From a virus (Duplodnaviria; Caudoviricetes): a DNA stretch of 52,658 nucleotides. A program made the position numbers and the translations under genes. The notes under the pieces are model-generated. The model was not told where the DNA came from. It was given only the letters and a program-made list of their open reading frames with translations, and did no database searches. Shown here in pieces: positions 1 to 52,658 of this stretch; position 1 is the first letter of the stretch, and each line of letters opens with the position of its first letter. Location of the stretch: the IMG/VR virus record IMGVR_UViG_3300022866_000011, positions 1 through 52,658 of that record; one strand, 5' to 3'.

Positions 1-70
1 GAGCATAACAAACCACTTCAGACAACGACCCTCGCTGTCCGGCTTCTGACATTTTATTTTGGTATGACAT
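1..70 (-). CDS. 5' end of a small hypothetical gene running off the window (MSYQNKMSEAGQRGSLSEVVCYA...)
   Basis: ATG at 70, 21 nt after the stop of ORF 92..340; frame stays open to position 1; same layout as neighbouring genes. Confidence 0.5.
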   Translation of the reverse strand, partial: MSYQNKMSEAGQRGSLSEVVCYA

Positions 71-131
71 TTTTATTGGTTGGTTGAGGTTTTAAGCCTT
101 CGACGGGTCGCGTCTGACCTCGTTGTTAGCC
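3..131 (+). repeat. attC-like imperfect inverted repeat (129 bp)
   Basis: Left arm GCATAAC-AAACC-ACTTCAGACAACGACCC; right arm GGGTCGCGTCTGACC-TCGTT-GTTAGCC. AAC/GTT boxes, 5-nt spacers, two extra bases in the left arm. Confidence 0.75.
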
Positions 132-340
132 ACTGCGCGTTTGAACGCATCGAGAACGGTGGAAACGTTTTCTGCTGATGTGTATTTCTTTTCGTGGTCC
201 GTGAGTTGCGAGTAGACAGCATAGCCGTCGTGTAGTATCTCCGCGTGGCGTGCGGTCTCCTTTTCGAGTAGTTGGCACATTAGCTTGCCCGAACCGGGAC
301 CGGTATCAAATGCGCTGTCAGTTTTGGGTGTATCGCTCAT
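92..340 (-). CDS. hypothetical phage protein (82 aa)
   Basis: ORF track; phage-typical MSDTPKTD start; C-terminus encoded by an attC-like arm. Confidence 0.7.
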   Translation of the reverse strand: MSDTPKTDSAFDTGPGSGKLMCQLLEKETARHAEILHDGYAVYSQLTDHEKKYTSAENVSTVLDAFKRAVANNEVRRDPSKA

Positions 341-378
341 TGTATTATATTTTCTGTTACGGTTGAAATTCGGAGGCT

Positions 379-417
379 AACCAGTCGCTGCTGGCGAGGC
401 GCATCATTCGCGGGTTT
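379..417. repeat. 39-bp direct repeat, copy 1 (contains an attC-like left arm)
   Basis: AACCAGTCGCTGCTGGCGAGGCGCATCATTCGCGGGTTT; 38/39 identical to 907-945. Confidence 0.9.
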
Positions 418-438
418 TTGAGGTGGGGTGGGAATAGT

Positions 439-491
439 GCCGAACAAAGCGATTTGAGCCTACGGCTTGCGGCTCAATCCGCCGGGCTCGC
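439..491 (+). repeat. short attC-like hairpin with a degenerate right box
   Basis: GCCGAAC-AAAGC-GATTTGAGCCTAC ... GCGGCTCAATC-CGCCG-GGCTCGC; two extra bases in the left arm; no GTT at the right end. Confidence 0.55.
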
Positions 492-492
492 A

Positions 493-1395
493 TCAAATTC
501 GGGCCGCCTCATCGAGTTCCTCCCCGTAGTCGTTGAGTCGCATCCACGCCTCTAGTGCTTGGCCTCCCGCCCAGTTGTCGAAGGTGCTTTGATCGGCCTT
601 CCCGTTGACGGTAGCCTCTCTATCTATTCGCGCGACTTGCTCAGTTTCGTCGTAGTAGTCCACGACGTTGCCTCTATCATCGGCATAAAATTTAGAACCA
701 GAGTTCTCAGAAAGTATACTGGGGAATTGGTCGATTACTTCACGCTGCGATCCGTAGCCGTTTGGGTCACATTGTGAGCATTGCGGGCAGAATACCTCAT
801 ACCTCGATTCATCCCGGCGGTTTGGATAGTCTTTGACTTGGAGGGATCCCCCGCACTCGCAGCGTTGAGGCGGATCGAAGTCGAGGTAGTTTGAGCGATC
901 GAGCCGAACCAGTCGCTTCTGGCGAGGCGCATCATTCGCGGGTTTCGGTGATTGCGGTATGGGCATCCAGTGAGATACAAACCTTGCTTTGACCGAAAGG
1001 AGATTCCCGGATGGCCTACTCGTTCGCCATTGGTCGCAAATCACATCATAGTAACAGTCGCACCATCGGGTGCCGCAAGACAGCCATATGTCTATCCTAT
1101 CGTCCTTCGGTGCAGTTTCGATAGGATGCCACGGACACTTCAGTGCGTTTAATTCATAAGTCGCCGCTTCGACTAGGTTTCCGGTGATTGTCTCGTCATG
1201 TAGGACGCCGCCACATGACGCGCAGCGTTCTCGGTATGTCGCATCGACCTCGGAATCGCATGACATGCAATACCATCCGATAAACGAATGGAGCTTTTTG
1301 CACCTCGCTAGTAAGTCTTCCAGATTGGCCGAACCAGACGTTGAGCCAACAAGCCTAGGTTGCACGGCAGCGGGAGGGGTGGGATTATTGGGCAT
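493..1395 (-). CDS. mosaic hypothetical protein: Zn-finger + DUF551-like + Lar-like Zn-ribbon + C-terminal module
   Basis: CMSC...CASC; WHPIETAPKD...SHWMPIP (DUF551-like); CECGG...YEVFCPQC. Confidence 0.65.
   Translation of the reverse strand: MPNNPTPPAAVQPRLVGSTSGSANLEDLLARCKKLHSFIGWYCMSCDSEVDATYRERCASCGGVLHDETITGNLVEAATYELNALKCPWHPIETAPKDDRIDIWLSCGTRWCDCYYDVICDQWRTSRPSGNLLSVKARFVSHWMPIPQSPKPANDAPRQKRLVRLDRSNYLDFDPPQRCECGGSLQVKDYPNRRDESRYEVFCPQCSQCDPNGYGSQREVIDQFPSILSENSGSKFYADDRGNVVDYYDETEQVARIDREATVNGKADQSTFDNWAGGQALEAWMRLNDYGEELDEAARI
907..945. repeat. 39-bp direct repeat, copy 2 (inside ORF 493..1395)
   Basis: AACCAGTCGCTTCTGGCGAGGCGCATCATTCGCGGGTTT; its AAC completes a GCCGAAC box at 903-909. 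Confidence 0.9.
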
Positions 1396-1454
1396 GATAT
1401 TGGATGGGGCTGGGTTAGGGTTGTTTGGGCTCGCGGCTCAACTGGGTGTTCGTC
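1328..1454 (+). repeat. attC-like imperfect inverted repeat (127 bp)
   Basis: Left arm GCCGAAC-CAGAC-GTTGAGCCAACAAGCC; right arm GGCTCGCGGCTCAAC-TGGGT-GTTCGTC. Encloses the stop at 1415 and the start at 1395. Confidence 0.75.
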
Positions 1455-1783
1455 ATCGCTTCAGTTTCTTTGATTAACGCGGAGATTCCGCGCTTGGTCG
1501 CGTGATGGGTTTTGAGTTTGCGTAGGCACCATTCGAGTGCTTCCTTTCGACGTTCACTTTCCTCGATAATCGGTTCGAGGTCATCGGCTAGATTCTGGAC
1601 CGTATCGCACCCGTCGGAGAGCGCGAACCACCTGTCGTCATAGTATTGCTCGCCCTGAGTCCGGCCCTCGCTGGGGATCAACCGGTTGCGAAATAAGGAA
1701 ACCAGATTATGCAGACAATTCGATCCAGTCACGCCTTTGGAATTTTGAGTGTTATTCACGGTCGTTTTTCGGGGTGTGTTCAT
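1415..1783 (-). CDS. hypothetical protein (122 aa)
   Basis: ORF track; tiles with its neighbours. Confidence 0.6.
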   Translation of the reverse strand: MNTPRKTTVNNTQNSKGVTGSNCLHNLVSLFRNRLIPSEGRTQGEQYYDDRWFALSDGCDTVQNLADDLEPIIEESERRKEALEWCLRKLKTHHATKRGISALIKETEAMTNTQLSREPKQP

Positions 1784-2072
1784 TGTTCGGCGCGAGGTCG
1801 TCGCTCGCGGGGTGCATGAGCTCCCACCATTCCACGCTCGTGAGCCATCGGACTGCTGCTCTATCTACGACGCAGGATTCCTTTCCTGACTTAGATGTAA
1901 GCACGTATCCGGTGATATGGTAGTCTCTGTCTTTGACGATGGAGTCTGTTTTCCGGTTGGTCAGCAAATCCACCGATTCGGACCGTTGTGCGGCGCGACG
2001 CCACGCTTCATTCACTGCCTCTTTTTGGGCGGCCGTAGCCGTCGCCCAGTTGCCTTTATTTGAGTCGCTCAT
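1752..2072 (-). CDS. hypothetical protein (106 aa)
   Basis: ORF track; 4-nt start/stop overlap with 2069..2491. Confidence 0.65.
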   Translation of the reverse strand: MSDSNKGNWATATAAQKEAVNEAWRRAAQRSESVDLLTNRKTDSIVKDRDYHITGYVLTSKSGKESCVVDRAAVRWLTSVEWWELMHPASDDLAPNNEHTPKNDRE

Positions 2073-2491
2073 AGCTGATCTCCGGTGTTCGGCCCTGATC
2101 GTTTTGCGAGATTACGGACCGCCAGGGCCCCCGGATCACACCCGCACATTGCCCATTCGTCGTTGAGCGTCCGTTTGGATCCCCGATACATGCCGCCTGC
2201 TTCCTGATCGCCCACCATGCCGGTATCCTCGCAGTCTGGGCAGCAAAGCGATGCAGACCGTTGTGCGGGTTCAGACTTCGCAATAGACGTGAGGGCTTCC
2301 CGTAGTCGGTCAGACATCCACTGTGCTTCTGAAAACGTCTTATACTCTGGCCCGACTGCGAAGGTCTGCACTCCGACACTGAACTCAGCTTGCCAGCCTC
2401 CTTTCCATTCAGATTTGACTGCTACGGAAAAGTGCGAACCAGCTGGTCGCGGCTTGGCGGTCGTGGGAGGGGTTTGGTTTGCGGGTATCAT
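2069..2491 (-). CDS. hypothetical two-module protein with C-terminal Zn-binding motif
   Basis: CPDC...CGC; an attC-like right arm (2074-2093) encodes its C-terminus. Confidence 0.65.
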   Translation of the reverse strand: MIPANQTPPTTAKPRPAGSHFSVAVKSEWKGGWQAEFSVGVQTFAVGPEYKTFSEAQWMSDRLREALTSIAKSEPAQRSASLCCPDCEDTGMVGDQEAGGMYRGSKRTLNDEWAMCGCDPGALAVRNLAKRSGPNTGDQL

Positions 2492-2543
2492 TGGTGGTCA
2501 ATGTTTGGGAGGTGATTGTTGGCGGCGTTCATGGTAGAAGTTG

Positions 2544-2867
2544 TTAGGTGGATAGCGATATGCGGTTCATTCGGCGTTCTTCATGTCCGTCCGCTTCTCG
2601 GATGCGTGCCGCCTTTGCGAGAGCGACATTTGCTGCTCTCTCGTATTGTTCCGGAGTCGGGTAGCTTGCGATCATGCCGATGCTCACCTCGTCGTTGGCT
2701 TTGATTTCGGCCATGACCTTGCCGTCGCTCCTCACGATTCGCTTAGCGTTTCTTGGGTAGTCGTATTGTGCGTGAGTAAGCCAACCCTTGCAGAAGTCTC
2801 GCGTTTCAGTGAAGAGCTTTACCCACTTACTGGAGAAGTAGGATTCGATTGAGTATGTGTATTTCAT
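2544..2867 (-). CDS. hypothetical protein (107 aa)
   Basis: ORF track; same operon direction. Confidence 0.65.
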   Translation of the reverse strand: MKYTYSIESYFSSKWVKLFTETRDFCKGWLTHAQYDYPRNAKRIVRSDGKVMAEIKANDEVSIGMIASYPTPEQYERAANVALAKAARIREADGHEERRMNRISLST

Positions 2868-2925
2868 GATTCAGTTAGGATTTCAGGTTCTGGGATCTCG
2901 TAATAATGAGATATGCGCCTAGGGT

Positions 2926-3177
2926 TCATAACCTCCCATTCGATACCGCTTCCGTCGTATCTCCTCGCGTCAGCTCTCGCACTTCGCCCATACCCAAATA
3001 TTTGACATCATCGCATGGATGATAACGGCCGACATTCCCGGGCCTATCTGAGTCGAGATTTACTCCAATGTAATGACCGTGATCCTCTGCAATGATCCCA
3101 GCCTTACCGTAAACGACCACGCGCCGCCCGATCTCTGCCGGCACCTTGTAGAAACTGCGCACATACTCGAGGCTCAC
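2926..3177 (-). CDS. small hypothetical phage protein
   Basis: LEYVRSFYKVPAEIGRRV...YHP resembles a common small phage protein; GTGA overlap with the upstream gene. Confidence 0.7.
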   Translation of the reverse strand: MSLEYVRSFYKVPAEIGRRVVVYGKAGIIAEDHGHYIGVNLDSDRPGNVGRYHPCDDVKYLGMGEVRELTRGDTTEAVSNGRL

Positions 3178-3530
3178 AGCACCACCCCCTCGAGATCATG
3201 CACGCCACCGAACACCTCGACGCCCTTATACTGATCAGGACTCTGGCGCCCAATTAGCCAAATGGCCCGCCCCAGACGCAGCTCCAGGTATGTCCTAGAT
3301 TCCTCCGAATTCAACCATCCGTAGCTCTTAAAATTGCAAAAATACCACCCGCGAAATTCGCCGGCAATGCTCCACGTCTCGCAGCCGAGCCAATGCTCAC
3401 TGCGGTGAAAAAGCCCGAAGAAATGGTGATCAACGCACCAACGGGAAAACCTAGGATCGGACAACCGTAGACCTTTAAGGCACCGCCAAACGGTGCGCTT
3501 GTAAATTGGGTATTTCATAGAAGTTATCAT
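3174..3530 (-). CDS. hypothetical protein (118 aa)
   Basis: Translationally coupled at both ends (ATGA, GTGA overlaps). Confidence 0.6.
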   Translation of the reverse strand: MITSMKYPIYKRTVWRCLKGLRLSDPRFSRWCVDHHFFGLFHRSEHWLGCETWSIAGEFRGWYFCNFKSYGWLNSEESRTYLELRLGRAIWLIGRQSPDQYKGVEVFGGVHDLEGVVL

Positions 3531-4384
3531 CCCCCCCCCCTACTGGGCAAAGTCGCCTCGTTAAAAAGGTCAGCGTGCTTTTTCTTCGCTTCCGCCGCTT
3601 TTTGGATTCTTTTCTCGCGCTCTCGCTTTTCATCGACCGTCAAAAAATGCACCATGTCGCAGAGATCCAATAACCGGCAGAGCAAAGGATCGGTCCGAAT
3701 CTCGGAACTCTTCGACGAGCCACAAATCTGCGTCGCGCTTAAATTTGTCGTGCAAATTAGGGGCAATCCCTTTGCTCGCCGCATGTCTAAAAACCGGAAA
3801 AACCAGCCCATTGCCCAGTCCTCCTTTGACCGCACCACCGCCTCCTGTCCTAGATCGTCCAAAAAGAAAATATCGTAAGCCGCCTGCTTACGGATCCACG
3901 GCAGCGCCAAGTCCCTCCCAAAACTTTCCTGCTGCGCCAATTCATGAAACCAGTCCTGAGCCACAGCGTAATGCACGTCCCGACCGTCGACGACCATCAG
4001 CCGATACAACAACGCCATGATTGACCGAGTCTTCCCACGACCAGTCGGTCCAGCCGCAAGGAGCCCCTTCTTATTTTCGGGGTTCCATTTCAGCACCGCC
4101 TCGATCGAGTCTGGCGCCAGCAGCATGCTCGGATGATCCCAATCCGACGACAAATACTCATCACCCACGACATACTCAAATCGCGAATTTCGATCGGATC
4201 GCTTTGCGTCCTCAAGATACTTCCGTCCGACTTCATCGAGGTCCTGCTTCGGGGCATTCTTAAACTGTTCGATGCGCTCCTCCGACCAGCCATTGTATCG
4301 TAAACTAGCATGCATCGCATCCACGATATTGCCAATTGATACCGTGGCCTCTTTTCGTTCAAATCCTTCGTCGTCGTCCATCAA
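3527..4384 (-). CDS. DnaC/IstB-like AAA+ ATPase (helicase loader)
   Basis: Walker A GPTGRGKT, Walker B FFLDDLG, LICTTN, ...CRL; follows an initiator-like gene. Confidence 0.85.
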   Translation of the reverse strand: MMDDDEGFERKEATVSIGNIVDAMHASLRYNGWSEERIEQFKNAPKQDLDEVGRKYLEDAKRSDRNSRFEYVVGDEYLSSDWDHPSMLLAPDSIEAVLKWNPENKKGLLAAGPTGRGKTRSIMALLYRLMVVDGRDVHYAVAQDWFHELAQQESFGRDLALPWIRKQAAYDIFFLDDLGQEAVVRSKEDWAMGWFFRFLDMRRAKGLPLICTTNLSATQICGSSKSSEIRTDPLLCRLLDLCDMVHFLTVDEKREREKRIQKAAEAKKKHADLFNEATLPSRGGG

Positions 4385-4896
4385 AATGTATTCCTTAATT
4401 TATCATCACCACCGAACGTAGATCGCCCGGGACCCCGTCTATTTTTGCAGGTCCGCAGGCATGCCTTCCAGTCTTTAACAGGCTTGCCTGCCCCGGACCC
4501 GATCCGCCAGCCGCACGACTCGTAATGGTCATACGACGCCTGCGCATCATTACGCACAAACCCCACCTCCTCGGAGTAAGCCATCCATTCCTCAAGCGAT
4601 GGACGTGTCATCGGAGCAGCACGCCTGCTGGCCTTTGCGCTCTGCTTCGATCCAGCAATCACATACACGTCGAACAGTCCCACCTTAACCAAAGGTAGGG
4701 CGGCTAAAACATCATCATATGAGCATCCGACCGCAGCACGCCAATCGGCATCCGTCCAGCCGGACGCACCCACGATGGTATCACCACCAGCCCGCACCAA
4801 ATACGAGACGCATCGCAGCCACGTGCCTACCGCTTGGCTCGACGCCAACGCAAACTCTGGCCGAGCCAGCACCGATAGTTCCAAGATATTCCTCAA
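4381..4896 (-). CDS. phage replication initiator / replisome organiser-like protein
   Basis: C-terminal RPSLEEW...YDHYESCGWRIG...VKDWKACLRT pattern; directly upstream of the DnaC-like gene. Confidence 0.65.
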   Translation of the reverse strand: MRNILELSVLARPEFALASSQAVGTWLRCVSYLVRAGGDTIVGASGWTDADWRAAVGCSYDDVLAALPLVKVGLFDVYVIAGSKQSAKASRRAAPMTRPSLEEWMAYSEEVGFVRNDAQASYDHYESCGWRIGSGAGKPVKDWKACLRTCKNRRGPGRSTFGGDDKLRNTF

Positions 4897-5279
4897 GACT
4901 TTTCCTCCATAGATCCACCCCTACTCAACTCGCAGTAGCGTTTCAAAATATCGGTCGCATTATTCCAGTCCCACGAGACATCGACATAGTAGCCGGCCTC
5001 CGCACAGATCGCCATAAATGACCGCTGCTCCGCCGTTGGCTTATTCTTCCCGACCTTCAGCTCCAGGAGCATCGCGGGATAACGGCCCCGAGGAATCAAA
5101 AGGATCAAATCACAAACCCCGGCACGAACTCCCTGAGCCTTGAACCGGCACGCCTCGCGGAAGTTGCGCTTGCCCCCATTGGGGACATGGAACAGGAGAC
5201 GCTCGTCCTTAATTCCAAGTCCCCGATGGGCAAGTGACCACCACTTGATGATCATGGTCTGGAGCTCGTCCTCGCGCAT
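4893..5279 (-). CDS. VRR-NUC domain endonuclease
   Basis: FHVPNGGKRN...GVRAGVCDL...LELKVGKNKPTAEQ. Confidence 0.9.
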   Translation of the reverse strand: MREDELQTMIIKWWSLAHRGLGIKDERLLFHVPNGGKRNFREACRFKAQGVRAGVCDLILLIPRGRYPAMLLELKVGKNKPTAEQRSFMAICAEAGYYVDVSWDWNNATDILKRYCELSRGGSMEEKS

Positions 5280-5285
5280 CAGAAA

Positions 5286-5696
5286 TCAGAACGGCGGTTC
5301 TTCATCCTCATCGAGCGGCAGCGCGGGCGGCGCACCAGCGCTATCCGGTTCCTCCTCTTTGCGAGCAGGCCGATCCTCGTAATCCTTCTTCTCGAGCTTA
5401 AGCTCTGCGCCTGCCTCGTCCAGCGCAGCACGAAATGCCACATCCGAATCGCTGATATTGCCCCTGTATGGCCGAGGCTCATACTTAGAGAACCAAAATT
5501 CCAGCGAACCCTTCACCATATCGCCGAGCGCTTGACCCGCCTGCTTTTTGATGAAAACCGGAACGACGAACGCCCTCCAGCCCGTATAGGATTTGCCACC
5601 ACCTCCGCCAGAGCCACCACCTGGCACCCCCGACTTTAACGCGTCCCTGATTTCGGTCAGTAAACTGATTACTTTGTCTGCTTTTTCATCTGTCAT
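5286..5696 (-). CDS. hypothetical protein with SSB-like acidic tail (start revised to 5696)
   Basis: ATG at 5696 forms an ATGA overlap; C-terminal DEDEEPPF resembles an SSB tail; no clear OB fold. Confidence 0.55.
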   Translation of the reverse strand: MTDEKADKVISLLTEIRDALKSGVPGGGSGGGGGKSYTGWRAFVVPVFIKKQAGQALGDMVKGSLEFWFSKYEPRPYRGNISDSDVAFRAALDEAGAELKLEKKDYEDRPARKEEEPDSAGAPPALPLDEDEEPPF

Positions 5697-5893
5697 TCTT
5701 TTTGGATTTTGATTGTTGATTGATTGAACACCGATGCACACCGCCGAGCGTTTCGGACGGCTGAAGCGCGATCGCCAAATGATCTGGAGGATACGGCAAT
5801 GTAAGTGCTACGACACAAGGCATGCCACTCGTAGCGAGCATCCCCACGCCTGTGGATGATTACAGAGACGACACTGGGAGATTTGCCTGCCAT
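5693..5893 (-). CDS. YegP/DUF1508-like small protein
   Basis: RYEWHAL...IAVSSRSFGDRASAVRNARR resembles the DUF1508 pattern. Confidence 0.5.
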   Translation of the reverse strand: MAGKSPSVVSVIIHRRGDARYEWHALCRSTYIAVSSRSFGDRASAVRNARRCASVFNQSTIKIQKE

Positions 5894-6861
5894 TAGGACT
5901 GTTCTCCATCAAGCCGCTCCTCGACCTTGCGACGATGCCACGCCGGAATATGTAGCATCTGCACGCCGCCAAGCGAGCCAGGCCAAACACCTGTCTGGTA
6001 GCACTTGGTCACCTGCTCGATCGCATCAACCGACTCCCGGAAACCAAGCGTGATATCTTCCTGAGAAGCCTCATAAAGTTGAGCGGCAAATGGCTCCCCT
6101 TTTTCTGCGGCCGCAAAGAAAAACCGCAGCCCATCGACTGGACGCTCCTCGGCTGGGAGGATCTCACTGATCACCGCGGTATAGAGGCCAGCCTGCCGAT
6201 AATAACCGAGCTTAGAAAACTGAGAATTGAACGACGAAAACGACGAATCCGAGAGACTAACGCAGGACTTCAGATCCACGATGCACGCAGTATCACAAAT
6301 GCCGGAAATCCCGTTAGGGCACCAAACATCGGTGCGCACCTGCACCACAATACCATTGCCGTAATCCTTGCGCCAAGTGATCTGGGATTCGCCGGCGTTA
6401 AGCGCTGCCCAGACTTCGGGACTCGACCGCAAAGTCTCCTCCAAACGAGCGATCTCCGCCCACTCGACTTGGGAGAGGATACAACGGTCCTGCGCGATCG
6501 CGGCGAAATCGTCCCACCATAACATCGCGTCAATCGATTTCTGGGCTGGCTTCGCCGCGGCACGCTGAACTGACGTCGGCACCTTTGGGGCGTTCACCGG
6601 GACCACGATGAATTCACGATGGAAAACAGCCGGACCCTCTAAAATCCACGCGTCAACCGCACGCCCGACGCGTAAAGGACGAGTCTCCTCCTGCTTGATG
6701 AGCTTTGCTACATGCTTACGCCAGAAGTAGAGCGGTCGCTCGCTGAAATTCTTCAGCTTGGAATTACTGAGAGCATCAGCTGCGTGGTAGACGTCGGCAG
6801 GCTCGTCCTTGATCTTTCCGAACTGCATCGGACCTTCGACGTATGGAGTAATGTCACTCAT
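5893..6861 (-). CDS. RecE-like PD-(D/E)XK exonuclease (DUF3799 / exonuclease VIII-like)
   Basis: YHAADALSNSKLK, VRTD, IVDLKS, GYYRQAGLY, FFFAAAEK, WPG; same module as RecT. Confidence 0.85.
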   Translation of the reverse strand: MSDITPYVEGPMQFGKIKDEPADVYHAADALSNSKLKNFSERPLYFWRKHVAKLIKQEETRPLRVGRAVDAWILEGPAVFHREFIVVPVNAPKVPTSVQRAAAKPAQKSIDAMLWWDDFAAIAQDRCILSQVEWAEIARLEETLRSSPEVWAALNAGESQITWRKDYGNGIVVQVRTDVWCPNGISGICDTACIVDLKSCVSLSDSSFSSFNSQFSKLGYYRQAGLYTAVISEILPAEERPVDGLRFFFAAAEKGEPFAAQLYEASQEDITLGFRESVDAIEQVTKCYQTGVWPGSLGGVQMLHIPAWHRRKVEERLDGEQS

Positions 6862-6864
6862 GGC

Positions 6865-7335
6865 TTAAACGCGCCCCCAACGTGCATCCTTCTCCGAGTC
6901 AGTCGTAGGGATTTGATTATCGGTGCGAAGCATCAGGACCGGCGTCTTGGTTTTCACCCAGCACTCGGCATCCTTAAAGTGCTTTGCTGCGACGTTCTCC
7001 ATTGCCTCACCGATCGTGAGGGCAGGGTGCAAACGGCCACGCTTGCTGGCGTTATAATCGTAGGCGGCACGGTGAATCCGCTCAACCGTAGTGACTGGAC
7101 TTTCGCTCTCGGGAATCTGCGCAACCCACGCGACGAACTCAGCATCGGCGGGAAGACGATTATCGGGATCCGAGACGAGACAGCACCACTGTTTTTTGAT
7201 GGGCGGTGGCTTCTCCTCATCAGACTCGGGCTGGATAACAGCCTGCATTTCTTCGATGATTTGGCGAAGAACCTCGGGGGCGACTTCGTTACGCTTGATG
7301 ATTTCAGCGACTTGATTGATGTCAATTTTGGGCAT
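6865..7335 (-). CDS. hypothetical protein (156 aa)
   Basis: ORF track; tight operon spacing. Confidence 0.7.
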   Translation of the reverse strand: MPKIDINQVAEIIKRNEVAPEVLRQIIEEMQAVIQPESDEEKPPPIKKQWCCLVSDPDNRLPADAEFVAWVAQIPESESPVTTVERIHRAAYDYNASKRGRLHPALTIGEAMENVAAKHFKDAECWVKTKTPVLMLRTDNQIPTTDSEKDARWGRV

Positions 7336-7357
7336 AATATTTGGGGGTGATTAAAGG

Positions 7358-8644
7358 TTAAAGTTCGCTGGCGCTGCTCAGAATGCGCAAAATCAGCAGC
7401 TGTAGCCGACGCACGGAACTATCGCGCACTTCTATGGCCGCTGAGTCCTTCAATTCGGGGATAGGGACGAGGCGCAGAGCATCGGCGTAGGCTTCAAGCT
7501 TCTTCTTGTCGGGAGCCATCGCAGCCGCATGAGCAGCCGCAGCCACAGCCGCATCCTTGTCGGCTTTTTCCTTGGCGACACGAGCAGCCTCGGCGTCCAC
7601 CGCATCCTTGTCGGCCTTGGCTTTCGCCTCCAACTCTTCGCGCTTTTTGCGTTCGACTTCAGCTGCAGCCAAAGCCTCCGCTTTCTCTTTTTCGATACGA
7701 TCGCGCTCCACCTTGGCTGCAGCGTCCCGCTTTTCCTGTTCGGCTTTCGCCTCTGCGTCCTTTCGATCCTGCTCGGCCTTGGCTGCGGCATCTTTGCGAT
7801 CCTGCTCTTTTTTCGCTGCGGCATCCTTCTCCGCCTGTTTAGCAGCGAGACGATCGGCCTCCTCCTTGGCTTCCTTGGCAACCCGAACAGCCTCCGATTC
7901 TGCCGCCGCCTTCTCCTTACGGAGCCGTTCGTTCTCGGCGTCTCGTTCGGCTTTTTCCGCTGCATCTTTCGCCACCCGCGCAGCCTCGTCCTCCTTGGCC
8001 TTTTTTTCGGCAGCGAAACGATCGTCCTCGGCTTTCTTCGAGGCAGCAGTGAGGTCGTCCTGGAACTTCTTCACTGCGGCAATTTTCGCGACCTTATGCG
8101 CCTCGAGGCCGTCAAGATATTCCTGAAACACCTCGGCGGTCATTTCCTCCAGCACTATAAAACGGGTATTTACATCATAGGGAGCCACCAGAGCGTCACG
8201 CTGCAGACGCAGCTCAACCTTGGCCTTTTCCGCGGCAACCTCTCGAGCGTTCTCAATCTCGGCCAGCCTTTCCTCCACCGGCTTAACCATGAGGAGGAAC
8301 AGATTATTGACCCCATCAACCGCTCGGCTGAACCGCAAAGCGTCAGTCTTGAGACTCTTAAGCTTCTTTCCGGCGAGACCCCGAGCAGTCCGCAGCTCCA
8401 GCCGCAATAACCGCGCCATCTTAGCATTAGTGCCGTCCGGCACATCACCGGCGCTTTCAATTAACGCTTCGGCTTTTTTGACCAAATCCGACGCCAACAG
8501 GTAGTGCGGACTAAACGCGGACAGGATCTCCGTTGCCGAACCTCCAGCCACTCCCTCGTTCTTCACCACAAGAGCCAGCTCGATCGGAGCATCAACCACC
8601 TCGACATCGATATCGATAGCTTGAATAGAAGTATCGTTAGTCAT
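7358..8644 (-). CDS. long coiled-coil protein with 11-aa Ala/Lys/Glu repeats
   Basis: KDAAAKxEQDR-type repeats at about 7700-7830; typical neighbour of RecT. Confidence 0.75.
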   Translation of the reverse strand: MTNDTSIQAIDIDVEVVDAPIELALVVKNEGVAGGSATEILSAFSPHYLLASDLVKKAEALIESAGDVPDGTNAKMARLLRLELRTARGLAGKKLKSLKTDALRFSRAVDGVNNLFLLMVKPVEERLAEIENAREVAAEKAKVELRLQRDALVAPYDVNTRFIVLEEMTAEVFQEYLDGLEAHKVAKIAAVKKFQDDLTAASKKAEDDRFAAEKKAKEDEAARVAKDAAEKAERDAENERLRKEKAAAESEAVRVAKEAKEEADRLAAKQAEKDAAAKKEQDRKDAAAKAEQDRKDAEAKAEQEKRDAAAKVERDRIEKEKAEALAAAEVERKKREELEAKAKADKDAVDAEAARVAKEKADKDAAVAAAAHAAAMAPDKKKLEAYADALRLVPIPELKDSAAIEVRDSSVRRLQLLILRILSSASEL

Positions 8645-8645
8645 C

Positions 8646-9740
8646 TTATTTACCCTCCTTCTTCAAGCTAGGAATCATCGCGGCCAATTTGACCAACGCC
8701 GAAGCCGGCAGATCCCAGAACAGATCCGAACTCCCGTCGGGAACCAGATGCGAGCGCTGCGCCAATGCGTAGAGCTGCGCCTCGGTGGTCACATCATCGA
8801 GGATAGCACCCTCCAACGCGTCCTGCGCCTCCTTCTTCTGCACCTCCGTCACCGCCACAGCCTGTTTCTCTGGCTCTGGGCCAGATTCCTCCTCCTCGCC
8901 GTAATATGGCGCCAGAGCAGCCCCAAGACCAGCTGCCGGATCCAGCATCATGCGCTCAGGTGTCACATTGACCATGCCGTTACTTTCGTCGTCCAGCGCG
9001 ATCGCATCCCGAAACTCAGGCGAAAGCGGTAGCCACTTCGATAGGCGCCGAAATGCGGTCTTCTTCCCCATCTCGTCTGAATCAGTCACCCAAGGCCCAG
9101 ATTGGCCCGAAGCCGACCGCGCGCGGATAGCCTGCACCTGATCAAAGGACATGACCTCGGCCTTCTGGCTCCCATCCTTAAAGCGGGCCTGAGCATAAAA
9201 GCCCAACCGCGCCCCTTGCTTTCCGGGCTTGGCTGCGTCGGTGCGCAACCAATGCGGCAAATGATTAGTGACCTCACCCGAACTGTAGACAAACAAATCA
9301 CCCGCATAGATGACGTCAGCATGCAGATTGCTCACCATCCCGGAGCGCATGGCCAGCTCCGCTAACCCCTTCCAGTCGATGATGAGCTGGCAATCGCAAA
9401 CCTCGCGGCCCGCAGCCAACGACATCTTCGAGTTTTTGAACGGGATCAGATGCGCCTGACGGCCGTCTGGCTCAAGGCCAAGAGCCGAAAGCTGGAGCAG
9501 AGCCATGAAAAACGACTTCTGGTGACACAGCGCCAGCTTTGGCGTCTTGGTCATCGCGGTAATGGCGACGCGAATGAATCGCTCTTGAGAGAGATGCTTT
9601 GGCAGCGCATTAGCCACCTGCTCGGCAAACTGCGGTCCCTCCAGCATTTGCCTCAAAGTCGGTGGGGCGGATTTCTTTGCGTTAGTGATGGCGGCAGAGC
9701 CGTCCGTTTTATCGTTTGTTTTGGTCATGATGAAAATCAA
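8646..9740 (-). CDS. recT: RecT-family single-strand annealing protein
   Basis: ALPKHLSQERFIRVA, LGLEPDGRQAHLIPF, LIIDWKGL, SGPWVTDSDEMGKKTAFRRLSKWLPLSPE. Confidence 0.95.
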   Translation of the reverse strand: MIFIMTKTNDKTDGSAAITNAKKSAPPTLRQMLEGPQFAEQVANALPKHLSQERFIRVAITAMTKTPKLALCHQKSFFMALLQLSALGLEPDGRQAHLIPFKNSKMSLAAGREVCDCQLIIDWKGLAELAMRSGMVSNLHADVIYAGDLFVYSSGEVTNHLPHWLRTDAAKPGKQGARLGFYAQARFKDGSQKAEVMSFDQVQAIRARSASGQSGPWVTDSDEMGKKTAFRRLSKWLPLSPEFRDAIALDDESNGMVNVTPERMMLDPAAGLGAALAPYYGEEEESGPEPEKQAVAVTEVQKKEAQDALEGAILDDVTTEAQLYALAQRSHLVPDGSSDLFWDLPASALVKLAAMIPSLKKEGK

Positions 9741-10009
9741 CGCTGTCTGAGGCGCAGCTTGCCGGCCTTACAATCGGCCACTTCCTGGTCCATGATGAGG
9801 TCTAATTCCTCGACGCTGTAGATGTTTTGTGCACGTTCCTGCGCCTTGATTTCAGGCCGCAATTTATTCCGCAATGCCCAGCTTCGGAAGTTTTCGCGCC
9901 CCATACCGCAGTAGGTCGCAGCCTGCGCATCCGATCGGATAACCCGCCCCACAAACCCGATCTTGAGAACCCGTGGAAGCGAAGATAGGACTTCAGTGGA
10001 TGAACCCAT
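9737..10009 (-). CDS. excisionase-like helix-turn-helix protein
   Basis: AQAATYCGMGRENFRSW...IYSVEELD; divergent from the integrase. Confidence 0.6.
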   Translation of the reverse strand: MGSSTEVLSSLPRVLKIGFVGRVIRSDAQAATYCGMGRENFRSWALRNKLRPEIKAQERAQNIYSVEELDLIMDQEVADCKAGKLRLRQR

Positions 10010-10011
10010 TA

Positions 10012-10260
10012 TTAGCCCTTCTTTTCCAATATTTTACGCAATTTGATGTCTTCAATTACGCGTTCAGGTAGGGGGATACCCCTAGTGGCCACTTGTGCTC
10101 CTAGCTGAGCAACTAGGGTCTTTACCCCACGCTCCATCGATAAACGGGAGATGTCGGAAAAACTGAGCCCAAACTTGGACGCCGCCGCCTCCAATTCTTT
10201 TTTTAAATCGACCGGAAACCTTATCGGAACCGCAATCATCGGACTCGAATTTTTAGGCAC
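10012..10260 (-). CDS. ribbon-helix-helix (Arc/CopG-like) regulator
   Basis: VPIRFPVDLKKELEAAASKFGLSFSDISRLSM; first gene of the leftward operon. Confidence 0.7.
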   Translation of the reverse strand: MPKNSSPMIAVPIRFPVDLKKELEAAASKFGLSFSDISRLSMERGVKTLVAQLGAQVATRGIPLPERVIEDIKLRKILEKKG

Positions 10261-10374
10261 GCCGAAGAATTGTGGAAATACTTACACAAGTCAAGCCCGT
10301 GTATTCTAAAATAATCATTTTAGTTGCGATTCGTATATCTTCCGAATACCCCATATTTACCCATTTAAACCGTC
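10261..10374. promoter_or_regulatory. divergent lysis/lysogeny control region
   Basis: AT-rich gap between divergent regulator and integrase genes; TTGACT on the minus strand; GTATTC/GAATAC words. Confidence 0.5.
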
Positions 10375-11571
10375 GTGAACACCCACAAAACTGCCACAAA
10401 ACGGACACCGACATCCCGAAGCGGAACGATCCCCATCGCCCACATCGAGGGACGAAAAAAGCCGTGGCAACTCACCCTCACAATCAACGGCCGTCGCCAG
10501 CGTCCAGGATTCGAGACGGAGAAAAAAGCCCTCACCGCATGGCGCAATCACTGCCGAGTCCTAAACGCTTACGGATCTGGCGCTGCCGAGTCACTCATGC
10601 AACCAGACGTGCTCGCTGACCTCGATCAAGCACGCCGACTCCTGCAGCCGACCGGAGCAACCCTCACAGATGCCGCAACCTACTACCTCGACAATTACTC
10701 CAACTCCAAGGTGACCATCGATGACGCTCGGCAACTTTTCATCGGCATCAAGCGTAGCCTCAACCGAGAATGGCGCACGGTAGACTCTCTCAACTCCGTG
10801 ATCGGACTACTCGCACGCAACATCGGCCCATCCCGGATGATGTCATCCATCCTTCGCGCCGAAGTGCTCAAATTCATTCTATCCCCGAAAGCAGCAAGAA
10901 CCGCGCACAACCGATGCACGACACTGGGGAACTTCTTCAGATACGCCAAGCGGGTCGGCTGGATCGGTAAAAACCCCATTGCTGATCTGCGAAAAGACGA
11001 TCTGCCCAAACCCCAGCGCAAGCCGAAGCAAATACCGACGCCGACCCAGATCGCTGAAATCCTGCGCTTCGTGATGAGCGACCGGCCGCAATGCATCCCA
11101 AACATCGCAGTCCGAGCCTTCGCCGGCATCCGCACAGCAGAAGCTGACCGCATGACCTGGGACATGATCAAGACCAACGAAAAGCAGATCCGAATACCGG
11201 CCGAAATCTGTAAAACCGACGACGACTGGATCCTAAGCACCGATATGGGCCTGCCCCCCAATTTATGGGGGTGGCTGGATCTCACGACCGAGCAGACCGG
11301 CCCATTCGTCGCCCCCAGCAAACGATACTGGCGGCGCATCATTAAACACACGTCCTCGCTTGAGGGCGATCTGCACCTCCCGCTATGGCCGTTTAACGGC
11401 TTCCGGAGAGCATTCTGCACTTACCTCATGTCGATAGACGGCAATGCCAATCGTGTCGCAGCCCTAATGCGCCACCAGAGCCCCACCCGGCTCTACAATT
11501 CATATCTCTCCGCTTTAGTCCCGACGACTGTAGCTCAACAATTCCTAAAGATTACCCCACCAACGCCATGA
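10375..11571 (+). CDS. int: tyrosine recombinase / phage integrase
   Basis: Catalytic set AGIRTAE (R), ICKT (K), NGFRRAF (N-x-x-R in place of H-x-x-R), LMRHQS (H), LYNSY (Y). Confidence 0.9.
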   Translation: MNTHKTATKRTPTSRSGTIPIAHIEGRKKPWQLTLTINGRRQRPGFETEKKALTAWRNHCRVLNAYGSGAAESLMQPDVLADLDQARRLLQPTGATLTDAATYYLDNYSNSKVTIDDARQLFIGIKRSLNREWRTVDSLNSVIGLLARNIGPSRMMSSILRAEVLKFILSPKAARTAHNRCTTLGNFFRYAKRVGWIGKNPIADLRKDDLPKPQRKPKQIPTPTQIAEILRFVMSDRPQCIPNIAVRAFAGIRTAEADRMTWDMIKTNEKQIRIPAEICKTDDDWILSTDMGLPPNLWGWLDLTTEQTGPFVAPSKRYWRRIIKHTSSLEGDLHLPLWPFNGFRRAFCTYLMSIDGNANRVAALMRHQSPTRLYNSYLSALVPTTVAQQFLKITPPTP

Positions 11572-12023
11572 CATTTCCGCAATACTTCGACAAACTCCGC
11601 CTCGAGGTGGACCTACGACCAGCCGAGATCGCCCGACGAGCCGAGATCAGCAAGTCCACCCTCTCGAAAATGCAAAAGGGGCTTATTACGCCAAGCCTCA
11701 AGATGGTAGCCAAGATCCTAACCAAAGGGATGGGCATTGCAGAGGGAGACCGCCGCTACCTCGACGGGATCGCCATATGGAGCGCCGAACACGCATCGGA
11801 CCGAGTGGAGGACAGTCGATCGCGCAAAGACATGGGGCGGCGGTTCAGCGCTGCTCGATCGACCGCAGACAAGGCACGCGCAAAGCTTCATGCCGACCTC
11901 GAAGCCCTCTCCAAAGGACTCACATCCAAACAAGCCCAGATCCTCTCCCAAGCCCTCGCAAATCCCGACGCAATCAAGGCGTGGCTACTGGGAGTTGACT
12001 CGTTCCTCCAAAAAAAACGTTGA
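11568..12023 (+). CDS. XRE-family HTH repressor
   Basis: PAEIARRAEISKSTLSKMQKGLITPSLKMVAKI; ATGA overlap with the integrase. Confidence 0.8.
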   Translation: MTFPQYFDKLRLEVDLRPAEIARRAEISKSTLSKMQKGLITPSLKMVAKILTKGMGIAEGDRRYLDGIAIWSAEHASDRVEDSRSRKDMGRRFSAARSTADKARAKLHADLEALSKGLTSKQAQILSQALANPDAIKAWLLGVDSFLQKKR

Positions 12024-12035
12024 CTCTAGATCAAC
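12002..12035. promoter_or_regulatory. tandem GTTGA-N7-TCAAC element, copy 1
   Basis: GTTCC-TCCAAAA-AAAAC-GTTGA-CTCTAGA-TCAAC. Confidence 0.6.
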
Positions 12036-12119
12036 TCTTCTGCTCCTATCGCGCTGTCATAGCGAAAACGGTGCTGACTGCTAACACTTTTTTAGTTCTT
12101 GTGGACTTAAGATTCAGAT

Positions 12120-12157
12120 GCCCGAGGCGCCGTTTTCGCTTCGGGTTTTCTGTTTTT
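12120..12157 (+). terminator. intrinsic terminator with upstream anti-sequence
   Basis: CCCGAGGCG-CCGTTTT-CGCTTCGGG followed by TTTTCTGTTTTT. Confidence 0.75.
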
Positions 12158-12199
12158 ACTCGATGCCGCCAACTATGCGGACAACCAGAACCGCAACCT

Positions 12200-12570
12200 G
12201 TGCAGCGTGCAGCGACAGCCACTGAGGTAAATACGGTGCCCGGACTGATTACACTAATACCATCCGGGCTTAATTCTACGTGCTCGCAAGAGCTGAGGAC
12301 CGTAGCATTTGAGCACTCAGTCGGAGGTCCCTATCAGGCGGATTTGTCAAACGGCTCGCAACCGTAGCGGACTGGACCGGAGTGATTCAGACGGCAGGCG
12401 TAAATCCTGTGCCTCCGACTGAGCGCTCAAAACCCTGAACTGGACGTATGCCGGGGGCATTGCTACGGCGCGACTTCGATCGCTGGCAACCCACACGGAT
12501 ACCACAAACCCACAGGGCGTTTCCTGCCACCCACCCCGACAGGGTGAGGTGTCTCCAGCCGTTTCCAAAT
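12200..12570. ncRNA. candidate structured non-coding RNA
   Basis: Nested helices 12300-12307/12461-12468 and 12308-12327/12412-12431 (19/20 pairs); GCTC-GCAA-GAGC tetraloop; no credible ORF. Confidence 0.45.
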
Positions 12571-12573
12571 CCC

Positions 12574-12939
12574 CTATGGCAAGACCTGCCGCCGACCGTT
12601 CATCAACAAATCGATGATCGTGTCCATCCGCTGTTTAATCTCCCTGCGATCGTCGCGACTATCCGCCGCCAATCGCAACGCCCACGCCTCGTGCTTGTTT
12701 GCGGCATCGATAGGATAATACAGACGACTGACTTCATCGAGCGACTTACCAAGCACTAAAACATCGGCACTCAACGAAATATACTCCCCTCGACTTTTGA
12801 CGATATCGTTCTCGTTAGAGTTAACCGTAAATAGCATCCACGACGAAAGCATCATCGCAATCACCGCTGCAGAACGCGTGAATAAATCGACCACATTGAC
12901 CGTTTTTTGTTTTAGCTCTTCTTTGCGTTGTTGAGTCAT
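12574..12939 (-). CDS. single-TM plus coiled-coil protein, holin-like (start revised to 12939)
   Basis: TAATG overlap at 12939; hydrophobic SAAVIAMMLSSWMLFTV. Confidence 0.55.
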   Translation of the reverse strand: MTQQRKEELKQKTVNVVDLFTRSAAVIAMMLSSWMLFTVNSNENDIVKSRGEYISLSADVLVLGKSLDEVSRLYYPIDAANKHEAWALRLAADSRDDRREIKQRMDTIIDLLMNGRRQVLP

Positions 12940-13292
12940 TAGTTTGGTTGCCTTCCCATTTTTCGCCACTCGGCCATGATGCCCCACTTTTCAAATCCGG
13001 CGTTATTTAGAAAATAGAATCCCCCCTCCAACGGCGAGACGCCGTAATCCTTTTTTATTCGAGGCACAAACTCGTGCCCATATTCGTCAACCAAGGAGTT
13101 GTAGCGTGCCCGACCATTGGTGGTGATTGTCAGCCCCTGCTCGTCGACGGAGACGATGCCACTGGTAGGCTCGGCGCCATCGGCAGGATCAAAGCTGGCT
13201 AACTCTGCAGGAGCCACCAAATCAGGGATGACCGGGGAAGTCCCGCAGCCCGATAGGACCACGACAAAAAGAAGTGCTGAAAACGTTCTCAT
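12939..13292 (-). CDS. lipoprotein, o-spanin-like
   Basis: Lipoprotein signal MRTFSALLFVVVLSG-C; coupled to a small membrane protein. Confidence 0.65.
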   Translation of the reverse strand: MRTFSALLFVVVLSGCGTSPVIPDLVAPAELASFDPADGAEPTSGIVSVDEQGLTITTNGRARYNSLVDEYGHEFVPRIKKDYGVSPLEGGFYFLNNAGFEKWGIMAEWRKMGRQPN

Positions 13293-13483
13293 TCCGCCAA
13301 GTCCTTTCTGATCTGTTCGAGGTTTCGCTTCTTTGCGGAGGTCCGCACTGCATCCTTAATCGCAGCGTCCTGCTTGGCTTGAGCGTTGGCCTTCATCTCT
13401 GGCGTGTTGGCACGTTTGGCCGCAGCGTTTCGTCCGCCCAGGAAGGCGGCAAGAAAAGAGAATACTGCTTTGATCGTGCCCAT
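13289..13483 (-). CDS. small membrane-anchored helical protein, i-spanin-like
   Basis: N-terminal hydrophobic segment followed by an Ala/Lys helix; ATGA overlap. Confidence 0.5.
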   Translation of the reverse strand: MGTIKAVFSFLAAFLGGRNAAAKRANTPEMKANAQAKQDAAIKDAVRTSAKKRNLEQIRKDLAE

Positions 13484-13484
13484 T

Positions 13485-14243
13485 TTAACGCAGGATCAGA
13501 TCATCGGGAATCCGAAGAAAAGGAGGTTCAGCAAGTCGCTCGGTCGCGGCGACGGGAGAAGAAGCCCGGTTGATTGCTTGAGCGATGGCGACAAGGGCCA
13601 CCTTAAACGCGGGTTTTGTGTCCAAGGCACTAGATACGTTAATGGAATAAAACGACTGGTAGAGCCCCATGCCGGCCGCAAGCGAAGCCTCCGCGATCGC
13701 GTCGTAGCTGTCGGAGGTGTAGCGTTTGACCAGAGCGGCAATCGAGGTCGGATCACTCACTCCCGTGTCGGCGGCGATCAGGATAGCATCAGAGGCCGCA
13801 GCATAGTAGGCGCGATGGTCGGGATTTTTGGCAATGTCGGAAGCAACGGCAAGTTGCACAATACCGGATACGGCAGCAGAAATAAGCTCAACCTGCCGAA
13901 CACGCTGCTCGGTCGTAGTCGGTTCATTGCCGGGGTTTGTGGCGCAACCAATCGGCCCCACTGAAAAAAAAGCGATGCACAAGGCAAGTAGGGCGATCGG
14001 AAAGGGGCCCTTCGGTTTTCGCTTATTCTCCCTAGCCAACTCAACCTCGTAGTCTTTGGCAATCGAGGTCGGCACGTTTTCGCCGTAAATGAGACCGCGG
14101 TAAAGACCACGCAACCCTCCACCATTGCGCGTCGATTTATATGCGCGACCAAGCATCGTAATCCAAAACAAGATACCGCCCCACGTGGAGAGAAACGAGA
14201 TGGAAAAGACTTCAGAGGTAGATGGGAGTGCGTCGGGATTCAT
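13485..14243 (-). CDS. membrane protein with internal lipoprotein-like segment
   Basis: N-terminal TM; second hydrophobic stretch IALLALCIAFFSVGPIG-C. Confidence 0.65.
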   Translation of the reverse strand: MNPDALPSTSEVFSISFLSTWGGILFWITMLGRAYKSTRNGGGLRGLYRGLIYGENVPTSIAKDYEVELARENKRKPKGPFPIALLALCIAFFSVGPIGCATNPGNEPTTTEQRVRQVELISAAVSGIVQLAVASDIAKNPDHRAYYAAASDAILIAADTGVSDPTSIAALVKRYTSDSYDAIAEASLAAGMGLYQSFYSINVSSALDTKPAFKVALVAIAQAINRASSPVAATERLAEPPFLRIPDDLILR

Positions 14244-14368
14244 GGCTCAATATATCGGGCGTTAGGATTGCGCCAAACGTCGGGCTCATCGGTCTGCTCC
14301 ACCGGAGTGACCGTCTGACATCCAGCGCAGGCGAGGGTGAGAAAAATGAAGATAAGGCGCTTTATCAT
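14240..14368 (-). CDS. 42-aa lipoprotein not in the ORF track (MIKRLIFIFLTLACAG-CQTV...)
   Basis: ATG 3 nt after the upstream stop; lipobox-like CAG-C; ATGA overlap with the next gene. Confidence 0.65.
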   Translation of the reverse strand: MIKRLIFIFLTLACAGCQTVTPVEQTDEPDVWRNPNARYIEP

Positions 14369-14371
14369 CGC

Positions 14372-14899
14372 TCAACATCCCCAGGTTGCGGTTGCCCTTT
14401 CGGTGGGCGTTAAAATGGCAATGTCAGAGTCTCCCGGCTCCCAGAAGTAAAGCCGCCGACTCCCGTTGATTGCCCAATTCAGAAGATGCTTGCCGGACCG
14501 CATGCCGTTAGCTCGGGAAGGGAGCGAATAGAAAATCGTTGGGCCAATTGCGAGACCACCAAGGGGGATGCCAAGCCGTACTGACTTCAACCAGTTTCCC
14601 GTTCTGGCGTGATTCATCAGCCCCACGCCGTGATCGTCGCAATCACCGGCTTCGTCATCGGCCGGGTTTGTCTTACCAGCCATCGTGTGCACAGGAACCC
14701 GAACGGACTTCCCCCCTCCAATTCGCCGATTGGTCGTCAATTCATCAGGTAGCGTATCCATCCAAGCAGTCTGAATCTTCCGCACCGTCGCAACGCTCAC
14801 CGTCTCGTAGTAAGCATCAAAAAACGTCCACCCCGGTGCCACACACGGCACTCCGCCCATGAGTAGGATCGATCTAAGTTCTGTTTGCGAGAGACGCAT
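14372..14899 (-). CDS. papain/transglutaminase-like cysteine protease
   Basis: GDCDDH ... HLLN ... YFWEP, resembling the Cys-His-Glu protease domain of MOA-lectin-related proteins. Confidence 0.55.
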   Translation of the reverse strand: MRLSQTELRSILLMGGVPCVAPGWTFFDAYYETVSVATVRKIQTAWMDTLPDELTTNRRIGGGKSVRVPVHTMAGKTNPADDEAGDCDDHGVGLMNHARTGNWLKSVRLGIPLGGLAIGPTIFYSLPSRANGMRSGKHLLNWAINGSRRLYFWEPGDSDIAILTPTERATATWGC

Positions 14900-14904
14900 G
14901 GAGG

Positions 14905-15462
14905 TTAGAGCCTCGCGGCCGCACGGAACAGCGTGTCGAGATCATCGGAGGAAAGAGAGAGCATCAACCCAAGTGCAACGATCGTCGGGTCTGCCCGTTC
15001 GTAGGTTTGGGGCGTCTCGATGGCAGTAAGGTAGGCGTCCTTGGTGTCCGCGTTCGTGATCGCGTTTACAGCGGTCAGGACTTCAGTGCGTGATAAACCA
15101 AACTCGGCCTTGAGTGCTCGCCAAAGTTGGTAGGGCGTCACGCTGGCGGGCACCGCTGCGGGAGGATCCGGGGCGAGGATGGCGGCTACGATCTCGGCAT
15201 CGGTGAGACCGGCAAATTCTCCGGTCTCAGCATCGGCAGTGAGCGGAGCAAATCGCGCAATATAGGTGCCGGAGCCAACGGCAAAACCATCGTCCCCAAC
15301 CCAACCGAAGAAGATAACCCCTGCGCCGGGATCGATAGACGTGACCCTAGCAGATGGACTCGGCGCATCACTGCCGAGCTCGACGATTCGCGATTGCGAT
15401 TGAGCGGAGAGGACAAGCGATAACGCCAGCCCAATGAGGATAAGATAAGTGATTCGCTTCAT
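14905..15462 (-). CDS. tail-fibre-associated protein with N-terminal signal peptide
   Basis: VPASVTPYQLWRAL...DLDTLFRAAARL resembles genes that follow tail fibres; MKR plus hydrophobic leader. Confidence 0.6.
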   Translation of the reverse strand: MKRITYLILIGLALSLVLSAQSQSRIVELGSDAPSPSARVTSIDPGAGVIFFGWVGDDGFAVGSGTYIARFAPLTADAETGEFAGLTDAEIVAAILAPDPPAAVPASVTPYQLWRALKAEFGLSRTEVLTAVNAITNADTKDAYLTAIETPQTYERADPTIVALGLMLSLSSDDLDTLFRAAARL

Positions 15463-15475
15463 GGTTGGTTAGGGG

Positions 15476-17227
15476 TTAGGGGGATCCCGCGGTGTTGCTG
15501 CCGTAGATGGTGACCTCGATGCTGCCGGTGTAATTGGCGGTATCGGGATCGATGAGGAGGTCGAGGTTGGTCGCGCCGGTGCCGCCGGGAACGCGGCTCG
15601 CGAAGTCGGCCTGCGTGTAGATCGTTTTCCCGGTCGAGTAGCTCGCCACGGTCTTGTATTGGTCGGCATCGGCGGAGGTGCCGATAGTCCAACCGTCGCC
15701 GGAGCTGGCGGCGTCGGGCACGAGCGAAATCATGGTCGGAACAAAGCCCGCCTCAAACGCTTTGCCGCCGGTGAGGGATTGCGCGGTGTGATTGGTGCCG
15801 TCCCATGATAGCGTGTGACTGATGACGACCTCAGAGACTCCGAGCGCGACCATCGGAGTGATACCCAGCAAGCGGCGGGACATGCGGCCTAGACGGTCAC
15901 CGGTAGCAAGGGCTGGCTGGTAGTATGGGTCGTCTATTAATCCCTCTTGCAAAAACACTACTTTATCAATTAACCAAACCGCGCTTGATGCCGCTCCAAA
16001 AACAGGGGCTGCATAGCCGGAGCTGCTAGTAATAATCCCAGACCACTCAAACTCAGTCCACCCGCTCGCGTCTCCAGATGCGACTGTTTTCAGGGATACG
16101 TAAGCGTTACCGAAATAGAGACTGCCCCCTGAAACGTGTTTTGCCGCAAAAGTAACTCTGCCATATTGACCGGGAGTCCATGGAGCCCCGAAGTTGTCGA
16201 GTCCGAAAGGCTCAGCCCTCAAATGGTTGTTCAGGGTTGAGGACAATGCACCCCCTCCGGTTAGCCTAAGAGAGTTAGCGCCAACGTAAGGATCGCTAGT
16301 TTCAGCTGATGTTGTGAGGTTCGCGCCGCCCCACCAATTGGCAAAAACGGAAGTCCCCTCGGAACCAGTCGTTTCAAATCCGCTATTCGCGATAGGATTT
16401 ACCGCACTACCCGCCTTAGTCGCCCACGTCGGCAGCTCGCCGGTGGTGCCCCACGTTGCGGACTCGGCGGTGCTAAGTGCGCCGATGATCGCTCGCACGT
16501 AGGGACTGCGACCTGCTGACCATTGATACCCCCATAGGTACTTGGTAGTTTCTAGAGCAGTTGGAATCCAGTTCGGAATTACTCCAGCGGTGCTGAGGGC
16601 AAAACTCCCTGTAACATCCACCCCATCGACCTCGATTCTGGGGCTCGTGGTGCTATTCCCTTCAGGGAAAACTATCGCCAATCGGAGTCCATTGCGACCC
16701 GAATAAGCCGTGCGGAAATCCGTGTAAATCAGGCGGCGATAATTACTTCCAGCTGCCCCATTTACTCGAATCTGCAGGCTTCCCCCGGTTGTAATATATG
16801 CGTATGAGGCATTGCTGGTCCCGCCCCCGGTCGAGAAGTTAGGAGAAGTAGAGTCTCCGATGTAAATGACGCCAGAATTTAAAGATGGGTCAGATGTGCC
16901 TACGTCTATGACCGCGAGAAATGACATTGGTAAACCAGCCACGTCCCCAATCGCACCCGGCGTTAGGATCTCGCCACGGTTCGCCGTCGCCCCGTCGCTG
17001 ATGCCGTAGCCTGCCATTTGCCGGGCGGCGAATTGCGACGACACACTGCCAACATCGAGGCCATTGACCGTCAGAGTCCCATCGACCGTCAGAGCCCGTC
17101 CTTCAGGGATTACCAAATCCTCTGTAATTTCATCATTGCCCGGACTCTTCTTGACCGTCTCCACTTGACCGAAGAGCAGTCCGGCTAAGAGTGCCCAAAG
17201 CACCAAATATTGTGTAATGATTTTCAT
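15476..17227 (-). CDS. tail fibre / receptor-binding-like protein with carbohydrate-binding-like domain (start revised to 17227)
   Basis: Gly/Ser/Thr-rich beta protein; NPIANSGFE...WLIDKV CBM-like; ATG at 17227 avoids overlap with the upstream gene; signal-peptide-like leader. Confidence 0.6.
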   Translation of the reverse strand: MKIITQYLVLWALLAGLLFGQVETVKKSPGNDEITEDLVIPEGRALTVDGTLTVNGLDVGSVSSQFAARQMAGYGISDGATANRGEILTPGAIGDVAGLPMSFLAVIDVGTSDPSLNSGVIYIGDSTSPNFSTGGGTSNASYAYITTGGSLQIRVNGAAGSNYRRLIYTDFRTAYSGRNGLRLAIVFPEGNSTTSPRIEVDGVDVTGSFALSTAGVIPNWIPTALETTKYLWGYQWSAGRSPYVRAIIGALSTAESATWGTTGELPTWATKAGSAVNPIANSGFETTGSEGTSVFANWWGGANLTTSAETSDPYVGANSLRLTGGGALSSTLNNHLRAEPFGLDNFGAPWTPGQYGRVTFAAKHVSGGSLYFGNAYVSLKTVASGDASGWTEFEWSGIITSSSGYAAPVFGAASSAVWLIDKVVFLQEGLIDDPYYQPALATGDRLGRMSRRLLGITPMVALGVSEVVISHTLSWDGTNHTAQSLTGGKAFEAGFVPTMISLVPDAASSGDGWTIGTSADADQYKTVASYSTGKTIYTQADFASRVPGGTGATNLDLLIDPDTANYTGSIEVTIYGSNTAGSP

Positions 17228-17246
17228 AATAGTGTTTCCCTTTCCG

Positions 17247-17603
17247 TTAGCTGACCTGGAGCCAGACAAACTCATTCGTAGTCGTTGCATAGTCGTCTGG
17301 ACGAATAATACCGCCTGCGACATTCTCTGCGGAATCGTCATCCGTTAGCTTCCAAGACGACAGCACAAAGTTTTGAACCACGAACCGAACAGAGTTCTCA
17401 GCAATCGCGCCTCCAGCAGTTGCCAGTCCATCTAGGGAGCCAGCTTCTCCGCCAGTTAAATCAGAAAGCGCAGCGCTCATGGCCCCGAAATCATCGGGAG
17501 CAATAGGGTCGCTGCCACCTGATGCATGCGTCGAAGCATGAGCTGCAGGGGCACCTCCTGAGCTAATCCCCGGTGAATATCCTAATCCTCCTTGTGATCT
17601 CAT
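17247..17603 (-). CDS. tail-associated hypothetical protein
   Basis: AHASTHASGGSDPI motif often seen in phage fibre proteins. Confidence 0.6.
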   Translation of the reverse strand: MRSQGGLGYSPGISSGGAPAAHASTHASGGSDPIAPDDFGAMSAALSDLTGGEAGSLDGLATAGGAIAENSVRFVVQNFVLSSWKLTDDDSAENVAGGIIRPDDYATTTNEFVWLQVS

Positions 17604-17621
17604 TTTATGGGTCTCCTTTTT

Positions 17622-17915
17622 TTAGTTGGTGAATCGAAGGTGGACGAAGCTAACGAACACCTGAGCATTATCGCCGTCAGTGCGTCGCACCGCTACCTCC
17701 GAAAGATTAGCGGAAAGTCCGAGCACCAATCCGGCTCCATTTGGTATCGGAACAGCGATTTCGCTATTGGCCGTCTTCACGTCAATCTCGGTGCCGGACC
17801 GGTTAATGATTTGAACCTCGTGCGCAAGAGCGTCCCCGAGATTAATGTAAGCATCACCAGTAGTAGTAGTCAGAACGCGACCGGTCGTTGAAATGTGTGG
17901 AATTGCGGATTTCAT
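17622..17915 (-). CDS. small beta-rich virion-associated protein
   Basis: ORF track; position in the structural operon. Confidence 0.6.
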   Translation of the reverse strand: MKSAIPHISTTGRVLTTTTGDAYINLGDALAHEVQIINRSGTEIDVKTANSEIAVPIPNGAGLVLGLSANLSEVAVRRTDGDNAQVFVSFVHLRFTN

Positions 17916-17960
17916 GATTTATTATATTACTGGTAAAACTGAGGCGCTCCTAGTATTTAA

Positions 17961-18473
17961 TTAAAACGACCTGATGGAAACGTTAGTTGCGCTTGTGCGG
18001 ACAATACTAATACGAATCGCATGTAATTCACGAAAGTTAATATCATACTGCTGAGTGACTCCAGTCCCTCCCGAAAGGCCAACTGAACGGTCTGAGCTTT
18101 TATTAACAAGGAGACAATCAATACTCTGGTAATCTGCAGTCAAACCCAAGCCGGCGATCAGATTCACGGCACTATCAGTCGTGTCCGCTCGATTTGATCC
18201 GTTCGGATCACGCTCAATGACTCCGGTGGCAAAATTAGCTGCGGAATACACTGCATTCCCTTCCGTAGAAATGACAGCAGCAGCAGCCCGAGGAGATACC
18301 TTTAACCGGCCCGTCTCAATGGTGTCGATCCGCTCATTATGATTAAAAAGCACCTGAGCAGCGCAAATCTCGAAGGTATTAAAAACTTTGCTCACCGAAA
18401 AAACCAACGAGCTCAGGAGGTGTTGCAAGTTGCGGAGGGGCGTGCGGGAGGAATTAAACGGAGATGTGCTCAT
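17961..18473 (-). CDS. hypothetical virion protein
   Basis: ORF track; position in the structural operon. Confidence 0.6.
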   Translation of the reverse strand: MSTSPFNSSRTPLRNLQHLLSSLVFSVSKVFNTFEICAAQVLFNHNERIDTIETGRLKVSPRAAAAVISTEGNAVYSAANFATGVIERDPNGSNRADTTDSAVNLIAGLGLTADYQSIDCLLVNKSSDRSVGLSGGTGVTQQYDINFRELHAIRISIVRTSATNVSIRSF

Positions 18474-18493
18474 GATGTAATGATTTTAGTAAA

Positions 18494-19369
18494 TTAAAAA
18501 TAGGCAGGCGTTCCCACCCGGGATATTTGGAGATGCATGTGAGGAGGGAGGCGGCTGGGAATACTTCGACCAGCCAGAGCGTCGCTCTCTGCCTTCGCAG
18601 GCGTCACCGCGTCCCAGCCCTTAAGACCCGACATGTGAGCGCCCACGATTTGGATAAACGCCTCAACGCAAGAATCAGGAATCGGCAAAACTCCATTTGC
18701 GGCAATATCGGCAAAAAGAGCACGACGCGGAAGATAGGATGCACGCACCCTAATCCGGTAGGCCCGATCGGGAACTGGCAGCAGGCGGATCGCGATCATG
18801 GGATCCAACCCTTGGCTGGTTCCCTGCTGCTCGATCCAGTAATAACGAGGACGCCCGACACTCGCCGTCACTCCCGCAATTTCCTGTTTATCAATCTGGC
18901 TCTGTTGCAAAAGCCGAAGCGGATGAGCTTGCGCCCCATCTAAGAGCACCGGGTCCGAGACCAGCCGCACAAAGGGGTAGTCGTCGCCAAAAATGAAATC
19001 GTGATAAAGTATCCCGGCCTCGGCCCCTGTCGCCCCAAGCCAAACGTCGCGAAACGCATTGATCGCCGCCACCCGGTGCCAAAGCGGATCCGCACTCGAA
19101 ACAAAAGTCTTCCCAATGTCGGCAGTAGCAAAATCGTCCGCCGTCAATGTAGCAGATCCCTCTGTCGCATTCACCGTTTGATTGGCCGGCGCTTCCACTG
19201 AGAGCGACAATGGCTTGATCTTGTAACCCTCCGGCAGCAGCGAATACAGCTCCTGCATCCCCGCGTTCAGCCCTTCGAGAGCCTCCTGCGTCTCAGCCGC
19301 TGATAACGCCGAATATGCCCGAGATGAATACCGACGTGAGATACGTGAAAGTGCCTCAACAATAGTCAT
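18494..19369 (-). CDS. head-tail adaptor / tail tubular-like protein
   Basis: ALEGLNAGMQEL...GRPRYYW...IRLLPVPDRAYRI...LPIPD adaptor-like pattern. Confidence 0.6.
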   Translation of the reverse strand: MTIVEALSRISRRYSSRAYSALSAAETQEALEGLNAGMQELYSLLPEGYKIKPLSLSVEAPANQTVNATEGSATLTADDFATADIGKTFVSSADPLWHRVAAINAFRDVWLGATGAEAGILYHDFIFGDDYPFVRLVSDPVLLDGAQAHPLRLLQQSQIDKQEIAGVTASVGRPRYYWIEQQGTSQGLDPMIAIRLLPVPDRAYRIRVRASYLPRRALFADIAANGVLPIPDSCVEAFIQIVGAHMSGLKGWDAVTPAKAESDALAGRSIPSRLPPHMHLQISRVGTPAYF

Positions 19370-20070
19370 CGTTTAGCCTCCCTCTTCAAAGGTTTCTCTG
19401 GATCCGCAATCCCCAAGATCGCCATCGCCTGATCTGCATCAGCCTGAATCCGCACCTCAAGCTCCTCGCGGCTAAAATAGGACGAGCGAGTGATCGCCAG
19501 CCGCACCAATGGCAGCAAAAGAGACTCCACGTAGCCATCAGCAACCTGCACCGCATCGGTAGAGGTTAAATCAGCCGTCACGTAGACAGTAGGCTCAAGT
19601 ATTCCGTCCACTATCACCGGCGAATGATTCGTAACCGCGCCAGAATCTGGCGTAGGAACGATCGACAGGATAATGTCATGCACGTCGTCGCCGGTCTGCC
19701 GCAAATCGTCCACAAAGTAGGCAATCGGCGCTGCGTTAGAAAGGGTCCGAACAGTTTGACCAAGGTAGATCAGACCAAACTCCTCCATCTCGCCCCGCGT
19801 ATCAATCCGCCGCAAAGGGACACCCGCAGCAGAGATAACCGGACCAATCAGCGACTGCACCGAATCCTCCATCGTGTAGGTCCCCGTTCCCTCGATCAGC
19901 GTAACCGGAATGCGCTGCCGGGTAAAATACTCCGTGCCGGAGCGCCACAGCATCTGCTGCCCCCAGTTGATCGCCTGCAGCACATCCTGTAAAACATCCG
20001 CAGAGGCATCAGCATAAACGATTCCCAACTTACCCAGCGCATCATCGCGCAATTCAACCACGGTCATCAT
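19366..20070 (-). CDS. head-tail adaptor-like protein (apparent paralog of the downstream gene)
   Basis: VLQAINWGQQML...GTGTYTM...APIAYFV...IVPTPD. Confidence 0.6.
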   Translation of the reverse strand: MMTVVELRDDALGKLGIVYADASADVLQDVLQAINWGQQMLWRSGTEYFTRQRIPVTLIEGTGTYTMEDSVQSLIGPVISAAGVPLRRIDTRGEMEEFGLIYLGQTVRTLSNAAPIAYFVDDLRQTGDDVHDIILSIVPTPDSGAVTNHSPVIVDGILEPTVYVTADLTSTDAVQVADGYVESLLLPLVRLAITRSSYFSREELEVRIQADADQAMAILGIADPEKPLKREAKR

Positions 20071-20474
20071 TTGGACGATCCTCCCCGCTTCTTCTTTTTC
20101 CGTGCTGGAGCGGGAACTACTGGAGTCAATATGGAGTCCATCGCCGCATGCTCCGACACAAGCGTTGCCAGGTTCTCCGCCAAAGCTCCGGCCTTATTGT
20201 AACCCTTCCACTTCTTCAGCGATCCCTCCAACTGTGAAACCGTATCCTGAGCCGCGCTCGTTGCGGCCACCTCTTGCGCCTCCTCGACCACCAAGGCAAA
20301 CGGAGCCAGGTCCGAGTTGTTCGTGATCACAGCCTGTGACTCCCGATTAAACTCCTCCACTCCCAACTCCCGCCCCTGCCAAATATGGACATCCCTCACC
20401 GCATCATATCGAAACGACCGCACCGAATGTCCGTGCAGGTTCAACTTCTTACGAATGCAGATAATCAATTTCAT
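20067..20474 (-). CDS. hypothetical protein downstream of the capsid gene
   Basis: ORF track; ATGA coupling; basic tail. Confidence 0.6.
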   Translation of the reverse strand: MKLIICIRKKLNLHGHSVRSFRYDAVRDVHIWQGRELGVEEFNRESQAVITNNSDLAPFALVVEEAQEVAATSAAQDTVSQLEGSLKKWKGYNKAGALAENLATLVSEHAAMDSILTPVVPAPARKKKKRGGSSK

Positions 20475-20483
20475 TGTTCACCC

Positions 20484-20517
20484 AGAAAGCCGGCCTCGGG
20501 ATTAACCAAGACCGGCT
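20484..20517 (-). terminator. probable terminator after the major capsid gene
   Basis: Minus strand AGCCGGTCTTGG-loop-CCGAGGCCGGCT followed by TTCT. Confidence 0.55.
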
Positions 20518-20538
20518 GAAACTAGCAGAGGCTTAACC

Positions 20539-22020
20539 TCAAGTGACCGTCGGAAGACCGAGACCCGCGTAGTTCAACGCGTGGCGAACCCGGATATAAC
20601 CCGGAATCCGACCCAGCGTGTCCTTGCGCAACGCCTGCCCAAAGACCGAGCTGATGTAGCGATAATGAACAAAATCGCCGTTCTTCGACTCGCTGGAGCG
20701 TTTGTTCCGATACTTACCGTAACCACGCAGGGCTGCATTAGCCCCCATGATTACCGTATCACCGATAGGAACACCCTTTGCATTACAAGGGATGATCGTC
20801 GCACCAACCTCATGGACATCGGTGTGCTTGCCATTCCACACGCCGGCGTTCCAATCGACCTCACCAACGGTATCATTTCGGATACCCGCAGTGGCAGAAC
20901 CGAGACGCTTCGACACCGTAATCTTGTTGCCGTTGTTACCCACGGTGAATGCATACATGCCGACCTTGCCATCTTGGTCTGAGCCAGAACCGCGAGGATT
21001 CACAATGAGGAAGTACTTCTCAACCGTGCTGGCCGTAAGCAAATCACCAGCCATCATCTCGAAGTCATGACCCTCAAAATACTTAAAGTAGAGAGGCGTA
21101 GTCAGCGCACCGTAGGTGATATTACCACCGCCCTTGACGTCAAAAGCCTCCGTGCCAGCCGTAATAGCAGCACCGAGAAACGCCTTGGGATTCCAAGGGG
21201 AACCCACAGCGCCAGCGCCATCGTGATCGATCGGATTGAACCGCTTGATGCGATTACCACGAACGTCCACGAAGCCACCATCGAAGACCGCATTGCTGTC
21301 ACCACGGACACCGGCCTCGCGCAGAACCTGCTTGAAATCAGCATCGACCTCGAGACTGAACAACCCAGGAGTCGTGCCAGCCACGATGTAACGATAGATC
21401 GCGTTGCGACCCTTATCGTAACCCATGAGAGCCGGACGACCGCCCATCGGTTGGAGTTGCGCCTGAGCCGAGACAATCTCGTCCCAGTTTAGGCCATCGG
21501 CAGACACGATCTCAGCCTCCGCCATTCGTCCGCCACCGAATACCAAATTCGGCGAGAGACCACGCTCGCGAAAGAGCATCATCATCCGGGCGGACTTTTC
21601 ACGGCCCATCCATCTGCCCAACTCAGCAGCCTGACCGCCACGCAGCTCGCCGCGCATGCCCATGACTTCCTCGGTCCGCTCAGTCATCGACGTAGCGTTA
21701 CGTAAAAAATCCACAGACAGCGTGTAGCTGTTGATGCGATCAACCTCGTAGTCGGAAGTCTCTTCGAAAAGAGCGTCGCCACTTTTGCCCTCGCCGTAAT
21801 AACCGGCGCGATTGGTGATGGTCATCGTCTGACCGGCACCCTTAGATGTGTCGTTTTTGATGAGGACGGGGGAGCCTTTGCCCTTACCCTCGAACTGATC
21901 GAAGAAATCCTCGGTCTGTTCGAACATATCCACGGTTTTCTGCCAAAGCTTCCGCACTGAACCGTCGTCCATTGTCGAAAGCGCGTCCCCAGTGTTGGGG
22001 GATACTTCACTATAAGCCAT
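20539..22020 (-). CDS. major capsid protein, N4-gp56/DUF4043-like
   Basis: VRKLW...SPVLIKNDTSKGAGQTMT...LSVDFLRNA; follows the scaffold; terminator downstream. Confidence 0.8.
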   Translation of the reverse strand: MAYSEVSPNTGDALSTMDDGSVRKLWQKTVDMFEQTEDFFDQFEGKGKGSPVLIKNDTSKGAGQTMTITNRAGYYGEGKSGDALFEETSDYEVDRINSYTLSVDFLRNATSMTERTEEVMGMRGELRGGQAAELGRWMGREKSARMMMLFRERGLSPNLVFGGGRMAEAEIVSADGLNWDEIVSAQAQLQPMGGRPALMGYDKGRNAIYRYIVAGTTPGLFSLEVDADFKQVLREAGVRGDSNAVFDGGFVDVRGNRIKRFNPIDHDGAGAVGSPWNPKAFLGAAITAGTEAFDVKGGGNITYGALTTPLYFKYFEGHDFEMMAGDLLTASTVEKYFLIVNPRGSGSDQDGKVGMYAFTVGNNGNKITVSKRLGSATAGIRNDTVGEVDWNAGVWNGKHTDVHEVGATIIPCNAKGVPIGDTVIMGANAALRGYGKYRNKRSSESKNGDFVHYRYISSVFGQALRKDTLGRIPGYIRVRHALNYAGLGLPTVT

Positions 22021-22081
22021 TTTTCTGATCTCCTTAAGTTAACTGCCGGAGTCAGCCTACTGATTAACTGGATCCGGGGGA

Positions 22082-23263
22082 TTACCCCGTATCGATGCTG
22101 ATACCCAATGCCTCCATAGCTCGCGCTAGGTCGGCAGGGCTCTTGATCGAATCCAGCGTCTGAGTAAGCTGATCCTTCCCATTAGATTGTGTGCTCGTCC
22201 GGGAACTTCCCGACGCGAGCTGAACTTTTTGGGCGGACTCAACTGGGGCGGATTTTTTGGCTTCTTTAGAAGGCGCTGCGGTCTTTTTGGACTTAGGCGC
22301 AATGCGCAACTCGGATGCCACCATTTGCGCGAGCTTCAGCGGCTTGTCAGGATCATTGAACAGCGGGTCGCCGTTCTCCTTCAAAGTCGCATCAATCTCA
22401 CGCAAACGAACCATCGCTGCGCTCTTGGAATCTTTCAGAAAATCGTATAGCCCGTGGGCTTTTGCCGTAGCCGCATCAAACGACTCATCGTAAAGACGAG
22501 TCTCCGCCGACTGCTTCTGTGACGCTTTACCGTGCTCTTCTCGATCGATCACTATCAAGTGATCCCGCAGGTCGTCGATCTCTTGGTCTAGGCGGTCCGC
22601 CTTAGCCAAATCCAACTCCTCGGTCATCGCTTTGCTCCTTTCAGTACGCAGCTCCTTGATTTTGAGACGTGTGGCATCTGTGGTCGAGGGTAGGCCATCC
22701 GCCCGCTCTTCCTCCGTATCCTCGGCCTTCGAATCTTCGGTATTGCTACCTGAAGTTTCACGCCGCGCACGTTCGAGACACTCGTCAAGAGACATATCGC
22801 GATTGAACTTCTTCAGCTCAAGCGCTCGCTCCTCTACTGCATCACTCCCTCGGATCCTGAACTGCTTACGATGTGCGGAGGCGTCGCCTTCCGTTTCGTC
22901 TTCGTCTTCGTCTTCCTCGGGTTTCTCGGCACTATCGGAACCTTCCGGCTCCTCATCTTCCTTTTCTTCTAATTTTGCCGCCCCTTCGTTGGTTTCCGTT
23001 TCTTCCAATTGCTCGGTTTCTTCGGTCTCCTCCGTTTCAATAACATCAGTCGGCTTTTCTTTCGCTTCCCCCTGGGGGACTTCAATCCCTCCAGAATTCA
23101 CGTCATCAAGCAAACTAAGGATATCGGCGGGGTTTTCCGCTGAGTCGAGTCGCGACGTAAAGTCGTTACCCTGTGCAACCTCTACCACCGTCGCCGCTGT
23201 ATTATCATCGGTGCCGGTGTCTGTTTCGGGATCGGCGACAGCCTGATCTGAAGAAATTGCCAT
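22082..23263 (-). CDS. capsid scaffolding protein
   Basis: Very acidic N-terminal half, helical C-terminal half, immediately upstream of the capsid gene. Confidence 0.7.
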   Translation of the reverse strand: MAISSDQAVADPETDTGTDDNTAATVVEVAQGNDFTSRLDSAENPADILSLLDDVNSGGIEVPQGEAKEKPTDVIETEETEETEQLEETETNEGAAKLEEKEDEEPEGSDSAEKPEEDEDEDETEGDASAHRKQFRIRGSDAVEERALELKKFNRDMSLDECLERARRETSGSNTEDSKAEDTEEERADGLPSTTDATRLKIKELRTERSKAMTEELDLAKADRLDQEIDDLRDHLIVIDREEHGKASQKQSAETRLYDESFDAATAKAHGLYDFLKDSKSAAMVRLREIDATLKENGDPLFNDPDKPLKLAQMVASELRIAPKSKKTAAPSKEAKKSAPVESAQKVQLASGSSRTSTQSNGKDQLTQTLDSIKSPADLARAMEALGISIDTG

Positions 23264-23284
23264 AGATTACTCGATATTCCTAAA

Positions 23285-23318
23285 GATGCCTGATCGTCAA
23301 CGTTGATTTTTGTTCAAC
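23285..23318. promoter_or_regulatory. tandem GTTGA-N7-TCAAC element, copy 2
   Basis: GATGC-CTGATCG-TCAAC-GTTGA-TTTTTGT-TCAAC in a divergent gap. Confidence 0.65.
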
Positions 23319-23338
23319 TTTCTATCACAACGGTTCAC

Positions 23339-25474
23339 ATGGCACTCGTTGATCGCAGAAACCGACCACCAATCGTGAATCGTCTCTACGGTGGACGACT
23401 ACGAATCACCTACCGTTCAGACGTGATCAACAGCGTCGACACCAAGGCCGAGCTACTGGCCAGCGTGCTCCTCGAACCCAAGACTGCCGACAGTAAGCAC
23501 ACCGAGTGCCTCATTGTTTCCCAGGATTTAGCCGGCGGTGAACTCAACAAACCCAACACCCTGATCCAGGTATTCGAGACGTTGACCACAGCAATGGTCG
23601 ATGAGATCCAGCCGATTACCGACACAGATGTAAACGCGAGAGAGTCCATTACTCGCACACTCATTGGTCAGCCCGACGTGGATATCTCCGCCATATCGAT
23701 CGGCAGCATTTACAACTCATCATACGCCGCCACGCAGATCGTAAACCAATCTGACGAGTTTCGGCGCCAGCTAAAAGTAAAATACCTCGAGGTTGAACTC
23801 TCTGAAACCCAAATAGGGGGCGACCAACGAATCGACACGGAAAACGGACGAACTGCATTTGTCCGAACATTCGTGCAACTATCCGCCGCCACCTACGTTC
23901 CGGGCGACGTCGGTGACATTAGCACGATCGACTCGCTCAGTGTTGCCCTGTCCGACATAAAGAGCGAAACGTCCGGTGCAGTCCGCACCATCTCCCGAAC
24001 ATACATTACGGCCGGCAAACTCTCCGAAAGCACCAAAGACTCGAGCAACGGTAAGCTCATAGTAAAATCACTCGTTTTCTTCAACGAAATCCCATCAACG
24101 CCGTCCGGATTTACGCTCACCGATACCAGCGTAAAAAACCCCGATGGATCGCCAACATACTCATACCAATTTGCCAAAGGAGTCGGTCGCATCTCCACCA
24201 AAGAAAGCACCCGTCAAAAGGGGCAGGTCAAGATCACGTCGATCCAGTATCTCGGCGCCGACGATGCCACCACCCCGTCCGGCAACCTGATCGACAGCGA
24301 CGTCACCGAAAAAGATGGTTACGTCCTCACCTCCCAAGCCTACGCTGAAATTGTCGGTACTGGATACTTGGTCAACGACGTCCAAACAAAGGAAGGCGGC
24401 AAACTCGTCATCTACAACCAAGTGCGTGTAGGGAGCCTGCCAGCAACTCCGACTCAAACGATCGGCGGCAGCGTCGTCTTGATCGACGAATCCACCAGAG
24501 AGGAAGACGGATACACGGTCTACAACCGGAAATGGGCTGAAGGTAACGGTCAAGTCTCCCAGGTCGACCAAACGCGCCGAGGTGGGGCTATACTGATCCG
24601 ACGTATCCGGCATATTGTGGCGCTGGCTGCATCCAACCCGATTTCGACGCCTGCCGATTACACGGCGATTCGGGCTGACTACCAAGATCAAGACGGTATA
24701 AGGATATGGACTGCGGAATTCGTTAAAGGCACTGGCCTGATTTCGTCGGTTACCAGAGACGGTAAGATTCCTGGCACAAAGGTTGTCACGAATACGGCGT
24801 TTGGTGCGGCGAACGTCCCGAGCGGGGTATTGATTGGGAGCGAAGATCGCGAGGACGATGGATATATCGTCTACGTCCGGACAGCGATTCAGGGCACGCT
24901 CGTCGAAGAGAAATATACCTATACCGATTTAGTGAACGTGACGATTCCCGGCACGGTGAACCTTACGACCGAGAGCGTTCCTGATGGCACCGTAGCAATC
25001 GCGGAGGTCGTTCCGCCGTCATCGAAGCAAGTGCTGGCGACTGTCACCGTTGAAATCGTGACGACTCCACCGACGGCAGGGACCGCGGCCTACGACATCG
25101 GGCAAATATCCTGCGCCGTGACGTTTATCCGAACCGAAGAACTCTATGTCGGCACTCAAGTAATCGGTGCCGGCACTGCGAACACGATCTCCACGGAGAT
25201 ATACCGCACATTATCGAGCGTGAGGCAGGCCGAATACCGCGGTTGCTATCTTTCAGGAGGAGGATCGGCGACGGGAACGCAGGAATACGATACCACTGAC
25301 TCCGAATCTGACACCTACACTAATACTATCACCACAAAGGCCAAAGGCACCGGCGCCACGTCCAACACCAGCTCGCAGTATGGCATCTTACGCCGCAACG
25401 TGCGTCCGGTGCTCACTGCGCTTGATGGCACGAACTACTTCGAGGTCGTAACGTGGGAACTGATTGAGCCCTAA
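23339..25474 (+). CDS. beta-repeat protein, probably structural (start revised to ATG 23339)
   Basis: About five ~60-aa repeats of the form TP.G..I....DG...Y...A.G.G. Confidence 0.75.
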   Translation: MALVDRRNRPPIVNRLYGGRLRITYRSDVINSVDTKAELLASVLLEPKTADSKHTECLIVSQDLAGGELNKPNTLIQVFETLTTAMVDEIQPITDTDVNARESITRTLIGQPDVDISAISIGSIYNSSYAATQIVNQSDEFRRQLKVKYLEVELSETQIGGDQRIDTENGRTAFVRTFVQLSAATYVPGDVGDISTIDSLSVALSDIKSETSGAVRTISRTYITAGKLSESTKDSSNGKLIVKSLVFFNEIPSTPSGFTLTDTSVKNPDGSPTYSYQFAKGVGRISTKESTRQKGQVKITSIQYLGADDATTPSGNLIDSDVTEKDGYVLTSQAYAEIVGTGYLVNDVQTKEGGKLVIYNQVRVGSLPATPTQTIGGSVVLIDESTREEDGYTVYNRKWAEGNGQVSQVDQTRRGGAILIRRIRHIVALAASNPISTPADYTAIRADYQDQDGIRIWTAEFVKGTGLISSVTRDGKIPGTKVVTNTAFGAANVPSGVLIGSEDREDDGYIVYVRTAIQGTLVEEKYTYTDLVNVTIPGTVNLTTESVPDGTVAIAEVVPPSSKQVLATVTVEIVTTPPTAGTAAYDIGQISCAVTFIRTEELYVGTQVIGAGTANTISTEIYRTLSSVRQAEYRGCYLSGGGSATGTQEYDTTDSESDTYTNTITTKAKGTGATSNTSSQYGILRRNVRPVLTALDGTNYFEVVTWELIEP

Positions 25475-25477
25475 TCA

Positions 25478-26047
25478 ATGAACGATCCAAGAGATCCATT
25501 CTATGAGTTCAGTAAGGACGGGGCTGGCGACTTCACCCCGACGGAAACCCCGCGCACGTATGAAATCTACCCTGAACGCCCCCCTGAATCCACGATTGGC
25601 GGCGGCGGCGGCGGCGGCGGCGGATATACCGCGGTTTCCCCATTTGATTTTTATCTAAACAGCGACGACGAAGAACTGAAATTTCACCCCGGCACCATAA
25701 ATCAAGTGATTCCCTCTAACATATTTGCGACTCTCGCCCTCGCGGCGTCTGGAACCGAATACGTTGTTTTGAATGTCAATACATCAAGTGGGCGGATCAC
25801 GTCAGCAAACATCACCATTGATTCCAGCGCGCCCGGTTCGCCTGGCATCTTACAGGGAGGCCCACCAACGTCTTTCAAGGTGCTGCTTGGAATTATCGTG
25901 AATCTAGTGGGTTATAAAACTATTGGCGCCCATTCCATCACCGCGACTCCGGTAGAGGCATACCGGTCTGACCAAGCAACTCCCGTATTTGGGCACTCCC
26001 CTTATGATATTTATTATACCTGGGTGATTGGCCCCGAACTAGCATGA
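25478..26047 (+). CDS. hypothetical protein with poly-Gly linker
   Basis: ORF track; (GGC)8GGA; coupled to the next gene. Confidence 0.7.
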   Translation: MNDPRDPFYEFSKDGAGDFTPTETPRTYEIYPERPPESTIGGGGGGGGGYTAVSPFDFYLNSDDEELKFHPGTINQVIPSNIFATLALAASGTEYVVLNVNTSSGRITSANITIDSSAPGSPGILQGGPPTSFKVLLGIIVNLVGYKTIGAHSITATPVEAYRSDQATPVFGHSPYDIYYTWVIGPELA

Positions 26048-28101
26048 TAACGTGGCAAGAGCGCACCACGTATGCCTCACCAGCTATGTCGTTAACATGC
26101 GCTTATATATCAGGCGTAGGGAGCGTTTCGGCGACCGTATATAAAGAAGGATATACTAATAATCAAGATTACAACGTAAATTCTTCTTTTTCCGAAACGA
26201 TAAGCAAATCCGATACTCACGAATTCGGATATAGCCCTAGACGTATGACCTACCAGTCATGGTCTACTCGGATAAAGCGTTATCGAACTCAAGATGCTAA
26301 CGGTCGAACTTCCTACTCGTCTAGAAGCTTTTCATTAAGCCAATCGTCTGAGACGACATATACGACGTTAAGTGAAACGACCACAGGATGGCCTACTTCA
26401 ACGTCTTACTCGGCGGAAACGAGTGTAACATCCACAGCCTCGAACAGTGGTGAAAATTCAGGGATAACCACCGCTTCACACGTATTGACCGCGTCGATGC
26501 GATCATCAAAAGCCACAACTATTAAGACTTCCGTGGTCGTGACGTATCTAAATAGCAGCGCAACCGTTCCTATTACAACTTTGTCAAATTCAGGAGGTGT
26601 ATTATTTCCCGTCACCTCCTCCGCGTCCACTACCAGATCCTCAACTTCCACACAGAGCACCAGCGCGTCTACCCTTGGGACTGCGGTCACTACGGTAACC
26701 ATAAATCCCAATTTAGGGATTGTTTATGCCAGTATCGTCGATCCGTTCCGCGAAGTTTTGATCCTCGCTCGCCCGACTGCAACCGGCACGGTATTGCTAT
26801 CAGCGATCACGGAAACGACAACGGCGACCCGCGCAACAGGGAGCCCAAATACGTCATCAAACGCTTATGTGCTGGCGACCTATCCTTACACGTCAGACGC
26901 AGACGCAGGGACAGCGACCTATATATCGGTTAATTACGAAACAGTGACGGTCTCATTAGCGCTATCGCTTCGCGAAGCGACCATCACGAAAGGCTTATCG
27001 ACAAATCCGTCGCATACTATAACGACCACGGCGGAAAGCTGGATTACTACCACGGATACGCAGAGATCGACAGGAACTGCTGAAGCCACCATGGATAAAA
27101 CCATAAAGTGGTCGCGAGCTTTATGGATCCCATATATAATTCCCGTAGAAGTTTGGCCGCAGATTACCACAAGAACAACCTTTGCCACGTTCGGCTGGCC
27201 TCAAACCTTTACCTATTTCACTCACGATTCCAATATGGGAATCTCCAAGGTTACTTGTCATGGACGTGCGACTTCATACTCATACATCCAAGAGGAATAC
27301 GACGACGAAGACAACGTAATCTCTACATTCACCACCAGAGAGATCGGAACTTTTGAAAATGTCATGTCCGTCGGGAGCGTGACCGGAATAACCACAGCAG
27401 TAATCGAGATACTTGTTTCGCCCAACGGCTTTCCAGCCACAGGTTCTCTTTCATTTGGTGCGAGTCGAACCGATATATTTGGTGAACGCCTCACCGCCAG
27501 ATTAACCCTTAATGGGATAAATATGCCGATATGGCCACGGACCACTTTTCATAAAGGACTCGATGGTGCTTCCGTGATCTCCCAAGCAAACGGCTGGAAA
27601 CCTCCCTCCGCTATTGAAGCGACCGACCCTCTTTATATTTCAATTTCAACGGCTACTACGAACACGACCCAAACCACCCCCCCATTGACAGCGTTTACTG
27701 GTGAGGATGCCGCCGCCGCAGTCCCGGTCCCGCCAGCGTTAAGTAATATTGCTATTACCGCCACGGCAAACCAACTGGCGCGCCCGTTCAAAGACATCGA
27801 TGAATTGGATTTTACCGCAGGACTGGGCGGACAATACGCAGACTCCAATTATCACGTAATCGCAGCAAACCGTTCCGAAAGACTCTACCGTATAACAAGC
27901 CAAACGGGATCCACCACTGAGAGCACTACCTCCCTCCTCAAACCACAGCTAATTGCTTTCACAGGTAGCACTAGGAGTGCTCACGAAGCATGCGGCGGAT
28001 TTGTCGATGTTGGTCCGCAATCATTTTCATCAGATTACGGTCATTATTACCCAGACTCACGACTGATCTACCTTCATACGACTCTAAATAACGCACTATA
28101 A
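26044..28101 (+). CDS. Ser/Thr-rich (mucin-like) protein, 685 aa
   Basis: Long T/S runs throughout; visibly more AT-rich than the flanks. Confidence 0.7.
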   Translation: MITWQERTTYASPAMSLTCAYISGVGSVSATVYKEGYTNNQDYNVNSSFSETISKSDTHEFGYSPRRMTYQSWSTRIKRYRTQDANGRTSYSSRSFSLSQSSETTYTTLSETTTGWPTSTSYSAETSVTSTASNSGENSGITTASHVLTASMRSSKATTIKTSVVVTYLNSSATVPITTLSNSGGVLFPVTSSASTTRSSTSTQSTSASTLGTAVTTVTINPNLGIVYASIVDPFREVLILARPTATGTVLLSAITETTTATRATGSPNTSSNAYVLATYPYTSDADAGTATYISVNYETVTVSLALSLREATITKGLSTNPSHTITTTAESWITTTDTQRSTGTAEATMDKTIKWSRALWIPYIIPVEVWPQITTRTTFATFGWPQTFTYFTHDSNMGISKVTCHGRATSYSYIQEEYDDEDNVISTFTTREIGTFENVMSVGSVTGITTAVIEILVSPNGFPATGSLSFGASRTDIFGERLTARLTLNGINMPIWPRTTFHKGLDGASVISQANGWKPPSAIEATDPLYISISTATTNTTQTTPPLTAFTGEDAAAAVPVPPALSNIAITATANQLARPFKDIDELDFTAGLGGQYADSNYHVIAANRSERLYRITSQTGSTTESTTSLLKPQLIAFTGSTRSAHEACGGFVDVGPQSFSSDYGHYYPDSRLIYLHTTLNNAL

Positions 28102-29127
28102 ATGAATCTTGCCATCACGATCTGCGCGACGAGCGCATACACCTATGCTATGATCCCCCAGCTACGCCGAGTTGCAGCTAACGTAAGGCATCTTGAGGGG
28201 GGGCACGTTGTCCTAGTCGGCGACGAGTCGCCCGAACTCGCCGCCGTAGCCGAGGCATATCGAAGCATAATGCCCGAGGGATGGCGCATACACTTAATCG
28301 CGATCCCTGGACTTACCGACGACCACGAAAACTACAAGACCAACGCGCAAATGCTAATAGCTCGTCTGCGCACAGAAGCATTTACCGCGGCACGGAAGCT
28401 GGGAGCAACCCACTGCTGGTCCCTAGACTCCGACGTGTTACCCCCACCCAATGCACTCAAGTGCTCGTTGCAAATGCTGGAGTTTGACGATGGTCACTAC
28501 TCCGTGAGCACCTGCCCCTACAACAACGGCATGTATCTCGGTGGTCGGGGCACTCCGCAAAATCAAATCGCGGAAGACTTCGACGTCGATGAACGAAAAC
28601 TCCCCTGGTATGCGGAACGTGCCATTGCAGAGGCTCGACGCAGGATCGCGAATCAATTCAAAACATACGAAGAAGCCCAGAAAGAATCCAAACGAATGAT
28701 GCGGATCGAAAAGCGAATCAAAAACTACCCGACCAAGGGAAACGTCTGGACACTTAACGGAGAGCGATACCGTCGACGTGGCTGGCTTGAAAACGCCTAC
28801 CCCGGCATAGGACTCGGTGCCGTAGTTCCCTCCGACTGGTGTGGGTTTGGTTGCACGCTAATGAACACCAAGGCGCTAGACCTCGCCCACTTTGAAGGAT
28901 ACACCGGCGCCGGAACAGAAGACCTGTATATCGTATGGAATCGCTGGTTTCCCGCCAACTGCCGGATAAACGTAATCACCCATTGCCCGTGCGACCACGT
29001 CATATGGGAAAAGAAAAAGGGAGGCAGCGAAAAGGAATACGTGCTCAACCATGCCTACCATGAACTAGAAGGAGAATGCATCGGGCATTTGAGGACGCGA
29101 CACATCCCGTGGATCCCTGAAAACTAA
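28102..29127 (+). CDS. GT-A fold (GT2-like) glycosyltransferase
   Basis: LRTEAF...THCWSLDSDV (DxD), WCGFGCTL, GTED, CDH. Confidence 0.7.
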   Translation: MNLAITICATSAYTYAMIPQLRRVAANVRHLEGGHVVLVGDESPELAAVAEAYRSIMPEGWRIHLIAIPGLTDDHENYKTNAQMLIARLRTEAFTAARKLGATHCWSLDSDVLPPPNALKCSLQMLEFDDGHYSVSTCPYNNGMYLGGRGTPQNQIAEDFDVDERKLPWYAERAIAEARRRIANQFKTYEEAQKESKRMMRIEKRIKNYPTKGNVWTLNGERYRRRGWLENAYPGIGLGAVVPSDWCGFGCTLMNTKALDLAHFEGYTGAGTEDLYIVWNRWFPANCRINVITHCPCDHVIWEKKKGGSEKEYVLNHAYHELEGECIGHLRTRHIPWIPEN

Positions 29128-29387
29128 CCCATAGCCGGCCGCAACGCCAATGCCCGGTCAGTGCTTACAATCTTGCGCGTGTAGGTCCGGTATTCGGTCG
29201 CCATGCGCCGCGTAATTTCGCGTTGCTCAGGAGTCAGGGAATCGTCCTCCAGCACCGCCGTCTCCAGTTCCTTCTGCCGCTCGCGCAACCGATCCGAGAA
29301 GTAACCCGTAAACGCATCGCACTCCGTCAGCTTCGTGATTTCCCGCAACCGTCTGTCTTTCCGATCGTTCAGTTCATCAACGTCCAT
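29124..29387 (-). CDS. small head-module protein (type usually found between portal and scaffold)
   Basis: Helical 87-aa ORF, same strand as the head genes. Confidence 0.6.
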   Translation of the reverse strand: MDVDELNDRKDRRLREITKLTECDAFTGYFSDRLRERQKELETAVLEDDSLTPEQREITRRMATEYRTYTRKIVSTDRALALRPAMG

Positions 29388-29392
29388 TATTT

Positions 29393-29426
29393 GTTGACTC
29401 TTAGGACACCCCGATTTTAGGTCAAC
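29393..29426. promoter_or_regulatory. 34-bp element with outer GTTGA/TCAAC (copy 3, degenerate); probable divergent promoters
   Basis: GTTGA-CTCTTAG-GACAC-CCCGA-TTTTAGG-TCAAC; TTGAC on both strands. Confidence 0.45.
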
Positions 29427-29434
29427 TTATTTGA

Positions 29435-29509
29435 TGCAGGGTAGATCAGTGGTAGATCACTGGCCTCATAAACCAGAAGTCGTCGGTTCGATTCCGTCCC
29501 CTGCTTCCA
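29435..29509 (+). tRNA. tRNA-Met (CAT), initiator-like
   Basis: Cloverleaf with 1:72 mismatch, A11-U24, CT-CAT-AA loop, TTCGATT, encoded CCA. Confidence 0.8.
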
Positions 29510-29515
29510 ATTTAT

Positions 29516-29591
29516 GCACTCGTAGCTCAAATGGTAGAGCGACGTTTTTGTATATCGTAGGTTGCGGGTTCGATTCCTGCCGGGTGCTCCA
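29516..29591 (+). tRNA. tRNA-Thr (TGT)
   Basis: GCACTCG/CGGGTGC acceptor, GCTC/GAGC D stem, TT-TGT-AT loop, encoded CCA. Confidence 0.8.
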
Positions 29592-29596
29592 GTTTA

Positions 29597-29687
29597 GGAA
29601 GGTGAAGCAGTGGGGTAGGCCCGCGACTGGCTTTGAAACCCAGGTCTCGTTTAATCGGGTGGGGTTCGACTCCTCCTCCTTCCGCCA
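29597..29687 (+). tRNA. tRNA-Ser (TGA)-like, long variable arm, probable 8/4 fold
   Basis: GGAAGGTG/CTCCTTCC acceptor, GGGG/CCTC T stem, G discriminator, encoded CCA. Confidence 0.7.
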
Positions 29688-29718
29688 GTCTCCACTACAA
29701 TCCAGAACCCCACAGATT

Positions 29719-30153
29719 ATGAAAGATCGCAGCATAAAAGACCAAAAAACGCAGCCGGTTAACATCAACCCAGCGCCAGGAGACTCAATGGTGCCAGGCC
29801 ATGCCTACACCGCCCTCAAGCAATGCTACGCCCGAGTGATCGCATCGCTCAAAATCAAACCCGAGCGCAAGTCCCTCGCCCAACTCACCGACGAAGCCGA
29901 GCACATCAGCAAAGCGGCATTTACGCTGTGCGACAGCACTGCCTCCACAATGGCCTACGTCGACGGCGCCATCGATGCCCTCAACTACGGCAAACCCGAG
30001 GACATCAAGCGCGCCAAATCTATGCTCGAAAGAGCCCGCCGAGACCTCGTTCTAAGCATGGAATCAGCTAACCACCTGCCGAAGGCTGATAAGATGAGTC
30101 CAACTGAGACGGAGCCGCCGAAGGCTTCGGACGAGTCACCATCTCCCTCTTAG
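29719..30153 (+). CDS. hypothetical protein (144 aa) after the tRNA cluster
   Basis: ATG at 29719; 3' end overlaps the portal gene on the opposite strand by 86 nt. Confidence 0.55.
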   Translation: MKDRSIKDQKTQPVNINPAPGDSMVPGHAYTALKQCYARVIASLKIKPERKSLAQLTDEAEHISKAAFTLCDSTASTMAYVDGAIDALNYGKPEDIKRAKSMLERARRDLVLSMESANHLPKADKMSPTETEPPKASDESPSPS

Positions 30154-32275
30154 GCTGCGGCCCCTTCCCACTGTTGATCGCCTGCTCGGGCGGCAACGGT
30201 GGCAAAGGCACAATCAGCTCGTCCACATTGATCTTCTGGTCGAGCGCCTTGATCATACCGCGGTAGTATTCGGCCACGTGCACCTGGACCAACGGATCCA
30301 GCATGTAAAACCGTTCAATGATTTCAGCAACCTGCGACATCTGCTGAAATTTCTGCTCTCCCTTGTAGCGCGTCATGAACATGGTCACATTCATATTCAC
30401 ATCGCTCACGTCAGCCGGGTCGATCGTCGCAGTAATCTGCTCTCGCCCCTCAAAGTAGCTGAATACCTCTGGCTTGTTCAGGTTAGCCAGAAGCACTAGA
30501 ATCTCACTCTTGAGCACATCGGTAAGACCCGGCTCCAGGTCCGAAAGGAACGGCGCAAACAACTCCTCGCCGGCCTTCTCAATATTGCGGATCCCGGTAG
30601 CCAACTTCGCGGTATCCATGCCCAGAGCTGCCCCATCATTCGCATTCGTCACGCCCGACTCGTTCATCCCCATCTGCATGAAAAACTCGAGCATATCCTT
30701 GAGCGCCTCAAATTTTACGTCGTTCAGGTAAACAGACTGTAACACTTTGGTCACATCAACTCCCGGCACTGTCGTGTAGGACTGCCCCCAATTCAGGCAA
30801 AGGTTCGGATCGTCGCGCCCCTCTAGCACCTTCGAAGGATCCCAGAAATCAACTCGCCCTGCCTTCGATTGGCTCAGGTTCCACCGGTTCACCAGCAGAT
30901 CCACGATCGTCTGGGTAGAGTCAAACATCTCCATGACGCCCTGCCCATACCAACGGTCGTCCACCTCGTTAACTCGCACCACCGCCACCGGCCGCAAGCC
31001 ATCTGGTGACATATTCGCCACGTAATTATAATGCACAGGGAGCCGGTTCTTGCGATCAAGCAGCAGAACGATGTTCTCAAGTATGCCGTCCCCATTGGCA
31101 TCATACCAAAGCATCACCTCGGCCATCTCCACGATAGGCTGACCGCCGCCGGAATATTCAGCATCGTCCTCCTCCTCCTCCTCGTCCCGATTACGAGCAG
31201 ACCCACTCTTCGGCTCTGAGTTGTTATCGAGCATCGTCCGCATGGCGTCTACCGTGCGCTTCATCTGCTCGAAACGTTGGGTATCCGTGCCGCGGAATAC
31301 CCCATGCTTTGCGTAAGTATCGACCAGATCCATGACTCTGCGGTCATACAAATGCGCGATGCAGTCCGCCTGCTGGAGATCAAAAGCATCGAGGGGAGCC
31401 AAGAAATCCTTGTAGTAGATTGGGAGCGATTCTGGACCCTCAAATATCACATGCCGCTTAGTTATTTTCTGATCGGTGTAAACCGGCGCCTCCGGTTCTT
31501 GCGTCACCCCATCACTACCCAACACCCGGAGCCCCGGAGTTTCCGTGTCGATCCAGTCCGCACGCTCCAAGATCATCTCCCCGTTAGCATCCAGGATAGC
31601 CTCACCCTCCGCGCCCACTAGAGCCTTGACCATCGTCTCATAGATTTGATCACGCGTCTGATAAGTGGTTTTGACCACGCACTCACCGAGTAGCATGGCA
31701 CGCTTGACGATCCGCTCCTTGCCCCGTTTTGAACCTATCAGGTTCAGTTTCCACTTGGCATAACGATCGATCTGATCCGCCAACTCCCCATCCTCCATCC
31801 CCTCCGGCGTAGCATTAAACCAAGGATCGGTGGCAAAGAAATAGTTCTGAGCTCGAGCAATCATCTGACGGCAGATCCGGCGCGAGATCGGAACAACCAA
31901 GTTCGACTCCTCAAAGATATTCGGCGACGGCAATGAATACGGTCGCCAGTCCACCCGGTTCTCAAACAGTGCCTCAAAACGTGAACGTCGACCCATCCAG
32001 CTCTCGGCCGCGCCTTCTATTGAATTGGAGGAAACGCCCTCCCCCTTCCACCACTCGTCCTCAATGACGTCCGTGCGGCCCATCGCCTTTTCCATATCGT
32101 CGAGCCGGGTCATCGCATGATCCACCAGCGCAAGCTCCTGATCATAGGTGAGCTGAAGCACGGACGGGAAAGCAACGCGTGGCGTAAGTTGTCCAGTTGT
32201 GCTATCAACATGCGGGGGAGCCTCCACCCCGCTGATGCGATCCTGTAAAACTTCGAGTTGTCCGTGTTCTGCCAT
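30068..32275 (-). CDS. portal protein
   Basis: SNLVVPISRRI, FFATDPWFNATPEG, LGECVVK, WYGQGVME, ATGI patterns; size and position. Confidence 0.85.
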   Translation of the reverse strand: MAEHGQLEVLQDRISGVEAPPHVDSTTGQLTPRVAFPSVLQLTYDQELALVDHAMTRLDDMEKAMGRTDVIEDEWWKGEGVSSNSIEGAAESWMGRRSRFEALFENRVDWRPYSLPSPNIFEESNLVVPISRRICRQMIARAQNYFFATDPWFNATPEGMEDGELADQIDRYAKWKLNLIGSKRGKERIVKRAMLLGECVVKTTYQTRDQIYETMVKALVGAEGEAILDANGEMILERADWIDTETPGLRVLGSDGVTQEPEAPVYTDQKITKRHVIFEGPESLPIYYKDFLAPLDAFDLQQADCIAHLYDRRVMDLVDTYAKHGVFRGTDTQRFEQMKRTVDAMRTMLDNNSEPKSGSARNRDEEEEEDDAEYSGGGQPIVEMAEVMLWYDANGDGILENIVLLLDRKNRLPVHYNYVANMSPDGLRPVAVVRVNEVDDRWYGQGVMEMFDSTQTIVDLLVNRWNLSQSKAGRVDFWDPSKVLEGRDDPNLCLNWGQSYTTVPGVDVTKVLQSVYLNDVKFEALKDMLEFFMQMGMNESGVTNANDGAALGMDTAKLATGIRNIEKAGEELFAPFLSDLEPGLTDVLKSEILVLLANLNKPEVFSYFEGREQITATIDPADVSDVNMNVTMFMTRYKGEQKFQQMSQVAEIIERFYMLDPLVQVHVAEYYRGMIKALDQKINVDELIVPLPPLPPEQAINSGKGPQPKREMVTRPKPSAAPSQLDSSYQPSAGG

Positions 32276-32280
32276 GATTT

Positions 32281-32314
32281 GTTCTCTCCCGTTAAACGTT
32301 GATTTTCAATCAAT
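32281..32314. promoter_or_regulatory. tandem GTTGA-N7-TCAAC element, copy 4
   Basis: GTTCT-CTCCCGT-TAAAC-GTTGA-TTTTCAA-TCAAT, overlapping the portal RBS. Confidence 0.55.
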
Positions 32315-35300
32315 TTTGATCAGCAAAGCGATCCGCGCTAGTTCCAAAAAACATATCCCGGCGCACATTGGCTCGAGCTAAGGTAAATGCCCTACGAATT
32401 TTCTCCACATCCTGGGAGGTAGGACGGCTGACATTAAGCGAGACAGATTGCAGCAAACGAGCCGCCATCTTCCCTGAGCGTCGGCTATATTCCTCCAGCA
32501 CCTTGCCGGACAAAGTGCGACGCTCCCCATTCACCGTGATAGATTTCTGCAGGTTGGATGGTGCCCACGACTGCGGATCGTCCGCCGTTTGCCGATAATT
32601 CAGCAAAAGCTGATCCACTCGATTCAACTCGGGGATTTTGCCCACCTCGATCGGCACCAGCATGCGCCATAACGACCCTCCTCGACGTTCAACCTCCTCG
32701 CCATACGGGTCGATTTTTGGAGACCCGGCCGGCCCATAGACATTCTGGACCACCTCGGCAAATAGTCCATGCTCCCGCTCGCGATAGACACCATCAAGCT
32801 GTCGAACTGGTTGACGAAAAAGGTTTGGTATCAGCGTCGATAACTGGGACGCAACAAAGCTCGTAAACCGAGACTCTCCTGACATGGCGCCTGCAAGGTC
32901 CGACCAACCCCGCAGAAAAGTCTTGGAATCCACCGAGTCACCCAAAGCAGACATGAACGCCCCAAACGACTCAAACCCAGACTCACCTGACTTCAAACGA
33001 GAGAGCATATCCACCCCAAGCCCCAGCATCGTCGCTAAAGGCTCAATCCGCGAATAACTGACCTGTGCGCCACCAAATCGAATGGCGTAAGGTGCCAGAC
33101 CCACTCGTCGGTCGAGATTGCGCTGGGAAATCCGATCGCTCGGCAAAGACCCAGTGATCAAAAACTGCTTGTCCTCATCGTCGTCGTCTCCGGCTGCAGC
33201 CCCATAAAGTAAACCGGCCATCGACCAAGCAAGCACCTGCTCTACCGTGTGCTTGATCAGCAGAGGAGTCGGGTAGCTGACCGCCACTGGTCGCCCATCC
33301 TTGATGCGGTAAAGCCCAGCACTGCCTATCCTAGCAGCGAAAGCCACCGCGCCAACCGGCGACTGACGGATACCCTGCTGGAAGATGTTCCACGGCGTCC
33401 GAATAAACGGCATCACAAACCGCAAAGGCTTGATCCCACCCGGAACCTCCAACTCCCGCGCCTTCGACAGGTAGGTCATCCATTTACCCATCCGCGTCCC
33501 ATCATGATCATCCTGAAAGGTCAACTCGTTCGCAAGCAGCAGCGCCTTACGCCAAGACTCCGACCCCGGCGTATCAATCTCCGCCTCAATAAACGAAACC
33601 AATGCCGCCCCCTTCTTTTTTGATGACTTACCCAAGCGGTATGCTTCCGCAGCCACGTGCGTCCGAGCGATCGCCGCCTTAAAGAACGCATCCGTCGCCA
33701 TCAACAGCCGGCCAGGAAGACGCACAACCCGACCAGTCTTGCCCGGAATCGCCGCCTTGATCCCGCCTGCCTTATCGAAAACAGGGTTAATCTCAAGCTG
33801 ACTATTCAGAATCGAACTGGTGTAAATATTCTGCTCGGTTGCCCACGTATTCACCGCAGCAGCCCATGCCCCGGCTAACGACTTATTCATCCCCTTGAGC
33901 ATCCACTTAAACTCGCCGAGCTGTGGCGCCGTTGGATCCTTGACTGCCGCGTTAAGAATCGCCTCGCCCATGCGCTTCACCCCCATGTCCCAAACCGTGT
34001 TAAACGAGTTACCGACGACATTTGCACCCTGCGTCAAAGGACCGGACAAAATCGAATTGATCCAAAACTCAAACAGCATATCGAACGCGCCGCTGTCAGC
34101 TATCTGAATCGTTCTCGCGACCTGGGCCACCTGTGCCGGATCCGAAATATCGAACACCGGTGGAGCCATATCAGCATCCTCACCGAGCCCGAGCTGCGTG
34201 TTTCCAAAGTCGTCGGGACGTTGCCCATCAGCACCAGCAGGAAACTCGACGCTCCCCGGCTTTGCGTTGGCCGGAAACGGTGTCGCTTTGCGTTTAGGCT
34301 TTGCATTGCTTCTGCGCCGACGCTTTGCCTGCGCCTTTTCGGTCCGAATCACTGCCTCCTTGTTCTCGATCAGCCCCATCCGTGAGAGCATCAAATCGAT
34401 TCTCTTCTGGCGCTCCGCTGCCGATAGCCCCCCAGACGTGCCAGATTTCAGGTCAGCCCGAGCAGAACCCAGCGTCGCAGCATCGAGCTTGTCCGGATCC
34501 AAAGCAGCGTCGCCGAGCGTTTCCAATCTTGCACGAGTAGCCGCAATAATCTCAGAGCGAACCTTGACCACCGCAGATACATTCTGATCCGTGCGACGGG
34601 CGACATCGGAATCCGACCAACCCCGTCGAATCAGGCCGACAACCCGTTTCTTTTTCGCATCGTAGCCGGCCTTGTTCATCGCCGAATCAACCAACTTGTT
34701 TCCACGCAGCTTCAAATACGCCTCACCATTGAAAATGTGATCGAGCGTGATACCCATCTTACGGAACGCCGCCTCAACCTTAGCCATGCGACCATCAACC
34801 GCCTTCTTAGCGATCTCCTGCTGGCTGGAACGTTGCATCGCTTCACCCAACTTCAGCCGCATATTGGCCAAGGTCTTATCCTGCCCAGGAGTGCCCGGTG
34901 CACCAACCACGGTCCCGAGCTTCGCAGCCTCCAGATCCGCAATCTTGTTGCGCAGACGATCGACCTCTCGCGCTTTGGCGGACGCCGACCACGAGTCAGA
35001 AAGGTTTTTGCGAACCGATGCCTTCGGTAGAAACAGCGACGACGCGATGAACTCCGAAAACCGTTCCTCGGGAGTTTTGTGGGGATCACGACGAGCAGCC
35101 AATGCTCGCCCCTGTTCGGTTCCAGTCACCCGATACGCGAGCACCACCGCCTGCGCGTCCTTCATCTTCTGGGCATCGCCACTCGATACAGCGTCCTGAA
35201 CCAAGTCGTTGACGATCATCTGAGCCGCACGAGTCTGCACCGGATCATCGAACCCACGGCCATCGTTGGCGCGATCGATCAACTCCCTAACGTAGCCCAC

Positions 35301-38300
35301 CCGGTCCTTGTCTAGCCGCTCCTGTGCCGCTTTGTCCCACATTTCGACCGTTTCACGCTCACGTCCAGGTTTCATGGCCTCGTCAACTGCGTCGACTACG
35401 CTACGAGATTCAGAATCCTCCGCAGGATTTGCCAAGTCAGGACGTCCCTGTATTTTGCGGCCATTCTGCTCGAAGTTTTGATTTGCGACAATCTCCTTGA
35501 TCGAAGACGGCACCCGCCGACGTAACGCCGCAAGACCCTCCGTCACCGCCGCCTGATCATCCAACGCCGCCCGTTCAGCGTTAGTCCCAGCCTCTAATCG
35601 TCGACCGCCATCACTCCGCCCTTGAGGGACGTCTGCTGGTGGCGTTTCAGTAGCTCCTCCGGCCACTGGCTCGGCGGCTTGCTGTTCATCAGCTCGATCT
35701 CGCTTTCGCTTACTGGCAGGTTCTTCTCTGCGAACGCTGCTAATTTTATCGACCGGTTCCACCGATTCGTCTGCGCGAGCTTCGACCGATTGTAATCCTC
35801 GAGCTTCGACTGCTGCTCGCGCTTTCCCTTCGAGATCATAGAGTTTTCCGGTTTTGGGGTCATAGTTAAAAGCAACTAGCTCCGGCTTATCCGAGCGCCT
35901 GGTTTCTTTCAAAACAGTGAACCCCAATCGCTGAAGATGCAATACCGTTTCAGAATCCCAGTTATTGGTGATCATGAGCTTGGAACCCTTTTTCCAAGCA
36001 TCAAGCACCGGCCCACTCAAAAGCTGCTGAAAAGCGATTCGGCCGGTCTGGGCCTCCAAGGGAGTGGCGTAATTACTCGAATCCCCAGAGTAACCCGGAT
36101 CCAGCATGAAAAAAGTGTCGGGACCGGCGCGATCGACGAGTTTCTTATACCCGTCACCTTGCTCCACCTCGGTCAGTGCCATGTTTTCCGAATACTCCCG
36201 CAACAGTTTATTGTAGGACTCACCGCTCCGGAAAATCGCTCGCTCGCCCATCTTAGTCAAAATCGGCTTTAATGTTCCAATCTTCACCGCTTGCTCGTCG
36301 GCACCAAGCCCCGGCAAGGCGACAGTATTTGGGTCGTCGTCCTTCTTTGGCTTTCTTTTATGAAACTCCAGCTCTAGCGAGATGCCGCCGGCCGAAATGT
36401 TCTGAAGCGCCAAGTAAAGTCCCGCAACATCTGCCGTTTGCGGCAATACGATTGGGCCTAGTTCCGCCAAGGCTGCGGCATTATCCGGCAAAAGCCCCTT
36501 GATCGTTTCACGAGCAACCGCGTCGATCTTCGGATACACCTCCTGCAATCGCAGGTTTTCCGGGCGACCATTAGCAGGAGTGTCGATATCAATCTGGTCA
36601 AACAAATCCTGCCACTTGTCATGAGCCTTTATCACCCCCTCAACATCATTCTTGATCGCAGCAAACGTCGCAAACCTCAGCGCATTCCATTCATTGTGCA
36701 CCCGCGGGATGCCACGATGACCTAAACGGGCAAGCACATTGCCGTAGAACCCAGCGCCGGCCATGAGATCGCCGACCAATTTGACGCCCTCTGCACCCGA
36801 AAGGATCACCCCGGCCAGCTTCCCGCTGATCGCCGACTTGTTGCCCAAAAACGGGAAAAGTAGGGTATTTTGTAGCTTGGCCTTCTGCACCGGAGTCACC
36901 TCAGGAACCGCAACATTGTCACCATCCCCCTCCGTGTTTTGATCATTAAACAGGTCCGACCGGCCACTCTTTAGCGTCTCGGGCCGAATGTAGATTACTG
37001 GATCGATAAACTGAATCTTGCCGAAATTATCGATCACCACGTTCTCGTCGTGCAGATCCTCGACCAAAACCTCACCGCGTCGGTAATTGTCGGCATTAAT
37101 CCGACGGAACCCCTCAAGCTCCATAGCCTCCTCGGTCTCTGCTCGGGTCGCCCCACGACGAACGATGACATACGCCTGCGAAAGCACTGGGGCAATCAAG
37201 CCCTCCGAGGTTTCGGTGAACCCCAATAGCCTCGGCCCTGTCTCCTCGAAAAGCAGATTGTGAATCTGAACCCGATCAAAGAATTCGTCATAGCCCAGAT
37301 GAAAAGGCAGCACCGTCGCGCCACCAAAACTATCATCGACAAAGTTGCGCTTAGTTACGGTCAGGCCATCCGTCCCCATAATGACTTGATGCTCCTCCCC
37401 GCCTACCTCCCCGCCTTCTTTCCACTGCTTCTCGAACTGGTCCGAATCAATCATCGCACCATTCTCCTGCGCCCACTTTCGGAGCGCATCAGACTGGCGG
37501 TTTTTTACTTTTTGGGTTTCGCTGGGCGTTTGCCGGCCAGCATCTCGGACTGCCGAAGTAGATCCGCTGGCAACGCGGGACGCTTCTGCAGCAACTTCTG
37601 CTGAAGATCCATCGAACGGATCGCCAAACGACTGCGTTCTTTTCCGGCCTTTGTCTTTTGAAACGACATCTTCATCCGTAGACTTTACACCACGCGTCAA
37701 GTCTGTGCCCGCAGCCACGCGTAACTGCTCGGCTTCAATTTGCTGACCCAAAGGATTCCTCGGAACAGATCGACCGCTGAACAGTAAATCCGGGTCCGGC
37801 GTGCCCAGACTCAGCGCATATCCAAATGCCTCCTCCCGCTTCGGAAAGTGAACGTGATTGACCGCCCGCATCGACGAACCGACCTTTTTATCGTCACTCC
37901 CCTCAAAGAGAATCCAGGTCACCCGCCAAGGATGCTCGCCCTCCCTCGAATTACGAGAAGTAAACAGAGCATTATTAGGGCGTCCACCAGCCTGAAATGC
38001 CACCACATCAGGGACTTCCTTTGCCCACTGCAAAACCTGCCGCTCCCAAGCCGCACGGTCACTGAGTCTAAGCAAATCATCTGGCACTGGGGGATACGAT
38101 GCCTTGCCCGATCGAAGGATATCCGCGCTTACTCCGCGACCATCTAGGATCTTGCGGAGCTGCTTCATCGCGATCTGCAAATTGTAGTGCGCCGATTGAA
38201 CGCTATTAAGGCCCAATGCCTCCTGCACATCACTCAACTGTCCGTCCTTCATGTAGACCCGCAGCGCAGTCGCTCGCTTGTAGTCCATAATCGCCAACGC

Positions 38301-41300
38301 TTCGTTGACAATCTGCGCAGCCGTCGTTTGACGTTCCTGCTCCCCCACCTCGGTCGCCACATCCGAACCACTCTCCAGCGTGTCTAGGATTGTGCCGCCA
38401 CCGCCATCGTTTGAGTCATCAGAAGAAAAGCTCTCGCCGGACGCACCTCCAGCGCCAGCATCCGTCGAGACCTCAAGAGACACTCGTTTGACGTTCGTAG
38501 CAAACATCGTGCTAAGGCGCCGCCGCATCAGGTTGCCGGCAAACTGCCAAAAGGAACGAGCAGTCCCCTCCTTACCCACTCCATAGTCGGCAAACTTCTT
38601 ATTGCCCTCTTTTTGAGTGAAAGCAGAAACACCGCTCGCAGCCTCCCAGAGTAACAGACGAGCCTGCTGCATCAGATCCTCAAGTCCCACGCCCGGAGTG
38701 TTGTTGAACCGCGTCGCAGCCATGCGCTCGGCAGCAGGGCGATACTTCTCGAACAGTTGCTCCGGCGCCAGATCAACATCCGAACCAAACCTCAACTCAT
38801 GCTTGCGCACCTTGTCTTGGGTAGGTATGGGAACCGCACGAACAGCACTGGCCTCTGTTTCGGGGTTCTCCTCAGTCTTGGCATCTTCGGCAACATTTTC
38901 TAATTTGTCGTTTTCAGAAGCCTTCGTCGGCGATTTGGCACGCTCGGCAATGCTCTTTGCGGCTGCGATCGCGCCGGAATGCCCTCGCATCTCCGGGATT
39001 TCCTTTGCCATCAAGCTCAGAACACCTCCCGCGGAATTCGCGACAGCAGGAGGAAGATTGTCCGCGTAGATTTTCGCCTCGTCGTTAAGACCCAACTGAC
39101 CAAAAAAGTCCAAGGTATCGTCCGACCCAGAACGTCCGGATTTCAAAATACTCGGATCGTTCGCGTCAAACGTGCCTCGGTTTCCGATCGCTGACTTGAT
39201 CTGAGTCTGATCAAAGGCGATAAAGGAATCCTCCTGATTCCCCATCAAAAACCGTCTGTGTGCAGTCTGCGCATCCTCCAAATCTTTAAACTCCTGAGTC
39301 GCCTGAACCTCATCTGGGACGTAATAAAACGGCACCTTTTTACCCATTAACTCAGCCACCTTTTCTTTAGCGTCCACCAAAGCCTTGCGAGTAACACCTG
39401 CACCGCCGGATTCGCCTTCATTTTTATAGACAACCCCGTCGTGTCCTTCGCCCTTCAGGAACCGAATCACATCTGCCTCTGTTTTCACTCCAAATGCCCG
39501 GACCGTCTTATCCCCAAACAATCGGTCCAACTGGTCCTCAAGACCCGAATCTAAGTCCCAAGATCCGTAGTCTTCTAGCCGCACAGGGTTCTTGATATTC
39601 AGATAAACAGGAAGCACGCGTGTGCCCTTTTCCCTGATTCTTCCAGAAGAGATTACGCTGTCGAGTCGGTCTGTCGCTTGACCTGCCGTCCCAAAGTGCA
39701 TCCCAAACCCGTCACCCGACCTGAAGACGCTAAAGTTCTCGTCCGCCCCAGTGCCGTGATAAACAACACGCGGCGCACCATTCGCATCCACCACGCTCGA
39801 CTTGCCAAACCACCGCTTAAACGCCGGCGTTTCCGTCTGCTCAGACCGGCCACTCTTCAAAACCGCACCAATACGACGGGCACTCAGGCTACGAGCCGAT
39901 GCCAGAATCTCATCCGCGCCCATTTCGGTGGCCTGCTTCCAAATCTGCGCGGGAGTTGCCGGTTCAATCGCAAACATCGCCTCCTGCTTCGGGTCGCCCT
40001 GCCCGTATACGAGCGTCACGTAATTATTCAGCACTTCGGCAATCTTCCCACCCTTGCGCCGGTTCTCGACCAACCACTGAAGCATCGCCTCCTGAAGCTC
40101 AGACCGTTCGGAAATGGCCCCAAGCTCCTGCTGATTGACCAATGCATCGAGCGCTGCCTCCACGGACTGGCTGGAAGGCTTGTCCCGCAGCGTTTGAGCA
40201 ATGTCCTGCACTGCTCGCGCAATGTCAGCCGAGATCCCGATCGGATGCAGCGCACCGTCTTCGATCGCGGTATTCATGGCCGCAACCTTCGGTGCCACCT
40301 TCATCATGGCGCCGATCAGACCACGAACACCGGCATCGTCCTCATTGACCAGCCGACCAAATGCAGCCGCCCCCTCCGGGGATCCAGAGTAAGCCTTGGC
40401 AAACATCGCAGCCTCGATGCGCCGATTCAGGTCCGTATCGCTTATATTCGCCGAAGTGTCCTTGATTACCGAGGAGACGAACTCCTGCCGGAATGGAAGA
40501 TTGCGACCCGCCGAAATGTCAAAATCAGGGTTGTAGAACGAAATCACCTCGGGACTCAAACGGTCCGAATCCTGCCGAGCCTGCTCAACTGTGTTCGTCG
40601 CAGCGCCGGCAAACTGGTTTGAATCCTCCGAGGCTTCCCGCAAGTCCTCAACCGGCATCGATGTGATTGCAACACGGACAAGAACCGGATTCTCAACCAA
40701 GTCGACGACCTCCGCCGAAATGCCCTTACTCCGTGCCACCGCGCCCAAGTCCTCCTGGAACTTACCCGCGACATCAGACAGACTCGAATCGTCATACATC
40801 AGGCTCTTCCCATTGGCCCGACCATTGCCCATCACCGTCACCGCTTGCCCGGAAACGAACGCCACGATCGGCAGACCCTGCGCGGTCGTCCCGGCCAGCA
40901 TCTCCTCGTCCATGTTCGGATTTGCGGCAATCTGGCGCTGCTGAGAAACGTAAATATCACCGGCACGATCCCGTGGCTGCAGCGCATCCGGGTAGCCGTT
41001 GCGCACGATCCCGTCAGGAGTGTGCGACGATGGAAACTGATCCGCACCAGAGAGCACGTTGACCGTCCAAAAGTTCTTTCCCTTGTGGGTCACCTTTTCG
41101 AGTCGACCAATCTGCTCGGGCGAAACCCCTAACTCGCCAGCCAAGGCTGCAACGCTTGCAACGTCCAGTGATCCATTGGCATCAGTCGTAAGTTGTGCAC
41201 GCGGTCCGGTCGCACCCTCTGCGGCACCACCAAATGACTGATCGCCTGCAGCTTCGACGCTACGAGCGCCACCCTCGGTGTCCGAACTCGGGAACTCCTT

Positions 41301-44300
41301 GACTCCGGCCAAAACAGCCTCGATCGGCGCATCCAAACGGATAACCCGGATCGTTTCGTCTGGGGACACGTTAACCTTCGAGAGCCACTGGTGATGCCCA
41401 TCGACCACATGCCCATCACTCGAAACCAGAATTGCACGGTCGCCACCCTTGAAGCCCTCGGCCTTCTTTACCTTTGCCGGCGAGAACTCCGCCTGCGTAG
41501 GTTTCAGCGAACCGGGTAGAATATTATCCTCTGCGCTTTCGATACCTCGTGCTTTCAGGAATTGAACCAACGCTCCCCGGTTCTCGGCCTTAACCTGGGG
41601 CATATCCGAGCGAGGAATCCCCAGAGTGCCACTGTCGGCAGCAAAAGCAGACCACAGCCGGTTGACCTTTTCTCCGGTCAATGCCTCGGAGTTAGAAGGT
41701 TCCGCAGCCGCCAAACCGCTGTCCTGATCCGATACCCCTAACGAATCTGGCTCTCTGTTATCCGGCGACTGCGAAGTGGTGTCGGGAGCGGCCGTAGCCG
41801 TATCTCCAGCTTCTGCTGATGTGGTATCAGATGATACTGGTGCGGTTTCCCCCGGATCGCTTGGAGTGCTTCCTGCACCTTGGTCTGGGTTTCCGTTGCC
41901 ATCACGTTCTTGATACCGACCATACAGCACGCTGTCAGTCCCATTTATCTGCTCGAGCTGTGCACCGATCTCGTCGGCGATCAGCTTCATATCGCCCATG
42001 CCTTCGGAATCCCCGGTTGCAGAGTCCATGATCCACGACCGCAAGGCAGTCAGGGCATCACGAATGAACGAAATCAGTTTTTCAGAGGCACGCTCCTCCG
42101 AGAGTTGTCCGTTGATGACCAATCGGCCATCCTGCCGGACCTGCATTCGACCCTGAACGAGCATCCGCACCGCTTCATGCGCCATTGCCCGATCACTCAC
42201 CGGACCCGACGCGCCAGGCTCATAGATGCGCTTGAAAGTGTAGCGTTCTTGGCTGGATAGAGAATCCCATGCCTCGGTAGCGTTCCACCGGCCCGCCTCC
42301 TCCATCCGCTGTGAAATGATGTGGGCCCCCTCTTCCACCGCCAAAGCAACCATGCGATCGGGATCCAAAATAGCCTGATCGTTGCCCTCTGCCACGATAT
42401 CCCCGATGGAGACGAGCAACGTGCCATCCGAATCCACCGCAAGGCCACCAGACCCCAACTCCTCCTGCACAACTCGCATCGATGGGAAGGTGGCGCCCAA
42501 TGTCCCAAGCGCCTTATTAACGTTCTCCGCTGCACGACGTGCGACAGTTAGCTTCTGTTCCGGCGTTCCGCCCTTCGAAACACGATTAACCGCCTCGAGG
42601 AACTGACCGGGAGGTATCGCCTCCACCTTCTGTGTTTCACGTGGAACAGCAGTCTCCGTTGATTTTTCAGAAACTTCTGGTTGAGCGGCTTGCTCAGATT
42701 GAGTGCCCTGCTCCTTGGCGCGAGCGATCAACTGCGAAACCTCCGCCTCGGTGCGTGGCATCAACGACTCAGCAGACGAAACCCCCTCGATCATCCAAGC
42801 CCGAGCCTTGTCGGTGATCACTTGAAAACCCTCCTCGTCTTTGACCATTTCGGTCCCGATCCGTTCCCCCACGACCGTGAGAGCCGCTTGTTCAGCTTCC
42901 GGCAGTTGGTTAACGTTTAACCCGTTAGCAATTCGAAGTAATCCCCGAGCAGCATCCCGATTAGAATCCTTAAGCTTCGCCGTCTCGGTTTCCACCTGCA
43001 CCGGGTCAGATTCTGGGTCAAACTGAGGATCAAAATCCTGCATCGCCTCCACCTGATCCACTGCTTGCCGATTGACCTCCAACCAGCCTGAAAGTTTCGC
43101 CAACTCCTGTGCCGCAGTCTCGTCCTGCCCACCAGCTGCGTCGTATTCGGCGAGAAACGCCTTCACCTTGTCCGCACCACCGACCAGTTCGATCGCCGCC
43201 CGAGATCCAGGATCATCGATCATTGAAAGCACCTTCGCCCGGTTTACGGGAGCAGACTCCACCGCAATACCCGCCTCGGTCTTTGGCCCAGCTGCGATCA
43301 ACGCACCACCACCACCGAGACCACCGCCGACAACCACAGCCTGCCCGACCGCTTCGCCCACGCCCTCGCTCAATTTGCGATCAGGATCGATACGCTGAAC
43401 CTGAGAGTTTAACCCAACCCGCCCCAACCCTTCCTCGGCAGCTTCACTGAGCGCCTCAGTTGCCGCGGTAACACCCGCACCAGCGAGCCGGCCAGCAACT
43501 CCGGCCGCGCCAGCCTTGCCAGCCAAAACCTTCTCCAATGTCCCAAGCCCCGGAATCATCTGCGGGACACCCTGCGCCAGCATCGAAACACCAAATGCGA
43601 TCGCACCCGAGCGGCGACCAATTGAGAGAGCCAAAGCCAGCTTTGCATCCTCGATCGACTCGCCAGACTCAACCGCAGCAGCAATCTCCGGCAGACCCAT
43701 TGCGGCCTCGTCGCTCATTTCATGCAACGCCACCACCGCCTCGTCGTAGCCATCGCCGCCCACATCACCACCCTGCAAGGCAGCACCAACGCCGACCTGA
43801 GAGCCAACCGCCACAGCCGCAGCTAGACGCTTGGATGCCTTACCCGCTGCCGTCTTTAGTAAAAGTTTAGTCGCCGCCTTACCCGTAAGAGCAGCAGCGC
43901 CACCAGCCCCCGCCAGATTCGGCAGTTGTTCGGCCAGTGCATTCGTAAACAGTTCAGGACTCGCCACGGTGGACTTAACATAGGCCAAAGCCTTCCCAAA
44001 CCACCCATCGACCGAATCAATCGCATCCTTTCGCTCCGCCTCCCCCTTCTTTAAACCTGCTGAGACCTTCGCCCCCCAGTAGTCCATGCCGTGATCACCA
44101 AACTCGCTGACCACGTTGTCCATGTTGCCGGTAGTCAGCCCGTAAAGGTCGCCGGCCATCTTCAAAATAGCATTGGACCCACGACCAAACGAAGCAACCA
44201 GATCACCAGCTCGACGACCAACCTCCCCAGTAAATGTTGGATCCTTCTCTGGCTGTGCGGCCGGTTTACCCTGCTTCACCGGAGCCTCGAAAGATTCGGG

Positions 44301-45422
44301 CACCCCGGCAACTTCCGCCGCCCTGCCATTAGCAATGACGGTATCCGCCACCTTAAAACCATAGTCCTGCTGGATCCGATCAATCTCCTTCAGAATAGGG
44401 TCATCCTTCGCAGACCGGCCCAACTTCTTCAAAACCGCCAGACGCTCGCCGCGCAAATCGGCATAATCCTCCAGCTTCGACTCGGCCACCCACACATCGC
44501 GCTCACTCTTCAGAGCCTCCATGCGTGCAGCACTGGCGCCAATACCCACCGCACCAGTTGACCAAGCAGACTCCAACTCACCGATCCCAGAAGTAATCTC
44601 CGTTGATTCGCTGTCAATTTTTTCGACCTGGGCCTGTAATCTCTTCGCCTCTGGGCTTAACCCCCTTGAAAACATCCCACCATCCGACCATTTACCCTGA
44701 GCTTTTAATTCCTGCTCTTGCTCACCCAGAGCCATGCGTTCCGCCCCCAACTGACTGATCCGCCCCTGTGCGTCTGCGATTTTCACATCGCTGGTTTCCT
44801 TTTCCTGATCAAGCAGCATGATCTGCCTATTGAGGGGAGCCAAAGCCGCCTTCTGAGCGTCACCTCGCCACGCTTTCCGGGCTTTTCGCGCCGAAATTGC
44901 GACGTCCGGATTTTTGGAACCGATTAAATCATCAACATGCCCAGCGTTTTCCTGCCCAGACTCTCCAAAATCATAGTAAAGATTCGGATCCTCCGCGTCT
45001 GCACCACGAACCATCGGAACCGCCTTGTGCTCTGTCTTGCCGCTCGTGCTCCGACGCCCCAGCGCCCACGAACCATCCTCGCGCTTGGTTTTCTTCCAAT
45101 CGCCAGTCTTGTAGACCACTCCACCAGCCTCGTCACGATTCGGCCGCAGGATACCATCCTCACCCTTATAAAAATCAATTCCCTTCTGCCGAAACTGATC
45201 CTCCAGCTTCGCCATATTCGCGGTTTTGGTCGCCTTGGCTCGATCCGCCTCGCGCCGAACCCTTGCCGGATTACCAGCCGGCAAATCGTTTACCTTGTAA
45301 CCACGCTGGCTAAAATCGCTGATATTCTCGCCAACCGGCTTCCTTGTTCCTCTTCCCGCGAACATACTAGGAGCACCACCACCAAGACGGTTCTCATCTT
45401 CTAATTGATCGTTTAAAGGCAT
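32310..45422 (-). CDS. giant polyvalent internal virion/ejection protein (4370 aa)
   Basis: ParB-like (LKPTQ, VDGHHQW), ddrB-ParB-like (PSSH, LQPRDR), ART-PolyVal-like (FKRWFG, YHGT), sigma-70-like, kinase (DLHDEN, IDP), adenine MTase (FLGNK, DLMAGAG, DPGY), C-terminal PFIRTPWN/SYSRIEP. Confidence 0.85.
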   Translation of the reverse strand: MPLNDQLEDENRLGGGAPSMFAGRGTRKPVGENISDFSQRGYKVNDLPAGNPARVRREADRAKATKTANMAKLEDQFRQKGIDFYKGEDGILRPNRDEAGGVVYKTGDWKKTKREDGSWALGRRSTSGKTEHKAVPMVRGADAEDPNLYYDFGESGQENAGHVDDLIGSKNPDVAISARKARKAWRGDAQKAALAPLNRQIMLLDQEKETSDVKIADAQGRISQLGAERMALGEQEQELKAQGKWSDGGMFSRGLSPEAKRLQAQVEKIDSESTEITSGIGELESAWSTGAVGIGASAARMEALKSERDVWVAESKLEDYADLRGERLAVLKKLGRSAKDDPILKEIDRIQQDYGFKVADTVIANGRAAEVAGVPESFEAPVKQGKPAAQPEKDPTFTGEVGRRAGDLVASFGRGSNAILKMAGDLYGLTTGNMDNVVSEFGDHGMDYWGAKVSAGLKKGEAERKDAIDSVDGWFGKALAYVKSTVASPELFTNALAEQLPNLAGAGGAAALTGKAATKLLLKTAAGKASKRLAAAVAVGSQVGVGAALQGGDVGGDGYDEAVVALHEMSDEAAMGLPEIAAAVESGESIEDAKLALALSIGRRSGAIAFGVSMLAQGVPQMIPGLGTLEKVLAGKAGAAGVAGRLAGAGVTAATEALSEAAEEGLGRVGLNSQVQRIDPDRKLSEGVGEAVGQAVVVGGGLGGGGALIAAGPKTEAGIAVESAPVNRAKVLSMIDDPGSRAAIELVGGADKVKAFLAEYDAAGGQDETAAQELAKLSGWLEVNRQAVDQVEAMQDFDPQFDPESDPVQVETETAKLKDSNRDAARGLLRIANGLNVNQLPEAEQAALTVVGERIGTEMVKDEEGFQVITDKARAWMIEGVSSAESLMPRTEAEVSQLIARAKEQGTQSEQAAQPEVSEKSTETAVPRETQKVEAIPPGQFLEAVNRVSKGGTPEQKLTVARRAAENVNKALGTLGATFPSMRVVQEELGSGGLAVDSDGTLLVSIGDIVAEGNDQAILDPDRMVALAVEEGAHIISQRMEEAGRWNATEAWDSLSSQERYTFKRIYEPGASGPVSDRAMAHEAVRMLVQGRMQVRQDGRLVINGQLSEERASEKLISFIRDALTALRSWIMDSATGDSEGMGDMKLIADEIGAQLEQINGTDSVLYGRYQERDGNGNPDQGAGSTPSDPGETAPVSSDTTSAEAGDTATAAPDTTSQSPDNREPDSLGVSDQDSGLAAAEPSNSEALTGEKVNRLWSAFAADSGTLGIPRSDMPQVKAENRGALVQFLKARGIESAEDNILPGSLKPTQAEFSPAKVKKAEGFKGGDRAILVSSDGHVVDGHHQWLSKVNVSPDETIRVIRLDAPIEAVLAGVKEFPSSDTEGGARSVEAAGDQSFGGAAEGATGPRAQLTTDANGSLDVASVAALAGELGVSPEQIGRLEKVTHKGKNFWTVNVLSGADQFPSSHTPDGIVRNGYPDALQPRDRAGDIYVSQQRQIAANPNMDEEMLAGTTAQGLPIVAFVSGQAVTVMGNGRANGKSLMYDDSSLSDVAGKFQEDLGAVARSKGISAEVVDLVENPVLVRVAITSMPVEDLREASEDSNQFAGAATNTVEQARQDSDRLSPEVISFYNPDFDISAGRNLPFRQEFVSSVIKDTSANISDTDLNRRIEAAMFAKAYSGSPEGAAAFGRLVNEDDAGVRGLIGAMMKVAPKVAAMNTAIEDGALHPIGISADIARAVQDIAQTLRDKPSSQSVEAALDALVNQQELGAISERSELQEAMLQWLVENRRKGGKIAEVLNNYVTLVYGQGDPKQEAMFAIEPATPAQIWKQATEMGADEILASARSLSARRIGAVLKSGRSEQTETPAFKRWFGKSSVVDANGAPRVVYHGTGADENFSVFRSGDGFGMHFGTAGQATDRLDSVISSGRIREKGTRVLPVYLNIKNPVRLEDYGSWDLDSGLEDQLDRLFGDKTVRAFGVKTEADVIRFLKGEGHDGVVYKNEGESGGAGVTRKALVDAKEKVAELMGKKVPFYYVPDEVQATQEFKDLEDAQTAHRRFLMGNQEDSFIAFDQTQIKSAIGNRGTFDANDPSILKSGRSGSDDTLDFFGQLGLNDEAKIYADNLPPAVANSAGGVLSLMAKEIPEMRGHSGAIAAAKSIAERAKSPTKASENDKLENVAEDAKTEENPETEASAVRAVPIPTQDKVRKHELRFGSDVDLAPEQLFEKYRPAAERMAATRFNNTPGVGLEDLMQQARLLLWEAASGVSAFTQKEGNKKFADYGVGKEGTARSFWQFAGNLMRRRLSTMFATNVKRVSLEVSTDAGAGGASGESFSSDDSNDGGGGTILDTLESGSDVATEVGEQERQTTAAQIVNEALAIMDYKRATALRVYMKDGQLSDVQEALGLNSVQSAHYNLQIAMKQLRKILDGRGVSADILRSGKASYPPVPDDLLRLSDRAAWERQVLQWAKEVPDVVAFQAGGRPNNALFTSRNSREGEHPWRVTWILFEGSDDKKVGSSMRAVNHVHFPKREEAFGYALSLGTPDPDLLFSGRSVPRNPLGQQIEAEQLRVAAGTDLTRGVKSTDEDVVSKDKGRKRTQSFGDPFDGSSAEVAAEASRVASGSTSAVRDAGRQTPSETQKVKNRQSDALRKWAQENGAMIDSDQFEKQWKEGGEVGGEEHQVIMGTDGLTVTKRNFVDDSFGGATVLPFHLGYDEFFDRVQIHNLLFEETGPRLLGFTETSEGLIAPVLSQAYVIVRRGATRAETEEAMELEGFRRINADNYRRGEVLVEDLHDENVVIDNFGKIQFIDPVIYIRPETLKSGRSDLFNDQNTEGDGDNVAVPEVTPVQKAKLQNTLLFPFLGNKSAISGKLAGVILSGAEGVKLVGDLMAGAGFYGNVLARLGHRGIPRVHNEWNALRFATFAAIKNDVEGVIKAHDKWQDLFDQIDIDTPANGRPENLRLQEVYPKIDAVARETIKGLLPDNAAALAELGPIVLPQTADVAGLYLALQNISAGGISLELEFHKRKPKKDDDPNTVALPGLGADEQAVKIGTLKPILTKMGERAIFRSGESYNKLLREYSENMALTEVEQGDGYKKLVDRAGPDTFFMLDPGYSGDSSNYATPLEAQTGRIAFQQLLSGPVLDAWKKGSKLMITNNWDSETVLHLQRLGFTVLKETRRSDKPELVAFNYDPKTGKLYDLEGKARAAVEARGLQSVEARADESVEPVDKISSVRREEPASKRKRDRADEQQAAEPVAGGATETPPADVPQGRSDGGRRLEAGTNAERAALDDQAAVTEGLAALRRRVPSSIKEIVANQNFEQNGRKIQGRPDLANPAEDSESRSVVDAVDEAMKPGRERETVEMWDKAAQERLDKDRVGYVRELIDRANDGRGFDDPVQTRAAQMIVNDLVQDAVSSGDAQKMKDAQAVVLAYRVTGTEQGRALAARRDPHKTPEERFSEFIASSLFLPKASVRKNLSDSWSASAKAREVDRLRNKIADLEAAKLGTVVGAPGTPGQDKTLANMRLKLGEAMQRSSQQEIAKKAVDGRMAKVEAAFRKMGITLDHIFNGEAYLKLRGNKLVDSAMNKAGYDAKKKRVVGLIRRGWSDSDVARRTDQNVSAVVKVRSEIIAATRARLETLGDAALDPDKLDAATLGSARADLKSGTSGGLSAAERQKRIDLMLSRMGLIENKEAVIRTEKAQAKRRRRSNAKPKRKATPFPANAKPGSVEFPAGADGQRPDDFGNTQLGLGEDADMAPPVFDISDPAQVAQVARTIQIADSGAFDMLFEFWINSILSGPLTQGANVVGNSFNTVWDMGVKRMGEAILNAAVKDPTAPQLGEFKWMLKGMNKSLAGAWAAAVNTWATEQNIYTSSILNSQLEINPVFDKAGGIKAAIPGKTGRVVRLPGRLLMATDAFFKAAIARTHVAAEAYRLGKSSKKKGAALVSFIEAEIDTPGSESWRKALLLANELTFQDDHDGTRMGKWMTYLSKARELEVPGGIKPLRFVMPFIRTPWNIFQQGIRQSPVGAVAFAARIGSAGLYRIKDGRPVAVSYPTPLLIKHTVEQVLAWSMAGLLYGAAAGDDDDEDKQFLITGSLPSDRISQRNLDRRVGLAPYAIRFGGAQVSYSRIEPLATMLGLGVDMLSRLKSGESGFESFGAFMSALGDSVDSKTFLRGWSDLAGAMSGESRFTSFVASQLSTLIPNLFRQPVRQLDGVYREREHGLFAEVVQNVYGPAGSPKIDPYGEEVERRGGSLWRMLVPIEVGKIPELNRVDQLLLNYRQTADDPQSWAPSNLQKSITVNGERRTLSGKVLEEYSRRSGKMAARLLQSVSLNVSRPTSQDVEKIRRAFTLARANVRRDMFFGTSADRFADQN

Positions 45423-45431
45423 AATCTGATT

Positions 45432-46625
45432 TTAGCGACTCGCGCCGCCTGAAGGTTGCGTAGTGAAGGCGTCCTTCTGTTGCTGCAGACCGAGTAGTTC
45501 TAACCTTAATTTCTTCAAGAGAGGATCGGTGCGCCCATTCGAAAAGTATGACCCACGGCTTTTCTCCCGTGCATTAATTCTTTCCCGCAAATCTGACATT
45601 TTAAAGTCCACCGATTCCGGCGTAACGTTCTCGGTTAACGGCTCCGGTCCAGACTTCATAAAGCTATCAGCAATCCCAGAAATTAACCGGTTTGTTGCGC
45701 CACCACCCGGACCACCCAGAGGATGTCCTGTGCCGGCAAATCCACCGCTGGGTGCCTTTGGCACAAACTCACTAGACGGCCCACCCTCCATCCTTTGAAA
45801 AGGAGACGGGCGCATCGATTGCGGCGAACGAAACGCCGAGTTCGACTCCGCCTCATCCATTGGGACCGGCGTCACCGGCGAAGCCTTCTGAACAAACGGA
45901 TCACTTGGGCTTGAAAAAACAGAACCGCCCTCCGCAGACATAAACGGACTCGTTGGCTGCAAAGATGGCCCCGGTTCAGACGCTTTAGTAGGCGCAACCG
46001 GCTGTGCAGACTCAACAGGCGCGGCAGGCGGCGCGGCAGGACCAGAAGAAACACCAGATGGTCCCTTTGTCACCGTCTCCCCATTGCGATCCTCGTATTG
46101 AACCGTCCCCTTGGGTAAAGAACTCCCACGCTCTACGCTCGCGCCCCTGTCTTTCTCCGCCTGGGTCAGTTGCATCGGAGTCCTAAGCACTTCAAACCCA
46201 CGGCGATCCCCCGAAGCAAACCTTTCAAACGCCATGCGTCCACGCGCCATGTCCTGGCTGAACCTTTGCGGAGCCGGAGCCGCCGCAGATTGACTACCAC
46301 CCACTGGATCAACAAATAATGCACCCTTAACCGCACCTCCCGCTTTTGCGGCCTGCTCCTCAGTATGCTTGCGCCGAGCCAGCGCTTGGACATCACCCGC
46401 GCTCAAAGCGTAACCACCAGCAGAACGCATATTAGCCTGCGCAAGGTCACCCCTCGGAGGATCAAGCACCGCACCTCCAAGCGGATCAGCCTGACGCCGC
46501 GCTTGAAAAGATGGTGCTCGTTCTACAATATCCGTCGACGCTCGTGCTGGAGACATTACTGCAGCCTGTTTCCTTTTTTGTTCTTCTTCTTCTTCTTGCT
46601 GAGAGAGGCGAGGCAAAGGGATCAT
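45432..46625 (-). CDS. low-complexity Pro/Ser/Ala-rich protein, possibly an ejected protein
   Basis: ORF track; co-oriented 9 nt upstream of the giant gene. Confidence 0.65.
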   Translation of the reverse strand: MIPLPRLSQQEEEEEQKRKQAAVMSPARASTDIVERAPSFQARRQADPLGGAVLDPPRGDLAQANMRSAGGYALSAGDVQALARRKHTEEQAAKAGGAVKGALFVDPVGGSQSAAAPAPQRFSQDMARGRMAFERFASGDRRGFEVLRTPMQLTQAEKDRGASVERGSSLPKGTVQYEDRNGETVTKGPSGVSSGPAAPPAAPVESAQPVAPTKASEPGPSLQPTSPFMSAEGGSVFSSPSDPFVQKASPVTPVPMDEAESNSAFRSPQSMRPSPFQRMEGGPSSEFVPKAPSGGFAGTGHPLGGPGGGATNRLISGIADSFMKSGPEPLTENVTPESVDFKMSDLRERINAREKSRGSYFSNGRTDPLLKKLRLELLGLQQQKDAFTTQPSGGASR

Positions 46626-46711
46626 GGCGGGAGATTTCGAGTTGTTCCGGTTTTATCGTGCCGGACATCCGCCTCGGGCCACGCGTATATTTAACCAATT
46701 ACCACGACTAC

Positions 46712-46745
46712 GTTGCTCTCGTGTCAACGTTGCACATAGCACAAC
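46712..46745. promoter_or_regulatory. tandem GTTGA-N7-TCAAC element, copy 5
   Basis: GTTGC-TCTCGTG-TCAAC-GTTGC-ACATAGC-ACAAC; contains TTGACA on the minus strand. Confidence 0.6.
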
Positions 46746-48637
46746 TAGGAATACTGCGCCCGCCCATGCCGGCCATTTTCGCTACCTTTAGCCATATCCA
46801 GATCAGGAGGAAGCCGTCGAGCTTCCACGAGCTTGCTGTATTCGGTGGCGCTGTTGATGCAGGACAAGCCGATCGCCAGACTCAAAACATCATCATCATG
46901 GTGGCCCTCTTCCGCCTCACTTCGCCCCGAATCTTTCACGATAAAAGACTCACACTCAGAGATTGCCTGATCGTCCCAAATATCAAACCCCTCACCATCG
47001 CGGCCATGTTCTCGAATTGCGCGTGCCAGTGTCTCGATCGCCATCTCGCGCGTGCCACCATTTGACGAAGACCCGGTAGTCTTCCAGCCCAGCTGGCCGG
47101 TCACGCGACCCTCGCGCTGGTTGTAAACCTGACGCTCGTAGATCATGGCACCGCGCAGCTTCAGCAACTCGACCAAACCGCGATCCGCATTGATTTCCGG
47201 CACGATCATACAGCCCCCGATTCCGCCGTAGTAAACAGCCAATCGCCAAACCTGCTCTTCCAAAATGTCCACATCCCACCGACACGGCGGACGCAACCGA
47301 GCCACCACCGCAGGAGGAACCCAACCACGGCCATGCTCGAAATATCCCTGTCGAAGCACAAAAACACCGTGGCAATCCGGGTCCATTCCCGTCACCTGAC
47401 TCGCCCCGGTCATCGTATCGGCACAAATAAGATAACGCCGGCCAACCCGAGGCTCTTCATAGCGGTAAAGCATCGCTTCCTCCCGACTCACTTCTCGCCA
47501 GACCGGACGCATGACTGCCGGATCCTGCACCTCGAGGACACCAGGACGCGGAGTTTTAACCCGCTTGCGTTGATAATTCAACCCGGCCGCGTTAAAACGA
47601 CGTCGACCAGAACGAAGGAACGCCTTCTCCCACGACTCCGGGTAATCCTGATTGAACACCTCAACGTCCTTGTCGCACTCGTTATCGATCGACCAACGGC
47701 GCCAAGACAACTGCTCCCACGCGGTAAACGGTCCCGTTTTCTTGCCACCTGGCCCCATGATCGAATCCGAGCAACTCTTACCGATACGCATCACGCCCTT
47801 CTCGTCCCGATACCCGAACTCGTTCAATAAATCCTTCTCGCCGCGGTAACGCTCATCCTCGTCCAGTGTGTCCTCAATCGCCAGTTGCGCCTTAATCTTC
47901 AGCTTCGTCGCCGAGTCGTGAAACTCGAACCACGGTGCGAACACCCGCACAAAGTCACCCGGAGACAGCTCGCCACCGGCAAGGAACTCGTCGGCGTCCA
48001 TTCCAAGCAACCATCTGTCGTAAAAGTCACCTGATGCCCCCTTAGCCGTGGTCTCGAGGATGGCAAGCGTTCCGGCCAATGGGGGAACACACTTCAGCAG
48101 TCCCGCCATCACCTTCTTCGCGTCCTTCACTCCCTCACTAGCCCAACGAGCCACCTCAGTGCCCAGCAACGTCTGGAACGTCCCCGAACGGCCCGCCTCT
48201 CCATCACCCGCGGTCTCTTGAATCAACCGGCTCCCGTTAGACCATCGGCCAACCTCTGTATTGATCTCTCCCTCATTCCCCCAAGGGAAGGTGTCGAGCG
48301 TCTGATAATTGCGCATAATATCAAGCGCGTTCTGAGTCTGCGAATACTGAGCTCCGATCACACAGGCCGAGGTTCGCCGCTTCCGTAAATCGTGGTAAAT
48401 CTCCGCCGCCGAATAAGTCGTGCTCCCCTTCTGCCGTGGTTTCAGCGTGAGGATCCGACACGGTAGCTCGCGCGAATGACACTCACGCCGCACGTCCGCG
48501 ATCTTCGCCTGCAAGTAGTTTGCCACCGGTTCCGCCACCTCGCCTGCCTTGTTCACAATCCGGCCAAATGCCTCCCACCACGCTGCGGTATCCTCGCGAA
48601 ATATCTGCTGAAGTAGCGCCTCTTCGTTTTCTGCCAT
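46745..48637 (-). CDS. terL: terminase large subunit
   Basis: ILTLKPRQKGSTT (Walker A), TEVARW, ILETTAKG, FNQDYP, YLICAD, HHDDDVLSLAI nuclease motif. Confidence 0.92.
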   Translation of the reverse strand: MAENEEALLQQIFREDTAAWWEAFGRIVNKAGEVAEPVANYLQAKIADVRRECHSRELPCRILTLKPRQKGSTTYSAAEIYHDLRKRRTSACVIGAQYSQTQNALDIMRNYQTLDTFPWGNEGEINTEVGRWSNGSRLIQETAGDGEAGRSGTFQTLLGTEVARWASEGVKDAKKVMAGLLKCVPPLAGTLAILETTAKGASGDFYDRWLLGMDADEFLAGGELSPGDFVRVFAPWFEFHDSATKLKIKAQLAIEDTLDEDERYRGEKDLLNEFGYRDEKGVMRIGKSCSDSIMGPGGKKTGPFTAWEQLSWRRWSIDNECDKDVEVFNQDYPESWEKAFLRSGRRRFNAAGLNYQRKRVKTPRPGVLEVQDPAVMRPVWREVSREEAMLYRYEEPRVGRRYLICADTMTGASQVTGMDPDCHGVFVLRQGYFEHGRGWVPPAVVARLRPPCRWDVDILEEQVWRLAVYYGGIGGCMIVPEINADRGLVELLKLRGAMIYERQVYNQREGRVTGQLGWKTTGSSSNGGTREMAIETLARAIREHGRDGEGFDIWDDQAISECESFIVKDSGRSEAEEGHHDDDVLSLAIGLSCINSATEYSKLVEARRLPPDLDMAKGSENGRHGRAQYS

Positions 48638-48639
48638 TC

Positions 48640-48673
48640 GTTGTTTATCTTTCAGTGTTGATTCTGAATCAAC
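48640..48673. promoter_or_regulatory. tandem GTTGA-N7-TCAAC element, copy 6
   Basis: GTTGT-TTATCTT-TCAGT-GTTGA-TTCTGAA-TCAAC, 2 nt from the terL start. Confidence 0.65.
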
Positions 48674-48773
48674 TTTTTACTTGCCGACCTAGACCCATCC
48701 TTACATCGGTAAAAGCGCGATCGACGTGTGCGCGTCTTAACCACTTTTCTACCTTCACGGGAGAAATCATCAG

Positions 48774-48813
48774 GAGGCCCGAGCTGCGCACACGGCTCGG
48801 GCCTCTCTGTTTT
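48774..48813 (+). terminator. leader terminator/attenuator hairpin
   Basis: GAGGCCCGAGCTG-CGCACA-CGGCTCGGGCCTC followed by TCTGTTTT. Confidence 0.7.
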
Positions 48814-48846
48814 TACGGCAGGGAGAACAAAAAACCTCTCTACTTT

Positions 48847-49281
48847 ATGGCAAAAACAACCCCTCCCAATCTTCCACGAGGATGGATCGGCGTCGACCTA
48901 GACGCGACCCTAGCCCACTACGACCACTGGCGAGGTATCGACCACATCGGTAAACCCATCCCTGCGATGGTCGAACGAGTCCAAGGGTGGATAGCCCAAG
49001 GCATAAACGTCAGGATCATGACGGCCCGCGTTTACCCACTGCCCGTCACTCACACCTGCGACGGCATCAACCTCAATAGCGCAAATTTAACTGACCGAGA
49101 AAAAGAGGCATACAAGGCGGCCCACTTTATCTTTCTGTGGTGCGAGGAACACATTGGCGATCGCCTCCCAGTAACCTGCCAAAAAGACCTCTCGATGGTC
49201 AGCCTATGGGACGACCGAGCAGTGCAAGTCGAACCGAACACCGGACGACGCATCGACGGACTAGGCAACCAACCCACCTGA
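48847..49281 (+). CDS. HAD-superfamily phosphatase-like protein (start revised to 48847)
   Basis: WIGVDLDATLA (DxDxT), IMTAR, VTCQK, LWDDRA. Confidence 0.8.
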   Translation: MAKTTPPNLPRGWIGVDLDATLAHYDHWRGIDHIGKPIPAMVERVQGWIAQGINVRIMTARVYPLPVTHTCDGINLNSANLTDREKEAYKAAHFIFLWCEEHIGDRLPVTCQKDLSMVSLWDDRAVQVEPNTGRRIDGLGNQPT

Positions 49282-49284
49282 ACG

Positions 49285-49815
49285 ATGAACCTCCCAGACA
49301 AAGACGGCTGGCAAGTTGTCAGCTTCGCTGCCGACTGCGGAATTGATCCCGCCGATGGCGAATTTAATCCCAACTGCTCCATATGCGGAGACGAATACAC
49401 CAACTGCAACTGCCCCGGCCCCGGCCCCACCCAAGACGGATACGAATACAAGTTGGTCGATGACGTCATGATGGCGCGGAATCTGGAATCTAGACTCAAG
49501 GCGCTCGCCAAAACAGCCAAGTCCACCGGTAACCTTGCCCTTCAAACCGACACAGGACTGTGCCTCGCCGTTTGCTCACAAGAGCCAAACACAATCTACG
49601 AATACGCCCTCCACGAAATGGGGATACGCACGACGATCAACATCACCGATGATGCCCTATACATCGCCACAAAAGAGCAGCACGGAACCAACGCCATCAC
49701 CCGAGCCATACGCGGCTCATTTTCCTACGTGATGGCCTCCAACAGCACCGGCAAACAGGCGATCAAAATCTACATCCCCAAACTATTCAACCACCCCAAA
49801 TCCATAGAACCATGA
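49285..49815 (+). CDS. hypothetical protein with Cys-rich N-terminus
   Basis: CSICG...CNCPGP; operon spacing. Confidence 0.65.
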   Translation: MNLPDKDGWQVVSFAADCGIDPADGEFNPNCSICGDEYTNCNCPGPGPTQDGYEYKLVDDVMMARNLESRLKALAKTAKSTGNLALQTDTGLCLAVCSQEPNTIYEYALHEMGIRTTINITDDALYIATKEQHGTNAITRAIRGSFSYVMASNSTGKQAIKIYIPKLFNHPKSIEP

Positions 49816-50507
49816 AGCTAACCAAACAAGAAATTATCCGGATCAAAATAGGCACCCAAGCCGGATGGACCCGCATAGTCGAACGACATCACTCGAACAT
49901 AGATGCAAAGCTCTACTATAAATCTCCAGAAGGAGACTTCTTCTCGGCAGACGAACTCCACGCATACGGCGAAGAAAAAGTCATGGAAACACCCACCAAT
50001 CCCGAAGATTGGATGCCCGAAGCGCGCCAAATCGCCGCGCTATGCTGGTGCGACAAAGAGACCAAGTTGATTGAAATGGACAGCGTCCTCGCCGAAGCCG
50101 TCGCAAAACGAATCGCTAACTGGATGGAAGAAGCCGCATGCGCCCACCGCAACAGCAGCTACTATCGCGGCCTAATCAATCAATGCGGGATAACGATCGG
50201 CAAAGAAGCCCACGTATCCGACGACGGATCCATCCAACAAGACGTGCTCTGCGCGAAAGTGCCCGAACTCGTCCAGAAGCTGCAGAACAACCACGCCCAG
50301 CTTCAATACTCACTCGGTGTCCTTGAAGAAGCACTCACTGGACTGATGGTAAGCAACGAAGGAGACATTGGCTGCGCAACGGACGAAGAACTGATGAAAG
50401 CTATAGAATTCGGTCCGAATTCCATCATACGAACCCAAGCCAACGCCGTGCTAGTTGCCCGATACGCCATACGCACGGTCGGCCACCTTTTACCCAAGAA
50501 GGACTAA
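49812..50507 (+). CDS. hypothetical protein (231 aa)
   Basis: ATGA coupling; ORF track. Confidence 0.65.
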   Translation: MKLTKQEIIRIKIGTQAGWTRIVERHHSNIDAKLYYKSPEGDFFSADELHAYGEEKVMETPTNPEDWMPEARQIAALCWCDKETKLIEMDSVLAEAVAKRIANWMEEAACAHRNSSYYRGLINQCGITIGKEAHVSDDGSIQQDVLCAKVPELVQKLQNNHAQLQYSLGVLEEALTGLMVSNEGDIGCATDEELMKAIEFGPNSIIRTQANAVLVARYAIRTVGHLLPKKD

Positions 50508-50511
50508 ACCA

Positions 50512-50754
50512 ATGGCCGGCCAACTCCTCAACTTAAACGGAAGCCCTACCTTCATCGACGGACCCGACGCGTTCGGATCCGCCAAGGTCAACGGCCGCAC
50601 GCGACGCTGGGAGTGGCACGATTACCTCGGGCCGATTTTCATGCGAGCCGATGGTGAGCCCTGCAAGATCCCACCCGGCGAGCACAACCCAGTCTGGCCG
50701 CACTTCGAAAAGTGGCTGACGGAATACCAAGCCAAAAAATTAAAAAAACCATGA
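50512..50754 (+). CDS. hypothetical protein (80 aa; start revised to 50512)
   Basis: ATG 4 nt after the upstream stop; WEWHDYLGP motif; ATGA overlap with MazG. Confidence 0.65.
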   Translation: MAGQLLNLNGSPTFIDGPDAFGSAKVNGRTRRWEWHDYLGPIFMRADGEPCKIPPGEHNPVWPHFEKWLTEYQAKKLKKP

Positions 50755-51178
50755 ACCTCGATCAATTCCAAGAACGCGCATCGCGCACCCTTCCAGAACA
50801 AGGAGCTCAACACGCCTTCGATCTATCCCTAAAGAAGATGAAGAAGGCCAGTGAGTCACGGTCAGGTAAAGCCGTCATAGACAACTTTTACCGAGACATT
50901 GACCTGACCCATGCCGCCCTTGGGCTTGCTGGCGAAGTCGGCGAGCTAGTCGACCCCATCAAAAAAACCATATTTTACGGCCAGCCCCTCAAATCTGAGA
51001 ACATCAAAGAGGAGGCCGGAGACATTCTCTGGTATATCGCGGGCCGCTTTGCCGCGCACTCGACTGCTCAATGCAAGAACTCGCGGAAGGCGTAATCGCA
51101 AAACTCGCAAAACGCTATCCCGAAAAATACACCGATCAAGCAGCGCAAAATCGCGCCGACAAGGAGCCAACCAAGTGA
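50751..51178 (+). pseudogene. mazG: MazG-like nucleotide pyrophosphohydrolase, frameshifted near 51043
   Basis: LGLAGEVGELVD...IKEEAGDILWYIA, then LCRALD...IAKLAKRYP continues in the -1 frame. Confidence 0.8.
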
Positions 51179-51420
51179 AAACCAAACCCCTCTTTCTCCA
51201 CACCCTGAACGGCAAGCCGGCCAACTACGAAAAAGGCGGTCAGATCAACATAATCGGAAAATATAGCCGGTGCACCAGTGGTCTCGCCACCTCACACAAG
51301 CAGATACGACGCGAACAAAAGGCATCTCGCACTTGGCGCCGTGCTCAAAAATGGTTCACCCCACGAGACGAAACCTCTGTCCGATACGATCACGTTAAAG
51401 TCTACGTGCCAGCGCCATAA
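51175..51420 (+). CDS. hypothetical basic protein (81 aa)
   Basis: GTG start overlapping the restored MazG stop (GTGA); GGAG upstream. Confidence 0.6.
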   Translation: MKTKPLFLHTLNGKPANYEKGGQINIIGKYSRCTSGLATSHKQIRREQKASRTWRRAQKWFTPRDETSVRYDHVKVYVPAP

Positions 51421-51430
51421 CCAGTTCCGT

Positions 51431-52027
51431 CTAGCCCTCCGCTTCCCGCTCCACCCGCCGCTCCCGGCACAACCGCTCGGCCAACCCCCGAGACACGCCA
51501 AGCGCAACCGCACTCTTCCTGACGGTCACCTCACGGTCGACCACCTCGCGCCAGTTCTCCGGCACCGCCTTCTTTGGCCGGCCCAGAACCCGCCCCTTCG
51601 CCTTAGCGACAGCCAAACCAGCCTTTGTCCGGTCCGATATCATCGAACGCTCGAACTCGGCCACGGCCATCAGCACATGCAACTGCAGACGGCCGGCAGG
51701 ATTGGACGAGCTCGTATCAATCCCCTGCCCCGGACACACCAGGGCAACGCCATTGCCGTCCAGCTCCATAACCACCTGCATCAAATGCGGCAGGCTACGA
51801 CCAAGCCGGTCCAATTTAAACACCACCACGGCACGAACAGAGCGCTTGCGGACCATTTTCATCAACCGATCGAGACCCTCCCGGGAACTACTCGCCCCAG
51901 AAATCTTGTCCTCGATTCGCGCCTTTACCTCCCAACCCTTCGCATCGCAATAGCGCTCCAGCTCCCCAAGCTGGCTATCAACACTCTGGTCACTCGTGGA
52001 GACTCGTAAATATAGGGCTACTTTCAT
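51431..52027 (-). CDS. serine recombinase (resolvase/invertase family)
   Basis: YLRVSTSDQ, SGA, KLDRLGRS, AVAEFER, GRP plus C-terminal HTH; 198 aa. Confidence 0.95.
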   Translation of the reverse strand: MKVALYLRVSTSDQSVDSQLGELERYCDAKGWEVKARIEDKISGASSSREGLDRLMKMVRKRSVRAVVVFKLDRLGRSLPHLMQVVMELDGNGVALVCPGQGIDTSSSNPAGRLQLHVLMAVAEFERSMISDRTKAGLAVAKAKGRVLGRPKKAVPENWREVVDREVTVRKSAVALGVSRGLAERLCRERRVEREAEG

Positions 52028-52488
52028 GACTCCGCCTCCCTCTCCTCGAACTCGCCAGCCATCGCATCGGCCACATGCCCATGGTCGATTTCCTCTTCGT
52101 AGGCCAACAGGTAGCGATCACAAACCACGGTCATGAGCATCTCAGTGCTTATGTCCAAATCTTCATCCTCAACCTGAGCCCAAAGCTCTCGAATACGTTC
52201 ATTCACCACATCCTCCAATTGATCGCGCAACCGGTCCATAGGGTAATGCTGCCAACCCTCCGGCACATCCAACGGCAGATTATCATCCGTCTCGCCACCG
52301 GACGTCACCCACCCAGGAGGATGGAACACCGTCGACCCAGCCATGCACACCGGACGCTCAGACCACGCAATCCGTGCCCAACAAACGCCATAGTCACCAA
52401 TAATCTCAGTCCCGTCCTTCGGCGCACTCTCCATCGGCTCCCATTTGCCATGCGGAACAAGCACCACATCACTGTTACCACCGCTCAC
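52024..52488 (-). CDS. DUF551-like hypothetical protein
   Basis: WEPMESAPKDGTEIIG...PEGWQHYP. Confidence 0.65.
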   Translation of the reverse strand: MSGGNSDVVLVPHGKWEPMESAPKDGTEIIGDYGVCWARIAWSERPVCMAGSTVFHPPGWVTSGGETDDNLPLDVPEGWQHYPMDRLRDQLEDVVNERIRELWAQVEDEDLDISTEMLMTVVCDRYLLAYEEEIDHGHVADAMAGEFEEREAES

Positions 52489-52658
52489 GACGACACCCCC
52501 TTTGCTTTCTCCGTAAGCGGTTTATTACTCTGCGACTTCAGCCACTTCTCATACAAAATCACTCCCATCGTCCTCGCCAAATTATTCCTAGCCGATCCTC
52601 CTGTCTCGACGCCAAAATAGATGTTCCTTCCCTTTTTCGTATTCGATTTTTTTTCCTG
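52485..52658 (-). CDS. 3' end of a gene entering from beyond the window
   Basis: Frame open for 58 codons from the window edge to a TGA that overlaps the next GTG. Confidence 0.45.
   Translation of the reverse strand, partial: QEKKSNTKKGRNIYFGVETGGSARNNLARTMGVILYEKWLKSQSNKPLTEKAKGVSS

Follow-up and report, generated by a model that had tools for sequence, protein, structure and literature searches.

Polyvalent proteins occur in phages and conjugative elements, and packaging and injection have been predicted for them (Iyer, Burroughs, Anand, de Souza, Aravind 2017, J Bacteriol, PMC5512222). In N4 and other schitoviruses, a virion RNA polymerase of ~3500 residues is carried in the capsid of the short-tailed phage and expelled with ejection proteins, which lets transcription begin on entry (PMC13434306, PMC12633501, PMC5512222), and the Alt protein of phage T4 is a head-packaged ADP-ribosyltransferase that modifies the host RNA polymerase (PMC5512222). 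Stand-alone sigma factors are encoded by group 2 jumbo phages (PMC7824862). The main text of PMC5512222 never mentions "sigma", and the domains described there hence do not include a sigma-factor cassette, although one might be listed in its supplementary tables. Here, we describe a candidate for such a cassette in a window of 52,658 nucleotides (the whole stretch of tailed-phage DNA analysed), in which the sequence-only reading had placed a sigma-70-like factor inside a virion polyprotein.

The peptides and coordinates of that reading were genuine and belong to the minus strand: LFEKYRPAAERMA...MKQLRKIL corresponds to aa 2223–2426 of a single 4370-aa open reading frame (nt 38145–38756), and the plus strand from 38140 to 38770, translated in frame 1 only, runs into stops. 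The giant gene (32310–45422, minus strand, stop included, like all genes and protein features below on the minus strand; open reading frame list and translation) makes up 25% of the 52.7-kb record. Pfam searches of the whole protein detected ddrB-ParB (1.6e-8, and 1.4e-9 for the piece; 40671–41021, aa 1468–1584, part of the conserved chassis), ART-PolyVal, an ADP-ribosyltransferase domain (7.4e-16; 39168–39788, aa 1879–2085), and Kinase-PolyVal (8.7e-25; 36984–37505, aa 2640–2813). No metallopeptidase (MPTase), MuF, or polymerase domain was found in the protein by Pfam. The gene order is terminase, a 397-aa open reading frame, the giant gene, and portal, so that the giant gene adjoins head-assembly genes within the late structural block. 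The terminase large subunit (46745–48637, two genes upstream) matched PHROG terminase families and showed 25–31% identity to annotated phage terminases by tblastn, and the portal gene (30068–32275) lies directly downstream (Pfam SU10_portal, 8.8e-22; PHROG portal, 2.8e-19). The basic C-terminal module (32313–34442, aa 3661–4370, pI 9.7), also part of the conserved chassis, resembles internal virion proteins; aa 4089–4221 matched phrog_6651 "internal virion protein" (PHROGs, E=1.3e-9), and the module is 50–52% identical in the related proteins P0003 and P0006 and 40% identical in L007. Cysteine is absent from all 4370 residues, compared with 135 of 11548 residues (1.17%) in the 42 other open reading frames (binomial, 4.8e-23); the related giant proteins P0005, P0006, and P0003 have none, and P0002 and the L007 open reading frame have one each. 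Elsewhere in the record, NCBIfam and Pfam revealed no other sigma factor or RNA polymerase. The phage has temperate-type genes (integrase, an HTH_3 protein, and RecT) and looks temperate by gene content. Judged by its domains, the giant protein is a phage polyvalent protein, and it looks like virion cargo because of the PolyVal domains, the position between terminase and portal, the C terminus, and the lack of cysteine. The claimed embedding thus holds as far as a giant, multi-module, cargo-like protein is concerned. As for the word "polyprotein", cleavage by a protease is inferred from the linkers described below, and no protease was identified.

The motif L-[KRF]-S-G-[RKT]-[SA] occurs six times in the giant protein (aa 1855, 2093, 2436, 2547, 2817, and 3658), and two of these copies bound the sigma-like stretch, as had been claimed. 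The upstream copy, LKSGRS (39129–39146, aa 2093–2098), separates the ART and sigma cassettes, and the downstream copy, LRSGKA (38100–38117, aa 2436–2441), has LASGRS and LASTPAG as its equivalents in relatives. The sigma cassette (38100–39128, aa 2099–2441) lies between them, the downstream motif included. In BLASTP comparisons with relatives, homology breakpoints, the upstream linker among them, coincided exactly with L-x-S-G-type linkers. The sigma cassette formed one conserved block, 44–48% identical in P0006, P0003, and P0002, with alignments that began at aa 2097 and finished at aa 2430–2435. It is directly followed by a small 111-aa companion cassette (37776–38099, to aa 2549), which has no Pfam family and gave an uninformative best score of 0.81 in the ESM Atlas. 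The companion is 48–52% identical in all three relatives with a matching module and follows the sigma cassette wherever the latter is present; an anti-sigma gene was not evident. Neither the ART nor the kinase cassette had a BLASTP match in P0006, P0003, P0002, or L007, making both unique to this phage among these relatives. ART and kinase cassettes have been swapped among relatives while the sigma cassette and its companion were kept. The more distant L007 lacks the sigma cassette.

Within the cassette, an N-terminal extension (38931–39128, aa 2099–2164; 11 of 66 columns invariant among four members), modelled as helices with low confidence, is followed by an acidic spacer that is probably disordered from its composition (38769–38930, aa 2165–2218, pI 4.7; pLDDT <50 over module residues 60–99). 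Next come a domain with region 2.1-, 2.2-, and 2.3-like motifs (38451–38768, aa 2219–2324), a Gly/Asp/Ser-rich linker defined by the alignment of members (38343–38450, aa 2325–2360; pLDDT <50), in which the motif GGGTI-D-ESG-DVA is invariant, and a domain with region 4.1 and the region 4.2 helix-turn-helix (38130–38342, aa 2361–2431). The NCBIfam model TIGR02937 (sigma70-ECF) matched the module co-linearly (E=2.1e-6; residues 121–327 against profile positions 2–164/165) with 27.4 bits, below the curated cut-off of 42.9 bits. All four family members matched it at E<=0.1, and two of the four also matched RpoH models. Sub-cut-off matches to TIGR02937 also arose in archaeal control genomes without sigma factors, and such matches are therefore unspecific in themselves. 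A hidden Markov model built from five E. coli sigma factors gave 15.9 bits for regions 2 and 4 together (P=3.5e-7; best of 400 shuffles, 4.8 bits), with P=7e-4 for region 2 and P=6e-6 for region 4. When the phage profile was aligned with the E. coli sigma profile by hhalign, a score of 38.1 was obtained over 207 columns across both regions (P=1.4e-4); the reversed alignment scored 10.1, and none of 60 column shuffles reached the real score (maximum, 21.2). Region 4 alone gave P=1.1e-4, with none of 40 shuffles reaching the score, whereas region 2 alone gave P=0.4, with 23 of 40 shuffles doing so. A six-frame search of the complete E. coli K-12 chromosome with the phage profile gave a single match, inside rpoH (E=0.011). 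In a MAFFT alignment, the region-2-like motifs, including DL-Q...L..A and G..F..Y, were in register with FliA, RpoS, RpoH, and RpoE. When PDB sequences were searched with a profile of the member alignment, the top match (E=0.0066) was an unrelated "transposase" chain of 89 aa; RpoH was at 0.07. Pfam detected no Sigma70_r2 or Sigma70_r4 domain in any of the four members at E<=1, PHROGs returned no sigma family at E<=1, and NCBIfam gave nothing for the whole 4370-aa protein at E<=0.01. Every sequence match to a sigma family falls below curated cut-offs.

The model of the region-4 domain (pLDDT 79–86) placed region 4 of sigma-L (6dv9_F) first among 48,161 solved chains, with Z 9.4 and an rmsd of 1.6 A over 74 residues (VIA-align), and a second structural comparison gave Z 9.4–9.7. 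The first 28 rows were sigma factors by title, and LuxR/NarL-type helix-turn-helix regulators appeared only from rank 32 (Z<=5.8). For the model of the whole module (pLDDT 53.7), Foldseek returned no match at E<=0.001; its best match was sigma-32 (8hkc_E; 3.2e-3, probability 0.99), and almost all of the rows listed were sigma factors or initiation complexes. The nearest clusters in the ESM Atlas carried Sigma70_r2, r4_2, or ECF families (scores, 0.96–0.97). The AlphaFold model of region 2 alone had a pLDDT of 58.7. With it, Foldseek produced no significant match (lowest E, 1.8, with FliA no higher than ranks 18 and 29), and a wide VIA search placed ECF sigma-2 domains at ranks 27–44 (Z 4.6–5.0), compared with Z 7.1 for unrelated helical bundles. 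The sigma-2 fold was therefore not recovered by any of these searches. The proposed regions 2 and 4 are thus supported for the module overall and, for region 4, also by the fold, whereas the support for region 2 on its own is weak. Taken together, the two regions resemble sigma factors more closely than chance would explain, and on sequence and predicted models we assign the stretch to the sigma-70 family as a diverged module. It comprises a region-2-like domain, putatively for core binding and melting, which a flexible linker joins to a region-4 helix-turn-helix; a region 3 domain is absent. Our preferred reading, with a probability of roughly 45%, is that this module, as part of the polyvalent protein, is delivered with the DNA to steer the host RNA polymerase.

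The limitation of fold-level support to region 4, together with the hhalign result for region 2, would also accord with a DNA-binding module in which a sigma-4-type helix-turn-helix, preceded by an unrelated helical domain, binds the phage DNA, serves in piloting, end protection, or regulation, and leaves RNA polymerase untouched. Several helix-turn-helix and other dsDNA-binding domains are described in polyvalent proteins (PMC5512222). However, region 2 alone selected TIGR02937 as its sole NCBIfam match (E=0.004, profile positions 2–55) and scored with the E. coli sigma model, FliA accounted for two of its three PDB sequence matches, in the register of regions 2.1–2.2, its motifs align with those of four E. 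coli sigma factors, and both parts are co-linear at sigma-like spacing. We consider a purely DNA-binding role unlikely.

Conservation differs between the two domains: no other part of the cassette is as well conserved as the region-2-like domain (59 of 93 columns invariant; 63–64% among the four members), and region 4 drifts (19–38%). An unusual insertion of ~10 residues interrupts the equivalent of regions 2.3 and 2.4, which are normally continuous (MAFFT alignment with E. coli sigma factors). In the intergenic DNA of the phage, no asymmetric promoter-like motif was found. The sole repeated element found there was a symmetric palindrome, GTTGATTnnnnATCAAC, of 17–23 bp at four sites and reaching ~23 bp; three sites (23302, 32298, and 48657) lie 19–38 nt upstream of start codons, including those of terminase and portal, and the late genes that the palindromes precede are terminase, portal, and a divergent pair of structural genes. 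Because they are two-fold symmetric and placed before late genes, these elements would be poor sigma promoters, and an RNA hairpin or the site of a dimeric regulator would fit them better than an asymmetric −35/−10 promoter for a sigma factor acting at entry. The suggested "34-bp elements" as sigma targets were thus not borne out. These findings bear on the idea of a sigma mimic, delivered to bind the host core RNA polymerase without initiation and so shut down host transcription. Its region-2-like domain would dock on the core and compete with host sigma factors, in concert with the ART and kinase cassettes. The conserved core-docking part, the insertion, the missing promoter-like motif, and the adjoining host-modifying enzymes would all suit such a blocker. 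However, a complete, well-folded region 4 with a sigma-type helix-turn-helix, which a pure blocker does not need, is present in all four members, and variation of the recognition helix is also expected from co-evolution with promoters. The blocker is an improbable account. A largely invariant region-2-like domain beside a variable region 4 fits a working sigma factor, since its partner is constant and its DNA specificity varies.

It is also doubtful that the giant protein, whole or as a cleaved fragment, serves as a late-gene sigma factor within the same infection, with packaging of the cassette incidental or absent. Its gene lies within the late structural block, the palindromes precede late genes, and stand-alone phage sigma factors for middle and late genes are common (PMC7824862). 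However, a late sigma factor within a late gene cannot turn on its own gene, and the symmetry of the elements is unlike that of sigma promoters. The lack of cysteine and the chassis architecture suggest cargo, and the cassette has no stand-alone homologue among 1.84 billion representative proteins. A chance resemblance, in which this part of the giant protein is a helical spacer unrelated to sigma factors, would agree with the sub-cut-off scores, the silence of Pfam and PHROGs, and the unrelated chain ranked first in one profile search, but it is highly improbable, as independent lines (HMMER against a curated model, the E. coli sigma models and profiles with shuffles, the reverse genome search that found rpoH only, and two fold searches) converge on one family, with its parts correctly ordered and in register.

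For the preferred reading of a delivered sigma module, we infer packaging, cleavage, delivery, binding of RNA polymerase, and promoter-specific initiation. The giant protein would be produced late, loaded into the capsid through the conserved chassis of N-terminal region and basic internal-virion-protein-like C terminus, possibly cut at the L-x-S-G linkers, and released from the capsid together with the DNA. The sigma cassette would then dock on the core RNA polymerase of the new host and direct this enzyme to phage promoters ahead of all phage protein synthesis. Simultaneously, the ART and kinase cassettes would modify host proteins. Temperate-type phages normally start on host sigma-70; the temperate appearance of this phage and the ability of L007 to manage without the cassette count against this reading. 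If it is true, the phage would deliver, along with its DNA, a promoter-recognition subunit of its own to the host.

Compared with known systems, the giant protein is like other polyvalent proteins in its size, its multiple domains, its place in the structural region, the Pfam domains that define the family (ART-PolyVal, Kinase-PolyVal, and ddrB-ParB), and a mosaic, cassette-like architecture that differs between relatives. Unlike those described in PMC5512222, it contains recurrent L-x-S-G linkers instead of MPTase or MuF. The module shares the order and spacing of region 2.1–2.3-like motifs and regions 4.1–4.2 with ECF-like two-domain and group 3 sigma factors (TIGR02937; E. coli FliA, RpoH, and RpoE; M. 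tuberculosis SigL, 6dv9_F), the closely superposed region-4 fold with SigL, and the missing region 3 domain, with a flexible linker between the two domains, with ECF-type factors. However, such sigma factors are free proteins of ~190–250 aa, whereas this one is a cassette within a protein of 4370 aa, below all curated cut-offs, with the region 2.3–2.4 insertion and an additional conserved N-terminal extension and acidic spacer. As with the N4 virion RNA polymerase, a transcription starter would arrive with the DNA, but N4 brings a whole single-subunit polymerase, whereas here only a specificity subunit would be brought and the host core enzyme borrowed. As with T4 Alt, an injected protein would re-aim host RNA polymerase at phage DNA, and an ART-PolyVal domain immediately precedes the sigma cassette; Alt, however, modifies its target covalently and does not, as proposed here, replace the sigma subunit. 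As with stand-alone phage sigma factors, a phage-supplied sigma would recruit the host catalytic core to phage promoters, but each of those has a gene of its own that is expressed once infection has begun, whereas the module described here is embedded in a presumed capsid cargo.

All peptides quoted in the sequence-only reading were found in the translation of the minus-strand ORF 32310..45422, which encodes a giant protein of 4370 aa (aa numbers refer to this ORF). This confirms the observation and corrects the strand to minus. The stretch from LFEKYRPAAERMA to MKQLRKIL corresponds to aa 2223-2426 (nt 38145-38756); plus-strand coding of 38140-38770 was rejected on account of many stops in frame 1, the sole plus-strand frame translated. 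Three Pfam domains scored above the gathering cut-off: ddrB-ParB (aa 1468-1584; 1.6e-8, 35.2 bits), ART-PolyVal (aa 1879-2085; 7.4e-16, 59.6 bits), and Kinase-PolyVal (aa 2640-2813; 8.7e-25, 88 bits). These families owe their definition to the polyvalent proteins that phages and conjugative elements encode (Iyer et al. 2017, PMC5512222). Such proteins are marked by very large size and by the combination of several unrelated PolyVal-type effector domains, as found here (4370 aa, three Pfam domains). A Pfam scan of the whole protein at E≤1 returned four families, none of them a polymerase, and no single-subunit RNA polymerase domain was detected. When six further pieces were scanned with Pfam, ddrB-ParB and a repeat match below the cut-off to Pox_A_type_inc (E 0.011) were obtained, and nothing else. 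In the C-terminal part, aa 4089-4221 matched PHROG 6651, annotated as internal virion protein (1.3e-9).

The giant gene sits amid head and packaging genes, which is a further mark of polyvalent proteins. The gene order on the minus strand is terminase large subunit (46745-48637), a 397-aa ORF (45432-46625), the giant gene, and portal (30068-32275; SU10_portal, 8.8e-22), with the major head and scaffold genes located beyond the portal. The giant protein contains no cysteine in 4,370 residues, compared with 135 of 11,548 residues (1.17%) in 42 other ORFs of the record (binomial probability 4.8e-23). Among its relatives, P0003, P0005, and P0006 are likewise free of cysteine, and P0002 and the ORF of L007, a more distant IMG/VR relative, have one each. 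The absence of cysteine is consistent with a protein that must traverse the tail channel and the cell envelope, although no paper connecting cysteine absence with such passage was found in the portions of the literature covered by our search. Three more large ORFs, all on the minus strand, are cysteine-free: the 397-aa ORF, 15476-17341 (621 aa), and 7358-8644 (428 aa). The first lies between the terminase gene and the giant gene and so may encode additional capsid or ejection cargo. The last, which has no assigned family, contains a degenerate internal repeat at 7528-8254 with a period of ~51-54 nt.

The sequence-only reading had also described linker motifs bounding the sigma-like stretch. 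The motif L-[KRF]-S-G-[RKT]-[SA] was found six times in the giant protein (aa 1855, 2093, 2436, 2547, 2817, and 3658), with equivalents such as LASGRS, LSSGRS, and LASTPAG in relatives. The protein was cut at these motifs, and each piece was searched by BLASTP against P0002, P0003, and P0006, three relatives with a matching cassette. The N-terminal chassis with ParB (aa 1-1857) was common to the relatives. The piece containing the sigma cassette (aa 2096-2438) was present in all three at 44-48% identity, with alignments running from aa 2097 to 2430-2435, and a 111-aa companion (aa 2439-2549) was present in all three at 48-52% identity. The pieces containing ART (aa 1858-2095) and the kinase (aa 2550-2819) had no match in any of the three and are peculiar to the studied phage, in contrast to the chassis, sigma, and 111-aa pieces. 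Piece aa 2820-3660 was common to P0006 and in part to P0003, and the C-terminal module (aa 3661-4370) was common to P0003 and P0006, whereas P0002 ends at a contig end. Homology thus begins and ends at the linker motifs, and the motifs are therefore real module joints; those at aa 2093 and 2436 coincide with the ends of cassette homology, which bears out the proposed boundaries. A mosaic architecture that varies between close relatives is itself characteristic of polyvalent proteins, and on all the features examined the giant protein qualifies as a phage polyvalent protein. Its packaging in the virion and delivery to the host are presumed, from the indirect signs of the internal-virion-protein match near the C-terminus and the lack of cysteine.

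The sigma cassette and the companion (aa 2442-2549; 37776-38099, minus strand) occur together in all four proteins that have either, and both are absent from L007. The companion may assist the sigma as a co-factor or restrain it as a built-in anti-sigma; its best ESM Atlas score was 0.81 and uninformative. In L007, a 4,052-aa ORF with one cysteine (263-12421, plus strand) on a 58-kb IMG/VR contig, the chassis is kept (ParB region, pre-C-terminal region, and C-terminus, with 40% identity in the C-terminal module), and ~600 aa of unrelated sequence replaces ART, sigma, companion, kinase, and the following cassettes. Capsid maturation proteases of the herpesvirus/HK97 type cleave [VLI]-x-A|S sites on the C-terminal side of a small residue, a site that we take the L-x-S|G linkers to resemble; no protease was identified for these candidate cleavage joints. 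The cassette at aa 2820-3660 (34443-36965, minus strand) contains LDPGYSG, and P0002 and P0003 have a different cassette there, with MDPPYY. By eye, there is a resemblance to the DPPY motif of N6-adenine DNA methyltransferases, and Pfam gives no confirmation.

To assess the identity of the sigma cassette (aa 2099-2441; 38100..39128, minus strand), we compared it with curated profiles and with sigma factors of Escherichia coli. The NCBIfam model TIGR02937 (sigma70-ECF) aligned residues 121-327 of the 343-aa cassette with profile positions 2-164 of 165 in one stretch, at E=2.1e-6 and 27.4 bits, below the curated cut-off of 42.9; this model also gives matches below its cut-off in archaeal control genomes. 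It matched all four cassette members at E≤0.1, and RpoH models matched two of the four (best 5.1e-4). With an HMM (A3) of the five E. coli sigmas FliA, RpoE, RpoH, FecI, and RpoS, the region 4 part (aa 2361-2431) scored 11.9 bits (P=6e-6) and both parts together 15.9 bits (P=3.5e-7), against a maximum of 4.8 in 400 shuffles. The alignment of the four members (A1) was compared with A3 by hhalign and gave a score of 38.1 (P=1.4e-4), with 207 columns across both regions at low mact. Furthermore, in a six-frame search of the whole E. coli K-12 chromosome, the A1 profile picked out a single place, 3599938-3600351, inside rpoH (E=0.011). In the MAFFT register, LFEKYRPAAERMA was aligned with LWQRYVPLVRHEA of FliA, LEDLMQQARLLLWEAAS with LDDLLQAGGIGLLNAVE, GNKKFADYGV with QGTAFTTYAV, and IVNEALAIMDYKRATALRVY...LSDVQEALGLNSVQ...AMKQLRKIL with region 4 of all five sigmas. 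The similarity is thus significant and co-linear over regions 2 and 4 jointly, as in members of the sigma-70 family.

Other sequence searches were less favorable. The Sigma70_r2 and Sigma70_r4 profiles, with which the sequence-only reading had proposed a comparison, did not recognize the stretch: none of the Pfam families Sigma70_r2, r4, r4_2, and ECF matched any of the four members at E≤1. PHROGs scans of the cassette and of its halves turned up no sigma family at E≤1, and NCBIfam gave nothing at E≤0.01 on the whole 4370-aa protein. Against PDB sequences, the best phmmer match of the cassette was FliA (E=0.07), and the A1 profile placed an unrelated 89-aa chain, 8b6g_CL, first (E=0.0066), with RpoH at 0.07. 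With single halves, three matches each were obtained, including FliA twice for the region 2 half (E=0.21) and RpoS twice for the other half (E ~1). A search for FliA homologues as a deeper template yielded only enterobacterial FliA at ≥81% identity, too narrow for a broader profile.

Structural comparison was most informative for region 4. The predicted model of the cassette was poor overall (pLDDT 53.7), with region 4 at pLDDT 79-86. Foldseek on this model gave no match at E≤0.001; the best was sigma-32 (8hkc_E, 3.2e-3, prob 0.99), and the matches listed were nearly all sigma factors or initiation complexes. By VIA-align, region 4 superimposed on sigma-A and sigma-L with Z 9.4-9.7 and rmsd 1.6-2.1 Å over 74-80 residues. 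A wide VIA search, independent of Foldseek, placed region 4 of Mycobacterium tuberculosis sigma-L (6dv9_F; Z 9.4, rmsd 1.6 Å, 74 aligned residues) at rank 1 of 48,161 chains. The first 28 matches were sigma by title, and LuxR/NarL-type regulators appeared from rank 32 with Z≤5.8. Region 4 thus has the fold of sigma-70 members, with 4.1 helices and a 4.2 helix-turn-helix. The nearest ESM Atlas clusters (0.96-0.97), taken as a lead only, carry Sigma70_r2, r4_2, or ECF families and include viral ones. The claim of a sigma-70-like factor therefore stands in part: joint similarity over regions 2 and 4 and the region 4 fold speak for it, but all curated cut-offs were missed. Likewise, the expected fold match was obtained for region 4 but not for region 2, the weaker half of the sigma assignment, whose model gave no fold match in Foldseek or in the wide VIA search. 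We regard the second half of the cassette as a sigma-type region 4 with near certainty, and the whole cassette as likely to be a two-domain sigma-70-family module.

The cassette is rare. Among 1.84 billion representative proteins, it matched itself, P0002, P0003, and one repetitive 614-aa protein (P0004), the last of which was treated as spurious. Among 90% clusters, five proteins were matched, all giant (2,851-4,513 aa), and a stand-alone form of the cassette was seen in neither set. Searches for DNA related to the cassette were negative in IMG/VR and in GTDB genomes, a metagenome search returned an identical contig only, and tblastn gave no match among 50,697 phage records (INPHARED). An in-frame ATG at aa 2138 (39009-39011, minus strand), with GGAGG 13 nt upstream, lies within the N-terminal extension of the cassette. 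Release of a free sigma by an internal start at this codon was rejected: no stop occurs before the end of the giant ORF, and the product would be a C-terminal fragment of ~2,230 aa.

The virus record (52,658 bp) is a complete, linear IMG/VR entry, with a CheckV completeness estimate of 67%. An integrase, an HTH_3 protein, RecT, and a resolvase are encoded, and the phage looks temperate. The terminase showed at most 31.5% identity to any of 10 matching phage records, so the phage has no close relative in culture and could not be assigned to a host; in a host search with the portal as query, no match was found in GTDB genomes. Genes for tRNA-Met (CAT, 29435-29509, plus strand) and tRNA-Thr (TGT, 29516-29591, plus strand) both lie inside the 240-aa TTG ORF 29431..30153, which is therefore probably no gene. 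A 45-nt direct repeat (93% identity) occurs at 373-417 and 901-945 with a spacing of 528 bp, one copy upstream of and one within the 300-aa ORF 493..1395.

The sequence-only reading had proposed "34-bp elements" as targets of the sigma. This proposal was not supported: the sole repeated intergenic element found was a two-fold symmetric palindrome before late genes, GTTGATTnnnnATCAAC, whose symmetric AA-N flanks lengthen it to ~23 bp. Its four copies are located at 12019-12035, 23302-23318, 32298-32314, and 48657-48673, and with ≤3 mismatches 25 matches were counted versus 12.0 ± 4.7 in shuffles (0 of 100 shuffles reached 25). At three of the four sites, start codons follow at a distance of 19-38 nt: 48657 precedes the terminase ATG by 19 nt, 32298 the portal ATG by 22 nt, and 23302 the starts of a divergent structural pair by 26 and 38 nt. 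The site at 12019 is at the junction of two plus-strand ORFs. The palindrome may serve a dimeric regulator as operator or form a 5-7-bp RNA or DNA hairpin, and its two-fold symmetry and location at late genes speak against a promoter role for a sigma active at entry. When 4.9 kb of intergenic DNA was screened by k-mers, no convincing candidate for an asymmetric promoter-like motif emerged, and a scan for sigma-70 promoters and terminators near the terminase region was at shuffle level. A terminator-like structure, a 14-bp GC-rich hairpin with a T run behind it, is present at 48773-48806 (plus strand) in the divergent stretch before the terminase gene.

The explanation that we favor, at a probability of roughly 45%, is that the cassette serves as capsid cargo and captures host core RNA polymerase for phage promoters after ejection. 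The cassette would travel in the capsid, be ejected into the host, bind the host core enzyme, and steer it to phage promoters; in the sigma reading, the stretch LEDLMQQARLLLWEA would dock on the beta-prime clamp helices. The ART and kinase cassettes of the giant protein would act on host proteins at the same time. Among the four members, invariance was 63-64% in the region-2-like part (aa 2219-2324), 19% in region 4.1, 38% in region 4.2, where the recognition helix varies, and 17% in the N-terminal extension. A constant core-docking half together with a drifting DNA-reading half would be expected of a working sigma that co-evolves with its promoters. The same pattern, region 2 constant and region 4 drifting, also fits a delivered sigma mimic that merely blocks host core polymerase, an alternative to which we give a small share of the probability.

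A DNA-binding helix-turn-helix module that makes no contact with RNA polymerase is about as improbable as the blocker. By hhalign, region 4 alone was significant (P=1.1e-4; 0 of 40 shuffles reached the score) and region 2 alone was not (P=0.4; 23 of 40 shuffles did). The region-2-only AlphaFold model had a pLDDT of 58.7, and Foldseek on this low-confidence model gave a best E of 1.8 and placed FliA at ranks 18 and 29. The wide VIA search placed ECF sigma-2 domains only at ranks 27, 28, 31, 42, and 44 (Z 4.6-5.0), with unrelated helical bundles ranking higher (Z 7.1). On the other side, the region 2 part alone matched TIGR02937 (E=0.004, profile positions 2-55) as its sole match; the region 4 part alone did not match this model. 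The A3 HMM also scored the region 2 part at 5.0 bits (P=7e-4; in 400 shuffles, 99th percentile 1.7 and maximum 6.5) and region 2 of the orthologues at P=0.013-0.037.

A sigma acting in the producing cell, likewise a minor contender, would resemble the phage sigma factors known so far, which are genes expressed after infection; the cassette itself has been seen only within giant proteins. Chance resemblance is very improbable, as none of 60 column shuffles (mean 13.7, maximum 21.2) and not the reversed control (10.1) reached the real hhalign score. We conclude that the stretch is a genuine, diverged cassette of the sigma family, carried by a polyvalent protein that is presumed to be capsid cargo, with putative delivery and function.

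Capture of core polymerase by an ejected cassette can be extended, more tentatively and with less than an even chance of being right in full, to a third route to transcription control at entry. A packed sigma cassette would be freed at the L-x-S-G joints, be ejected with the DNA, and capture core RNA polymerase, while the sister ART and kinase cassettes disable the host and the companion acts as a possible co-factor or as an anti-sigma that keeps the cassette silent until delivery. To our knowledge, virion-delivered transcription occurs only in the form of whole RNA polymerases (N4 and phiKZ-type phages) or of enzymes that modify host polymerase (T4 Alt). If the proposal is true, a sigma as capsid cargo would be a cheaper answer to the same problem as virion polymerases, would explain how a phage that has no polymerase bypasses the host sigma-70 programme at entry, and would add transcription initiation factors to the list of polyvalent-protein effectors. 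In addition, the coincidence of linkers with cassette boundaries provides a way to test how giant proteins are assembled, reshuffled, and perhaps cleaved.

No paper on a sigma domain in polyvalent proteins or on a virion-delivered sigma was found in the parts of the literature covered by our search, and the word "sigma" does not occur in the main text of the founding paper on polyvalent proteins (PMC5512222). The closest functional analogue in the sources consulted is the N4-like virion RNA polymerase, which is ejected to start transcription; N4-type proteins carry the polymerase domain within a giant virion protein, whereas the protein described here has none by Pfam. Within polyvalent logic, the closest analogue is T4 Alt (PMC5512222).
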